Under the pieces are notes generated by a model that searched no databases, was not told the origin of the DNA, and worked only from the letters and a program-made list of their open reading frames with translations. A program made the translations under genes and the position numbers. Below are positions 1-64,000 of a stretch of 64,000 nt of DNA, piece after piece. Within the stretch, counting starts at the first letter, position 1. Each line of letters opens with the position of its first letter. The stretch comes from Octopus vulgaris (taxonomy: Eukaryota). The stretch spans positions 36,332,001-36,396,000 of the forward strand of contig OX597824.1 of the NCBI GenBank assembly GCA_951406725.2, read 5' to 3'.

Positions 1-560
1 GAGACATCATATGTAGTGTACAAAAGAGAAGAGTGCGCTAGTATGATCATGTAATGCGCATGAATTAAGACAGTTGCATCAAGAGATGCCGATCTCTAAT
101 TGTAGAGGGAAACTATGGAAGGAGTAGACTCAGGAAGACATGCAACGAACTGCTGAGAAAGGATCTTCGGAAGTTGGGCTTCAAAGAGGGTATGACAGGA
201 GACCGTGACTCTTAGCGGTTTGCTGTGCATAGAATGACACATCAAACTAAGTAAAATTGCGGTAGACCTTGCATAAAGGCATGTTCCCTGCATCTGTATC
301 CATTTAAGCGTTCCAAATCTTGCAGGCTCGTTGGTACTGGGGCTGCGCAAATGCACGCATGCTGGTGCTGCGTAGAAGCATTCAGTACATTCTGTAAAGT
401 GGTTGACGTTAGGAAGGGCATCCAGCCATGGAAGCCATATCAAGACAGACATGGTGCCTAGGCAACTCTTCAGCTGATCAGCTCCTGTCAAGCCGTCCAA
501 CACATGCCAGCAAGGAAAACGACGCTAAATGATGAGGATGACGACGATGATGACGAGGAG
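1..560 (+). mobile_element. Degenerate RTE-type LINE 3' end / SINE tail ending in (GAT/GAC/GAG)n; part of duplicated unit A
   Basis: Aligns by eye with 4317-4900, which is preceded by RTE-like coding remnants; (GAT)n-like tail at ~530-560. Confidence 0.55.
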
Positions 561-964
561 GAGAAGGGGAAGGAGGGATGCACGAGCTAAAATAACAGAG
601 TTGAGAAGGATATAAATTATTATTAACTTTACTTTATGCTGATTATTACTATTATAGTATTTAATCATTTGAAATGTAACCTATCAAGATTGGCTGTAAT
701 TTTTACTTAATGCATTCTGTAGTTTTAGCAATAAGAATTTAGAAAAAGAAAGAATTATTAAATAAACAAATACCTCGTTATTTCACCTTAAATGTCAGGT
801 ACCAATTTAGAAATGATGGAAAATAAATAATCTATTATTAATGTATGTAATGAAAGCAATTAGTTGGTATATCAATATAAAAATTCCTTCTCCCTAATTG
901 TTGTACCCTGAACTGACGTGGCTACTGAGAGGGTGGGTGACCCATGTAATAATTGTCTTGACAA

Positions 965-972
965 TATAAATA
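965..972 (+). promoter_or_regulatory. TATA box of M4 protease first-exon module A
   Basis: TATAAATA 83 bp upstream of ATG 1048; conserved at the same spacing in modules B, D and E. Confidence 0.6.
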
Positions 973-1047
973 TGAGTAAGAAACAATTGAATTAAACCAT
1001 GAGCTGGTTTTTGGACAGAGCATAATATTTGTGAATGCTTTGCAATC

Positions 1048-1096
1048 ATGAGGCATTTGTTGGTTATATTTTATTCCTGGCATCCCCTATTCGGCA
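1048..1096 (+). CDS. Signal-peptide micro-exon A (MRHLLVIFYSWHPLFG+a) of an M4 metalloprotease; no dedicated exon 2
   Basis: ATG plus 15 further mostly hydrophobic codons + A, then GTAAGT donor; phase 1 fits acceptor AG|GT TTG of exon 2 (A+GT = Ser); homologous to modules B-E. Confidence 0.7.
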
Positions 1097-2109
1097 GTAA
1101 GTATATTTTCTAGAATGTTTCATTGTTTAAATTTACATGTATTTTGATTTTGCATTTTCTTCTGGTGACAAACCACTCATTTCCCACATAGAATATTTTG
1201 TAGAAGTTTTGACTTATGGATTATTGTAGTACCTCTACTATTCTCTACCAAACCAAACTTGTAATCATCCTCAACTATTTCTCCTTTGTGACGAGCTCTA
1301 TCAACATGTTGCTGCCTTAGTTAAGACCCATTAGCACAAGAACGAGTCTTAACTATTCTGACATATTCCTTGGTTAAGCTGAATCACAAATTTTTTTCCT
1401 GTATTCCAGACCCAACTATATAGCTATGCAATTACTTCACAAATGATTGTGTCAGCATTACTCTTTCTCTCTCTCTCTCTCTCACTCTCTCTCTCTCTCT
1501 CTCTCACTCTCTCTCTCACTCTCTCTCAGAAACGACTTGTGCTCTTCATCTACTTTGTCAATTGTGACGCCTCGTCATTACTTTCCAACTGTCTCAAAAG
1601 ATTTGATGTAAAAAGAGAAGGTTAATAGTAACCAACAACTGGTTGTTAAGGATTATTTCTTTCTGTTTTATAATGAGGATAGTGGTGTAGATATCCATCA
1701 CCTGGATTTTTTCACCAGTACAAAAGATATCCATTCTTATCTGTTTGAGCTCCTTGAAAATTTGAGTTATATATGTTGTACCTACTTCCATACAAGGCGA
1801 ATGAGTGTTAAGGGGACAAAAGGGACCATATGCTTCACTACAAATTTGTGTTATATTCTGTTTTCATTCTGGGTTGAAACGTCTGCAATGGTGTAATTGA
1901 CGTAATTCTTAGGAATCTGATTAGAAAACCAGCTGAAAATGTGTAGTAATGTGCCTACGTGCATAATGTAGATCCGCATGAGATTTATGAAACAAATATT
2001 AAACAGCTACTTTTCGATTTGACACTACACATGCACAACAGAAATGGCCAATTTGACCAAAAGAACACATTTTTTTCAACTGAAGAGGCTTGTGTAGTTA
2101 CAAAAATTT

Positions 2110-2350
2110 GAAGTCAAAACGTAGCGGCAGATGAAATACCTATTTCTTTACTACCCACAAGAGGCTAAACACAGAGAGGATAAACAAGGACAGACAAACG
2201 GATTAAGTCGATTATATCAGCCCCAGTGCGTAACTGGTACTTATTTAATCGACCCCGAAAGGATGAAAGGCAAAGTCGACCTCGGCGGAATTTGAACTAA
2301 GAACGTAGTGGCAGACGAAATACTGGTAAGCATTTCGTTTGGCATGCTAA
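2110..2350 (-). mobile_element. Cephalopod-type tRNA-derived SINE
   Basis: Core ATCGACCCCGAAAGGATGAAAGGCAAAGTCGACCTCGGCGGAATTTGAACT recurs many times in the window; reverse complement contains B-box-like GTTCAAATTCC. Confidence 0.75.
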
Positions 2351-2507
2351 CCTGTCTTCAGAAATACTCCATCCTCAGTTGCTCTTTCATTTTCTTTTCC
2401 ATTGAACTCTAATATACCAAGGTATTTGTATCCTTCCGTTTCAATTTGCTTAATCAAATTTCTTGAGAGGAGTGAAACTGTATGGTACATTGTTAGCGAT
2501 GTTATCG

Positions 2508-2560
<53 letters not shown>

Positions 2561-2666
2561 TAACAACAACAACAACAACAATAACAATAATAATAATAAT
2601 AATAATAATAACAATAACAATAATAACAACAACAACAACAACAATAATAACAATAACAATAACAAG

Positions 2667-2704
<38 letters not shown>
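2508..2704. repeat. Compound (AAT)n/(AAC)n microsatellite
   Basis: Direct reading. Confidence 0.95.
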
Positions 2705-2705
<1 letters not shown>

Positions 2706-3009
2706 TTGGAGCATGCGAACAGTAAAGGTCATGTCTATAATAATTAGTGCACTGGGAACAGTAAGCGAAGACCAAATCAAATCGAATTTATTGGCAGAAG
2801 AGCACACTCTGCTTAAGAAGAACACAAATGGCTGAGGGGGATTGAAATAGAATGCCCGGTAGAGATCCTACAGAAAGTTTGTCTCCTAGGGACAGCAAGG
2901 ATTATTAGATGTGAGTTAGTGGGAGTACATGATTTTGCAGGTAATAATGTTAAATATCATTCCTGAAATACGTAACTGTAGCAGCCCAGAATTAAGTGTC
3001 TTCTCAGGG

Positions 3010-3420
3010 AAAGAATGGCTTTAGCAAAACCAAAGTCTTAGTGTCTTTACTGGTTAACAATGCCTTTAGTAATCTAAACACTACGTAGATTTAGAACAAT
3101 GGCTTTAGTAAACTTAACATTAAACCTATTCCTGTGGATCAATGTTTTGAAAACTTAAGCGTTGAGCATCTTTGTCGTTAGCATTTGCATTAGAAACTTA
3201 TATGTTAATTTTCTTTGATGGGTTCTATTGCTTTAGTAATCTAAATTTAAGTATCTTTCCCGGGATCAATGGCATTATCGTTCTAAATTTAAAAGTCTTT
3301 ACAAGGAACGATGGCTTTAATAATCTAATGTTCCTGCGGCAGCATTGCTGGAAATAATGGCCTTAGCAATCAACGGGTAAGATGTCATTGCTAGAAGTAA
3401 TGGATTTCATTATCTAAGTG
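3010..3420. repeat. Degenerate tandem repeat (AATGGCTTTAGTAATCTAAA-like motif, ~40-45 bp period) in the intron after micro-exon A
   Basis: Motif recurs at ~3014, 3059, 3098, 3227, 3268, 3311, 3356; single copies near 18997 and 49740 in the paralogous introns. Confidence 0.55.
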
Positions 3421-4019
3421 TTATATAACATTGTTGAGAACCGTGGCACTGGGAGCCCAAGATTTAAGTCAATTCTCTGAGAATACAATGCAGTACTTAT
3501 CACAGTTTTTGTATCAATTACCATTCATAATTATTGCAGTGATGTATAAATCTAAAAGAGCTATAATAGGAGCAATCTCTAGAGAAAATATTTGTAATGT
3601 GTTTAGAATTGCTAACTTGTTTTTTATCTGTTCTTTTGAAATAATTGTGAAACAATTTGTTTCTGGTGTATTTCTTCATTGAAATAAATTGATAATATAA
3701 AAATCAATGGAAATTATGAGATACAAAAGAGAAGGATAATGTTATTTAGAAGTCTGATTAGATGAATAGGAAACCCTTCTACAACAAAATGGTCATTATT
3801 GAGACCAGGATTTTACTGAGTGATGCCTCCAGCCCCCCTCTCTCTCTCTGACATTCTCTCACTCTTTCTCTTTCTGATTTGGAAGGCTGATAAATAATTT
3901 ATTTGAAAAGCTGAATTATGGGCTCAAGTATAAGAAATATCGAAGCTATAATTGAAAACACACAGCAATCATTACGTTCTCTCCATCAACAGTTGATCTT
4001 TTTTCTATTGCAGATTATT

Positions 4020-4900
4020 TGGTGGAAATTGTTCCAAAAGCAGAGCTGTTAGAATAAGAGTAGGCTGGGCAAATTTCAGAGAGTTGCTACCTTTGTTAGT
4101 AACAAAGGGTCTCTCCCTCAGAGTGTAAGGCAGATTGTATGATGCCTGTGTACGAACAGCTATGCTACATGACAGTGAAGCATGGGCTGTGACTCGTGAA
4201 GATATATGCACAGGCTTGAAAAAAAATGAAGCCAATATTCTCCGGAGGATGGGTAATATCAATATACATATACGACAAAAGGTAAGTGATTTGAGAAAAA
4301 ACTGGGTATACAATGCATCAGATGTAGTGTACAAAAGAGAAGACTGCGCTGGTATGGTCCTGTAATACGTATAAATGAAGAAAGCTACATCAAGAGATGT
4401 CGATCCCTAATTGTAGAGGGAACATATGGAAGGGGTAAACCCAGGAATACAAGCAACGAAGTGGTGAAAAAGAATTTTAAGAGGTTGAGCTTCACTGAGG
4501 GTAAGGCAGAGGACCAATACTTCTGGCGGTTTGCTGTGCTTGAGATGACACGTCAAGCTAAGTAAAATCGCGGTTGTCCTTGCATACAGCATGTCCCCGG
4601 CATCCTTCTCCATTTGAGTGTTCCAAATTTTGCAGGTTCGTGGGCACTGGTGTCACATAAAAGCACCTGTACTGGGGCCGTGTAAACGCATCCATGCTGG
4701 TGCTGCGTAAAAGCCCCCAGTACATTCTGTAAAGTGGTTGGCGTTAGGAAGGACATCCAGCCATGGAAACCATACCAAAACAGACATGAAATCTGGGCAG
4801 TTCTTCAGTTGCCCAGCCCCTGTCAAACAGTCCAGCTCATGCCAGCATGGAAAACAAAGTTAAATGATGATGATGATGATGAAGAGGAGGAGGAGGAATG
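4020..4900 (+). mobile_element. Degenerate RTE-type LINE 3' fragment with (GAT)n tail
   Basis: Remnants RVGWAKFRELLPLL, RLYDACVRTAMLHDSEAW, typical of RTE RT C-terminal region; frameshifted. Confidence 0.7.
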
Positions 4901-4949
4901 CACGGAAAAGTATTTCAGAAACTAAAATAATACAAAGTAGAAAAGGGTA

Positions 4950-5790
4950 TAAGTTATACGAGTCTGCATATTCTGTTTAAATGTCTACATAACTTTCTAA
5001 AGTTGTTATTAGTTCTTTTTCTCACCTCGTTTAGTTTTTCCGTAATAAAGTTTTGTTTTTTTATTCTCTATTGTAGTATCAGCGAATCAAATGACAGTGA
5101 TTACCTGATTTATTTTGCTCAACAAAATAGATTGCTATAAACCAAACTTGGGTAAAACATGAGTATTAAAATGCACTTTCTTCACTCACACCTCGACTAT
5201 TTCCCGAAGAACCGGGACATTCTAAGTAAGAGGCACAGTGAGACATTTTACCAGGACACTAAAGAAATGGAGCGAAGGTACCAGGGGAGGTGGAATGTAA
5301 ATATGATGGCAGATTACTGCTGGAGAGAGCTTACGTCAACAAACCGGAGACCCTGGTGCAACTGAAGGAGAACATCAATAAAGAAATCAGAGAAGTGGGG
5401 TTTGAAACACTTGAGAGTATGGTGGTGCAAGTTTTGGAAAGAACACAGGCGAGCGAAGCCGAAAATGACTGGCATTTAAGCGATGTCATTTTTTTAAATA
5501 TATGATGTAGTAATGTTACAAAATTTGACTTGTGCATATTAATTTCCATTATGTTCTTTATATTGTATCAAAATTTCATGCATTTATTTGTAAAGTTAAG
5601 GAAGTTATTAAAAATTGAAACCCATCAGAAACTTTTGGGACACCCTGTATATTTGGCAGCCATTTGTCCAAATTCTGTAATTGATAGACGAAAATTAAAA
5701 TCATATTTGAAATCAGTATAAAAAATGGATCAGAATCACTTATAAATAGACAGTAACCATTTAGTTAATTTCAAAATGCAGTCTTGCGTT
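4950..5790 (+). mobile_element. Nested DNA transposon fragments: Chapaev3-like transposase C-terminus (5159-5325) plus Tc1/mariner C-terminus and TIR (5330-5650)
   Basis: MSIKMHFLHSHLDYFP...FYQD.KEMERRYQGRWNVNMMADYCW; AYVNKPETLVQLKENI; terminal GGGACACCCTGTA; block absent from unit A. Confidence 0.6.
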
Positions 5791-6123
5791 ATTTTACTCT
5801 ATGCTGATTATTACTATTATAGTATTTAGTTATCTATAATGAAACCTATCAAGATTAGTTCTAATTTTTATTGAGTGGATTCTGTAGTTTTAGCAGTAAG
5901 AATTTACTAGAAAGAATAACCAAGTAAACAAATATTCGTTTATTCACCTTAAATGTCAGGGATCAATTTAGAAATGATGGGGTGTAAAATAACCTATTAT
6001 TATGTAATGAAAGCAATTATTTGGTGTATTAACACTTCTTCTCTCCAGTTGTTGATAAGCTGTACCCTAAATTAACGCGGGTATTTTAAGAGTGGTTGAC
6101 CCATGTAATGATTGTGCTGACAA

Positions 6124-6131
6124 TATAAATA
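6124..6131 (+). promoter_or_regulatory. TATA box of first-exon module B
   Basis: TATAAATA at the position homologous to module A. Confidence 0.6.
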
Positions 6132-6209
6132 GGATTCAGGAACGAATGTGTCAAACCTTGAGCTGGTTTTTGGACAGAGCATAAATTTTGGGAATATTCT
6201 GCAATCAAG

Positions 6210-6255
6210 ATGCATTTGTCGGTTATGCTTTATTCCTGGTATCTCCTATTTGGAA
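6210..6255 (+). CDS. Signal-peptide micro-exon B (MHLSVMLYSWYLLFG+a); nearest candidate exon 1 of M4 gene 1 (intron 6256-19692)
   Basis: ATG...GGA A|GTAAGT; in frame with acceptor at 19692, giving MHLSVMLYSWYLLFGSLLLIKTSEA-AYR (652 aa precursor). Confidence 0.72.
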
Positions 6256-7141
6256 GTAAGTATATTTTCAAGAATTTTTCATTGTATAAATTTACGTGTA
6301 TTTTAATTTTGCATTTTCTTATGATGACAAACGACTCATTTTCCACATAAAATATTTTGTAGAAGATTTGACTTATGGATTATTGTAACATCTCTGCTAT
6401 TCTCTATCTAACCGAACTTGTAATCATCCTCAACTATTTCTCCTTTGTGACTAGATCTATCAACATGTTGCTGCCTTAGTTAAGACCCATCAGCACATGA
6501 ATGAGTCTTAACTATTGTAACTTATCCATTGGTTATGTTGAATCACAAATGTTTTTCCTGTTTTATAAACCCAATTATATAGCTATACAATTGCTCCCCA
6601 GATGACTGTGTCGACACTACTTTTCTCTCCCCCTCTCTCTCTCTCTCTTGCTAACAACTTGTTCCTTTCATCTGCTTTGCCGGTTCGGTTCGTTCCTCTG
6701 CATTCCTGGTGGGCTACGTCATTATCATTCAACTGATTCAATAGGCTTGCTGTAAAAGGAAAAGGTTAATGGGTACTTGCCACTGGTTGTTAAGGATTAT
6801 GTCTTGTTGTTATACTATAAGAATAGTGGTGTAAATATCAATCACCTGACTTTTCACCTGTGCAAACGATTATCCACTCTTATTTGTTTGAGTTCTTTGG
6901 AAATCTGAGATGTATATGTTGTACCCACATCCATGCTAGGTGAATGAGTGTTAAGGAGACAACAGGAACCATGAGCTTCACCGCCAATTGATGTAATATT
7001 TTGTTCTTATTCTGAGTTAAAATCTCTGCAATTATGCAATTGACAGAAACTATATGAATCTGATCAGAAAACCAGCAGGAAATGTGTAGTAATGAGCCTA
7101 CGTGTGTGCGTGTTTGTATGTGTGTGTTTGTGTGAGTGTGC

Positions 7142-7216
<75 letters not shown>

Positions 7217-7539
7217 TATATAAATCAAACGAAGGAAAAAACAATTCCTTCAAAGGGATGTAAAACCTCCAATTCACTGGTATAATAGTTGAATACCACA
7301 GATAAAAGGGTATAATTATAATATACAAATATTAAATGAAATTGATAAATACAATTGATAAACTAAAATTTATTTACATTATAATATAATATAATATAAT
7401 ATAATATAATATAATGTAACATAACAAATCTTCAAAAACCACATATAAAGCCAACAATTTCTTTCGACTTATATACAGTAATGAAGTTATATAAATTCCT
7501 CTCTATGTATAAAAGCCTCGTCAGGGCTATGGTTAAAGA

Positions 7540-7870
7540 AAAAAAAAAACGAAATTCCTTATAAAGACTGCCAATCTGCAGAAATACTGATTCAATAATA
7601 CCTATGTTTAGAAGCACGAGCGTTAATAATTCAAATACGTAATAAGTACTATAAAAAGAAAACAAAATTCAAATGGATAAAAAAATTAAATAAAGATTTA
7701 CAAAAAAAAAAAGACGAAATTCCATGTAAGGACTGCCAAACGGCAGAAATACTGATTCAATAATACCTATGTTTAGAAGCACGAGCGTTAATAATTCAAA
7801 TACATAATAAGTACAATAAAAAGAAAAGCAAAATTCAAATGGATAAAAAGATTAAATAAAGATTTATAAC
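7540..7870. repeat. Local ~170 bp tandem duplication
   Basis: CAGAAATACTGATTCAATAATACCTATGTTTAGAAGCACGAGCGTTAATAATTC occurs at ~7579 and ~7744. Confidence 0.85.
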
Positions 7871-7994
7871 AGTCATAAAATGTTCTTATGAATCTCCAAC
7901 AACATTTATCTAAAAGTATTTTAATCGAAAATGATCACTGGCTACTGACCATTTTATAATATAATATCTATTATAATATATGTAATATATTCTT

Positions 7995-8205
7995 TTCTAC
8001 TTTAGGCACAAGGCCCAAAATTTTGGGGGAAGGAGCCAGTTGATTAGATCGACCCCAGTAAGCAACTGCTACTTAATTTATCGAACCCGAAAGGATGAAA
8101 AGCAAAGTCGACCTTGGCGGAATTTGAACTTAGAACGTAAAGACAGACGAAATACCCCTAAGCATTTCGCCCAACGTGCTAACGTTTCTGCCATCTCACC
8201 GCTTT
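7995..8205 (-). mobile_element. Cephalopod-type SINE
   Basis: Same core as 2110-2350. Confidence 0.75.
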
Positions 8206-8688
8206 ATAATATATAATATATTAAACATAAAAAAATTTATGGAGTAGAAAGTATATTTTATTTAAAATTATTATATATTAGATGAAAAAAGATAAATAAG
8301 GATATCTTTAATTCTGTCACTAAATTCTCTATTCAAATACAAAGCACGCCGATGTTAAACAAATGGATAAATTTACGTTTATTATATAACTATACCCATT
8401 TTATACATGATAAAGATAATGATATATAAATAAATATAGTATCAGAGTTTCACTTAGTTTTACAGAAGGAGAAAGATTATGTTAATCCAATATTTTTATT
8501 CTATAAATTTATATACGTATACACATTCGAAAGAATATAATGTTAGTATATCTACTAAATATTCATGGGTACTACAATAATATTCAAATATGGATAATTA
8601 TTCAAAAAGATATATAATTATATATAATGATAGTATATAACTACACTCACTTTTTTCTTACTGATATAAACATTATTCAAAATAACTA

Positions 8689-9963
8689 TCAGGTCATCCC
8701 ATAAGTTCTGTCCGATTTTACCTGTTTTAAAATTTAATGAAATTTAATAGTATTTTAGAATGTCTAATGGAATAAAATTGTTTTAATGTATTTGTGTATA
8801 TTTAAACTAATTAAATATTATTTTACAAAATAATAGAATTAAAATTTCTTTGTTTAAAATCCTTTCTAACATGGACGTATCCAAAGAGCATTTGAAGCAC
8901 ATAATGCTTTATGAGTACAAAAAAAAGGAAACTCTGCAGCCGAAGCGACTCGAAACATACACTCAGTTTATGGGAAATAATGCTTAAATGAAAGAACTTG
9001 CAGAAGAGGGTTTGCAAAATTCAGAAGTGGAGATTTCAGCCTTGAAGTTGAAGATCGAACAGCACGTCCACTTGAGTTTGATGATAAGCTCCTTGAGGCA
9101 TTACTTGGAGAAAATCCTGCATTATCAGTTAAAGAATTGGCAATAAAGCTTAGTTCAAACCATACAACTGTTCATCGTCATCTTCAACAACTTGGAAAGG
9201 TTCCTAAACTTGGAAAATGAGTGCCTCATGAATTGTCCGAAAGCAACCGCAAATCCCGAGTTGATATCTGCTCTTCTCTCCATTCTCGTGAACTCATTTC
9301 ACCCATTTTGGATAGACTTGTCACTAGTGACGAAAAATAGATCTTCTATCGAAATGTTAAACGTTGAAAACAGTGGCTTGGTAAAAGGGAAAAAGCTCAA
9401 CTACAATCAAGAAGGGAACTTCATGGGAAAAAGGTTCTTCTCTCTATCAGATGGGATTGCAAAGGAATAATTCACATTGAATTGCTACTACCTAATGCAA
9501 CAATCAATGCTCAAGTCTATTGTCAGCAATTAGAGCGTTTGAACCAAGCTTTGAAGAAAAAATGACATGCTTTAGTGAATCGAAAAGGAGTGATGTTTCA
9601 TCAGGACAATGCGCGACCCTACACTGCAAAGATTACATCACAGAAGCTCGGAGATTTTGGTTTTGAAAAAATTCCTCATCCACCTTATTCTCCCGACCTT
9701 ACTCCTTCAGACTACCATTTGCTTCGTAGTTTACAGAATCATTTGGGGGACATATCTTTCGCAAGCCTGGAGGAGGTCGAAACTGACAATTCAGAGTTCT
9801 TCGCTTTGAAACCATTGATGGGATTAAAAAGCTTGTAAATAGATGGAAGGAAGTCATAGATAATCAGAGAAAGTACATTGATGATTAAATTTTAATTAAA
9901 TATAACATTTGATTACTTGTTTTCTTTATTCAAAATTCGGACAGAACTTATGGGATGACCTGA
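8689..9963 (+). mobile_element. Full-length decayed mariner (DD34D) transposon with TIRs and TA target duplication
   Basis: TA-TCAGGTCATCCCATAAGTTCTGTCCGA...TCGGACAGAACTTATGGGATGACCTGA-TA; motifs VPHEL, HQDNARP, HPPYSPDLTPSDYHL; stops and frameshifts. Confidence 0.93.
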
Positions 9964-11017
9964 TAACAAGTAAAGATACCAGTTTACTTAGTTAATCTGA
10001 AGAAAAATTTCCGTAAATAAACTAAACAAAAATATAGAGCTACGATAATTATAAACTATATCATTTCTAAGAGAAAGAGAAAATAAGCTATAAATAAAAA
10101 AAAATATATATAATTTTACTAAGTTTTTTGAAAGGAACGAAATTAGAGTAAAGCAATAGTTATAAAATAGACGGGAAGTCGTACTTGCAATAGAAAAGTT
10201 TTAGATCACCATATGGCATTATATAAAATTATTTATTTATTATTATTGTTGTTGTTGTTGTTGTTATCATCATTAATTAATAAATTCAATTTGTATATTT
10301 ATAGATGTATAATCATTTAATATAATGAAGATAGCGTACTTAAAACTTATAATTTAAATTTAACTACGAATATAGCAATATATTTTACACCCAAGACAAA
10401 TATCTTCATTGGTACTTAACATGAAATATAAATTAATCCACTAAAAAATTTTCAGATATCCACATTAACATACTATTTTAAAATTACAAGTCTATAGTCA
10501 CAATAAAAGAAATTTGCAAATGATTCAGTATAAAAACAAAGACATATTTTGCTTCAAGCAATAAAAATTCAGTTTGAATAAAAAATTTATAACTCGTTCA
10601 GTATAATAACAAATAATTTGGCCCCTAACGCAATTACGTTAAGTAATGCTGTCACATTATACATTTAGGGAGATTTATTGATACATTTTTTATTTTATTT
10701 GTCCATTATGTAATAAACACGTGTACAAATTACATATATAAAATATATGATTACATATATAAAATATATATATATTACATATATAAAAAAAATATATATA
10801 TTACATATATAAAATATATGTACAAGTTACATATATAAAATATATAATTACATATATAACATACATGTGTAGTTTTTTTTTCATTCTCTCTCTGTTTATT
10901 TTCTCTTATTCTTTTCTGTTGAAGAGCGTGGGCTCGAAACGTAAAAAACTTTTTAATTTTCCCGAGCGTCAAACTAATACATTTGCTTGTCGTTCATACA
11001 CCTGTCTTTGTTTTTTG

Positions 11018-11435
<418 letters not shown>

Positions 11436-11439
11436 TTTT

Positions 11440-12980
11440 GATACTTTGATAGGTTTCGGCCATTATTGGCCCAGGCCATGTCTAACCTAATAGCACCACC
11501 TGGTGAAGTCTTTCAAGTCAGAATTTGGGCACTATGGCCCACTCAAGTAGAAAGTTAATGTTTACAGAGACATATCCGGGTGTAGGGGGTTTATCCGGGA
11601 TTTCTTGAAGGAATCTGTCCAAAGACTTCTTGAGCCCTATAGGGTCTGTTTCTGTTTTAATGTGTTTTGGTGTAATGTAAAGAGAGCGGGGCCAATTGAG
11701 GTGAAATAATTGTGCCGTATTGTTGTTATGAGATGAGAGTGCGATTTTTGTTTTGGGCGGATGGCACGGGGCCCAAGACTTGGATGTACCTTAAAGGTGA
11801 TGCCAACATCATTTGGGCAATGCTGATGGAATATTTTCCACATCATGCAGATGATGTAGCGCTCACGGCGACGTTGGAGAGAATAAAGTTTTAGCTTTTC
11901 TAGTCGACCCCAATAGTCGAGGCCTGTCATGCCATCTATCTTTTTTGTGATTGCCCTTTGAGGTGCTTCAACTTTTATGATACTTTGTTTTGTGTGGGGA
12001 GACCACAGTGGACAACAGTATTCAAGGTGGGGTCGGGCAAAAGTGGAGAAGAGAAGGATAATGGTGTGGATATCTCTCGACTGGAAAGTTCTGAGAATCC
12101 AGGAACACATTCTGCGGGCCATGTCAACTTTGGTGTTTATATGAGTGGCCCAGCTTATGTTGTTGTCCACAATTACTCCCAAGTCTCTGATGTTGTTGGA
12201 TGCCACGAGAGTTTCACCTGAAGGAAGGGAGTATGGGAGTTTCAGGGCATCCTCTTTTCCAAAGTGGATTAACTCGACTTTATCCTCGTTCAGCAGCATA
12301 TTGTTTTTTTCTGCCCATTGGATAACAGCTAGTAGATCTGACTGAAGGCATGTCCGGTCACTCGCCTCATTTATGACCTTCTGGAGCTTGGAATCATCTG
12401 CAAAGATTTTTATGTTGCTGTGCTTGATGATGTCATTAATGTCATTAATGTAGATGATGAAAAGAAGTGGGCCCAGCACAGTGCCTTGCGGAACGCCACT
12501 ACTGACTTTGGCTGGGCTTGATTTTAACCCTTCAACTACATGTTGAGATCTGTCTGTCAGGAAACACTTGATCCATTTCAGTAACTTTCCAGAGACACCA
12601 ATGTTGGATAGTTTTTTCAATAGGATCTTGTGATCAACCCTGTCGAAGGCCTTGCTGAAATCAAGGTAGATGACATCGGTGTTGGAGCCCTCTCCTAAAG
12701 CTCTCAAAATGTCATCAAAGTGATGCAGGAGCTGCGTTAGGCAGACCCTTCCATTACGGAACCCATGTTGGTTAGAGATCAGCCGTCTGTTGCTTTCCAG
12801 AAATTGGGTTATTCGAGATCTCACCACCCTCTCAAATACCTTGATGATATAAGAGGTGAGTGAGATCGGACGGTAGTTCACTGCAAGGGACTTGTTTCCC
12901 TTTTTGAAAACTGGGACAGAAAGTTTTTAGGAATATAGCCAGCATCCAGTGAGTTTCTCCACAGATTAGCATGGGGAGAT
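11440..12980 (-). mobile_element. 5'-truncated CR1/L2/Jockey-group LINE; reverse transcriptase ORF 11637-12881
   Basis: NYRPISLTS, YLDFSKAFDRVDH, GVPQGTVLGPLLF, FADD, DLGV, RPHLEYC; 414 aa uninterrupted. Confidence 0.92.
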
Positions 12981-13435
12981 GCAAGTTGGTGTTGACACAC
13001 CTTCAGGACACAAGCAGGGAACCTATGTATATCCGCATAAAAATATACTCATATATAGATACATATATACAGATAAATCCACATACACATACATGCATAC
13101 ATACATAAATACATGCATACATACATACATACATACATACATACATACATACATACATACATACATACAAACATATATACATATATATATATATATAGTC
13201 ACATAATCCATAAAAAAAACTAGATATACATATATATCATATATTTACGTATGCGCTGATGTCACTTAAAGATTGGACAAAATTTGGCATGGTGATGTTG
13301 TCAAGTACCTGCAGAAAATGGGTCTAGTCCCCAAGATCATTCATGCTGCCGTGGTACCTACATTAAAGAGCGATGGTCCAGATTTATCAACAGTGCAAAA
13401 GCTGACTGCTTAATCTAGGAGATGAATGGAGAGTC

Positions 13436-13800
13436 GTGAAGCTCACTCAGCTTAGATGGTTAGGTCTTCTCTCATGTATGAGTGATATCAGAATTTCGAA
13501 GCAACTACTCTTTGACCAATTCCCAACAGGAAGATCATTTAGAAGGCTACTCTTATGCTTCAAAGGCAAACTAAAAGACAATTTGAAGCGATGCAACATT
13601 CCCTTTTCTCCATTAGAAAGCAAAGCATCAGAACGCAGGACCTGGCGCCAGTCCTGCTTCACCTCAGTTCAAAGATTTGAACAAAGTCAACTTCAACATC
13701 AGGACCAACTTTGTACAAGTATGAAGGCACGCTGGCAAAACGATGCGTCCTCTAAATGAAGATCTTACCTGTCATTGTGGTTTTGTGCCGTCCACTCAAG
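13436..13800 (+). mobile_element. RTE-type LINE 3' fragment
   Basis: QLRWLG..CMSDIRISKQLLF...KDNLKRCNI...WRQ, RTE C-terminal pattern. Confidence 0.65.
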
Positions 13801-15059
13801 AAAACACAAAGTAAATGACGTAGAAACACTCAAGCAAACTGAGTCCTCAACGTGTCTATTTACCAAGAGGTTAGCAAGGCATCAGCTGGATCTGAAAAAT
13901 ATGAAAAAATCATAGCTTTAAAATGGTACCAGTTTCATCTTACTACCAATCATAGTCTAGTAGATATGAGGACTTGAAATGTGCCCAAGACTTCTGGAAC
14001 ACCCTGTAGTTTAACCATTTCGCATAGATCTAGTAGCTGAAAAATCTCTATTAAAGAACAGTAACAACTCGAAGGGATAAGAGTTTAATAGGTAAGGATA
14101 TCAAAGAAAGAAAACAAAATAATAAGAATTTATAGAAAATAAGAAATATATATAACTTACATTTAAAGAGACAGGGTATTAAACTTTGAGGTAGGGAAGA
14201 GACAAAGGTAACCCTAAGAGAGGAGCTTGTAGGTATGGGAGTAGTGAGTGCAGGTGGAGGTATTCCGACCGAAGAGATTTTATAAGTTGCAATGTTACAG
14301 GTCTTATTACATATATGATTTTATAGTTTCTAGGAGGTATATAATTAGGAGACTTACTTACATAAAAGCCAATAGAAATATATATAATATGATCAGTAGG
14401 GTAGAACATCATAGAAAGGAACAAATAGTTTAATCACCAAAAACATGATGAAGGCAAATTAAGTAGGCAGGAGTTTTCATGGGATAGTAATTACATATAG
14501 CTCATTACACACCATATCATATAGCTTATAAGATATGCAATAGAATTTAATTCCCCATATAACTTAATATACCATGATTTTATTATATATAATATTAGAG
14601 AGTAAGTTTACTACAGATACGACACCAAAATTAATTTCCACCATCAAAGTTCAAGTATGGTACCTATAATCGCTAATTTCGAAAATACTTAAATGTACGG
14701 TTGACGCTATGTAGGCATGAAACCCTTTGGTCTAATCTATTAATCAGGTTGTTCTTGTCCCTATACTTAAAAATCCCCTAAGTGACCATAGAGCACTGCT
14801 AACACCCGTATCGACTATCTCTATAAGGCTGAGCTCTCCGTATTATCCAATTTAAGGCTAAATTCGATCCCGCTTTCCTTCAGTTCCCAAATCTTGCTTG
14901 ATAAGGACGAACAATTGGCTTTGCGTTTGAGTCTAAAAGACGAGAAATGGTTATTGATACGTTTTTCATATTTATCGAACAAAGTATATATATATATAAA
15001 TTTTCTTTAGAAAATCATAGAAAGTATGGAAGTGCTCGAGACAAACCAGAGATGCTAGA

Positions 15060-15355
15060 TAATTTCAGGAAATACAAGGAAGTTCAACTCAGGCAGACTA
15101 CGATTGGTCTATAGATATACGGATTTAATAAAAAGAATTTTCTAAAACATATAGTAATACATTCAAAATATAGAGTTATAGAAATATAAAAAATATTAGA
15201 ATGTTTATTCATATTTATTTTTATATTTCTATAACTCTATATTCTGAATGTATTAATATATGTTTGAGACAATTCTTTTTATTAAATCCGTATATGTATA
15301 CACCACCAATCGTAGTCTGCCTGAGTTGAATTTCTTTCTTGTATTTCCTGAATTT
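15060..15355. repeat. Imperfect inverted repeat (~130 bp arms, short spacer)
   Basis: TTCAACTCAGGCAGACTACGATTGGT (~15083) vs ACCAATCGTAGTCTGCCTGAGTTGAA (~15305). Confidence 0.85.
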
Positions 15356-15366
15356 ATATACATACA

Positions 15367-15434
<68 letters not shown>

Positions 15435-15579
15435 TGAGTAGAAAAATGAAATATCTTTTTATGGATAATTCGTTTAACCGATACCTGGCTAGAAAATTCA
15501 CATCAGAAATAACACGGTTGAAGTTACGTGCCTAGGGCAGAGACAACGTGTTTTCGTGTGTAAATTTGTGTGTATTTTT

Positions 15580-17149
<1,570 letters not shown>

Positions 17150-17339
17150 ATCCAAACAAGAAAGCACAAAAAACACAACAACGCGAGGACGTGGAACAAA
17201 TATAGTATTATTGGACGCTCAGGAAAGAAGGATAGAAGGAGGGTTTAACGTTTCGAGCGGAGCTCTTCGTCGGAAACATAGGAGTAGGAAAGATCCAGAG
17301 AAGAGAAGACAGAGGAAAAAAAATCGCCAACGGTAAGCC

Positions 17340-18720
17340 TCTCAAGAGACAATTAGTTGATATTCTAGAGCTGCATATCTTCTTATCTCTAGTTACATGT
17401 GGTGCCAGGTACTATAAATACCCAATTCCGAGGTTCTTTGATGAAGGATATCCTTATTTAACCTTAGAACATTCATATTGTAATACTGCTTCAAAAAACA
17501 AATGATATGGAAAGAAGAGTATGATGGTCGAGCTTTCTGCAAAACATCAAAACCTATTAAGAAGTAATCTTTTAATCTAAAAATAAATATACAAGAACCC
17601 AATGCATAATATCGTAGCTTGCTTGATAAATCTGAGAGTGTCTTACTACATATGATCATAGGCATCACGTTTTCTAAATACATTAGCTATTTGCAAAATA
17701 AACTATTAAGGACAATTTTAAGAATTACAAAATCGCTGTACATACATGTAATTACTGATAAAACCAAAACCTTATTTGCGCTCGATGGATATATATAAAA
17801 TTTCATCATCATGTAACCGAACTGCAACTTCAAATTGGAAAATAAGAGTGCACTTCAGAAGATCAATGACCAATACCTAAACTTTGTTGGAGATCTAAAA
17901 GTAAGATGATAGGACTGATCGTTATACCCTTAACCCTCCTCCATCACACAAACCTTAGTTTGAAATCTCATAAGCTGAACTTCCTCAATAAACCCTTAAT
18001 CAGGTTGGCCTGCCCCAACAAATCCGAACTAGAACTTATCATTAACAATATTTTAGTTAGACTTTTCCCAATAGTAAGGGACCAAATAAATTTAATCTTT
18101 GGAACAGAACGGATGTGGTTTATCCCCACTTCCCAAAACAAAACAAATACTTTGTTTCTCCAGTTTGACATTACCAATTATTACAAACCAGTTTCCCATT
18201 TTTGTGAGTAAATCGGTACCTTTCCTCTCACTCAGATACAGATGTTATAGTAATGGCATGAAATTACCTTATATACTTTATCAACATAAGAGGATCTAGA
18301 AATTCTATTAAGGACTACTTCGACATTCCAATGGGATATTTGTATTTTGTTCAAGTTACCAACATTGTACATCTTACTTTTATAATGAATTAACATGCAT
18401 TCCTTAGCTAGGAATGATTGCTATAAGTACGAAGTTCTTTTCGTAGCTACCAAATATATTCGAATTCCAGTTTAGAGCAAACCCAGAAAGCCCGCCATAA
18501 ATTCTTTAACATATATAAACTTTGTGTTTCTATCAAAAATAGCACTGCATTAACTAACTTTTTAGATGTTACTCTAGGCGTAAACCCTGACTCATACTAC
18601 CCTTACCATAAAAATAATGAATACTTCCATTATATTAATGTCAAATCCAATCACCCTAGATCTGTTTTAAATAGCGTTATCAGTGGTGTTTCTATTACAA
18701 TCTCCTACCTTTACATTAAC
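17340..18720 (+). mobile_element. Highly degenerate Penelope-like RT remnant
   Basis: Remnants FDITNYY, PMG, NFLDVTL, YINVKSNHP. Confidence 0.55.
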
Positions 18721-19692
18721 AGTTGATCAACAGCTAATTGTTCTTTTCTATTGCAGATTATTTAGCCAAGAAAAATAATTATGTTATACAATAGAGTGTT
18801 TGGTATGAAGCAGAATTTATATGAATATTGAAATAAAGCATAAATGTCATTCTGTTGGAATTCAGATAAACAAAATGCAATACTACTCTATATTTATAAT
18901 TCTTAAACATAAAACTATAAATTTGCATTTTTAAAGATTCTTACATCATATTTATATTCCCATAACTGCCGAATAAGTCTTACACTCATCAGGGAACAAT
19001 GGCTTTAGTAACCTAATGTACTACTCTACACGAAATTATATAATTGCATCTCAAAGATTCTAGCATCAAGTATATGCCCATAAATGACTTATAAGTCATA
19101 CACTAATCAAGGTAATAATTTTCAGGTTTTTCACTTTTAATAATACATTTGATAGCTTTTTGTTATAATCATTGTAAGTCAATGATGAATCGCTTGAAGG
19201 GACATATGAAGTAAAAAATACTGGAATGCAACTTAAAAAACAACGTCGAATATAACCAGAATGCATTCAAATCATCAGCAAAGTTATCCTACACCAAAAA
19301 TGTACAGACCTTAGTTAACTTGTAGTTTTCAGAAAGATGTTGTTGTTTTACTAAAAGGATATACACATCCATTCACTTAAAATTAGTCATTCCATCTAAC
19401 AAATCACCTCCCTATTCCACCAAACATTAAATTAATTATGGATGAATTTGTTCATGCTGAAACGCGTCAGACTCATGTATTTCTTTTAGTGAGCAATATA
19501 TTTTAAATTATAAGCTTATATTTGTATTAATTTGAATTGAAAACTAGTTCAATGCTTTTCCAAATAGATACAGGCCTAACCCTGCTGTTTATTCACCATG
19601 TATGAATGTATTGTCAAAAAAATTAGTCTCCATCGTAAAGAAAAACTCCTAATGGTTCTGTTATTAATAATCGTAATGTTTTCATTTTTTAG

Positions 19693-21605
19693 GTTTGTTG
19701 CTGATAAAGACATCTGAAGCTGCTTATCGTGTTGATGCCCATGAAAGAGCAAGGAGGATGGTTTATCATCCTTCAGCTCCGTTTCAGCGGCGTCATTTAG
19801 ATAAAGCTGAAGTGACAGTCAGAGATCTTCTTGGTTTGAAGGAGTATGAAGAAGTTGAAGAGTCAAACCGTATCAAAACAGTTGAAGGCACAGAAGTTTT
19901 ACGCTTACAAGAGAAGTTCTTAGGTGTTCCTATTTTTGATGCTTCATTAACTGTTACAGAAGATAAAGATGGACATTTGACTGGTGATGCAACAGGTACA
20001 CTTATTCAAGGAATTGAAGATGATATTACAAATGTAAAACCAAAGCTTTCCAAATCAGATGTCTTTGATATTGCTTTTAAAGCAGAGGGAGATGAGATTT
20101 ACGCAAATAGTATCGAACCAGAATATGAAATTATGATTTTCATGGATGAAAATGACAAACCTCGATTAGCATACTATATTAATTATCGAATAGAAAATGA
20201 AAAAGTTATCAAACGGCCTACGTTTGTCATTGATGGTAACACTGGAGAAATACTATTGAAATATAACAATTTAAATACAATTTCCACTGTTCTGACTGGT
20301 TCCGGTGGTAATGAAAAATCAGGAATATACAAATTTAGTGACAAAAATCACAAAGCTTTTTTAACTCAGATTGGTGAAATGTGTTTCCTGGAAAATAATT
20401 ATGTGAAGGTTATAGATATGCAAAACAGTTTTGAGAAAGTCTCTCTTAATACAGACCCTATTGATTATGTTTGTGACGTTGGTTTTAATGATAGTGCCAA
20501 TGCAGCGATATCTCCAGCACTTGATGCTTTTTATCATGGTAGTATGGTATCTCAGATGTTTCAGGAATGGTATAATACTTCAATACTAAACAAACAAGCT
20601 ATATTGCGTGTTCATTATGCGAAAAATTACGAAGGTTCATACTGGGATGGGAAATATTGCACATTTGGCGATGGCCATACACGCTTTTATCCTTCAACAG
20701 TCGCTGATGTTGTTGCACATGAATTTGCTCATGGCTTCACAGAACAACACTCCGGATTGCTTTACTTAAACCAGTCTGGATCTATAAATGAGGCTTTTTC
20801 TGATATAACAGGAGAAGTCGCTGAAGCTTATATAGATAAAAATGACTGGTTAGTTGGCTTCTATATCGCGAAAGATAAGAAATCATACAGATTTATGTCA
20901 AACCCATCCTTAGACAATAAATCTGTAAGTCATGTAGATAACTTCAAAGCAAGTATGAATCCCCATCATGGAAGTGGCATTTATAATTTTATGTTTTACT
21001 ACATTGTGCACGAATTAAAAATGGATATCATGGAAGCTTACCGAGTTTTCCTTATTGCCAATGAAATATATTGGCATCCTCTTACAGATTTCACTTCTGG
21101 GGCTTGTGATATGCTGAAAGTTGCCTATGATCTTGGGAAAGATCTAACCCCCTTTATTAAAGCCTATGAAATTGTGGGAATTAAACCATGTGATGTAGAG
21201 AAACATATTCGAAGATTGACATTGAACAGAACAACCTCAGGTATTAGCGTGTCAGTTAACAAAAACCCAGTCTTTGATTTTGTTTATCCACGCTGGGCTT
21301 GGAATATTACAATTACTGCCACTAGTATGTATGGCATGAATGGCAAAGTTCATATTAGGGTATCAATGAACAATATGCTAACAGAAGGAGATGGTTCTGA
21401 TCCTGTTACATTGTTAGCTGAAGGCACATCAGAACTGAATTTGGGAAAGCCTAAAGGAGATAAATTTTTCTTCATGTTGTCTCCGGAATCTAGAGAAAAT
21501 TTGGAAAATGTTAGTTTACGTGTTACTTATTGGTGTGATCCTAATTTTGTTTCCGAGACATTTATTGAAGATTTTTTGCACCGGGAAATGTGTATTAAGG
21601 ATTAA
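19693..21605 (+). CDS. M4 (thermolysin/elastase/vibriolysin-type) zinc metalloprotease, gene 1, large exon 2 (end of signal peptide, FTP/PepSY propeptide, catalytic domain, C-terminal extension)
   Basis: 636-codon open frame with no ATG start, preceded by TTTTCATTTTTTAG acceptor; HEFAH (20718-20732), GSINEAFSD, PHHGSG, FGDG..FYP, GSGGNEK, RPTFVIDGNTGEIL. Confidence 0.95.
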
Positions 21606-21647
21606 GGTATTAAAAACTTAATCAGACATTTGTTTACTGGTTTCAAT

Positions 21648-21685
21648 AATAAATATGTCAAATAACTTACAATTTAATCAATAAA
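21648..21685 (+). terminator. Candidate polyadenylation signals of gene 1
   Basis: AATAAA at 21648 and 21680, shortly after the stop. Confidence 0.5.
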
Positions 21686-22911
21686 TATTTCATAATTGCT
21701 TGCATTTCCAGATAGCTTTAATCTTACATTTATGCGAATGTTCAATTGAAAACACAAATGAAAAATATAAATAAACATAATTTGAATCTTATAATATTGT
21801 TATTTTTGAAATTCCTGAATTCTCTCCTTTAACAAATTCATTTTATAGGATTTTATTACAAAATCATTTTGAAATCCTCAAATCAGTCTATCTGAATAAA
21901 TCATGTGAAGGAGAAAGTTTTAGATTTGCTGCAGACATACAAAAACCTGGTGTCTCTGAAAAGTAGAAATTGTTTAGAAGAGCAGGAAGAGCGAGAGAAC
22001 TGTACCGAAAAACTGCTCTTTTGAAATAATGACCTGACCCTTTTGATATAATGCCCAAAGACGTAGAAGACATGACCAAAAAAAAGACAAGGAAGACAAG
22101 GAAAGTACCGAGAAAGATCAAAGGGCTCTCAGAAAATGTATTCTTGACGGAAAAGGTTCAAGATATATCAAAGCTGTTGCGAGACACGAAAAGCAAAATG
22201 AAAAGATTATTGAACATAGAAAATCAGACAAGTAATCCAGCCAAATACTGAGCAACCCTTCACATGAACAAAAGGATAACGAGCTTGAACAGCAGTCTCT
22301 TGGATGATTTGGAATGGAAGTTAAATGAATCTCAGTTATTTCATGCTTAAGTGCTAAGTGAACAATGAACATCTAATCATAATATTTCCTGTTAAAAATC
22401 AGCTCAATAGGTATGTAGTGAGGGCTCTTTTTATAGTACAACTTGTATTATATACTTTAAAAGTAAATTAAAAAATATATCTTGGGAGGTTGTTGCTGAT
22501 TACGATAAAAAATATTTTGTCAACCATGTTTCATTGAGCTTGTCATAAAATCATTAAAAACAATTATGCACTTGCACCATAATTTTCTAGCATGAGACTT
22601 ATGAAACAAATATTAAACAAATACCTTTCGATTTGATATTACTCGCGCACAGTAAAAACGACTAATTTTGATTTAAAAAGAAACGCATTTTTTCAACTTA
22701 GGGAGGGTTGTGTAGTCACAAAAATGGTTTTAGATCCATGTTACTTTGTAAGTCTAAATTTTTTTCATCCACTGGCACCACAACGGACAATAGTGTTGTC
22801 ATAAAAATCTTTGACCATTAAAACGGGACAACCTAGTGTGTATACATACATACATACATACATACATACATACATACATACATACATACATACATACATA
22901 CATACATACAT

Positions 22912-23732
22912 TATTATGGCTGTCCCCTCGTTATCGAGTATGGCCATTGCACGAAGCTTAACTGTTACTGGTGCTGTGATCGAATGTGACTTTTTAGCTC
23001 AGCTAAAGAGCTACAATATCTTGTACAAAATTGGCAACTGAAACTTTTACTGGTAATAGCCGGCTGTAGTTGTAACTGGGATTCATGTACATTTGCATGT
23101 CGTTTAAGTCCTCCTGCCGAATTACACTCTCTTCCACATGCCCGACAGATATGATTAGTATGGTGTGTTACACCATCACCAGTGGCCAGGTTGTCACTCA
23201 TCTGTCTCGTTTTATGACTACGAAGATGACTCTTGAGTCCAGCTTTACTGAGGTAGGGTCTTGAACAGACATTGCATGCCAGCATCAAAGAAAGACCCTT
23301 CCCTTCTAGAAGTGTAACAGTGATGCCCTTCCTGACATCCCTCCTTACTTTCTCATGTGCAACTCGAGATTTCTCAAAAGTGGCTGTTCCCTCACACAAT
23401 CCTTCACTACCTGCTACGATCAATAGCTATGCCTTGCCATGTGTCAGGAGAGATGCAAGCATCTCTTAAGGAAGCCTTCAGCAAGTCCTTACACCTCTTA
23501 AACAACTGGAACGTTTCTATCAGATGTGCCTCAGACGGATCTATGGCATTAAGTGGAAGGACTGCATCAGTGATCTTGAAATATTGGAAGGCTCTCAGTG
23601 TGAAAGTATAGAAGCTCTTGTGTTAAAACAAAGGCTCAGATGGAGTGGTCATCTGGTCAGAATGAAGGATTCAAGGATGCCAAAACAACTCTTCTATGGA
23701 GAGTTAACTGAAGGAGAACGGCTTCCACATAA
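22912..23732 (-). mobile_element. RTE-type LINE 3' end with C2H2 zinc fingers and an inverted 5' segment
   Basis: Minus strand: three CxxC-x12-HxxxH-type fingers; plus strand 23470-23730: CLRRIYGIKWKD...RLRWSGHLVRMKDSRMPKQLFYGEL; flanked by (CATA)n. Confidence 0.8.
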
Positions 23733-24249
23733 ACATACATACATACATACATACATACATACATACATACATACATACATACATACATACATACATACAT
23801 ACATACATACATACATACATAAAGACATACATACTTAATTACATACATGCTTTCTAAATGTGCTTCTAAGCTATTTGAATCTCTTGCTATAATAGTTAAG
23901 CAATGAATTTCGCTCAACATTGCTAAACATCACGCCGAGATTACCTCACTCAAATGGAGAGTACATTGTCGCCCGGAATTTCCAAGTCCACATCACCACA
24001 GTACTGACTTGAGAAGCCAGTAGTACAAAAGAAAATAAAAGAGAAAAATTAAACGCCAAAAATGTTGAGAAGTATGTCAAAAGAACCAATGGGCGATAAG
24101 CAGATCGCGAGACCCAAAATATACAAGAAGGGGTGTGAATTAAAGTTGAAGAACAAGAAGAAAAAGGGAGAGAATGGAATAAAGAAGAAAGAAATGAGAA
24201 AACTTTTACCGTTAATGTGAAAAACTGTGGTCATAAGCTATTATCTAAG

Positions 24250-24980
24250 AATATGGGGTGGTATAAGAGTGTGGGGGTGGGGTAAGAGTATGGGAGTGGC
24301 GTAAGGATATGGGGGTGGCGTAAGAGGATGGGGATGGCGTAAGAGTATGGGGTGGCGTAAGAGTATGGGGTGGCGTAAGAGTATGGGAGTGGCGTAAGGA
24401 TATGGGGATGGCGTAAGAGTATGGGGTGGCGTAAGAGTATGGGAGTGACGTAAGAGTATGGAGGTGGCCGTAAGAGTATGGGAGTGGCGTAAGAGCATGG
24501 GAGTGGCGTAAGAGCATGGGGTGGCGTAAGAGTATGGGGGTGACGTAAGAGTATGGGAGTGGCGTAAGAGTATGGGAGTGGCGTAAGAGTATGGGGGTGG
24601 CGTAAGAGTATGGGAGTGGCGTAAGAGTATGGGGGTGGCGTAAGAGTATGGGAGTGGCGTAAGAGTATGGGAGTGGCGTAAGAGTATAGGGGTGGCGTAA
24701 GAGTATGGGTGTGGCGTAAGAGTATGGGGGTGGCGTAATAGTATGGGGGTGGCGTAAGAGTATGGGAGTGGCGTAAGAGTATGGGAGTGGCGTAAGAGTA
24801 TGGAGTGGCGTAAGAGTATGGGAGTGGCGTAAGAGTATGGGGGTGGCGTAATAGTATGGGGGTGGCGTAAGAGTATGTGAGTAGCGTAAGAGTATGGGGT
24901 GGCGTAAGAGTATGGGAGTGGCGTAAGAGTATGGGAGTGGCGTAAGAGTATGGGGTGGCGTAAGAGTATGGGGGTGGCGT
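24250..24980. repeat. 19-bp G-rich minisatellite (GTAAGAGTATGGG[A/G]GTGGC)n, roughly 38 units
   Basis: Direct reading; the 19-aa periodic ORF translation equals 3 x 19 bp. Confidence 0.95.
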
Positions 24981-25603
24981 TCACTCTATAGAAATATAAG
25001 GCGTCCATAGAACTGATATACCCTCCTGCATACACAGACTCACGCAAATGCATGCACAGATACACACACACCAACTGCGTGTACGCCCACAATATGTAAA
25101 CACCCATTCGCACGTAAATGCATACGCAAAAGTACACGTACACACCCATAGGTATGTACATACACACGCGCACACACGCACACACACGCGTGCACACACG
25201 CACAAACATTCGCACATACATGCATACATGAAGCGTATATGCATCAACACGCATCTGTGTAGAGATTAAAAGCGGGGGGTTACAGAGCTTATAAGGAAAA
25301 GGTAAAAAAAAAAAAGGAAATATACGGAGAAAACAAACGGAATATAAAAATATATAAAGGTACAATAAAAGTATAATACAAAAGGAATAACGGGAAACTT
25401 AGAGACTCTGAAATATACATGCATTCATATGTTCATTGGCATGTCTGCGTACGGCGAACGATTTTTGTACAAATCGGTGTCACATGTGAGGTGGAAATAT
25501 AAGGTTACAAATAATTTGGGAATATCGAACCAGAAGAGCGGTAAAACAATTAAACAGAAAAGTATCAGGGTAGAAAATTAGTATTTGTACTAATTGTAAT
25601 TGC

Positions 25604-26086
25604 GGATCTTTTCGGTTTGAACGGCAGTTTTTTCTAGCGGTGTCATATGAAATTGCCACCCATAATTATGACCCTAGTATCGATCTACTGCATTTCAATC
25701 TATTTTCGGGTTAGGGTTAGGGGGAAGGGTATCTTTTTTCCTTCACAAATGTAAATAAACCCAATCTGTTTCTTAAACGAGGGACATATTCATACGGCAC
25801 AGAATGTTTTTTTTACCTCAATAGGGTACTCTTACGCCACCCCCATACTATTACGCCACCCCCATACTCTTACGCCACTCCCATACTCTTACGCCACTCC
25901 ATTGGTTGAAATTGCAGAAATTGAAGAAGAAAAAAAACAACAAATATCTTACAAACTATAGAATTTTCTCAATAAAGCCAAGAGAAAAAGATGTTTTATA
26001 AACACATTCTACCAGTATACGAAGTTTAAAACTTTTTGGTTACCTAGAAATTATGTTAAAAACTGCTGTTCAAACCGAAAAGATCC
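25604..26086. mobile_element. MITE with TIRs and 8-bp TSD (Merlin-like GG...CC ends)
   Basis: GTAATTGC-GGATCTTTTCGGTTTGAACGGCAGTTTTT...AAAAACTGCTGTTCAAACCGAAAAGATCC-GTAATTGC. Confidence 0.85.
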
Positions 26087-26635
26087 GTAATTGCTTCATT
26101 GCATGATAGTTATGATTTCTGAAATGCAGAAATTGCACTTGTTATACCTGCATTGCGGTTAGGTTTGCATTACAATGAACCATTTTATATCGTACTCTAC
26201 TGAATATTTTTGTTAAGCTATTTGTAAGTCTAGATGAAGAAGTACTGTTGACTTTCGCTTCCAACCTAAAGTTTGAGTAGTGTTTATTCAGCTTCACCTT
26301 GTGTGTAGTGTTGCACGCAAGGCTGGACTTAGGACGTGCGGGGCCCAATTGGGAACAAATTTGGTGGGCACCAGATTCCTACTCAACTTGCACCTCAGAA
26401 ATTCCCTACTTCCACCACAGAGATATTTTTAAAAACTCGTTTTGTTTTCAGGTGATATCAACTAATCTCGCCTTCTAATATACTGCAGAGGACTTGTTTT
26501 CGCTTTGAAGCATATTAGGTGATCAGAATTGTGGTTGTTTTGTATGTTTAATAACTGCTATTTTTAGTATACTAAACAGCTTCCAATTTATTTAAAACAG
26601 AGTATAATGTGTGTGTATATGTGTATGTCTATAAC

Positions 26636-26688
<53 letters not shown>

Positions 26689-26979
26689 GTGCGTGTGTGT
26701 GTGTGTATTATATAGAGTCCTTGGAAATTCCTGGTTTCGTCAATTTTCATGTCACACCGGTGAAAGTCTTCTTGGGCCAATTGGTTGGGGTAGTGCAGTG
26801 CAAGCTACACCTACTGAAAATTATTCCTCTGCACAGGTACTTCCTGTACTGCAAATTTTAGTAAAATCATCGAAATAGTTGGCTGGCAGAAATCTAAAGG
26901 TGCACTTGTAACTTACTCTAAAATGTCTCAAACAGATTCAGTAAATGGCAAAAAAGGCTTAGGAACGTCAGGGGAACAG

Positions 26980-27360
26980 GCCTGGTTCGGCAGGTGTCCC
27001 AGTATATCACAGGCTGGGCCCGGTCGTCACCCTGCCACTGTGGTCAAACAACTTTCAAGAAAAAGTAAAAATAAACATCCTTTGAATTTCGGTTGCTAGA
27101 ATGTGCGCACGCTTCTTGATAATTTCAACAAGAAGTCAGCCAGAAAGACGTACTATACTTATTGCATTGGGGCTTAAGAAATATTCCCTTGATATACTTG
27201 CGCTCTCTGAAACTCGTCTCTCTGGTGAGGGTCAAGTAAATGAACATACTATGGATATACTATCTTTTGGAGAGGCCTACCTAAGGCTCAGCGTAGAGAA
27301 TCTGGTGTTGGGTTTGCTCTCAAAAATTCAATAGCATCCTCCATTACAGAGTTTCCAGTT
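26980..27360 (+). mobile_element. RTE-type LINE 5' fragment (APE endonuclease start)
   Basis: NVRTL, DILALSETRLSGEGQ, GVGFA. Confidence 0.7.
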
Positions 27361-27385
27361 TAATATGGCATGATATGAACGAACC

Positions 27386-27453
<68 letters not shown>

Positions 27454-27455
<2 letters not shown>

Positions 27456-27851
27456 TAGCAGTATCGCCCGGCGTTGCTCGGGTTTGTAAAGGAAATAACT
27501 ATATAAGCATTTTTAGAGATGTAAAGTATAATAGCCATCTCAATATGGCTAACCACAAAGGGGTGGGGGGTGTTACTGTAGCTTTTTACGTTCTGAGATT
27601 TAATAATAAATTTTTAGAGAGTTACTTCCCTTATATATGCCAAAAATGCATTAAAAAATGGGAAAAATTGATGGTAAATTTTTTTAAAATCGTAGACTCA
27701 TCGTAGACGCGCGCTAATACCCAGAAGGGCTCGATATGAATCACGACTATAAGATACCCGGTTTTGGTTAAACTGCACCGCAAAATGTGGGAGTAGTTAG
27801 GAATCTAAATCGTAGGAGACAGACAGCACACAACCTCACTTTTATATATAA
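27454..27851 (+). mobile_element. Helitron/Helentron-like non-autonomous element in a (TA)n tract
   Basis: Starts ACTAGC...CCCGGCGTTGCTCGGG hairpin, ends ...CACTTTTATATAT; same architecture as elements at 52359 and 54311. Confidence 0.6.
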
Positions 27852-27901
<50 letters not shown>

Positions 27902-27905
<4 letters not shown>

Positions 27906-28862
27906 ACGGACCACCTGCCGTCGCTAGGTCAATCAGCGGGAAAGCTCGCCACGGAAACTCGGAGAGGAGAGAGATAACAACAACAACTACAACAGCAGGA
28001 AGAGATACAGAGAGAGATACACAGAGGCAAGGCAATTGGGTACGTTAACAACTAGTTTATATGACTATTAATTGTTACAACATCAAATACATATCAGATA
28101 CATTTAAAGAGGACACGTCGAATTAAACAACAACTCAATACATCATACAGGTATACCACAGATCAAAGCATTTAAACATGCAGGTAACAACACATCAAAT
28201 GCAATAACAACAGCATTTCAAGAGTACACGTCCGGAGACAACAGTTCTGTTTCAAATCACATTAAAGTTACAGTTCAAAGGACATTAAAGGCCTATACAG
28301 TTCAATGTTAATTACACAGTTCTCTCTTCAACAACTCTGTACACAATGTCTTTACACAGTTCACATTGTTCTTTTTTTACTGTCTCATTTCTTTTCAACA
28401 TTTCAATACATCGATTCTTTTTACATAAATACCACAACTCTTTCCTTCTTTTTCTTCACATATCAATACACAATTCACGTACCTTAGTTCCTACTATAAT
28501 AGCCAATGTCTCATATTGTACCTCATCTCTCTTAGCACCGCTAAATCCAACTTGCTAACCTCTCGCCTTAAATTCCAAATCTTCACTCCTAAATCCAACC
28601 GCTCGCCCTGACTACCAAAAACCGACTGAGCTGTCACTACGCCAATCTCTCTGTCGCAATCACTCTCTCTCTTGTCAGCTCCTCAGATTCCTTAATCTGT
28701 CTTCCTCTTTCACATTCTCTATCATCCTCTTGCTTGTCAGCTCCTCAGATTCCTTAATCTGTCTTCCTCTTTCACTGTCTCTCACACACTGAACTTTAAT
28801 TCACCTGACAGGGTCGGGGAGCTTCCCCAGAGCTAATTAATCAACCCGCATCTGGCAGAACA
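27902..28862. mobile_element. Probable solo LTR (TGTT...AACA)
   Basis: ~960 bp block bounded by TGTT and AACA between AT tracts, with an internal duplication at 28670-28775. Confidence 0.5.
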
Positions 28863-28899
28863 ATGGATATATATATATATATATATATAGGAGAGGAAA

Positions 28900-29595
28900 A
28901 ATTATAAAAAGGCAGAATGCTAAATTGAAGGTAAATTTTAATAAAAATGGGTGTATGGAAAATTTAAAAAATAATAACTCAAACCGGTTTTCACCGCAAA
29001 GCAAATTTTCAAGATTTGAAAGGGGAAAAGAATTTTTTTTTAAATTAAGGAAGGGTAAAAAAGAAATTTACAATGTTTTTTTCAAAAAAAATAATAATAA
29101 ACATATACAAAAATTAAAAAATAAGTATACCGATACATTGTAGAGTCTTTATGTTTTTTGAGTTCAATAATAGTCCTTGGAAAAATTTCTTTGGAGAATT
29201 AAGATCCATGTGATTAAACGTGGTGCTTAGTTTAAAGTGTTTGGTAAAAGAATGTCAAAACAGGAAATGGGGTAGGAGTTATCCAGTTCCTGTGAGTAAG
29301 GGGAGACAACTCTGTGGATTTTATGCTCTTCAATTGGGAATATCGATTTTTTGTCAGATAGGATGTTAGAAAAAAGGAGTATGGTCATCGTGGAGTTTGC
29401 ATATTAAGATGCGTTTGGAATTTTTCAATAAAAAGATTCTCCTTGTTGATTCTTTCAAAAATTTCTTTTCCCCTTTCAAATCTTGAAAATTTGCTTTGCT
29501 ATGAAAACCGTTTTGTGTTATTATTTTTTAAATTTTACATACACCCATTTTTATTAAAATTCACCTTCAATTCTGCCTTTTTATAATTTTTTCTC
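28900..29595. repeat. Inverted repeat pair, probably Penelope-like termini
   Basis: 28900-29030 vs 29465-29595 reverse complement (AAGCAAATTTTCAAGATTTGAAAGGGGAAAAGAA / TTCTTTTCCCCTTTCAAATCTTGAAAATTTGCTT). Confidence 0.75.
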
Positions 29596-29704
29596 TCCTA
29601 TCATTTCTCCACGTGCGATCAATACAACCCCACCATTTATTGATTTATATATATATATATGTGTGTATGTATGTGTGCGTGTGTGTATGTGTGTGTATGT
29701 ATGC

Positions 29705-29761
<57 letters not shown>

Positions 29762-30392
29762 TAATTGAAAAATAGGATAAAATCATTATAAGAATTTATC
29801 AAGTAGTTAGCGCCTTTTACATAGATATATAAGTGTGAACAATTCTATGTGCTATGCTGGATACATTTGGTGTTCGTCTGGTTTCTTGTTTTCTTTGTTC
29901 ATTTTTATGTGTCTTGAATTATGCCTGCACTGACGATTAATAAGTGCATTTTGTGCACTAATTATGAAATCATATGATATGCAGCTGAATTGTGTTTTTA
30001 AAATGCACATTTCGAGAGTTGCATTCCCTCGAGTTCGGTACAATCTGTTTATTTCTTATGGTAGTTTTGACTTTAAGATTCCCTCCTAGCGTGAGGCATT
30101 TATGTATAGTAATGCCCTTAATATAAGTAAATATATTTAAGAGGAATAATTTATGGATTTTTCACGCTAACTACTTGATAATTTCTTATAAAATTTTGCG
30201 TAGAGCAACATTGTTTTTTGAGAAATAACCGGTTTCGTGTTTTCTTTTCAAACTTCTCAAATTTCTTTACTGATATTGTATTATCTCCAAAAACAATGTT
30301 ACTATACGCAAAATTTTATAACATTTTACTAACATAACGATTGAACCATATATGCATGTGTGTGTGTGTGTGTGATATACATACATCTATAT

Positions 30393-30431
<39 letters not shown>

Positions 30432-30549
30432 GACCCTAACCCTATTACCACCATAAATTTATAGTAGTAATAATGTCTTTTGACGTCTACTTTTCAGTGT
30501 GTGGTGAGGCACAATCCAAGTCCTTGTTATAAATATGTATATAATTATA

Positions 30550-30616
<67 letters not shown>

Positions 30617-30719
30617 TATATAATTTAAAAGTCAAACAAGCTACAAAACTATACCTATTGATCATTCGCATTTTCCATGAGATAAATAAGTACGAATTAT
30701 AATAGCAGTAGTAGAAATA

Positions 30720-30930
30720 ATAATCCTTTATACTATATGCACAACGCTTGAATTTAGAGGAGGGGGCCAGTCGATTATATCGACCCCGCTACTCAACTGG
30801 TACTTATTTCATCGACCCCTGAAGGATGAAAGAAAAAGTCAACCTCGGCAGTATTTGAACTCAGAACGTAGCGACGGGCGAAATAACGCTAAGCATTTCG
30901 TCCAGCGTGTTCATCATTCTGCCAGTTCGA
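30720..30930 (-). mobile_element. Cephalopod-type SINE
   Basis: Same core as other copies. Confidence 0.7.
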
Positions 30931-31129
30931 ATATTAAACGCATTTTCTTGCAGTTTTAACATTGTTGAATTATATCCATGTAATGCAAAATCTCTCCTCC
31001 AGTTTATCCTAAACTGATACCAAAGTCAGAATGCATGCTAGAAAATCTCTGATTTTCTTTGGTGACTTCTAAGTTAAGAAGAAATGTGACCGTTGTTCGA
31101 TATCTTAATGAGAGAAGTATATGAGTTAT

Positions 31130-31470
31130 TGGTGGTGGAAGCACTCCGTCGGTTACGACGACGAGGGTTCCGGTTGATCCGAATCAACGGAACAGCCTGC
31201 TCGTGAAATTAACGTGTAAGTGGCTGAGCACTCCACAGACACGTGCACCCTTAACGTAGTTCTCGGGGATATTCAGCGTGACACAGAGAGTGACAAGGCC
31301 GGCCCTTTGAAATACAGGTACAACAGAAACAGGAAGTAAGAGTGAGAGAAAGTTGTGGTGAAAGAGTACAGCAGGGATCACCACCATCCTCTGCCGGAGC
31401 CTCGTGGAGCTTTAGGTGTTTTCGCTCAATAAACACTCACAACGCCCGGTCTGGGAATCGAAACCGCTTA
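31130..31470. mobile_element. SINE-like interspersed repeat (second family)
   Basis: GC-richer block ending in a tRNA-like reverse motif GGGAATCGAAACC; resembles common octopus repeats (from recall, unverified). Confidence 0.5.
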
Positions 31471-31799
31471 GGTTTTAGCAATACTGGTCTTTTGCTAGCT
31501 GAAATGACTCATCTATACAAGCAACAATTACATACAAATAGTTGGTATGCTGATCCTGATCTTCGTGACTTTCTATGTTATAACAATTTAGTTATAGTAT
31601 TTCAAGTACTTATATAAATTGTGAAAGGTAAAAGAAAAAACGGCAAAGAAAAAATGTACGAAAAAAGTGGGGCAAAGTAACGGAAGACAGAGGAGGAGGA
31701 GGGGCAATGAGCTATATATCCCAGAACAAAAGGGTTATTCAGCTGCGCTCTGTTGTTATGACCGTGATGGCGTTACTGAGAGAATGGCAAGCGGCACTC

Positions 31800-32820
31800 T
31801 CTCCAGTAGACCCACCATATCGCGAGGCTCATTTCTCCGACGGGTCACTGACATCCCTATATTTTGCGTTGGAAATCAGTAGTATTTATTGATTTTTCTC
31901 TCCTCTGCTTTATGGGCGGAGAGGTTGGAGTCGGAGAACGTGTTGTTGGAGTCGGAGAACGTGTTGCTGCACGTCCAGTCACAAACGAGCCATCTGCCTG
32001 CCTCGAATGAGGGCGCTTACCGTACTCACGGTCGAGACCTGTAACCTCAAGTTGAGACGGGAAACCAGCCGCATCAAAACCCCTACTGATTATGTCATTC
32101 AGTGCGGCGTGATGAGGGAATCGGGATAAAGACTGAAGGATAAAGGGGACAGGACGAATTCGTCTACTATCGCTCAGCATCGACAATTGTGCGGCTCGCA
32201 AATGCGGTGACCGAGGCATTGGTCCACCCTGAAACGGGTGCACTCATCATCTAGAAGAGTACCAATAGATGAAGAGGGCACCGAATTGAGTCATGCACCA
32301 CTATTTGACTGCAAGGCAGAACGGAGGCAGGCAAGGCGGTGCTGGTCAAGAGATGTCTTGCATCTGATGTCATCCCAGTCGCGATGGGCATCCATATCCT
32401 GGGGGACAACAAGCCTTCAGTGGCACAATCGGCAAGGGCTGACTCCGGTACCTGATCCACATCAGGTTCGGCTATCTCATGGAGAATTTCACCAAGAAGG
32501 GTGCGGCTGGAGGAGACGGAGGAGTGATAGACCGGCAGAGCAATTACCAATGCAACTCGGAGACCAAGGCTGCCGAATCTAATTGGCAGTTTGTCCCATT
32601 GCCCGCCGGTGTTTTCAAAACTGACATTGCAGATCAGTTCGGTACAGAACTGGATGGTGTTATCAAAGTCACCATGACAGTCTCCGACGTGGTGTCATGG
32701 CTCACTGCTCATCCAGAAAAGAGCCTAGGCAGAACAAAGCAATTCCCCATGAGGAAGAGCGCCGGGCTCAGATTCTCGCTTATCCTGGACAGTTCTGCAA
32801 GCTTTGCTTCCAAGAACTTA
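31800..32820 (-). mobile_element. CRE/R2-like non-LTR retroelement fragments (restriction-like endonuclease region)
   Basis: RFPHHAALNDII.RG..AG.PSQLE.TGLDREYGKRP, matching the RHxxxND...EPxGL.R.DGKRPD pattern; elevated GC. Confidence 0.55.
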
Positions 32821-33980
32821 GATGTAACAATATTAATGGTCTGATGGAAGCACTTGATATCGAATACGAACCCAGTCACTGAAGGCTGTTCATAGATTCA
32901 TGAAAAACTTGTTTGAAAGGTGTCTTGTTGCATAATGGCAATAGTGAACCTTCAGTTCCTGTGGGCTATGCATCACATATGAAAGAAACTTATGAGAATA
33001 TAAAGCTTATGCCGCAATGCATAAAATATAGTGAATATCAATGGCAGCTCTGTGCTGAATTAAAGGCTGTTGCTTTTGTGATTGGCTTGCAGGGCGGATA
33101 CACCAAGTACTGTTGCTTTCTGTGTGTATGGGACAGCCATGCAAGAGGTTACCACTGTATCAGGAGAGACTGGCCGCCTCATCAATCATTGAGGCCTGAA
33201 ATGAAAAATGTTCAACATCCACCTCTCACTGAACCAAACAAAATTTTGCCATCACCACTACACATAGAACTAGGGAACATGAAAAACTTTGTAAAAGCTA
33301 TGGAGAAATCTGGTCAGGGATCAAGTATTTAACATTAAAATTCCACCCCACTCCCCTACTGAGCGACGCTAAGATAAAAGAGGGAGCCTTCATTGGTCCT
33401 CAGATTCGAGAGCTTCTTAAAGATAGTAACTTTGAATCAGCCCATCGGGGGGAGGAGAAATATACTTGGGAAGCATTCAAGTTGGTGGCGAAGGGATTTC
33501 TCGGAAGGGAAGTATGAAGAATTGATGGAAAACCTCATCAAGGCTTACAAGAACGTGGGATGTAACATGTCAAGTTTAGTCCACGTTTTGGACTCACATT
33601 TAGACCTTTTTCCAGCGAACTGTGGAGCAATTAATGACGAACATGGTCAAGGTGATTTCTAATAAGTTAGATAATGGCCTGGGCCAATACTGGCCGAAAT
33701 CTATCAAAGTAAGGGTTTCATCAAGATTTTTCAACCACGGACAAGTGTTACCAGGGTAAATGGAGCAAACCGCTGCTCGCTGGACATTGGCAAGAGATTA
33801 TTCTTCAGCCCTCTATAAGAGTCAAGCAAAAAGGCAGAGTAGATACGGACTAGCGCTTTAAACATAATGACACATTGTACGTTATAATAAAATAATCAAA
33901 TATTACATGTCTTGTATCTTTAAGCCTATAGCTAATATGCATTTTTCAAAGTGATATTTGGATTCAAGACATGAAAATAC
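32820..33980 (+). mobile_element. Decayed Chapaev3-like (CMC) DNA transposase
   Basis: LKGVLLHNGN.PSVPVGY..HMKETYEN, GLQGGYTKYCCFLCVWDS, LHIELG.MKNFVKAM, CNMS..HVLDSHLDLFP..GA..DEHG; superfamily label from recall. Confidence 0.7.
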
Positions 33981-34299
33981 AGCTCTCTATGTCTTCCAGT
34001 TCAATCAATCATATACATACTTCAGTTAGTGGTCCACGTTAGGTAGTCCCCTGTCCATATCTTCCTATTCAATCTTTACCTGACATACTCCAATCACTGA
34101 TCTACTAGTGGACTGACTCTCCTCTCTCTCCAATAGTAAAGGACACACTGGTATACTTTAGACACATTTCTTAGTTCATACAGCTGTTTTATGGTTAAAG
34201 AATCTTGAATTCTCATGCAGTTTGCATTAGTTTAATGATATAGACATTTTGTTAAGATAGACTCAAAAGAAAGATTATAAATTTCAAAATTATTTATTT

Positions 34300-34668
34300 A
34301 ATGTAAGCTTGCTTACCAACCACATGGTTCCAGGCTCAGTCCCACTGCGTGGCATCTTGCCGAGCAATGCCTTGTGAGTGGATTTGGTAGGCGGAAACTG
34401 AAAGAGGCCTGTCGTATATATGTATATATATATATGTATGTATGTGTGTGTATATGTTTGTGTGTCTGTGTTTGTCTCCCTAGCACTGTTTGACAACCGA
34501 TGCTGGTGTGTTTACGTCCCCGTCACTTAGCGGTTCGGCAAAAGAGACCGATAGAATAAGTACTGGGCTTACAAAGAATAAGTCCCGGGGTCGATTTGCT
34601 CGACTAAAGGCGGTGCTCCAGCACGGCCGCAGTCAAATGACTGAAACAAGTAAAAGAGTAAAAGAGTA
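34300..34668 (+). mobile_element. SINE insertion in the upstream region of module C
   Basis: Sits where the homologous region at ~60400-60430 has only a short segment; SINE-like motifs. Confidence 0.6.
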
Positions 34669-34792
34669 TGTTCTCACCTGTATTTGTGTCATTTTCAAGA
34701 CTGAAATCATATTTGGGATCTTTTTAAAGGTGACTAATTGAGAAAGGAGTTAACAATGTTAAAATTTAGAAACAAAAATTGATAGCATAATG

Positions 34793-34831
<39 letters not shown>

Positions 34832-35935
34832 AGAGAGAGTTGCTCTAAGTCATGTCAGAAAAAGGGCCATAAAAGTCCTATGAAAATACATTAAAATATT
34901 AATTTTGAACATTTTATTATTCACATTTTATTATTCATTTGCTGAAGTAAACGATGCATAGAAGTCTCCGTTAACATTAATCTTCTTGATCCCTAGTAAT
35001 TAGTTTCCATTTACATCCAGAGTGTTTTATTTACTGTAATATTAAATCAGCCCAGAGATGGTTACTGTTTGAAGTATGGTTAATTTGTGTGTTTATCTTT
35101 TTAAAAACCTCTCAAATAAAGGAGAAGCATTGTTACTCCTTTGTGCGAATTCCAAACTATGATTTAAAATCATTGAATAACTTTGAATGCAGAAACCATG
35201 TTAGAGGTAAGGGTTAACTAAATTATAATACATTTTTAGCAAGTTATAACATTTTGGTTATAGTATTTTATGTTATAGTAATTTAGTAAAAGAAATACTT
35301 GCCTATTGACAATGACACAAAATATAATAAATTTTAAAAACTGCCCTGTGTCGTAAGGCAATTGCCCTGGCTCATTGTAATTAGTTTAAGGAAAGAAATA
35401 TGCTGTATCTGCTTATGATTGATCAAATGGATCGTTTTTTTTTGTTGTTTTTTTTTGTTGGAGAGAAATTTATGGGAGGAATGGCTGAAGACTATTTCAG
35501 AAACTAAAATAATACGGCGTGGAAAAGAGTATAGATTATTATTAATTTTAATCTATGCTGATTATTGCTATTATAGTATTTAGTTTCCCTGAATGTAACC
35601 TATAAAGATTGCTTCTAATTTTTATTGAACGAATTCTGTAGCTTTAGCAATAAGAATTAATGAGAAAGAATATATAATTAAACAAATACCTCGTTATTTC
35701 ATCTTAAATGTCAAGTACCGATTCAGAATTAATAGGGTCTAAAATAATCTATTATCAATATATGTAACAAAAGCAATTAGTTGGCGTCCCCATTTGATTG
35801 TAAGCTTTACCCTGGATTGACGTGGGTTTTGAGAGTCTGGGTGGCCCCTTAATCATGATAAAGGCAAGAAAGGATCAGTTTAAACCTTCAGCTGGTTTTT
35901 AGGATGTGCATAATATTTGTGAAAATTACGCAATC

Positions 35936-35984
35936 ATGAAACGTTTGTGGGTTATATTTTATTTCTGGCATCTCTTATTTGACA
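35936..35984 (+). pseudogene. Degenerate micro-exon C (MKRLWVIFYFWHLLFD+a); donor mutated to GAAAGT and TATA lost
   Basis: Homologous to modules A/B/D/E over ~35480-36080; GT to GA at 35985-35986; TATA region deleted. Confidence 0.7.
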
Positions 35985-36076
35985 GAAAGTACATTTTCAA
36001 GAATTTATCATACATTTACATACATTTCATCTTTATAATTTTCTTATGATAACAAATGACTCATTTTCTATATGAA

Positions 36077-36149
<73 letters not shown>

Positions 36150-36799
36150 GTAAAATTAATAATGTAAGAAAATGGAGAGTTAAAGACGTATAGCTAATTT
36201 ATTTGTACGATAGTTTGTTTTTAAGATATAAATGCAAATAATTTTTTTATAAACACAATAGAAGGCTAAAAAAACCTACATATGTTTCGATTTTGGTCCC
36301 TTGGTAATGCGTAATTCAGAGCATTTGTATTAGTTCCAACGTTAAGAATTTAAGCTGTAAGAGGTAGAATCTCTTCAGTGTTTTTGTTTTAATAATAACG
36401 AAGGTCACATCTTACTTGTAGGAATTAAAATTCACAACTAAAGTTTAAGATGTTATTTCATATATATTGTGTGTAAGAATTTGGTAATGAAAATAAAATT
36501 AGTATGTAAAATGAATATCAAATAAAATAAAATACAGTGAACTTACTTAGAAATATATATATAAATAATATGAATATTTAAAATAGTGTTATATTTGTAT
36601 GGGAAAATAATTATGTAATGAAATAAAGTAGATAAAATAATAAATAAATAAATAAATGAATTAGGAAAATACACAATAAATAATGAATAGTAATTAAATC
36701 GTTATAATTATATAATTTTTATTGGCTTACTAGTGGATGCTAGTAAATATCAATGAATATGTGTTAATCGTTTATATATGTGTTAGTATTTACTCAATT

Positions 36800-37215
36800 T
36801 TGGGCGAGCTGGTAAAAACGTTAGCACGCTGGGCGAAATGCATAGCGGTATTTCGTATGCGTTACGTTCTGGGTTCAAATTCCGCCGAGGTCGACTTTGC
36901 CTTTCATCCTTTCGGGGTCGATAAATTAAGTACCAGTTACGCACTGGGGTCGATGTAATCGACTTAATACCTATGTCTGTCCTTGTTTGTCCCCTCTGTG
37001 TTTAGCCCCTTGTGGGTAATAAAGAAATAGGTATTTCGTATGCCGTTAAATTCTGAGTTGGAATTCCGCCGAGGTCGACTTTGCCTTTCATCCTTTCGGG
37101 GTCGATTAAATAAGTACCAGTTGATCACCGGGATCAATGTAATCGACTTAATCCCCTTGTCTGTCATTGTTTGTCTCCTCTATGTTTATCTCCTTGTGGA
37201 CAGTAAAGAAATAAA
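36800..37215 (+). mobile_element. Cephalopod-type SINE, tandem/dimeric
   Basis: GGTTCAAATTCCGCCGAGGTCGACTTTGCCTTTCATCCTTTCGGGGTCGAT core present twice. Confidence 0.8.
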
Positions 37216-37296
37216 TATTCTATCCGTTAATAGATGTATAATTCAAGTTAATATATACACACATAGACCTATATACGCATGTATACAGTAAGCGTG

Positions 37297-37356
<60 letters not shown>

Positions 37357-37879
37357 GTGTGTGTGTGTTTGTGTGTGTATGTTTGTGTGTGTGTGTATGT
37401 TTAAGCATCCACACACATGTATATATAGCCAATTCAAATAAACGTATAAAGAAACGAATAAACGGGCAACATGAGGACCTGCACAAGAAATATTTGAGTG
37501 AGTTTGACGCTCGGTGAAAGGACAGAGTATGATGTTTCGAGCATAGCTCTTAGTAGGAAAGGAGAATGGGAAAAGTGTGTGTGTGTGTGTTATATTAAAA
37601 ATGAACTTCAATCTTATTCGCTTGCAATGTTACACAGCCAAAGTGGCGCATAATGGGAAAATACTCTGAATTAAGGTCCATCTGAAATGTGAATACAAAC
37701 AGAATAAAACAGAATGCAAGAAGAATAAAAGAAGTTTCGCGTAAATCGGATAAGTGGTTCTTGAGATATTGGAGGGTTTAGGGATATAAATACCCAAAAC
37801 AGTGCATAATGGGAAAATATCCCGAAAATAACTTAACCCTGAAAGGGAAGACACTCTAATCTTTCGATTATGATAAGCA

Positions 37880-39590
37880 AAAGTATTAATGATTTGCCAA
37901 CGAAAAAATACGAGTTGGCATGGTGTTATTGAAAAACTGATTACATTAAATGATAGTCTACAACAGTTATATCAAGAGGAAAATAATATGATCAGTGTAT
38001 GTGCTGATTTTTCAAAACGCTCAAACGAATGTTTGATACCATATAATCATCTGTTACCAAGTTCAGAAGAAATTTTCGTGAAGTTGAATTGAAGAAAACT
38101 TTTTTCAAAATTGGATCTATCTGAAGCATACCTGAAGGTACAAGTTGATAAAGAATGTTCAAAACTATTAACGCTAAAGGATTGTATAAATTCAATTGAC
38201 TTCATTTTGGTATAAAGGTAGCACCAAGCATTTTCCAACAAGCTATGAACACTGTTCGCGGGTTCGGATTTCGCTACATCGTACCTTGACGATGTACTCA
38301 CCAAAAGGGACTCTGGTTGCCGGCATGCTGAACATGTTAAAATATCTTCGAAAATATATAAGATTATGGATTTAAGCTCAGCGAAGAAAAGTGTGAATTC
38401 TTTATGTCAAGAATATTGCATTTAGGGCAAATTATCAATGAAAATGGTGCAGACCAGACCCGTGAAGGGCGAGTGCAATAAAAAATATACCTTCCCCGAC
38501 AATCATTACAACGTTACAAGCATTTTGGGGGCTCGCAAATTACTACCAGGTATACATACCGAAGATGCATGATTTAAGAGCACCCCTGAATAACTTGTTT
38601 AAAAAGTCGCAAAGTGAAACTGGTCGGACAAGTGCCAAAACATTTTGAAGAAATGAAAAACATTTTAACGTCGGAATTGTCGTTGTCACATTTTAATCCG
38701 AATTCAGAAATAGTAGTGGCTTCACACGCTAGTGAAAGTGGTACTGGAGCAGTGATTTTGCAGAAATATGAAGATTGTAGCCTGAAAACTGTAGCTCATG
38801 CTTCGCATTCCTTATTGCCGGCTAATGAAAGTTGCAGTGAAATAGAGAAGGAAGCATTAGCCATCATATTTGCTGTACAAATATTCCATAAATTGATATA
38901 TGGAAGAAGATTCTGTTTGCAGACAGACCACCGTCCATTATTGTCGATCTATGGATAAAAAAAAAAAAGAGGGTATCCCCACACATACAACCAACAGATT
39001 GCAGCGCTGGGGAACGATCCTACTAAATTATGACTTCAAGATGAAATATTTGTCATCTACAAAATTGTGAGGTGCAGATTGACAATCGAGATTAATACCA
39101 AAATATAATGAACCACTAGAAGACACAGTGATAGCAGCGTTAAGAGCCGAAAATGAAATAAATATATGTGCATCGTTGTGTGTTAATTACCTTTCACATT
39201 GGAGGAAATAAAAATTAAAGCAGAAGCGGATGAGTTTATCATGAAAAGAAAAAATAGTGATATCAAAAGAAACAAATAAGAAAATACGTGTGGCTGGACG
39301 TAACACAAATTCGAATTTGTATTCGATACATGATAATGTGCTTATGTATGCACGGAGGGTCGCAATGCTTGTCTCACTACAAAATCGAATGTTAAAGGAA
39401 TTCCACACAGGACATCCAGGAATTTCTAGGATGAAGTCACTTATGAGGAGTTATGTTTAATGGCCGCAAATGGACAAGATATTGAGACGTTGGTAAAATC
39501 CTGTAGAGATTGTGCTATTACAGCGAAATCAGCACCTATAAAATTTCAGCCTTGGCTCAAGACTGATATTCCGTGGACCAAGCCACTCTT
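37880..39590 (+). mobile_element. Decayed Ty3/Gypsy pol (RT, RNase H, integrase zinc finger)
   Basis: CADFS, KLDLSEAYL, FGIKVAPSIFQQ, YLDDV, IEKEALAIIFAV..FH..IYGRRF.LQTDHRPL, HTGHPGISRMKSLMRSYV; many stops and frameshifts. Confidence 0.88.
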
Positions 39591-40074
39591 ATTGACGAGT
39601 TTCATTTCTTCATTTCCACGAAGAGAAGATTACATTGTTTCTACACCATTTTATTCCTTTGGAATAATACCAGTGATATCTTGGAAATATTTGTCGGAAG
39701 TAAAAGAATTTGAATAACAACTGCGTTTAACACCGTTTATCTATTTATATATACTATACAAAATATTTCATGTAAATCTGGAATTTCTACCTTTAAAAAC
39801 AAGGAATTACAACCTTTTTTACTTGTGTGATTTTTTGCTACCCTGGTAACTATTTGTTTATTTTTTCCGCGTTAATTGTTAACAAGGGAAAATACATATG
39901 GATACCCCCCCACACACACACACGCACACACACACACACACACACGTACACACACACAGACACACACATATATATATGTACTTTATTAAAAAGAAGCAAA
40001 AATATCACAAAAAACTGTTACTCATAGTTTCACGCCCCCGTTCGTCGGACAGTTTTCTTTAGAATGGTATGCTG

Positions 40075-41490
40075 GCGAACGGAAGAGGGAGAGACGACTC
40101 GGAAAATTCACATCAGGAATGTCCCGAGTCCTCTTACCACTTCCCCGTTCGTCGGCGTAATTTGTTTTCTTCATTTTCGTTTACTACACATTATTTTACA
40201 CCTAGTACACTACTTTTTTTTTTCAATTTTTGTGACGCGTGGGTTGCGGACTCGGATAATTCACACGATCCAGTAACTTGACTTCGACACCCAAAATGAA
40301 ACAAGAATAGTGTAGCAAGTGTAAAACAACATGTAGTAAACGAATAGGAAAAAAAATGCACGCTGGCGAACGGTGGGGTGGGGGCAGAGAACTCGGAAAA
40401 TTCACACGATCAATCTCACAGGATCCGAAAACTCAACGTTAACACCCGGTCACAAAAATATTAAAAAATCATGTAATAGGTGTAAAACAACATGTAGTAA
40501 GCGAATATGAAAAAAACAATGCGCGCTAGCGAACGGGGCGTGGGAGAGCGGACTTGGAAAATTCACTTACCAAGGTGCCATGCAGTGGGACTGAACTTGG
40601 AACTGTGTGGTTGGGAAGAATGTCCATTTACTTGGCAGAAAAAATCGGATCGTGTGAATTGTCCTGCTCCACCCCTTTCGCCATCAAGCGTCTTCAAACA
40701 TCTACGCTGCAATTGTTTCTGTTAATACCATTATGCAGAAGACAAAATCGAAAAACTTTTCTGCGCAAATTTTTGTTTTCCTTTTCGGTTATAGCATAGA
40801 TAATTTTACCTCTGAAATGCCAAATTCGGCCTCCAGGATGCATTGGTCGACCCGAGGCAATAGTTGAAGACACTGGCTGGCGAACGGAGGTTGGGGGCCC
40901 CAAGACAATTCGTACGATCCGATTTTTTCCCTCAATTAAATAGATATTCTTCCCAACCACACGGCTCTAGGTTCAGTCTCACTGCATGGCACCTTGGGCA
41001 AGTGAATTTTCCGAGTCTTGTCCCCTTCGACTGCGCGCGTTTTTTCATATTCGTTTACTACATGTTGTTTTACACCTATTGCACTATTTTCTTTCCATTT
41101 TTATGACCGGGTGTTAACGTTGAGTTTTCGGATCCTGTGAGATTGATCGTGTGAATTTTCCGAGTCCTGTACTCACCCCACTCCTGTTCACAAGCGCACA
41201 TTTTTTTGATTTTTAATAATCGCTAAGTACACATTATTTTACACCTATTGCACTTTTTCTTTTTATTTTTTGGTGGCTGGGTGTCGAAGTCGGGTTACTG
41301 GATCGCGTGAATTATCCGAGTTCGTATCCCAAACACATCCCGTCACAAAATTCTTTTCAGAATAGTGTACTAGGTGTAAAATAATGTGTAGTATACGAAT
41401 ATGAAGAAAAAATTGCGCCGACGAACGAGTAAGTATTGAAAGGACTAGGAACATTCCCGATGTGAATTTTCCGAGTCGTCCCTCCCAGAG
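40075..41490. repeat. Large foldback/palindromic element (~570 bp arms, ~260 bp spacer) with internal subrepeats
   Basis: 40391-40452 is an exact reverse complement of 41104-41165; also 40093-40132 vs 41441-41480 and 40557-40621 vs 40946-41012. Confidence 0.85.
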
Positions 41491-41880
41491 CGCATTATTT
41501 TTTCCATATTCTTTTACTACATGTTGTTTTACACCTATTACACTATTTTTTCCTTCATTTTTTTGATCGGGTCAAACATTGGAGGTTAACAATTTTTTCT
41601 ACCGCTCTGAGGAGATTTTGCCTAATATAATGATTGTAATAATTGTTATTTAATCTATTAGGCTTAATTGACACAGTTGTAAGGGAATACGTTTGATGTT
41701 TGCAGATAATGAATTTTTATTAAATGCTATATCTCCATTTTCTTACTTTCTTTTGAACCATGATTTATATATATACCTATTGTTTTAGAATATTATTATT
41801 CACAACAAATATTAGGTACTGAATCAGTAATTCGTAGGATGATACCCTCCCTTAATGAGGCTAATTTAACCTCTCATTGA

Positions 41881-41963
<83 letters not shown>

Positions 41964-42099
41964 ATATATAAAGATAGATATATATATATACATATATAGA
42001 TATACACATATATACATATATATATGTACATATATATATTAGAGGGAAACCACTATGTGGACACCCTTATGCTAGAAATATATATAAATATATTCCAAT

Positions 42100-42790
42100 A
42101 GAATTAAGTTTATGTCAAGATTAAAAATTCTATATACCAGTGTATAATCAGTACTCGTAATAAAGTACGATTTTACATTGGAAGCACATCGTTAGAGTTA
42201 TCTAAAAGAATTTCTATCCATTACTCAACATTTAGGGATAGAAATAAAGGTAATAGTACCGGTCTCAGCAAACTCATTTGGGATCTAAAAGACCACAATG
42301 AACAATTTCATTTAGAATGGTTGATTCCCTCAATCTCGATACCTTATGACAAAGGCAAGGAATTCTGTCTTCTCTGCAATTCTGAGCTATTTTTCATTAT
42401 TTTTTCTAAAAATCCCCTAGTAAACACGGTTATAGAGCGAGCATACAGATGTAAACATTGGCAAAAACACACCTTTAGTGCATATAAGTAGTCTCTATCA
42501 TTATATATAATTTAAACTTTAATTTCCTTTATATTTAACATTCACTATTAATATCCCTACTCTTTCTGTAAGCTACTTATGACGTTATATCATAAAACGT
42601 TCTTTTAAACAATATTAATAGCGTTCAGTTCATCGCTCTACAAATCCATCATTTTTTGCTAAAATGTCTTATTGACGAGTTTCGTTTTTTTCACTTTCCT
42701 GAAGAGAAGATTGCATTGTTTATACCATTTATTCTTTTGAATACTATCAGTGGAATTTTCGAAACATGTGTCGAAAGTAAAACTATTTGA
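42100..42790 (+). mobile_element. Penelope-like GIY-YIG C-terminal remnant with hammerhead motif
   Basis: STGLSKLIWDLKDHNEQFHLEWLI..PYDKGKEFCLLCNSE, similar to 16050-16280; CTGAAGA (42699)...GAAACATGTGTC. Confidence 0.65.
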
Positions 42791-42819
42791 TTTACACATG
42801 CGTTAAACTCCATTTATTT

Positions 42820-42917
42820 ATTCATATATATATATGTATATATATACATAAATATATATACATATACATATATACATATATATGTACATATAAACACGTA
42901 TACACACATATATACAA

Positions 42918-42954
<37 letters not shown>

Positions 42955-43474
42955 TACATATATACATATATATACATACATACTTATAGAAATATGTATA
43001 TATATATATATATACACATATATGTATATCCATACACATATTCACATATATATATATACATATATATATATACATACATCTATACATATACATATATATT
43101 TATATATATACATACATATCTACATACATATACATATATATATATATACATATCTACATATATATATATATACATATTTACATACATACATATATATATA
43201 TAAATATCTACATACGTACATATATATATGCATATCTACATACATATATATATATACATATCTACATACATATATATATACATATCTACATACATACATA
43301 TATATATATATACATATCTACATACGTACATATATATACATATCTACATACATACATACATATATACATATCTACATACATACATACATACATATATACA
43401 TATTCATATCTACATACATATCTACATACATACATACTTACATACAAACATACATACATACATACATACATACA

Positions 43475-43510
<36 letters not shown>

Positions 43511-43530
43511 TGTATGTATATTAATATATG
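42820..43530. repeat. Long degenerate (TA)/(CATA)n microsatellite
   Basis: Direct reading. Confidence 0.95.
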
Positions 43531-43899
43531 GGTACAGGACGTCACCAACTGTGTAAACAACATGAAATACGAAGATAAACAAGTCAATACACAAACAACG
43601 AAAGAAAAATGGAGAACAAGACAAGTAAGTAGAGAGAGCGACCCTTCATCAGTTGGCGGCTGCCTATAGACTCCTCATTTCGAGCATCAATGTATGCATT
43701 TTACTCCACATGTATTACACACGTTGCTAATAGTTTCACGTACAGGTGGTGATTAGGTTTGTGATCTTTTAGCAAAATAAAACCCTCTCTCTTCGTTAAA
43801 CACTGTAATCTATCATCTGTATTACTACGATTCGCAAGAATTTTACCGTCCTGTTGATGTCATAGTATTTTTTTACCGTTGATTTTTTAAATTATATTT

Positions 43900-44310
43900 G
43901 GCAGTAATGGTATCGATTATTAGTCTCTTATAAATCTCTTTAGATACTTCACACAAATTATTAGTTTTATCTGAAAATACTAATTTTTATTAGGATTTCA
44001 AAAAACTTTTGATGTCCGAAAACATTTTAGATTGGAAGGGATTATGATACAAAATCTAATGTTAGTGACTAAATTAAGGAGGTAAGACTCAAATGGAACT
44101 AAATTTTTAACAGAAGAAGAGTATCTTTTTGTTTCCAAATCATAATATTCTTTATATGATGTAGGTATTCCAGCATCGAAAAATATTGCTTTCCACCGCA
44201 TTCTCCTCACGAGGTCCTCCACTTTCACAAGCAGTATTAAAAGATGTAGATGTTTTGATGGTATAGGTATATTCTTGGTTGAATAGACAATGTGGTATAA
44301 ATTCATATTC
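43900..44310 (-). mobile_element. Penelope-like ORF N-terminal remnant
   Basis: YSTKNIPIPSK...LLVKVEDLVRRMRWKAIFF. Confidence 0.6.
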
Positions 44311-45468
44311 GTGCGAAACTTAGTTGAATCCTTTTAAAGTGACTCTTTTATAAAGCAATCATGCCAATCATATCATACATGAATATGCAATCGAAATCCA
44401 GCGTAAGGAGGTGAATAGTAAATTGATTTGCGTAAAAAGGTGAACAAGAAGAGTACTCCATCTAATGAGAGTCTACTATTAATGTATGCGTTTCATTCCA
44501 CACGTATAACACGCGCTACTACTAGTTTGATGTAGATGAAAAGTATGTTCATCAGTCGATGATTATTCTATGACATCAAGAAGCTTAAACAGAGGACAGG
44601 GCGAAAAGATTTGCAAAAGCAAATAATATTTAATGGAAGATTCCACTACAGACGAGCTACCAAATTGAACCGATGCCGAGCGTTCAGATGAATTTAAATC
44701 GAAAATAAAAATAAAATGAAATGATAAAATTTTAATCTATAAAAATTTTAAGAATTAAATCAAATAATAAATGTCAATATATAAAATTTGAAAATATATA
44801 GAGATCTATAGATAATCCAAATGCTATACAACGTTCTCACTATCTACAGAGAAGTAAATGATGCATAGATGTCTCCATTAATCTTAATCTTCTGGATCCT
44901 TAACTTTAAATATAGAAACCATGTTAAAGGTGGGGTTTAAACCCCCTTAAACTAAGACAAAATACATGTTTTGAGAGTTATGATGGTTCAGTTATAGTAT
45001 TTTTTGAAAACTTTTCAAGACATTTATGAGATTGGAGAGACTTTTATGAAAAGAATGGATGAAAATTTATTTCAGAAACTAAAATATTACAGACTGGTGG
45101 AGGGAATAAATTATTGTATTATCAATTTTAATCTGTAGTGATTATTACTGATTTACTGTTTAATTTCCTGGAATGTAACCAATTAAGATTACTTCTAATT
45201 TTTATTGAATGGATTCTGTAGCTAAAGCAATTCATATTAACGAGAAAGAATAAATAAATAAGCAAATACCTCGATAATTCACCTTAAATGTCAGGTAGTA
45301 ATTTACAAATAACAGTGACTGCAATAACTCGTTGTGAATTACTTATAATGATAACAATTATTCAGTATGTTAATACAAAAATTTCTTCTCTTCAAGTGTT
45401 GGTAAGCAGTAGACTGAATTGATGTGGATACTGAGGGGGTGGGCGGCCCACGTAATGATTAGACTGAC

Positions 45469-45478
45469 TATATAAATA
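45469..45478 (+). promoter_or_regulatory. TATA box of module D
   Basis: TATATAAATA ~85 bp upstream of ATG 45554. Confidence 0.6.
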
Positions 45479-45553
45479 AGAGTCAGCAATGACTGAGATA
45501 CATCTTGAGCTGGGTTTTGAAAAGAGCAGAGGACTTGTGAATATTACACAATC

Positions 45554-45602
45554 ATGAGTCATTTGATGGTTATATTTTATTCCTGGCATCTCCTATTTGG
45601 CA
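45554..45602 (+). CDS. Signal-peptide micro-exon D (MSHLMVIFYSWHLLFG+a), exon 1 of M4 gene 2 (intron 45603-50424)
   Basis: ATG...GGC A|GTAAGT in phase with acceptor 50424, giving MSHLMVIFYSWHLLFGSLLLIKTSDA-AYR (656 aa precursor). Confidence 0.8.
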
Positions 45603-47720
45603 GTAAGTATATTTTCAAGAATTTTTTATTATTGAATTTACATGTATTTTATCTTTATATTTTCTGATTATGACAAATTACTTGTTTTCTACATGAAACA
45701 TTTTATAGAACTTAGGTTTTACTTATGGATATTATTTCAATACTTATATGATAGACAATGGAAAAAAATGAAGGGTAAAGTTGCTATCACCGTCGAGATA
45801 CGAATGCTGGTTTTAAATATATGATATTGATCACAGCAAAATATTTATTACTCATCTCTAGCATTGCAGTCAGGAGTCTGCTGAGGCACATACACTCAAA
45901 CACACGCTCGTTCGCTTTATTTTGGTCGCACTGCCTTCCAGACGTGTGCCAAAAGTTGGCCCTCTTGTGTTTATGTATCCAAACTTACTTTGATTGCTCC
46001 AGTTTTCTTTCTTGTGTTACAGAGTAAACATGGTTGCTCAACTAAAAGTGTTCACCAAGGAAGAATAGAGATCTGTGACCTATTTTTTCTGGTCTGAAGA
46101 TGTGTTAGGGGCTGAAATTCATTGCAGGCTTTAGTACGATACAGAGATATCACTCTACAACTTAGAAGTTCAATAATGGCAAGTCAAGCATGAACTTTGC
46201 TGCCAATGAACATCATTTGAATGTGTAGCGCCCTCTTTTTTCTTTCATTGAAGTACCTTACAAAAAACAGACCACAAAACTTGTTTGTGACAAGATCATA
46301 TTTTACAAAATTGGCGTTGAATAAATCCACTTTTCATATATTTTAGCTTTGCCATTATTTTAAACATGTTCCAAACGACACCTTGCTAATTTTGAATATT
46401 TGGAATCAAATATGATTTCAGCTGTATTTGACTGAATACACTTGTTGCTGATAAATATTGTTGCTTTCTCGCTTGTGTTCTGAGTTTTGTTCTAGACTGC
46501 GTTGTATTACTGTCTCTATAATTTCGCACAACTGCTTTAAAGTTTGATTAGCTCGGTGAAAAGCTCGGTGAAATCTGCAAATTCACTTGTTGATTTTTTT
46601 GGTATGGTTCCATATATCGTCAATTTGTTTTAGTTAAGATCGAAATTTTAGAGATCTCTTTTGGTTCTTATAGGATATCTGTGTTTTTGTCTTCCCACAT
46701 GAGTCAGACTTTGCTGACGTTTTTCTTCTTTGGATGGTAAATGTGAACATAGAACTAAGTTTTTTTTTCATGTGAAAAGAAATATAAAGAAAAGATAAAC
46801 TCAAAATATGCTTGAAATTCTTAATAGATATATTTCTATTTACTTAAATGGTTTCAAAATGTCATAATTTCTAAATGTTTTGTGAACTGGAGTGATGCAG
46901 AATTGGAGGTATATTTTTTATAATAATATACATACATGCATACAAACTTATATACATATATGCATACATACATACATACATACATACATACATACATACA
47001 TACATACATACATCATCACTGGAACTGTAAAAATCTGTAAAATTTTTTAGAAGTTTATGATTGAAAAAAGACCATATCTAGATATGTAAGTATATGCATG
47101 AGAAGGCATACGTAAAGCAAAAAATACAAATCTGCACGTACGCGTACATACAAACATACATACATACATACATACATACATACATACATACAAAAATACT
47201 CTGTTTATGTTGAAGTTCCAATGAAGGACCCTTGGATGCTGGGGGACAAACACAGACACGCAAACATATACACACACATAGCTAAGAGATATAAAATCCG
47301 TATGCCGTCTTCAGTATAATATACCCGAAAAAAATATAAATTCAAATTTTATCAAGTGGCCAGTGTATAAAAATATAAATTCAAATTTTATCAAGTGGCC
47401 AGTGTATAATAAAAACCATATAGGGACAATTAATACTGATATATAATTATACAGATACAATTATAGTAAATGGTTCTGATAAACATCAACACGCTAGAAG
47501 TAGACATCAAATAGCTCTAAACTATCTACTACCAGTCAACTTACCGCACCGAATTCCTTCTTCATCTCACTCTCTCTCCTATTTTTTCTTCATTCTTCCC
47601 TTCTCCCTACATTTATATACCTCTCTCATACTGTACTCTCTACACATTCTGATTGAATCTTCTTTGTGTCAAATGGTACCTCCTTGCAACAATATAACCT
47701 TGAATCTAATCAAGATATAC

Positions 47721-47807
47721 TTGGCCTGAAGAGTAGCCCGCGGTATACGCCTCACTTGGAATTTACCATTTCTGAAATTCCACTGGCTATGAAACATATG
47801 TAGCTGG
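47721..47807 (+). ncRNA. Hammerhead ribozyme-like motif in the gene 2 intron
   Basis: TTGGC-CTGAAGA-GTAGCC...GGCTAT-GAAA-CATATG-TA-GCTGG; stem I relies on G-U pairs. Confidence 0.55.
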
Positions 47808-47841
47808 GATTTTTCCTACTCCATTCCATAACTCTTGTATC

Positions 47842-47928
<87 letters not shown>

Positions 47929-48012
47929 GTGTGTGTGTATATATATATATGTATACAGAGAGAGAGAGAGAGGGGCGGAGAGAGGAGAAAGAGATAGATA
48001 TATACGTATATG

Positions 48013-49210
48013 TACTGGGTCGGGAAAAAATTTGAGCCGGTTTTTATGTAACATTCATTAACAATACTTAGATATTTGTACACACCTTTATTCAACCACA
48101 TACTTGCCAATTTGTTCCACTACTTTTCGTCATCTTTGAGGCAGCATCATGATCCCATCCTCCTAGAGCTTAGCATTTTCCTGGGTCAATGACTGATCTA
48201 AGTGGCTATTATAAATGATAATCCGAAGGTGCAAGGTCAGGTGAGTACGATTTGTTGGGCAGGACATCCAACCCAAACTGCACCAATTTCTGCCTGGTCT
48301 GCAAAGAATCGTGTGGTCTAGCGTTGTCCCTTTTGGTTGGCCAATTCTGGACGTTTTTCATCAATTGCCACCTTTAAACAGTCTAATTGGAAACAATAAT
48401 AGTCTGAATTTAACGTCTGATTTTGTGGAAGTAGCTTATAATACACAGTACCCTTCCAATCCCACCAGATACAGAGCATCACCTTCTTCGAATACAGACC
48501 AGTTTTGGAGAAATTGAAGGTGGTTCATCTCGTTTTCACCAGGACTTCTTTCGTTTTATGTTGTTGTAAATAATCCATTTCTCATCACACGTGACCACTC
48601 TTTTCCAAAGTGTATCAATTTTGTTTCCTCAGATTAGAGAACCGTAGATGGAAATGCGCTCGATTAAATATTTTTCTGTTAAGCTTTGAAGCACCCAAAC
48701 ATCGTAGCAATTCATATAACCAAGTGTTTTAAATATTTTATAACGCTCGCATGAGATACGTGGATAATCTCTGCGATGTCTCGTACTGTGTAACATAGGT
48801 TATTGTATTTTCATAAAAGTCTCAATTTGTTCATTATCAACGACTGCAGGCCTGCCAGAATGCTCACAATCATCTAGGTCAAAATTCTTAGTTCTAAACC
48901 TAGCGAACGACTTACAGAGAGTAGTTTCAGATATAACACCATCTCCGTAAACAGCGCATATCTTCTTTGCTGTTTGTCCAGCGTTTTTGCCTCCCCGGAA
49001 ACGAAAGAGCGTTAAATGAGGAATATGAATTTCATGCTCTTTCTTTTTCAATTTTATCGTAAGAACAGTAGAAGTAAATAATCCGCACAAATTTAAAATA
49101 GCAAAATGCGTTGAGATCCACTTTTCTAGAAAATATACTCGTCATTTTCTGTCACGTGATAAAACATATCACCTATTGAAGAACGCGACGAACTTTTTTA
49201 CTAACCCAAT
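48013..49210 (-). mobile_element. Decayed mariner transposon
   Basis: N-terminal HTH remnant HIPHLTLFRFRGGKNAGQTAKKICAVYGDGVISETT...RFRTKNFDLDD.EHSGRP; degenerate TIR-like ends. Confidence 0.8.
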
Positions 49211-50424
49211 GTATGAATATTTGTATCCATATATTTGTATGTATATGTATATAGATCTGGGTGTGTGGGTATACTTTTCATGTGATAATGTATACATATA
49301 TTTCCACTGATAGATCTAATTACAGTTTCTTTGCATCTAAGTGTACCTTTCCTTATAAAGCCTTAACATTAATGTTATTTCAAGGGAGTGGGGCCTTGAA
49401 TTTCATTCCCTTCACACATGTGTTTGTCTTCTCACTGATAATGCTTTTGGGTGTATATGCATAAATGTAGATGTTTCTTCCCAAATAAATTTCACTTCAT
49501 ATTTCAGGCTCTGATGAAGCAATGTGGTGTTTGTTTCGCAGGAACTCAACTATGAGTCTACATCATCTTACTGCAGAAACAGTTGTACAGTAATGACGTT
49601 CACAATACAATTGTTTATCATTCTGTCGTCTGATTTTTGATACTCTGACGATTAGTGGGCCTGGGCTGGTAGCTGAACTTACAAATTCGTCGCAGAAAAA
49701 GGTGTCACAGTAATTTAACTTACCTGTGGATACAGGGAAGAATGACTTTAGAAATCTAAGAGAAAGATGTCATTGCTAGGAATAATGGATTTACTGACAT
49801 AAATCTTACATACCTTTGTTGAGATCAATGGCTCGGGAAGTGAATTTCTGGGGAACAGAATGTAATACTTAACTCAATTTATGCATCAAATGCCATTTAT
49901 AATTTATGCAGTGGTGTACACATGTAAATGAGTTACAATAGAATCTTTATAGAAAATATTTGTAATGTGTTTGGAATTGTTCACTTTTATGTTCTGTTGA
50001 AATATTACATAAACGATGTGCAGACCTTAGTTAACTTGTAGTTTCCAGATACTGATTGTTGTTTTACTAAAAGGACACTCGCTTCCATTCACTTAAAACT
50101 AATCACTCCTTGTAACAAATCACCTCCCTATTTCATCAAATATTAAATTAACTGCATGAACAAACTGAATTTCTCTTTGGATGAAATTATTCGCACTAAA
50201 ATAGGTTTGACTGATGTAATTTTTTTTATTGGACAATATATTTGAAATTATAAGCTCATATTTCTATTAATTTGAATTGCTAATTTAATTCTTTTTTAAA
50301 TAGATACAGACCTATTTCTGTTGTTCAGTCACTATGTTTGTATGTATTGTTAAAAAATTAGTCTTCTTTTAAAAAAATCCTGATGTTGCTGTTATTAATG
50401 ATTTTAATGCTTTCATTTTTTTAG

Positions 50425-52346
50425 GTTTGTTACTGATAAAGACATCTGACGCAGCTTATCGTGTTGATGCCCATGAAAGAGCAAGGAGGATGATTTATCA
50501 TCCCTCAGCTCCGTTTCAGCGGCGTCATTTAGATAAAGCTGAAGTAACAGTCAGAGATCTTCTTGGTTTGAAGGAGTATGAAGAAGTTGAAGAGTCAAAC
50601 CGTATCAAAACAGTTGAAGGCACAGAAGTTTTACGCTTACAAGAGAAGTTCTTAGGTGTTCCTGTTTTTGATGCTTCATTAACTGTTACAGAAGATAAAG
50701 ATGGACATTTGACTGGTGATGCAACAGGAACATTTATTCAAGGAATTGAAGATGATATTACAAATGTAAAACCAAAGCTTTCCAAATCAGATGTCTTTGA
50801 TATTGCTTTTAAAGCAGAGGGAGATGAGATTTACGCAAATAGTATCGAACCAGAATATGAAATTATGATTTTCATGGATGAAAATGACAAACCTCGATTA
50901 GTATACAATATTAATTATCGAATAGAAAATGAAATAGTTATTAAACGGCCTACATTTGTCATTGATGGTAACACTGGAGAAATACTGTTGAAATATAACA
51001 ATTTAGATACAATTTCCAGAGTACTGACTGGTTCCGGCGGTAATGAAAAATCAGGAATATACAAATTTAGTGAGAAAAATCACAAAGCTTTTGTAACTCA
51101 AATTGGTGACATGTGTTTCCTTGAAAACAATTATGTAAAGGTTATAGACATGCAAAACAGTTTTGAGGCAGACTCTAATAATACAGATCCTATGTATTAT
51201 CTTTGTGACGTTGGTTTTAATGATAGTGTCAATGCAGCGTCATCTCCAGCACTTGATGCTTTCTATTACGGCAGTGTAGTATCTCAAATGTTTCAGGAAT
51301 GGTATAATACTTCAATACTAAACGAACAAGCTATATTGCGTGTTCACTTTGGAGAAGATTTTGAAAACGCATTTTGGGATGGGACATATTGCACATTTGG
51401 TGATGGCTATAAATACTTTTATCCTTTAACAGATGCTGATATTATCGGGCATGAACTTGCCCATGGCTTCACAGAACAACACTCTGGATTGCTTTACTTT
51501 AATCAGTCTGGATCTATGAATGAGGCTTTTTCTGATATGACTGGAGAGGTCACTGAAGCTTATGCAAGTGGGAATGACTGGTTAATTGGCTTCAACATCA
51601 TGAAAGATGAGGAAGCATTGAGATTTATGGCAGACCCATCCCTGGACAATATATCTATAAGTCATGTAGATAACTTCACAGAAAATATGAATCCCCATCA
51701 TGGAAGTGGTATTTATAATTTTATTTTTTACTACATTGTGCAGGAATTAAATATGGATATCAAGGAAGCTTATCGAGTTTTCCTTATTGCCAATGAAATA
51801 TATTGGCATCCTCATACAGATTTCACTTCAGGGGCTTGTGATACTTTGAAGGTTGCCTATGATCTTGGGAAAGATCTAACCCCCTTTATTAAAGCCTATG
51901 AACTTGTGGGAATTAAACCATGTGATGTAGAGAAACATATTCGAGGATTGCCATTTAACAAAACAGTCTCAGGTATCACAGTGTCAGTTAAAACAAACCC
52001 AGTCTTTGATTTTGTTTATCCAAGCTGGGCTGGGAATATTACAATTACTGCCACTAGTATGTGTGGCAAAGTTCATATTAAGGTATCAAAGAGCAATATG
52101 ATAACAGAGGAAGAAGGTTCAGATGGTTCAGATCTAGTTACATTATTAGCTGAAGGCACATCAGAATTGAATTTGGGGAAGCCTGAAGGACATAAGTTCT
52201 TTGTCAAATTATCTCCAGAATCTACTGAAAATTTACAGGATGTTAGTATACGTGTTACTTATGGCTGTGATCCAGATTATGTTGGAGAGTCATATATGAG
52301 TTTTATAGTTCAAATGATGATTTGTAATGAAGATTATGGGTATTAA
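50425..52346 (+). CDS. M4 (thermolysin/elastase/vibriolysin-type) zinc metalloprotease, gene 2, large exon 2
   Basis: 639-codon frame after TTTCATTTTTTTAG acceptor; ENAFWDG, FGDG..FYPL, HELAH (51450-51464), GSMNEAFSD, ALRFM, PHHGSG. Confidence 0.95.
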
Positions 52347-52358
52347 ATATATAATCAG

Positions 52359-53288
52359 ACTAGCTTAAAGTGACACGCTCTACGCGCGGGTGAGTGTGTG
52401 GTTGTTACTTTGTGTTGCTTCCTTTCTATATCTTATCAGCACATTCTCCCTCTTTGTTTCTCTCTCCTTTCTCTCTCACTTTCCCACTCTCTTACTCTTC
52501 CTTTCTCTCGGACTCTCCCTCGCTTTCTCTTACTCTCTATCTTTCTCTATCTATCTATCTCCCATTTATAAAGAACAAAACATCTTGAGTGAGTTGAGAA
52601 AGAAGTATTTTGTAAGATCAATCACAAATATCAGGCAGCGACAACGAAAGGCCTGCTTCAAGGCAGACAGCAAAACACTAAAATTTAGAAGGGACAGGCG
52701 AACTTGCGAGCTGAACAAAAATGAAAAAAATATTGGAAACTAAATTTTTTATCTTGATGTAACAGAGAATTCCTAAACACACCCTCCTGTGAATTTTAAT
52801 CCCCTTCCAGTCCCATTTAGACCCCTTTTCATATAGAAATCCAATTAGTATCAACGTAATCATTCACCGTTCTGAAAGGCCTGTGGCGGGAATATTTAAA
52901 CTTTTGCGGTTGTCAAAACTTTCTCTCTATAAATACAGACAGACATACAGTAAGAGAGGTAGTGATAGAAAGAATAACAGCGACGGCGAAGCTGTCAAAC
53001 GTCGTTATAGAGAGTAATTGGAGGGGAGGTAGGAAAGAGAGAGACGGAGGAAGAGAGGGTGATATACGAAAGGGAAAAAGCATAAACACTTGTCAAAATG
53101 TGGGTTTTGTTGCCCTAGAAACCACAGCTTTTGAGATAGGGGTTTCTAGCACTAGTCCACTCACTTCCTCGCCTCTTTTTACATGTCCCTGTAAATTTTG
53201 GAGCCAATCCGATCCCATCTAGTACCCCTTAACCCGTTCCAATCGCAAAATGAGACAAACAAACTTTTCGCTTTTCAGCTTTATAGAT
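52359..53288 (+). mobile_element. Helentron-like element inserted just after the gene 2 stop codon
   Basis: Starts ACTAGC..ACGCTCTACGCGCGGGT as at 54311; 3'UTR homology to gene 1 resumes at ~53310. Confidence 0.65.
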
Positions 53289-54310
53289 GTTGATGTTTAA
53301 CTAATGATTTCATGAATAATTAATATATCCAATAATCTACAATTTAATCAATAGATATTTCATAATTGCTTGCATTTGCAGATGAGAGCAATTTTTTTTT
53401 TTTTAATATTTAATTGAAAATACAAATGGAAAATGAAAACATACATAATTTGAATCTTAATTGTTACATTAAAGAATACCATATTTCAAATTTCAGAATT
53501 ATCCTCTTTTATTTTACTGATGTACTGCATTTGTAATGTTTGCAGACTTTTGAATGTTGCACTGCCACTCAGAGTTCCCATGTTAAATCCACTACAGTAG
53601 TAATTGGAAATGGAAAATGAAGCCAGTAGTAGAAAATAAAAAAAAATAAAATAAAATATCCAGCTGTATGCCTAGAGAACAGATAAGCGATAAGCATAGG
53701 GTTAGACCCAAGAATATGCAATAGTGTGTCGTTTAGATTTGAAGAGTAGGAAGAAAAAGAGAGAAAAGGGAACAAAGAGGAACGAAAGTAAAGAAAAACA
53801 ATGGTCATCATTAAGTGGAAAAACTAACAGAAGTGAGGAGAGATTTTACTGACTGCCACAATCTTGTCGTCCAATTTAGTAAGGATAAAATGGTGATGTT
53901 CTCTCTGCGGATATACAAGGCGCTAGTACAACCGGTCTACCCACCTACTTCATAGAACATACACCTACACGCCAACAGAAATACACGTAGATATACACAC
54001 ACACATACTAACACAAACACACACACACACACATGCATGAACACACAGAACATGTAAACACGTATTCGCACGTAAATACATATACAAACACACGTGTGGC
54101 TAATGGCGCGCGGTTACCCATAGCACACACACACACTCACACACACACACGTATATATATATATATATATATACATGTATACATACGTTCGATATATATA
54201 TATATATAAATGAAAGAATGGAGTCGAACGAAGATGTTAACAAAATTCCTCTACCATGCTGATGATAAACATAGGATAATTCATTCACCTATTTAAATAT
54301 ATATATATAT

Positions 54311-55395
54311 ACTAGCTGAAGGTGACCCGCTCTACGCGCGGGTAAGAGTGTGGTTGTTACTTTCTGTTCAAATCTCTTTATTACATTCGTGAAAACACGT
54401 GAATATACTTTGTAAACAGTTCATCTACAGTTTTGTACAACGATCGAAGTGTAATTTTAATTCCGTGAATTTTGGGAGATTTTTTTCCAAAATTTGTTCC
54501 TATTGTGTTTTCAAACTTTGTAATTCTGACAAAAAATGGATACGAATTTCCTCATATCAAGCAGCGAGTCAGAATTCGAAGGATTTTCTACTGAAGACCT
54601 TGATAAATCTAACTCTATGACTGAAAAAAAAAAGCACGTGGTATTTGATAATGAATCTGATGTTTCATTTTCCGAAAGTGAAAACAGTGAATCCAAGAGC
54701 TCCGACAGCGATAAAGAAAATGAATTGGCACCTGAATGGAGGGAAAATTTAAAAACTGTTTCTTTCGGTGATTTTTCTGAAGAAACTGGACCAAGCCACT
54801 GACTTTCCCAGGAGAGTAAAGCCTTAGACTATTTCTTTTTACTTTTTCGAATGAGCCTATTAGAAATCATTACGGCGGAAACGAACCGTTACGCTAAATG
54901 TAAACAAAGCGAAAGAAAGGATAGTTAGTGGTTTCCAACAACCTTAAATGAAATTAAGACTATTTTGCCATAAATATTATTATGGGTATCAGAAAGTTAC
55001 CCAGAATAACAAATTCTCTTGTAAAATTTTGTTGTATACCCAATTGAATATTAGCTAATAACCCATTTTCTATAGCGATGTTTGAACAAAATTTTAATAA
55101 TTTTATATTTTGTGGAATTTACCTGTATCTACCTGCAATTAGAGTCACTTTGTGACAAAAATTATAGTATAGAATTGGTTGAGAACATTTCATTCAATTA
55201 TCTTCCAAAATTCACGTTAATATATTGATAAATAAAAAAGTTATAGTTGTTTAATGAAACCAGACTAACTTTATGATTATGTTAGAAATTAATTGAAACA
55301 CATAAGGGGTGTATTTTGGTCAGAAATATAGTAACGAAAGGGTTCATAGGTGTGCATATTTTCAGGTGAACTGACCGACCACATAATGCACACAT

Positions 55396-55400
<5 letters not shown>
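54311..55400 (+). mobile_element. Helentron-like element carrying a piggyBac transposase N-terminal fragment
   Basis: ACTAGCTGAAGGTGACCCGCTCTACGCGCGGG start; acidic SSSESEFEGFS, LEIITAETNRYA, WFPTTLNEIK, IMGIRKLPRI. Confidence 0.6.
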
Positions 55401-55447
<47 letters not shown>

Positions 55448-55729
55448 CGCATTATATATACAAATTATATATATATGTATAAATTAAATTAGAGATAAAA
55501 CCACTAATAGGCAAAAAAAAAAACAAAAAAAACATAAAAATATAATATAGAAAATATATAAAATTGAAAAATTTAAATTATTTAAATTTAAAATAAAAAT
55601 TATTAAATTATATTTATAATTTGTTTAAAAATATATATAACTATCAAAAAGTATTAAAAAGTTTAATATACATAAATACAGATATATACACTTTGTATAT
55701 ATACATTATATATACATATTTATATATCG

Positions 55730-55730
55730 A

Positions 55731-55761
<31 letters not shown>

Positions 55762-56428
55762 AATGAACGCAATGAATATCTGTGTGTGCGTGTACGTGTG
55801 CGTTTGTATGTGTGTGTGTGTAAGTTTATATTGATGTATATGCATGTATCCGTGGTGTTGTGAGTTTTGGGTGTGTGCATTGGTGTGCGTGTGTGCGTGC
55901 GTATGTGTGCGCATGTTTATGTGTGCGTATGTGTGTGTGTGTCTGTGCCTATATGTGTATACGTATGTGTATGTGTGTGTGCGCGTGTAGGCATATATTG
56001 TGTGTATGTATATGTATCGGTGTGCATGTGAATTTGTGTATGCGTGTGGGGGGGGAGTTGTGTGGGCGTAATGTGCGTGCGTGTGCTTGAGTGCGCTTAC
56101 GTGCGTGTATGTGTGTGTGTGTCTGTGCCCATGTGTGTATAAATGTGTGCGTGTCTGTATGAGTATTGTTTGTTGGCGGTATATGTGGGCATCTGTGCTG
56201 GTGTGTGTGTATGTACGTGTGTATGTGTGTGTACGTGCGTGCGAGTGAATGTATGTATACATGTGCGTGTGTGTACAAATGTAGAGGTTTATATGTGTGT
56301 ATATATATGTATGCACGCACACACGTTATAATTGAAAGATTGATGGGAAAAAAATTGGTGTGGGTGTATGTGAATCCACAGGCACACACATAGATACACT
56401 GACGCACGCCTGCAATACAGCCAACAAC

Positions 56429-56463
<35 letters not shown>

Positions 56464-57160
56464 TGTATGTATGTATGTATGTATGTATGTATGTATGTGT
56501 GTGTGTGAATGTATGCGTGTGTGTGTGGGGGGATTTTTTTTAGTTGTGTGGGCGTAATGTACATGCGTGTGCTTGTGTGCGTGTGTGCGCTTAAGTGCGT
56601 GTATGTGTGTGTGTATGTGCCCATGTATGTATAAGTGTGTGCGTATCTGTATGAGTATTGTTTGTTGGAAGTATATGTGGGCATCTGTGCTGGTCTGTGT
56701 GTATGTACGTTTGTATGTGTGTGTGCGTGTATTGTGTGCGTATGTACGTACGTGTGTGTGACCGTGGAGATGTGTGTTGGGTTGTGTTCATTTTAATGTG
56801 TGTACGCGCGTGTGCTTGAGTATGTGAGCGTATGTGGCTATGTGTACGTTTATGTGTGTGTGTCTAAAGGTATGTGTCTAAAGGTTTGTGTGTCTGTGTA
56901 TGCTGGATGGGATAGGTTAGGTTTCTGTGCATTCTTGTGCGTTTGTGTGCGTTTGTGCACGTGTGTGTGTGCACGGGCTTATGTGCATGTGCGCGTGAGG
57001 GTTTGTGGGTGTGTAGGTGTGTGTATTTTTGTGTGTGTGCGTGTGTATATATGTGTTGAAGTATGTGTGCGTATATGTGCATGTATGTTGTATGTGCGTG
57101 GTGTGTTGGAAGTATGTGTGTGTTCGTGGATACGTGAGTATGTGTGTGTATGTGTTTCTG
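55730..57160. repeat. Degenerate (GT)-rich low-complexity tract with an internal ~480 bp-spaced duplication
   Basis: 56030-56240 resembles 56510-56725. Confidence 0.85.
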
Positions 57161-57299
57161 TATAAGGACAATAATTTATAAAAACAATAAAATAATAAAA
57201 AAAAACAATAAATAATATAAAAGACGTTATAGCACGTAGGGAAAGGAATGAAAAAAAAGGGAAGGAAGAAATAAGAAATAAAAAAAAGTTGCTTGTTGC

Positions 57300-57660
57300 G
57301 GTAGGTGGAGCGCAGTCACTAAGAGGAGGGGCTGTGTTGAGTCCGTGCGGGGTATTAGTCTGTAAAGTGAATATGAACCGTTGCTCCAAGTGAAGCCTGG
57401 ATTGTGGAGGACCGTTGTGTGGGGCGAGACCAAACACAGAGATGTCATCGGGGAATGGCTGGCCGAGCAGAAGTGGCGTGCGACGGGAGAATTGGAACGC
57501 AGCCGAACACCCCTTAGATGTTCGGCGAATTGGTCGACCAACCGGCGTCCCGTCTGTCCTACATACAGCATCCCGCAGAGGGTGCATTTTATGCAATATA
57601 TGAGACCAGACGAAGTGCACGTAAATGAATGTCTAATACGTACAAGGATTAAATCTTCAT
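57300..57660 (-). mobile_element. Penelope-like GIY-YIG endonuclease fragment
   Basis: FTCTSSGLIYCIKCTLCGMLYVGQTGRRL.D.FAEH..SPVARHF. Confidence 0.8.
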
Positions 57661-58026
57661 AAGAAATTATCAAGTAGTTAGCGTGAAAAATCCCATAAGA
57701 GAAAAAATCTGTAAATTTTTTCACTTGAATATATTTATTTATATTACACATAAATGCCGCACGCTAGGAGGAACTCTTAAAGTCAAAACTACCAAAATAA
57801 ACATATCGTACCGAATGCAAGTCTCGAAGCAAGTCATTTAAAAACAGAATTTAGCTGCAGATCACCAGTGATTTCGTAATCAACGCAGTGGCTGCGTCCC
57901 TTACTCATCAGTGACAGCGTGATTCAAGATTTATAATAAATGAACAAAATGAACATACCAGACGAACAAGCATCGTATCCACCGCAGCATATAGAACAGT
58001 TCACCCCTTATACATCTATGTAAATG

Positions 58027-58091
58027 GCTGCACCTGATGAGTAAGGGACGCAGCCACAGCGTTGATTACGAAATCACTGGTGATCTGCAGC
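58027..58091 (+). ncRNA. Type I hammerhead ribozyme (antisense copy 57854-57918) within inverted repeat 57740-58205
   Basis: GCTGCA-C-CTGATGA-GTAA...TTAC-GAAA-TCA-CTGG-TGA-TC-TGCAGC: all three stems and the core present. Confidence 0.8.
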
Positions 58092-58223
58092 TATATTCTG
58101 TTTTTAAATGACTTGCTTCGAGACTTGCATTCGGTACGATATATTTATTTTGGTAGTTATGATTTTAAGAGTCCCTCCTAGCGTGCGGTATTTATGTGTA
58201 ATAATGCCCTCTATATAATATAA

Positions 58224-58295
<72 letters not shown>

Positions 58296-58911
58296 TAATA
58301 AATAAAATATATGCATACATACAAACATATGTGTACGTACCGACATCTATATGTATATATACATGCATATATAAATATATATACGTACAGGACACCACAA
58401 GAAGACGTAAAAATCAACAGAAACGAAAACGGAAAAGCCATTTTGTTACAACAGAAGGACAGAGACGTGGAACAAGACGAAACGAAAACGGGAAAAACAA
58501 TTATGTACAGCAGAAAAACGAAGTACAGGACATGCTGCACAAGGAAAAATCCCCTTCATCAGCTGTCGCTCGCAGACATAGCGTGTTTCGAAGGCAAGAC
58601 TGGACACGTCTGTCCATGCTAGGCCTTCCTACGAGAGAATTAAAATAAAATAACCTTGTAGAGGGGTAAAACGAGCAAAAAAAAAGTAACACAAAAAGGG
58701 ACGTAACAAAGAACTGCACAAAAAAAACAATACAAAATTAAAGATATATGTAATACACTCATGTAAATATATGTAAATGCTTATATATAATATACAACAT
58801 TTATATACACATATAATTTTAAAAGCCAAAGAAGCTACAAAACCCGTACCTATGGAATATTTGCTTCTTTCATCAAATAAATGAATAGATAAATAAATAA
58901 ATACATGAATA

Positions 58912-58975
<64 letters not shown>

Positions 58976-58999
58976 TGATAATGATGATAATGATAATGG

Positions 59000-59205
59000 T
59001 TTAAATTTTGCCACAAAGGCAGCCATTTGGGGGGAGGGTATAAATCGATTACATCAATCCGCAGTTTTTCACTGGTACTTAATTTATCGACCTAGAAAAG
59101 ATGAAAGGCAAAGTCAATCTCGGCGGAATTTAAACTCAGAGCGTAGCGATGGGCGAGCTAACGCTTAGCATTTCGCCCGGCGAGCTACTGCCAGCTCACC
59201 GCCGA
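59000..59205 (-). mobile_element. Cephalopod-type SINE
   Basis: Same core. Confidence 0.7.
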
Positions 59206-59322
59206 ACAGCTAAAATATTTAGGAGAGATTTTGGTATGTGAGGCTACCTGTTGTAACCCGATGTTAAGGACTTTTCTTTTCCAACAGTCTAATCTGTTCT
59301 GCATGTATGAAATAGTAATAAC

Positions 59323-59453
59323 TAGTAGTAGTAGTAGTAGTAGTAGTAGGAGGAGGAGGAGGATGAAGAAGAAGAAGAAGAAGAAGAAGAAGAAGAAGAA
59401 GAAGAAGAAGAAGAAGAAGAAGAAGAAGAAGAAGAAGAAGAAGAAGAAGAAGA
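59323..59453. repeat. (TAG)n(GAG)n(AAG)n microsatellite
   Basis: Direct reading. Confidence 0.95.
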
Positions 59454-60534
59454 GCTTCGCGCGAATAATAAGATAAAATGCTCCGCGCTGAATACACGTA
59501 CATTTGAATGTCTACGCAATCATATATACATTTTCAATCACAAACATCCTATACAACACATAATAAGCCAACATCGATTTCATGAAAAGAAACCTCAAAA
59601 AATCCTCATTGGGACCATATTAGTTTGAAATGCTAAAAGCACAATTTCTACTCATATTGATCATGTTGGTTTTAAATGCAAAACAGCACAATCTCTACTC
59701 ATATCAAAAAATCACTACCAGCATTGCCACATCCAGTATAGATGAGTTCCACGCAGTTAGAGCCATTGCAGTCACTTCAAATGACAGGCCTCGCTATCAC
59801 CAAGAATCTCTCAGAATAAAAGTCCATCCATAAATATAGCTGGTACTACGTAACAGAAACTGGCCCTTATCTACATGATAGAAAATTTTCAGTCCTCAAC
59901 AAATTCTGATATCTTGCAAATCTCAAGTTAATACCATAATAGAGTGCTCCTCTCAGATTTGGGACAGTGCTGCTGTTATGTGCAGACTCATCCTGGAATG
60001 CATCCAAAGAAGGACATATGGATTGAGTGACACACGATCGCTAACAGACATGCAACAATAACTGTTCCATATGCATTTAGTCATCACTCTCTGTCTTCCA
60101 TTTCCATCAATCATAGACATACTTCAGTCACTAGTCAACGCGTGGATGGTTCCCTGTCCATATTTTCTATTCAATCCATATATGACATACTACAATCACT
60201 TATCTACAGGCGGCTGACGCTCCTCTCTTTCCAATAATAAAGGACCCACTGACCTACTTCAGATATATTTCCTAGTTCATGAAGGTGAGTTATGGTTGTA
60301 GTGTCTTGAATTCTCATGCAGTTTACATTAATTTAGTCATGTAGACATGTTGTTAAGATAGACCCAAAGACAAAATTATAAATTTCGAAATTATTTACAC
60401 CATGTGCCTGAACAGTGATGGGACATGTCAATATGTTCTCACCTGCATCTGTATTGTTTTCGAGACTGAAATTATATTTGGGATTTCTTTAAAGACGACT
60501 AGAATTGAGAAAGAAGTTAACAATGTTAAAATAT

Positions 60535-61115
60535 TCTTTTCTGCTCTTGACACGAGGCCCGAAATTTTGGGGAAGTGGCCAGTCGATTATATCGATCCCA
60601 GTACGCAACTGGTACTTGATTTATCGACACTGAAAGGATGAAAGGGAAAGCTGACCTCGGCGGGATTTTAAACTCAGAACGTAACGGCAGAGAAAATACC
60701 TTTCTTTACTACCCACAAGGGGCTAAACACAGAAGGGACAAACAAAGACAGACAGACGGATTAAGTCGATTACATCAACCCCAGTGCGTAACTGGTACTT
60801 AATTTATCGACTCCGAAATTGTCGAAAGGCAAAGTCGACCTCGGCGGAATTTGAACTCACAACGTAACGGCAGACGAAATACCACTAAGCATTTCGCCCG
60901 GCGTGCTAACGTCTCTGCCAGCTCGCCGCTTTTACAATGTTAAAATATTAATTTCTTTATTGCCCAAAGGGGAATAAACATAGAGGGGACAAACAAGGAC
61001 AGACAAAGGGATTGAGTCGATTACATCAACTCCAGTGCGTAACCGGTACTTATTTAATCGAGCCTAAAGTATGAAAGGCAAAGTGGACCTCGGTGGAATT
61101 TGAACTCAGAACGAA
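60535..61115 (-). mobile_element. Cluster of three SINE units
   Basis: Core repeated at ~60630, 60830 and 61075. Confidence 0.8.
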
Positions 61116-62395
61116 ATAGCAGAATGTTCTGAAGTATATTGTTCACATCTCCAGAGGCATAAAATTCGAGCCAGTTTGCGCGTCACAGCTCCGTAAATAA
61201 GAGTTCCAGTCTGCTTTATTCCAGTCAAATCGGGCAGTTTGAAGACGGTTGTGGTTTTTGTTACAACCAGAGACAAGTCGGCCATGATCATGGAATGATC
61301 AGAGTCACCTAAAGGTTCTTCAGTAGTGACACTAATAATTGTTTCAGGAGAAGCGGTAAATAGCAGATCTAAAGTGATGTTACCCCTTGTAGGGGAGGTA
61401 ACGACTTGAGACCAATTTCAATTCCGCACCAGTTCAAGGAAATCGTCTGCACTTTGCGGCCAACGGAAGGCCTCTCAGTCAATCTAAGGAAAATTGAAGT
61501 TCCCCGCAATATAAACATAAGTGGCTGTTTTCATGGCAGCAACTCTGAGGATATCAAAATGTTGTGTGTCTTGATGATAATTTGGGAGGCGGTAAACAAC
61601 TCCGAGTAGAAGTGTTGACATAGTCATGTGTATATTGCAGAAAAATACTTCCTGTTGAGATTGGTTCAAATCATCACAAGGAATTACCGATAGATTTGAA
61701 CGAACGTAAACCATCACACCCCCACCACGTCGATTAATGCGGTCTTTGCGGAACAGGTTGTAGCCGGCTATGCTGAAAACCCCATCACAGAGTGCAGAGT
61801 GTGCCCATGTTTCCGTGACTGTGATGAAATCGTGGTCGATACTTTTGACGTAAGAGTAAAAAAGATGTACTTCGTTGCATTAACTACGGGCATTTAAAGA
61901 CAACAGTTTGTATCTGGATTTCAGATGACGATGATATACAGGGGATGGCTGATTGTTCTTGTTTAGTTTTCCATGATTTTTGTATTGCCAGTTATTGTGG
62001 GTGCAGTATGTTCAGACCAACTGATATACCTTATCCATGACTCACCAGACTTGACGAATTTCCATATTCCCATCGTCGCGTAGGCTAAAGCTTTCCTGTG
62101 GCACAGAGTTGCGATTTAGGGAAGCTACAGATCTTAGCTTTGAACGAACGTACATCAGTTGGTAGGCCAGGACGTGTCCGAAAGGTAATTCTGTTTTCGC
62201 GCCGAGCCCTATCAGCGGCTAGATGGTATGCCCGCGCCTCAGTAGAGTTCGAAAACAACAGCTTAATCAATCTGGGTTTGGATCCTGGTCAGTCAAAGCG
62301 GAAAGCACTTTTTGGAGGAACACAGCTTAGGTCTTTAGATGTGTTGCCAGTAAATGCCTGTAGATCTATCACATCTTCCGATAGAATCCCATTTC
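61115..62395 (-). mobile_element. CR1/L2-group LINE 5' part (ORF1 end and APE endonuclease), decayed
   Basis: DRINRRGGGVMVYVR, GVVYRLP, AGNFNFP, TLDLLFT, PLGDSDH. Confidence 0.75.
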
Positions 62396-63039
62396 TATGA
62401 AAACATATTAAAATTAGAATTTTAAAGTTTTATTATTCACACTCAGCAAAATCTCTGCTGAAGTAAATGATGCATAGATGTCTCCATTAATCTTAATCGT
62501 CTGGATCCTTAACTTTAAATGTAGAAACCATGTTATAGGTGGGGTTTAACTAAACTAAAACAAAATAGTTATAGTATTTTTTAAAAACTTTTCCAGACTT
62601 TTATGAGATTGGAGAGACTTTTATGAAAAGAATGGATGAAAAATTATTTCAGAAACTAAAATGATACAGACTGATGAATAGAATAGATTACTGTATTATC
62701 AATTTGAATCCGTAGTGATTATTACTAATTTACTGTTTGATTTCCTAGAATGTAACCAATTAAGATTGCTTCTAATTTTTATTGAGTGGATTCCGTAGCT
62801 AAAGCAATTGATATTAACGAGCAATTGAGCAATTGATATTATAGATAAATAAGCACATACTTCGTTAATTCACCTTAAATGTCAGGTAGTAATTTACAAA
62901 TAACTCGTGAATTATTTATAATGATAACAATTATTCAGTATATTGGTACAAAAATTTCTTCTCTTCAAGTGTCGGTAAGCAGTAGATTGAATTGATGTGG
63001 ATACTGAGGGGGGGGGGCCCACGTAATGATTAGACTGAC

Positions 63040-63049
63040 TATATAAATA
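63040..63049 (+). promoter_or_regulatory. TATA box of module E
   Basis: TATATAAATA, as in module D. Confidence 0.6.
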
Positions 63050-63124
63050 AGAGTCAGCAATGATTGAGATACATCTTGAGCTGGTTTTTGAAAAGAGCAT
63101 AGGATTTGTGAATATTACACAATC

Positions 63125-63173
63125 ATGAGGCATTTGATGGTTATATTTTATTCCTGGCATCTCCTATTTGGCA
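63125..63173 (+). CDS. Signal-peptide micro-exon E (MRHLMVIFYSWHLLFG+a); predicts a third M4 paralogue beyond the window
   Basis: Intact ATG, frame and GTAAGT donor; flanks near-identical to module D. Confidence 0.75.
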
Positions 63174-64000
63174 GTAAGTATATTTTCAAGAATTTTTTAT
63201 TATTGAATTTACATGTATTTTATCTTTATATTTTCTGATTATGACAAATTACTTGTTTTCTACATGAAACATTTTATAGAACTTAGGTTTTACTTATGGA
63301 TATTATTTCAATACTTATATGATAGACAGTGGAAACAATGAAGGGTAAAGTTGCTATCACCGTCGAGATATGAACCCAGGTTGTAAATATATGATATTGA
63401 TCATAGCAAAATATGTATTACTCATCTCTAGCATTGCAGTCAGGAGTCTGCTGAGGCACATACACTCAAACACACGTTCGTTCGCTTTATTTTGGTCGCA
63501 CTGCCTTCCAGACGTGCGCCAAAAGTTGGCCCTCTTGTGTTTATGTATCCAAGCTTACTTTGATTGCTCCAGTTTTCTTTCTTGTGTTACAGAGTAAACA
63601 TGGCTGCTCCACTGAAATTGTGCACCAAGGAAGAATAGAGATCTGTGACTTGTTTTTTCTGGTCTAAAGATGTGTTAGGGGCTGAAATTCATTGCAGGCT
63701 TTAGTACGATACAGAGATATCACTCTACAACTTAGAAGTTCAATAATGGCAAGTCAAGCATGAAGTTTGCTGCCAATGAACATCATTTGAATTTGTAGCA
63801 CCCTCTTTTTTCCTTCATTGAAGTACCTTACAAAAAACAGACCACAAAACTTGTTTGTGACACGATCATATTTTACAAAATTGGCGTTGAATATATCCAC
63901 TTTTCATATATTTTAGCTTTGCCATTATTTTAAACATGTTCCAAACGACACCTTGCTAATTTTGAATATTTGGAATCAAATATGATTTCAGCTGTATTTG

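What the first reader, a model, noticed from the sequence alone, without database searches (positions are those of the whole stretch)
45554..50460. Hidden 49-bp first exon completes the signal peptide across a phase-1 intron
The ORF track starts both genes at a TTG. Upstream micro-exons end A|GTAAGT and the acceptors read AG|GT-TTG, so splicing creates Ser and MSHLMVIFYSWHLLFG-S-LLLIKTSDA/AYR, a hydrophobic leader with an S-x-A cleavage site. The only predicted coding intron lies inside the signal peptide, while the whole bacterial-like body is intronless, as expected if a transferred ORF recruited a host promoter and leader exon.
Basis: partly seen in the sequence, partly recalled or inferred. 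Interest (0 to 1): 0.75.

Follow-up and report, generated by a model that had tools for sequence, protein, structure and literature searches.

The report
Ancient leader intron in octopus proteases
The small first exon is real and spliced, but public octopus protein records already contain it; it starts the predicted secretion signal of bacterial-type zinc proteases that molluscs likely acquired from bacteria long ago, and the intron behind it is likely a single very old insertion into a signal the bacterial gene probably already carried.

Summary
Observation confirmed. Gene B has a 49-nt coding first exon (45554-45602), a 4,822-nt phase-1 intron and an intronless M4 peptidase body; gene A has 46 nt. 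Contigs of 2 of 4 runs join 45602>50425. The exon is not hidden: both spliced proteins equal public Octopus vulgaris records, and this family is published as horizontally acquired (PMC6011040).

New here is the age. Five of five distant octopus paralogs (31-44% identical) have a 49-nt first coding exon in phase 1. Abalone isoform pairs and a bivalve-like contig place a junction 10-11 codons before the cleavage site, against 9 in octopus.

The 'recruited host leader exon' reading is possible but not needed. 206 of 220 bacterial relatives have their own signal-like leader of the same length, followed by the same A-x-R-V-D motif, and phase-1 introns are known to be enriched at signal peptides (PMC1626468). 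Best reading: ancient transfer, then one early intron gain inside the bacterial signal (about 50%); exon capture about 30%. Interest modest.

The parts
45471..45478 (+). TATA-like box (TATAAATA) of gene B, about 80 nt before the ATG
   Evidence: sequence; present in most aligned exon-1 copies; function inferred
45554..45602 (+). Gene B first coding exon, 16 codons + 1 nt: n-region and most of the h-region of the predicted signal peptide
45603..50424 (+). Gene B phase-1 intron, 4,822 nt, GT..AG; holds a mariner HTH fragment at 48800-49141 (-)
50425..52346 (+). Gene B exon 2: last 9 signal residues, FTP and PepSY propeptide, M4 catalytic domain (HExxH, E383), C-terminal beta domain; no intron
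6124..6131 (+). TATA-like box of gene A
   Evidence: sequence; function inferred
6210..6255 (+). Gene A first coding exon, 46 nt, phase 1
6256..19692 (+). Gene A phase-1 intron, 13,437 nt; holds a LINE reverse transcriptase fragment at 11637-12926 (-)
19693..21605 (+). Gene A exon 2, intronless M4 body, 82% identical to gene B
1048..1096 (+). Extra promoter/exon-1 copy with intact ATG, 49 nt and GTAAGT donor but no body of its own; possible alternative first exon of gene A
   Evidence: use in transcripts not seen
35936..35984 (+). Degenerate exon-1 copy upstream of gene B; donor reads GAAAGT, probably dead
63125..63173 (+). First coding exon (49 nt) of the next tandem copy, whose body lies beyond the window (G000:C11:36400387 on; 99.8% identical to gene B, frameshifted)

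Best explanation
These are two-exon genes for M4 zinc proteases, predicted to be secreted, whose ancestor likely came from a proteobacterium before molluscs diversified and likely gained one phase-1 intron inside the signal peptide it already carried. Splicing joins the 49-nt (gene B) or 46-nt (gene A) coding exon to the body (shown). The 26- or 25-residue leader would then send the precursor into the ER and be cut after Ala (inferred). The FTP-PepSY propeptide would fold and inhibit the enzyme until it is removed (inferred from LasB/vibriolysin, recalled). H359, H363 and E383 would bind zinc with E360 as general base (residues shown invariant; activity untested). The most likely role is extracellular protein digestion (about 60%; family members were amplified from hepatopancreas cDNA). 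Later steps: an old duplication gave two clades; in octopus the whole promoter-exon-intron-body unit, and sometimes the promoter-exon module alone, was duplicated in tandem.
For: Splicing. Family and fold: Pfam M4, M4_C, FTP above cut-off; best solved relatives LasB E 5e-87, ProA and MCP-02, against thermolysin 7e-32; model matches ProA, vibriolysin MCP-02 and LasB at rmsd 1.4-2.1 A. Age: chiton, gastropods, bivalves and cephalopods form one group (19 rows, SH-aLRT 100) sister to a second octopus clade that also holds a scallop protein; octopod-only clade rejected p-AU 9e-40, cephalopod-like-only clade p-AU 0.004. One old intron: 11 of 11 bodies with an N-terminus have a pyrimidine-rich YAG in phase 1, 29 nt before the first propeptide codon. 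5 of 5 distant paralogs have a 16-codon + 1 nt exon, four of them backed by public N-termini (P0173 40/40, P0177 40/40, P0175 35/40, P0279/P0417). 3 of 3 abalone isoform pairs diverge 11 residues before the cleavage site. L090 has a phase-1 intron 11 codons before it. Donor had a leader: 206 of 220 bacterial relatives, median 25 residues; +1..+6 consensus A-x-R-V-D-L against animal A-x-R-V-D-A. Phase-1 excess at signal peptides is known (PMC1626468, passages).
Against: Nothing seen separates intron insertion from capture of a host exon, because signal peptides keep no alignable trace over this time. The junction is 9, 10 and 11 codons from the cleavage site in octopus, abalone and L090, so parallel gains are possible; the abalone phase is inferred from protein only. 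The N-terminal alignment between the two octopus clades was gap-free in 2 of 3 MAFFT runs and shifted in the third, the motif used was written to fit, and the register of L007 is ambiguous (29 or 20 nt). The animal-like group was one branch for 29 of 30 rows (SH-aLRT 99, root chosen by me) but fell into an open polytomy with more rows; P0030 and P0287 sit among bacteria. The signal test on bacteria is a crude heuristic of my own.
Confidence: 0.5

Rival explanations
1. Leader-exon capture: the transferred ORF landed behind a host promoter and phase-1 leader exon, and a cryptic acceptor inside the bacterial signal let the host exon replace its first two thirds.
For: A bacterial ORF needs a host promoter and start, and one capture gives all of it. 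The only octopus coding intron is this one. Phase-1 leader exons are plentiful in animals, and one published reading of that excess is exon shuffling (Vibranovski et al. as cited in PMC1626468). First exons are modular here: extra copies in octopus, alternative ones in abalone.
Against: The donor needed no new signal. The junction lies inside the h-region, 9-11 codons before the cleavage site, and total length equals the bacterial median. No donor gene is seen (9 of 9 matches beside M4 genes; low power).
Confidence: 0.3
2. No transfer into animals at this point: an old eukaryotic M4 gene was kept in molluscs and relatives and lost elsewhere, and the body lost its introns by recombination with cDNA, sparing the 5'-most intron.
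For: The family is far older and wider than octopus. L090 has a second intron. Monophyly and root are not secure. Reverse-transcription-based loss spares 5' introns (recalled).
Against: Named animal hits in the lists seen are all molluscs, plus one record labelled Siedleckia; none is a vertebrate, arthropod, cnidarian or fungus. Closest relatives are proteobacterial (33-38%). The second intron is absent from both octopus clades, so one gain in bivalves is the shorter account. PMC6011040 found these genes nested among bacteria.
Confidence: 0.12
3. Several separate transfers or separate intron gains produced similar two-exon genes by convergence, since phase-1 sites in signal peptides are favoured.
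For: P0030 and P0287 group apart from the other animal-like rows; junction distances differ by 1-2 codons between classes; known phase-1 excess.
Against: The same 49 nt from the ATG in octopus paralogs of 31-44% identity; the two mollusc clades are sisters (98).
Confidence: 0.08

Closest known systems
Horizontally acquired Zn-metalloproteinases ZnMP1-7 of Octopus bimaculoides (Liu et al. 2018, PMC6011040; whole main text read; supplements not read; companion paper PMID 29738840 not held)
   Same: Same family: their ZnMP6, XP_014782361.1, is P0279, the orthologue of paralog L007. Called HGT from bacteria and amplified from hepatopancreas cDNA.
   Different: The text I saw says nothing on exon structure, signal peptides or other molluscs. 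The unseen companion paper may.
Peptidase family M4, LasB/vibriolysin/ProA group
   Same: Signal, FTP and PepSY propeptide, HExxH with third ligand in NEAFSD, four conserved cysteines, same fold.
   Different: Eukaryotic two-exon gene. Dibasic sites in the propeptide start ([KR]R in 38 of 41 animal-like against 59 of 220 bacterial). The C-terminal beta domain has no Pfam PPC hit.
Phase-1 introns at secretory signal peptides (Nielsen and Wernersson 2006, PMC1626468; 12 passages seen; Tordai and Patthy and Vibranovski et al. only as cited there)
   Same: Phase-1 intron near codon 17-20 of a secreted animal protein, the commonest case; the same two explanations (insertion or shuffling) are debated there.
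   Different: Here the gene is of likely bacterial origin, so the intron must postdate the transfer, and it lies in the h-region rather than at the cleavage site.
Public gene models CAI9730014.1 (P0159) and CAI9730013.1 (P0004), O. vulgaris; XP_029642704.1 and XP_029642806.1, O. sinensis
   Same: P0159 and P0004 are letter for letter the spliced products of genes B and A.
   Different: Nothing in the protein; the records seen carry only generic names.

Membership tests
Peptidase M4 (thermolysin family) | Peptidase_M4 and Peptidase_M4_C domains above curated cut-off | tested here: met
   88.8 and 93.9 bits against cut-offs 22.4 and 24.4 (gene B)
Peptidase M4 (thermolysin family) | HExxH plus third zinc ligand Glu, and active-site His and Arg | tested here: met
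   H359, E360, H363, E383, R416, H441 (precursor numbering) invariant in 24 of 24 rows
Peptidase M4 (thermolysin family) | Propeptide of FTP and PepSY type | tested here: met
   FTP above cut-off, PepSY below (E 7e-4); fold match to the MCP-02 propeptide, E 9e-13
Peptidase M4 (thermolysin family) | Thermolysin-like fold | tested here: met
   model mean pLDDT 83.7; ProA, MCP-02, LasB at rmsd 1.4-2.1 A
Peptidase M4 (thermolysin family) | Zinc-dependent endopeptidase activity and autoprocessing | not testable with these tools
   needs an assay
Secreted precursor with cleavable signal peptide | Hydrophobic N-terminal leader, small residues at -3 and -1 | tested here: met
   Ser at -3, Ala at -1, best 9-residue hydropathy 2.79; no SignalP available
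Horizontally acquired animal gene | Integrated in the host genome, spliced, host-like composition | tested here: met
   100-Mb contig with host repeats in the introns; spliced contigs; GC 0.36, GC3 0.26
Horizontally acquired animal gene | Nested within a bacterial clade in a rooted tree | tested here: inconclusive
   29 of 30 animal-like rows on one branch beside proteobacteria, root chosen by me; open polytomy; no donor lineage resolved
Gene formed by capture of a host leader exon | First exon homologous to an exon of an unrelated host gene | tested here: inconclusive
   9 of 9 genome matches lie beside M4 genes; too old for a DNA search to decide
Gene formed by capture of a host leader exon | Donor gene lacked the function that the exon supplies | tested here: not met
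   206 of 220 bacterial relatives carry a signal-like leader

The most novel reading that the evidence does not exclude
A single bacterial protease gene was domesticated in the ancestor of molluscs (perhaps of molluscs and annelids) by splicing onto a host promoter and leader exon. That junction has stayed at the same place for over 500 million years as the only coding intron in octopus, and the promoter-exon module has since been duplicated to give alternative first exons: a fossil of the first step of a gene transfer.
Probability: 0.25. Interest if true: 0.55.

Novelty: already known. Interest (0 to 1): 0.3.

Why it matters
The exon and the transfer are already on record, so the finding itself is ordinary. 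What these calls add is a date and a marker. The signal-peptide intron is shared by paralogs that split before bivalves and cephalopods did, so the 'octopus' transfer is at least mollusc-wide and its first intron came very early. The family could serve as a test case for how transferred genes get their first intron and for the insertion-versus-shuffling debate on signal-peptide introns, because the intron-free ancestor is known. In practice, ORF callers miss this exon and start such genes at a TTG or GTG behind the acceptor (P0164, P0425).

Tried and rejected
Run search: no RNA holder listed (the kind of the runs is a guess). The alternative acceptor 17 nt downstream gives a closed frame: rejected. 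Reading through the intron gives no in-frame ATG before the propeptide: rejected as a start. Hydrophobicity ranking alone does not find the true exons. Bacterial contamination: rejected (spliced, on a 100-Mb contig, orthologues in named molluscs). Octopus-recent origin: rejected. Donor lineage: 78 loci from named bacterial genomes, best segments 29-37%, none standing out (not put in a tree). The metagenome scan gave 79 loci, of which only L064 (transcript-like) and L090 looked animal. One search had a 4-nt offset error for the exon-1 positions; corrected. Trees left out near-duplicates and fragments: 90 of 238 rows, 60 chosen rows, 127. The Atlas gave bacterial M4 clusters only. No earlier scan findings. 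Paper searches found no paper on the exon structure or mollusc-wide range of this family; listings only were seen except PMC6011040 (main text), PMC1626468 (passages) and PMC12773714 (one passage, irrelevant). The companion Gene paper and the supplements of PMC6011040 were not seen and may bear on the novelty claim.
Full report
Setting. The window is G000:C11:36332001-36396000 of a 2.8-Gb genome. Its two long ORFs, 19677-21605 (gene A) and 50373-52346 (gene B), are M4 peptidases with FTP and PepSY propeptide. The closest proteins are named Octopus, then Argonauta, bivalves and gastropods (37-43%), then proteobacteria (32-39%).

Observation. Gene B has an ATG at 45554, a donor A|GTAAGT after 49 nt and an acceptor AG|GT at 50425; joining gives 656 aa. 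Gene A has 46 nt (6210-6255) and gives 652 aa. Contigs of 2 of 4 runs join 45602>50425 over GT..AG; 1 of 4 runs shows gene A's exon as a loose end at 19693. The gene-B junction cannot be tied to gene B alone, since the next copy is 99.8% identical. Both spliced proteins are identical to public O. vulgaris records, so the exon was missed by the ORF track only. A conserved TATA-like box about 80 nt upstream suggests a real exon of about 100 nt. The pattern alone is weak evidence: 13 and 11 candidates pass the same scan, and the true exons rank 5th and 3rd.

Local anatomy. The exon-1 region has 9 matches in the genome, 8 in the C11 tandem cluster and 1 upstream of paralog L006. The cluster has five full-length bodies (one frameshifted) and fragments. 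In the window, 1048-1096 is an intact extra copy, 35936-35984 has lost its donor, and 63125-63173 belongs to the next gene. Coding exon lengths in the close copies run 28, 46, 49 and 52 nt, always in phase 1.

Age of the intron. Of 16 genome matches, 11 include the N-terminus, and all 11 have a pyrimidine-rich YAG in phase 1, 29 nt before the first propeptide codon as I read it. For five distant paralogs on C3, C9, C28 and C29 (31-44% identical) I scanned 10-20 kb upstream. Candidates ranked 1, 1, 1, 2 and 3 were each 16 codons + 1 nt with a GTGAGT donor, and four match public N-termini. So the ATG-to-intron distance is 49 nt across the deepest split. Cautions: the motif was written to fit, L007's register is ambiguous, and one of three alignments shifted the second clade. 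Outside octopus, 3 of 3 abalone isoform pairs share all but their N-terminal piece and meet 11 residues before the cleavage site, as two alternative first exons would; the phase is inferred. L090, a metagenome contig 59% identical to a Mercenaria protein and broken by stops, has a 22-nt first coding exon (262-283), a 402-nt phase-1 intron 11 codons before the cleavage site, and a second phase-1 intron of 162 nt in the propeptide.

Tree. The window's genes group with squid-like, chiton, gastropod and bivalve proteins (19 rows, SH-aLRT 100); the second octopus clade is sister (98) and includes a scallop protein. Octopod-only and cephalopod-like-only clades are rejected. The duplication, and so most simply the shared intron, predates the bivalve-cephalopod split (over 500 million years, date recalled). 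A further unnamed animal-like group holds a record labelled Siedleckia, a parasite of polychaetes (recalled), which hints at annelids but does not show it. Against a clean story: P0030 and P0287 sit among bacteria, the larger tree leaves the animal-like groups in an open polytomy, and the root on ProA-like rows was my choice although ProA is as close structurally as vibriolysin.

Capture or insertion. A crude test finds a signal-like leader in 206 of 220 bacterial relatives, median cleavage after residue 25, followed by A (199), R (90), V (91), D (97), L (152) at +1, +3, +4, +5, +6; the animal proteins read A-x-R-V-D-A after 19-30 residues. The donor thus came with a leader, and exon 2 keeps its cleavage context and last 9 residues. 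A phase-1 intron in a signal peptide is the commonest case in secreted animal proteins and has been explained both by insertion at proto-splice sites and by exon shuffling (PMC1626468). I put insertion at 0.5, capture at 0.3, vertical descent with intron loss at 0.12 and parallel events at 0.08. No call can settle the first two.

Function. All catalytic residues and four cysteines are invariant in 24 of 24 rows, and the model matches ProA, vibriolysin MCP-02 and LasB. Secretion, propeptide removal and activity are inferred from those enzymes. Family members were amplified from hepatopancreas cDNA (PMC6011040), so extracellular digestion is the likeliest role; untested.

What is known. PMC6011040 lists seven O. 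bimaculoides ZnMPs as horizontally acquired; one is the orthologue of L007. Ten searches found nothing on the exon structure or wider range, but the companion paper and supplements were not seen.

Verdict. Real, correctly predicted and already annotated; an ordinary kind of intron in a known transferred family. The deep conservation is a modest addition. Interest 0.3.

Noticed in passing
window 50427-52343 and 19695-21602; L002, L003: Among the tandem copies the propeptide is far more alike at synonymous sites (pS 0.008-0.09) than the catalytic domain (0.08-0.27), which suggests gene conversion of the propeptide part while the enzyme part diverges.
   Followed up: partly
G000:C11:36400387-36402302 (L005, L008, L192): Next tandem copy is 99.8% identical to gene B but has a 1-nt deletion that shifts the frame late in the catalytic domain: young pseudogene or assembly error.
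   Followed up: partly
window 5-1961 against 4316-7104: The promoter, exon 1 and intron start were duplicated as a module without a body (77-79% identity). O. sinensis isoform X2 of gene A (P0162) starts at an internal Met, hinting at another first exon.
   Followed up: partly
proteins P0159 and relatives, residues 26-75: Animal-like members have dibasic sites at the propeptide start ([KR]R 38 of 41, RxxR 28 of 41) far more often than bacterial ones (59 and 22 of 220): possible added convertase sites.
   Followed up: partly
L090:833-994; P0282: Second phase-1 intron in the propeptide of a bivalve-like gene; the N-terminus of P0282 looks like a read-through of an intron at the same place.
   Followed up: partly
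P0030, P0172, P0287: Animal-looking leader and dibasic propeptide, but bacterial-like body (P0030 with a PPC hit), placed among bacteria: a second transfer or a slow-evolving early branch.
   Followed up: no
P0289, P0446, P0437, P0459, P0463: N-termini look like ORF read-throughs of a phase-1 acceptor 6-10 codons before the cleavage site in unnamed animal-like lineages; DNA not seen.
   Followed up: no
G000:C9:114561067-114562770 (L013-L015); C11:36311919-36312266 (L012): A frameshifted paralog that still has an intact exon 1 and acceptor, and an isolated propeptide fragment.
   Followed up: partly
window 11637-12926 (-), 15887-16288, 22965-23426 (-), 38590-38958, 48800-49141 (-): Mobile-element remains: LINE reverse transcriptase, weak GIY-YIG, C2H2 zinc fingers, retrotransposon RNase H, mariner HTH.
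   Followed up: partly
window 24246-24980 and 25827-25902: G-rich 19-bp minisatellite with an inverted piece nearby.
   Followed up: no
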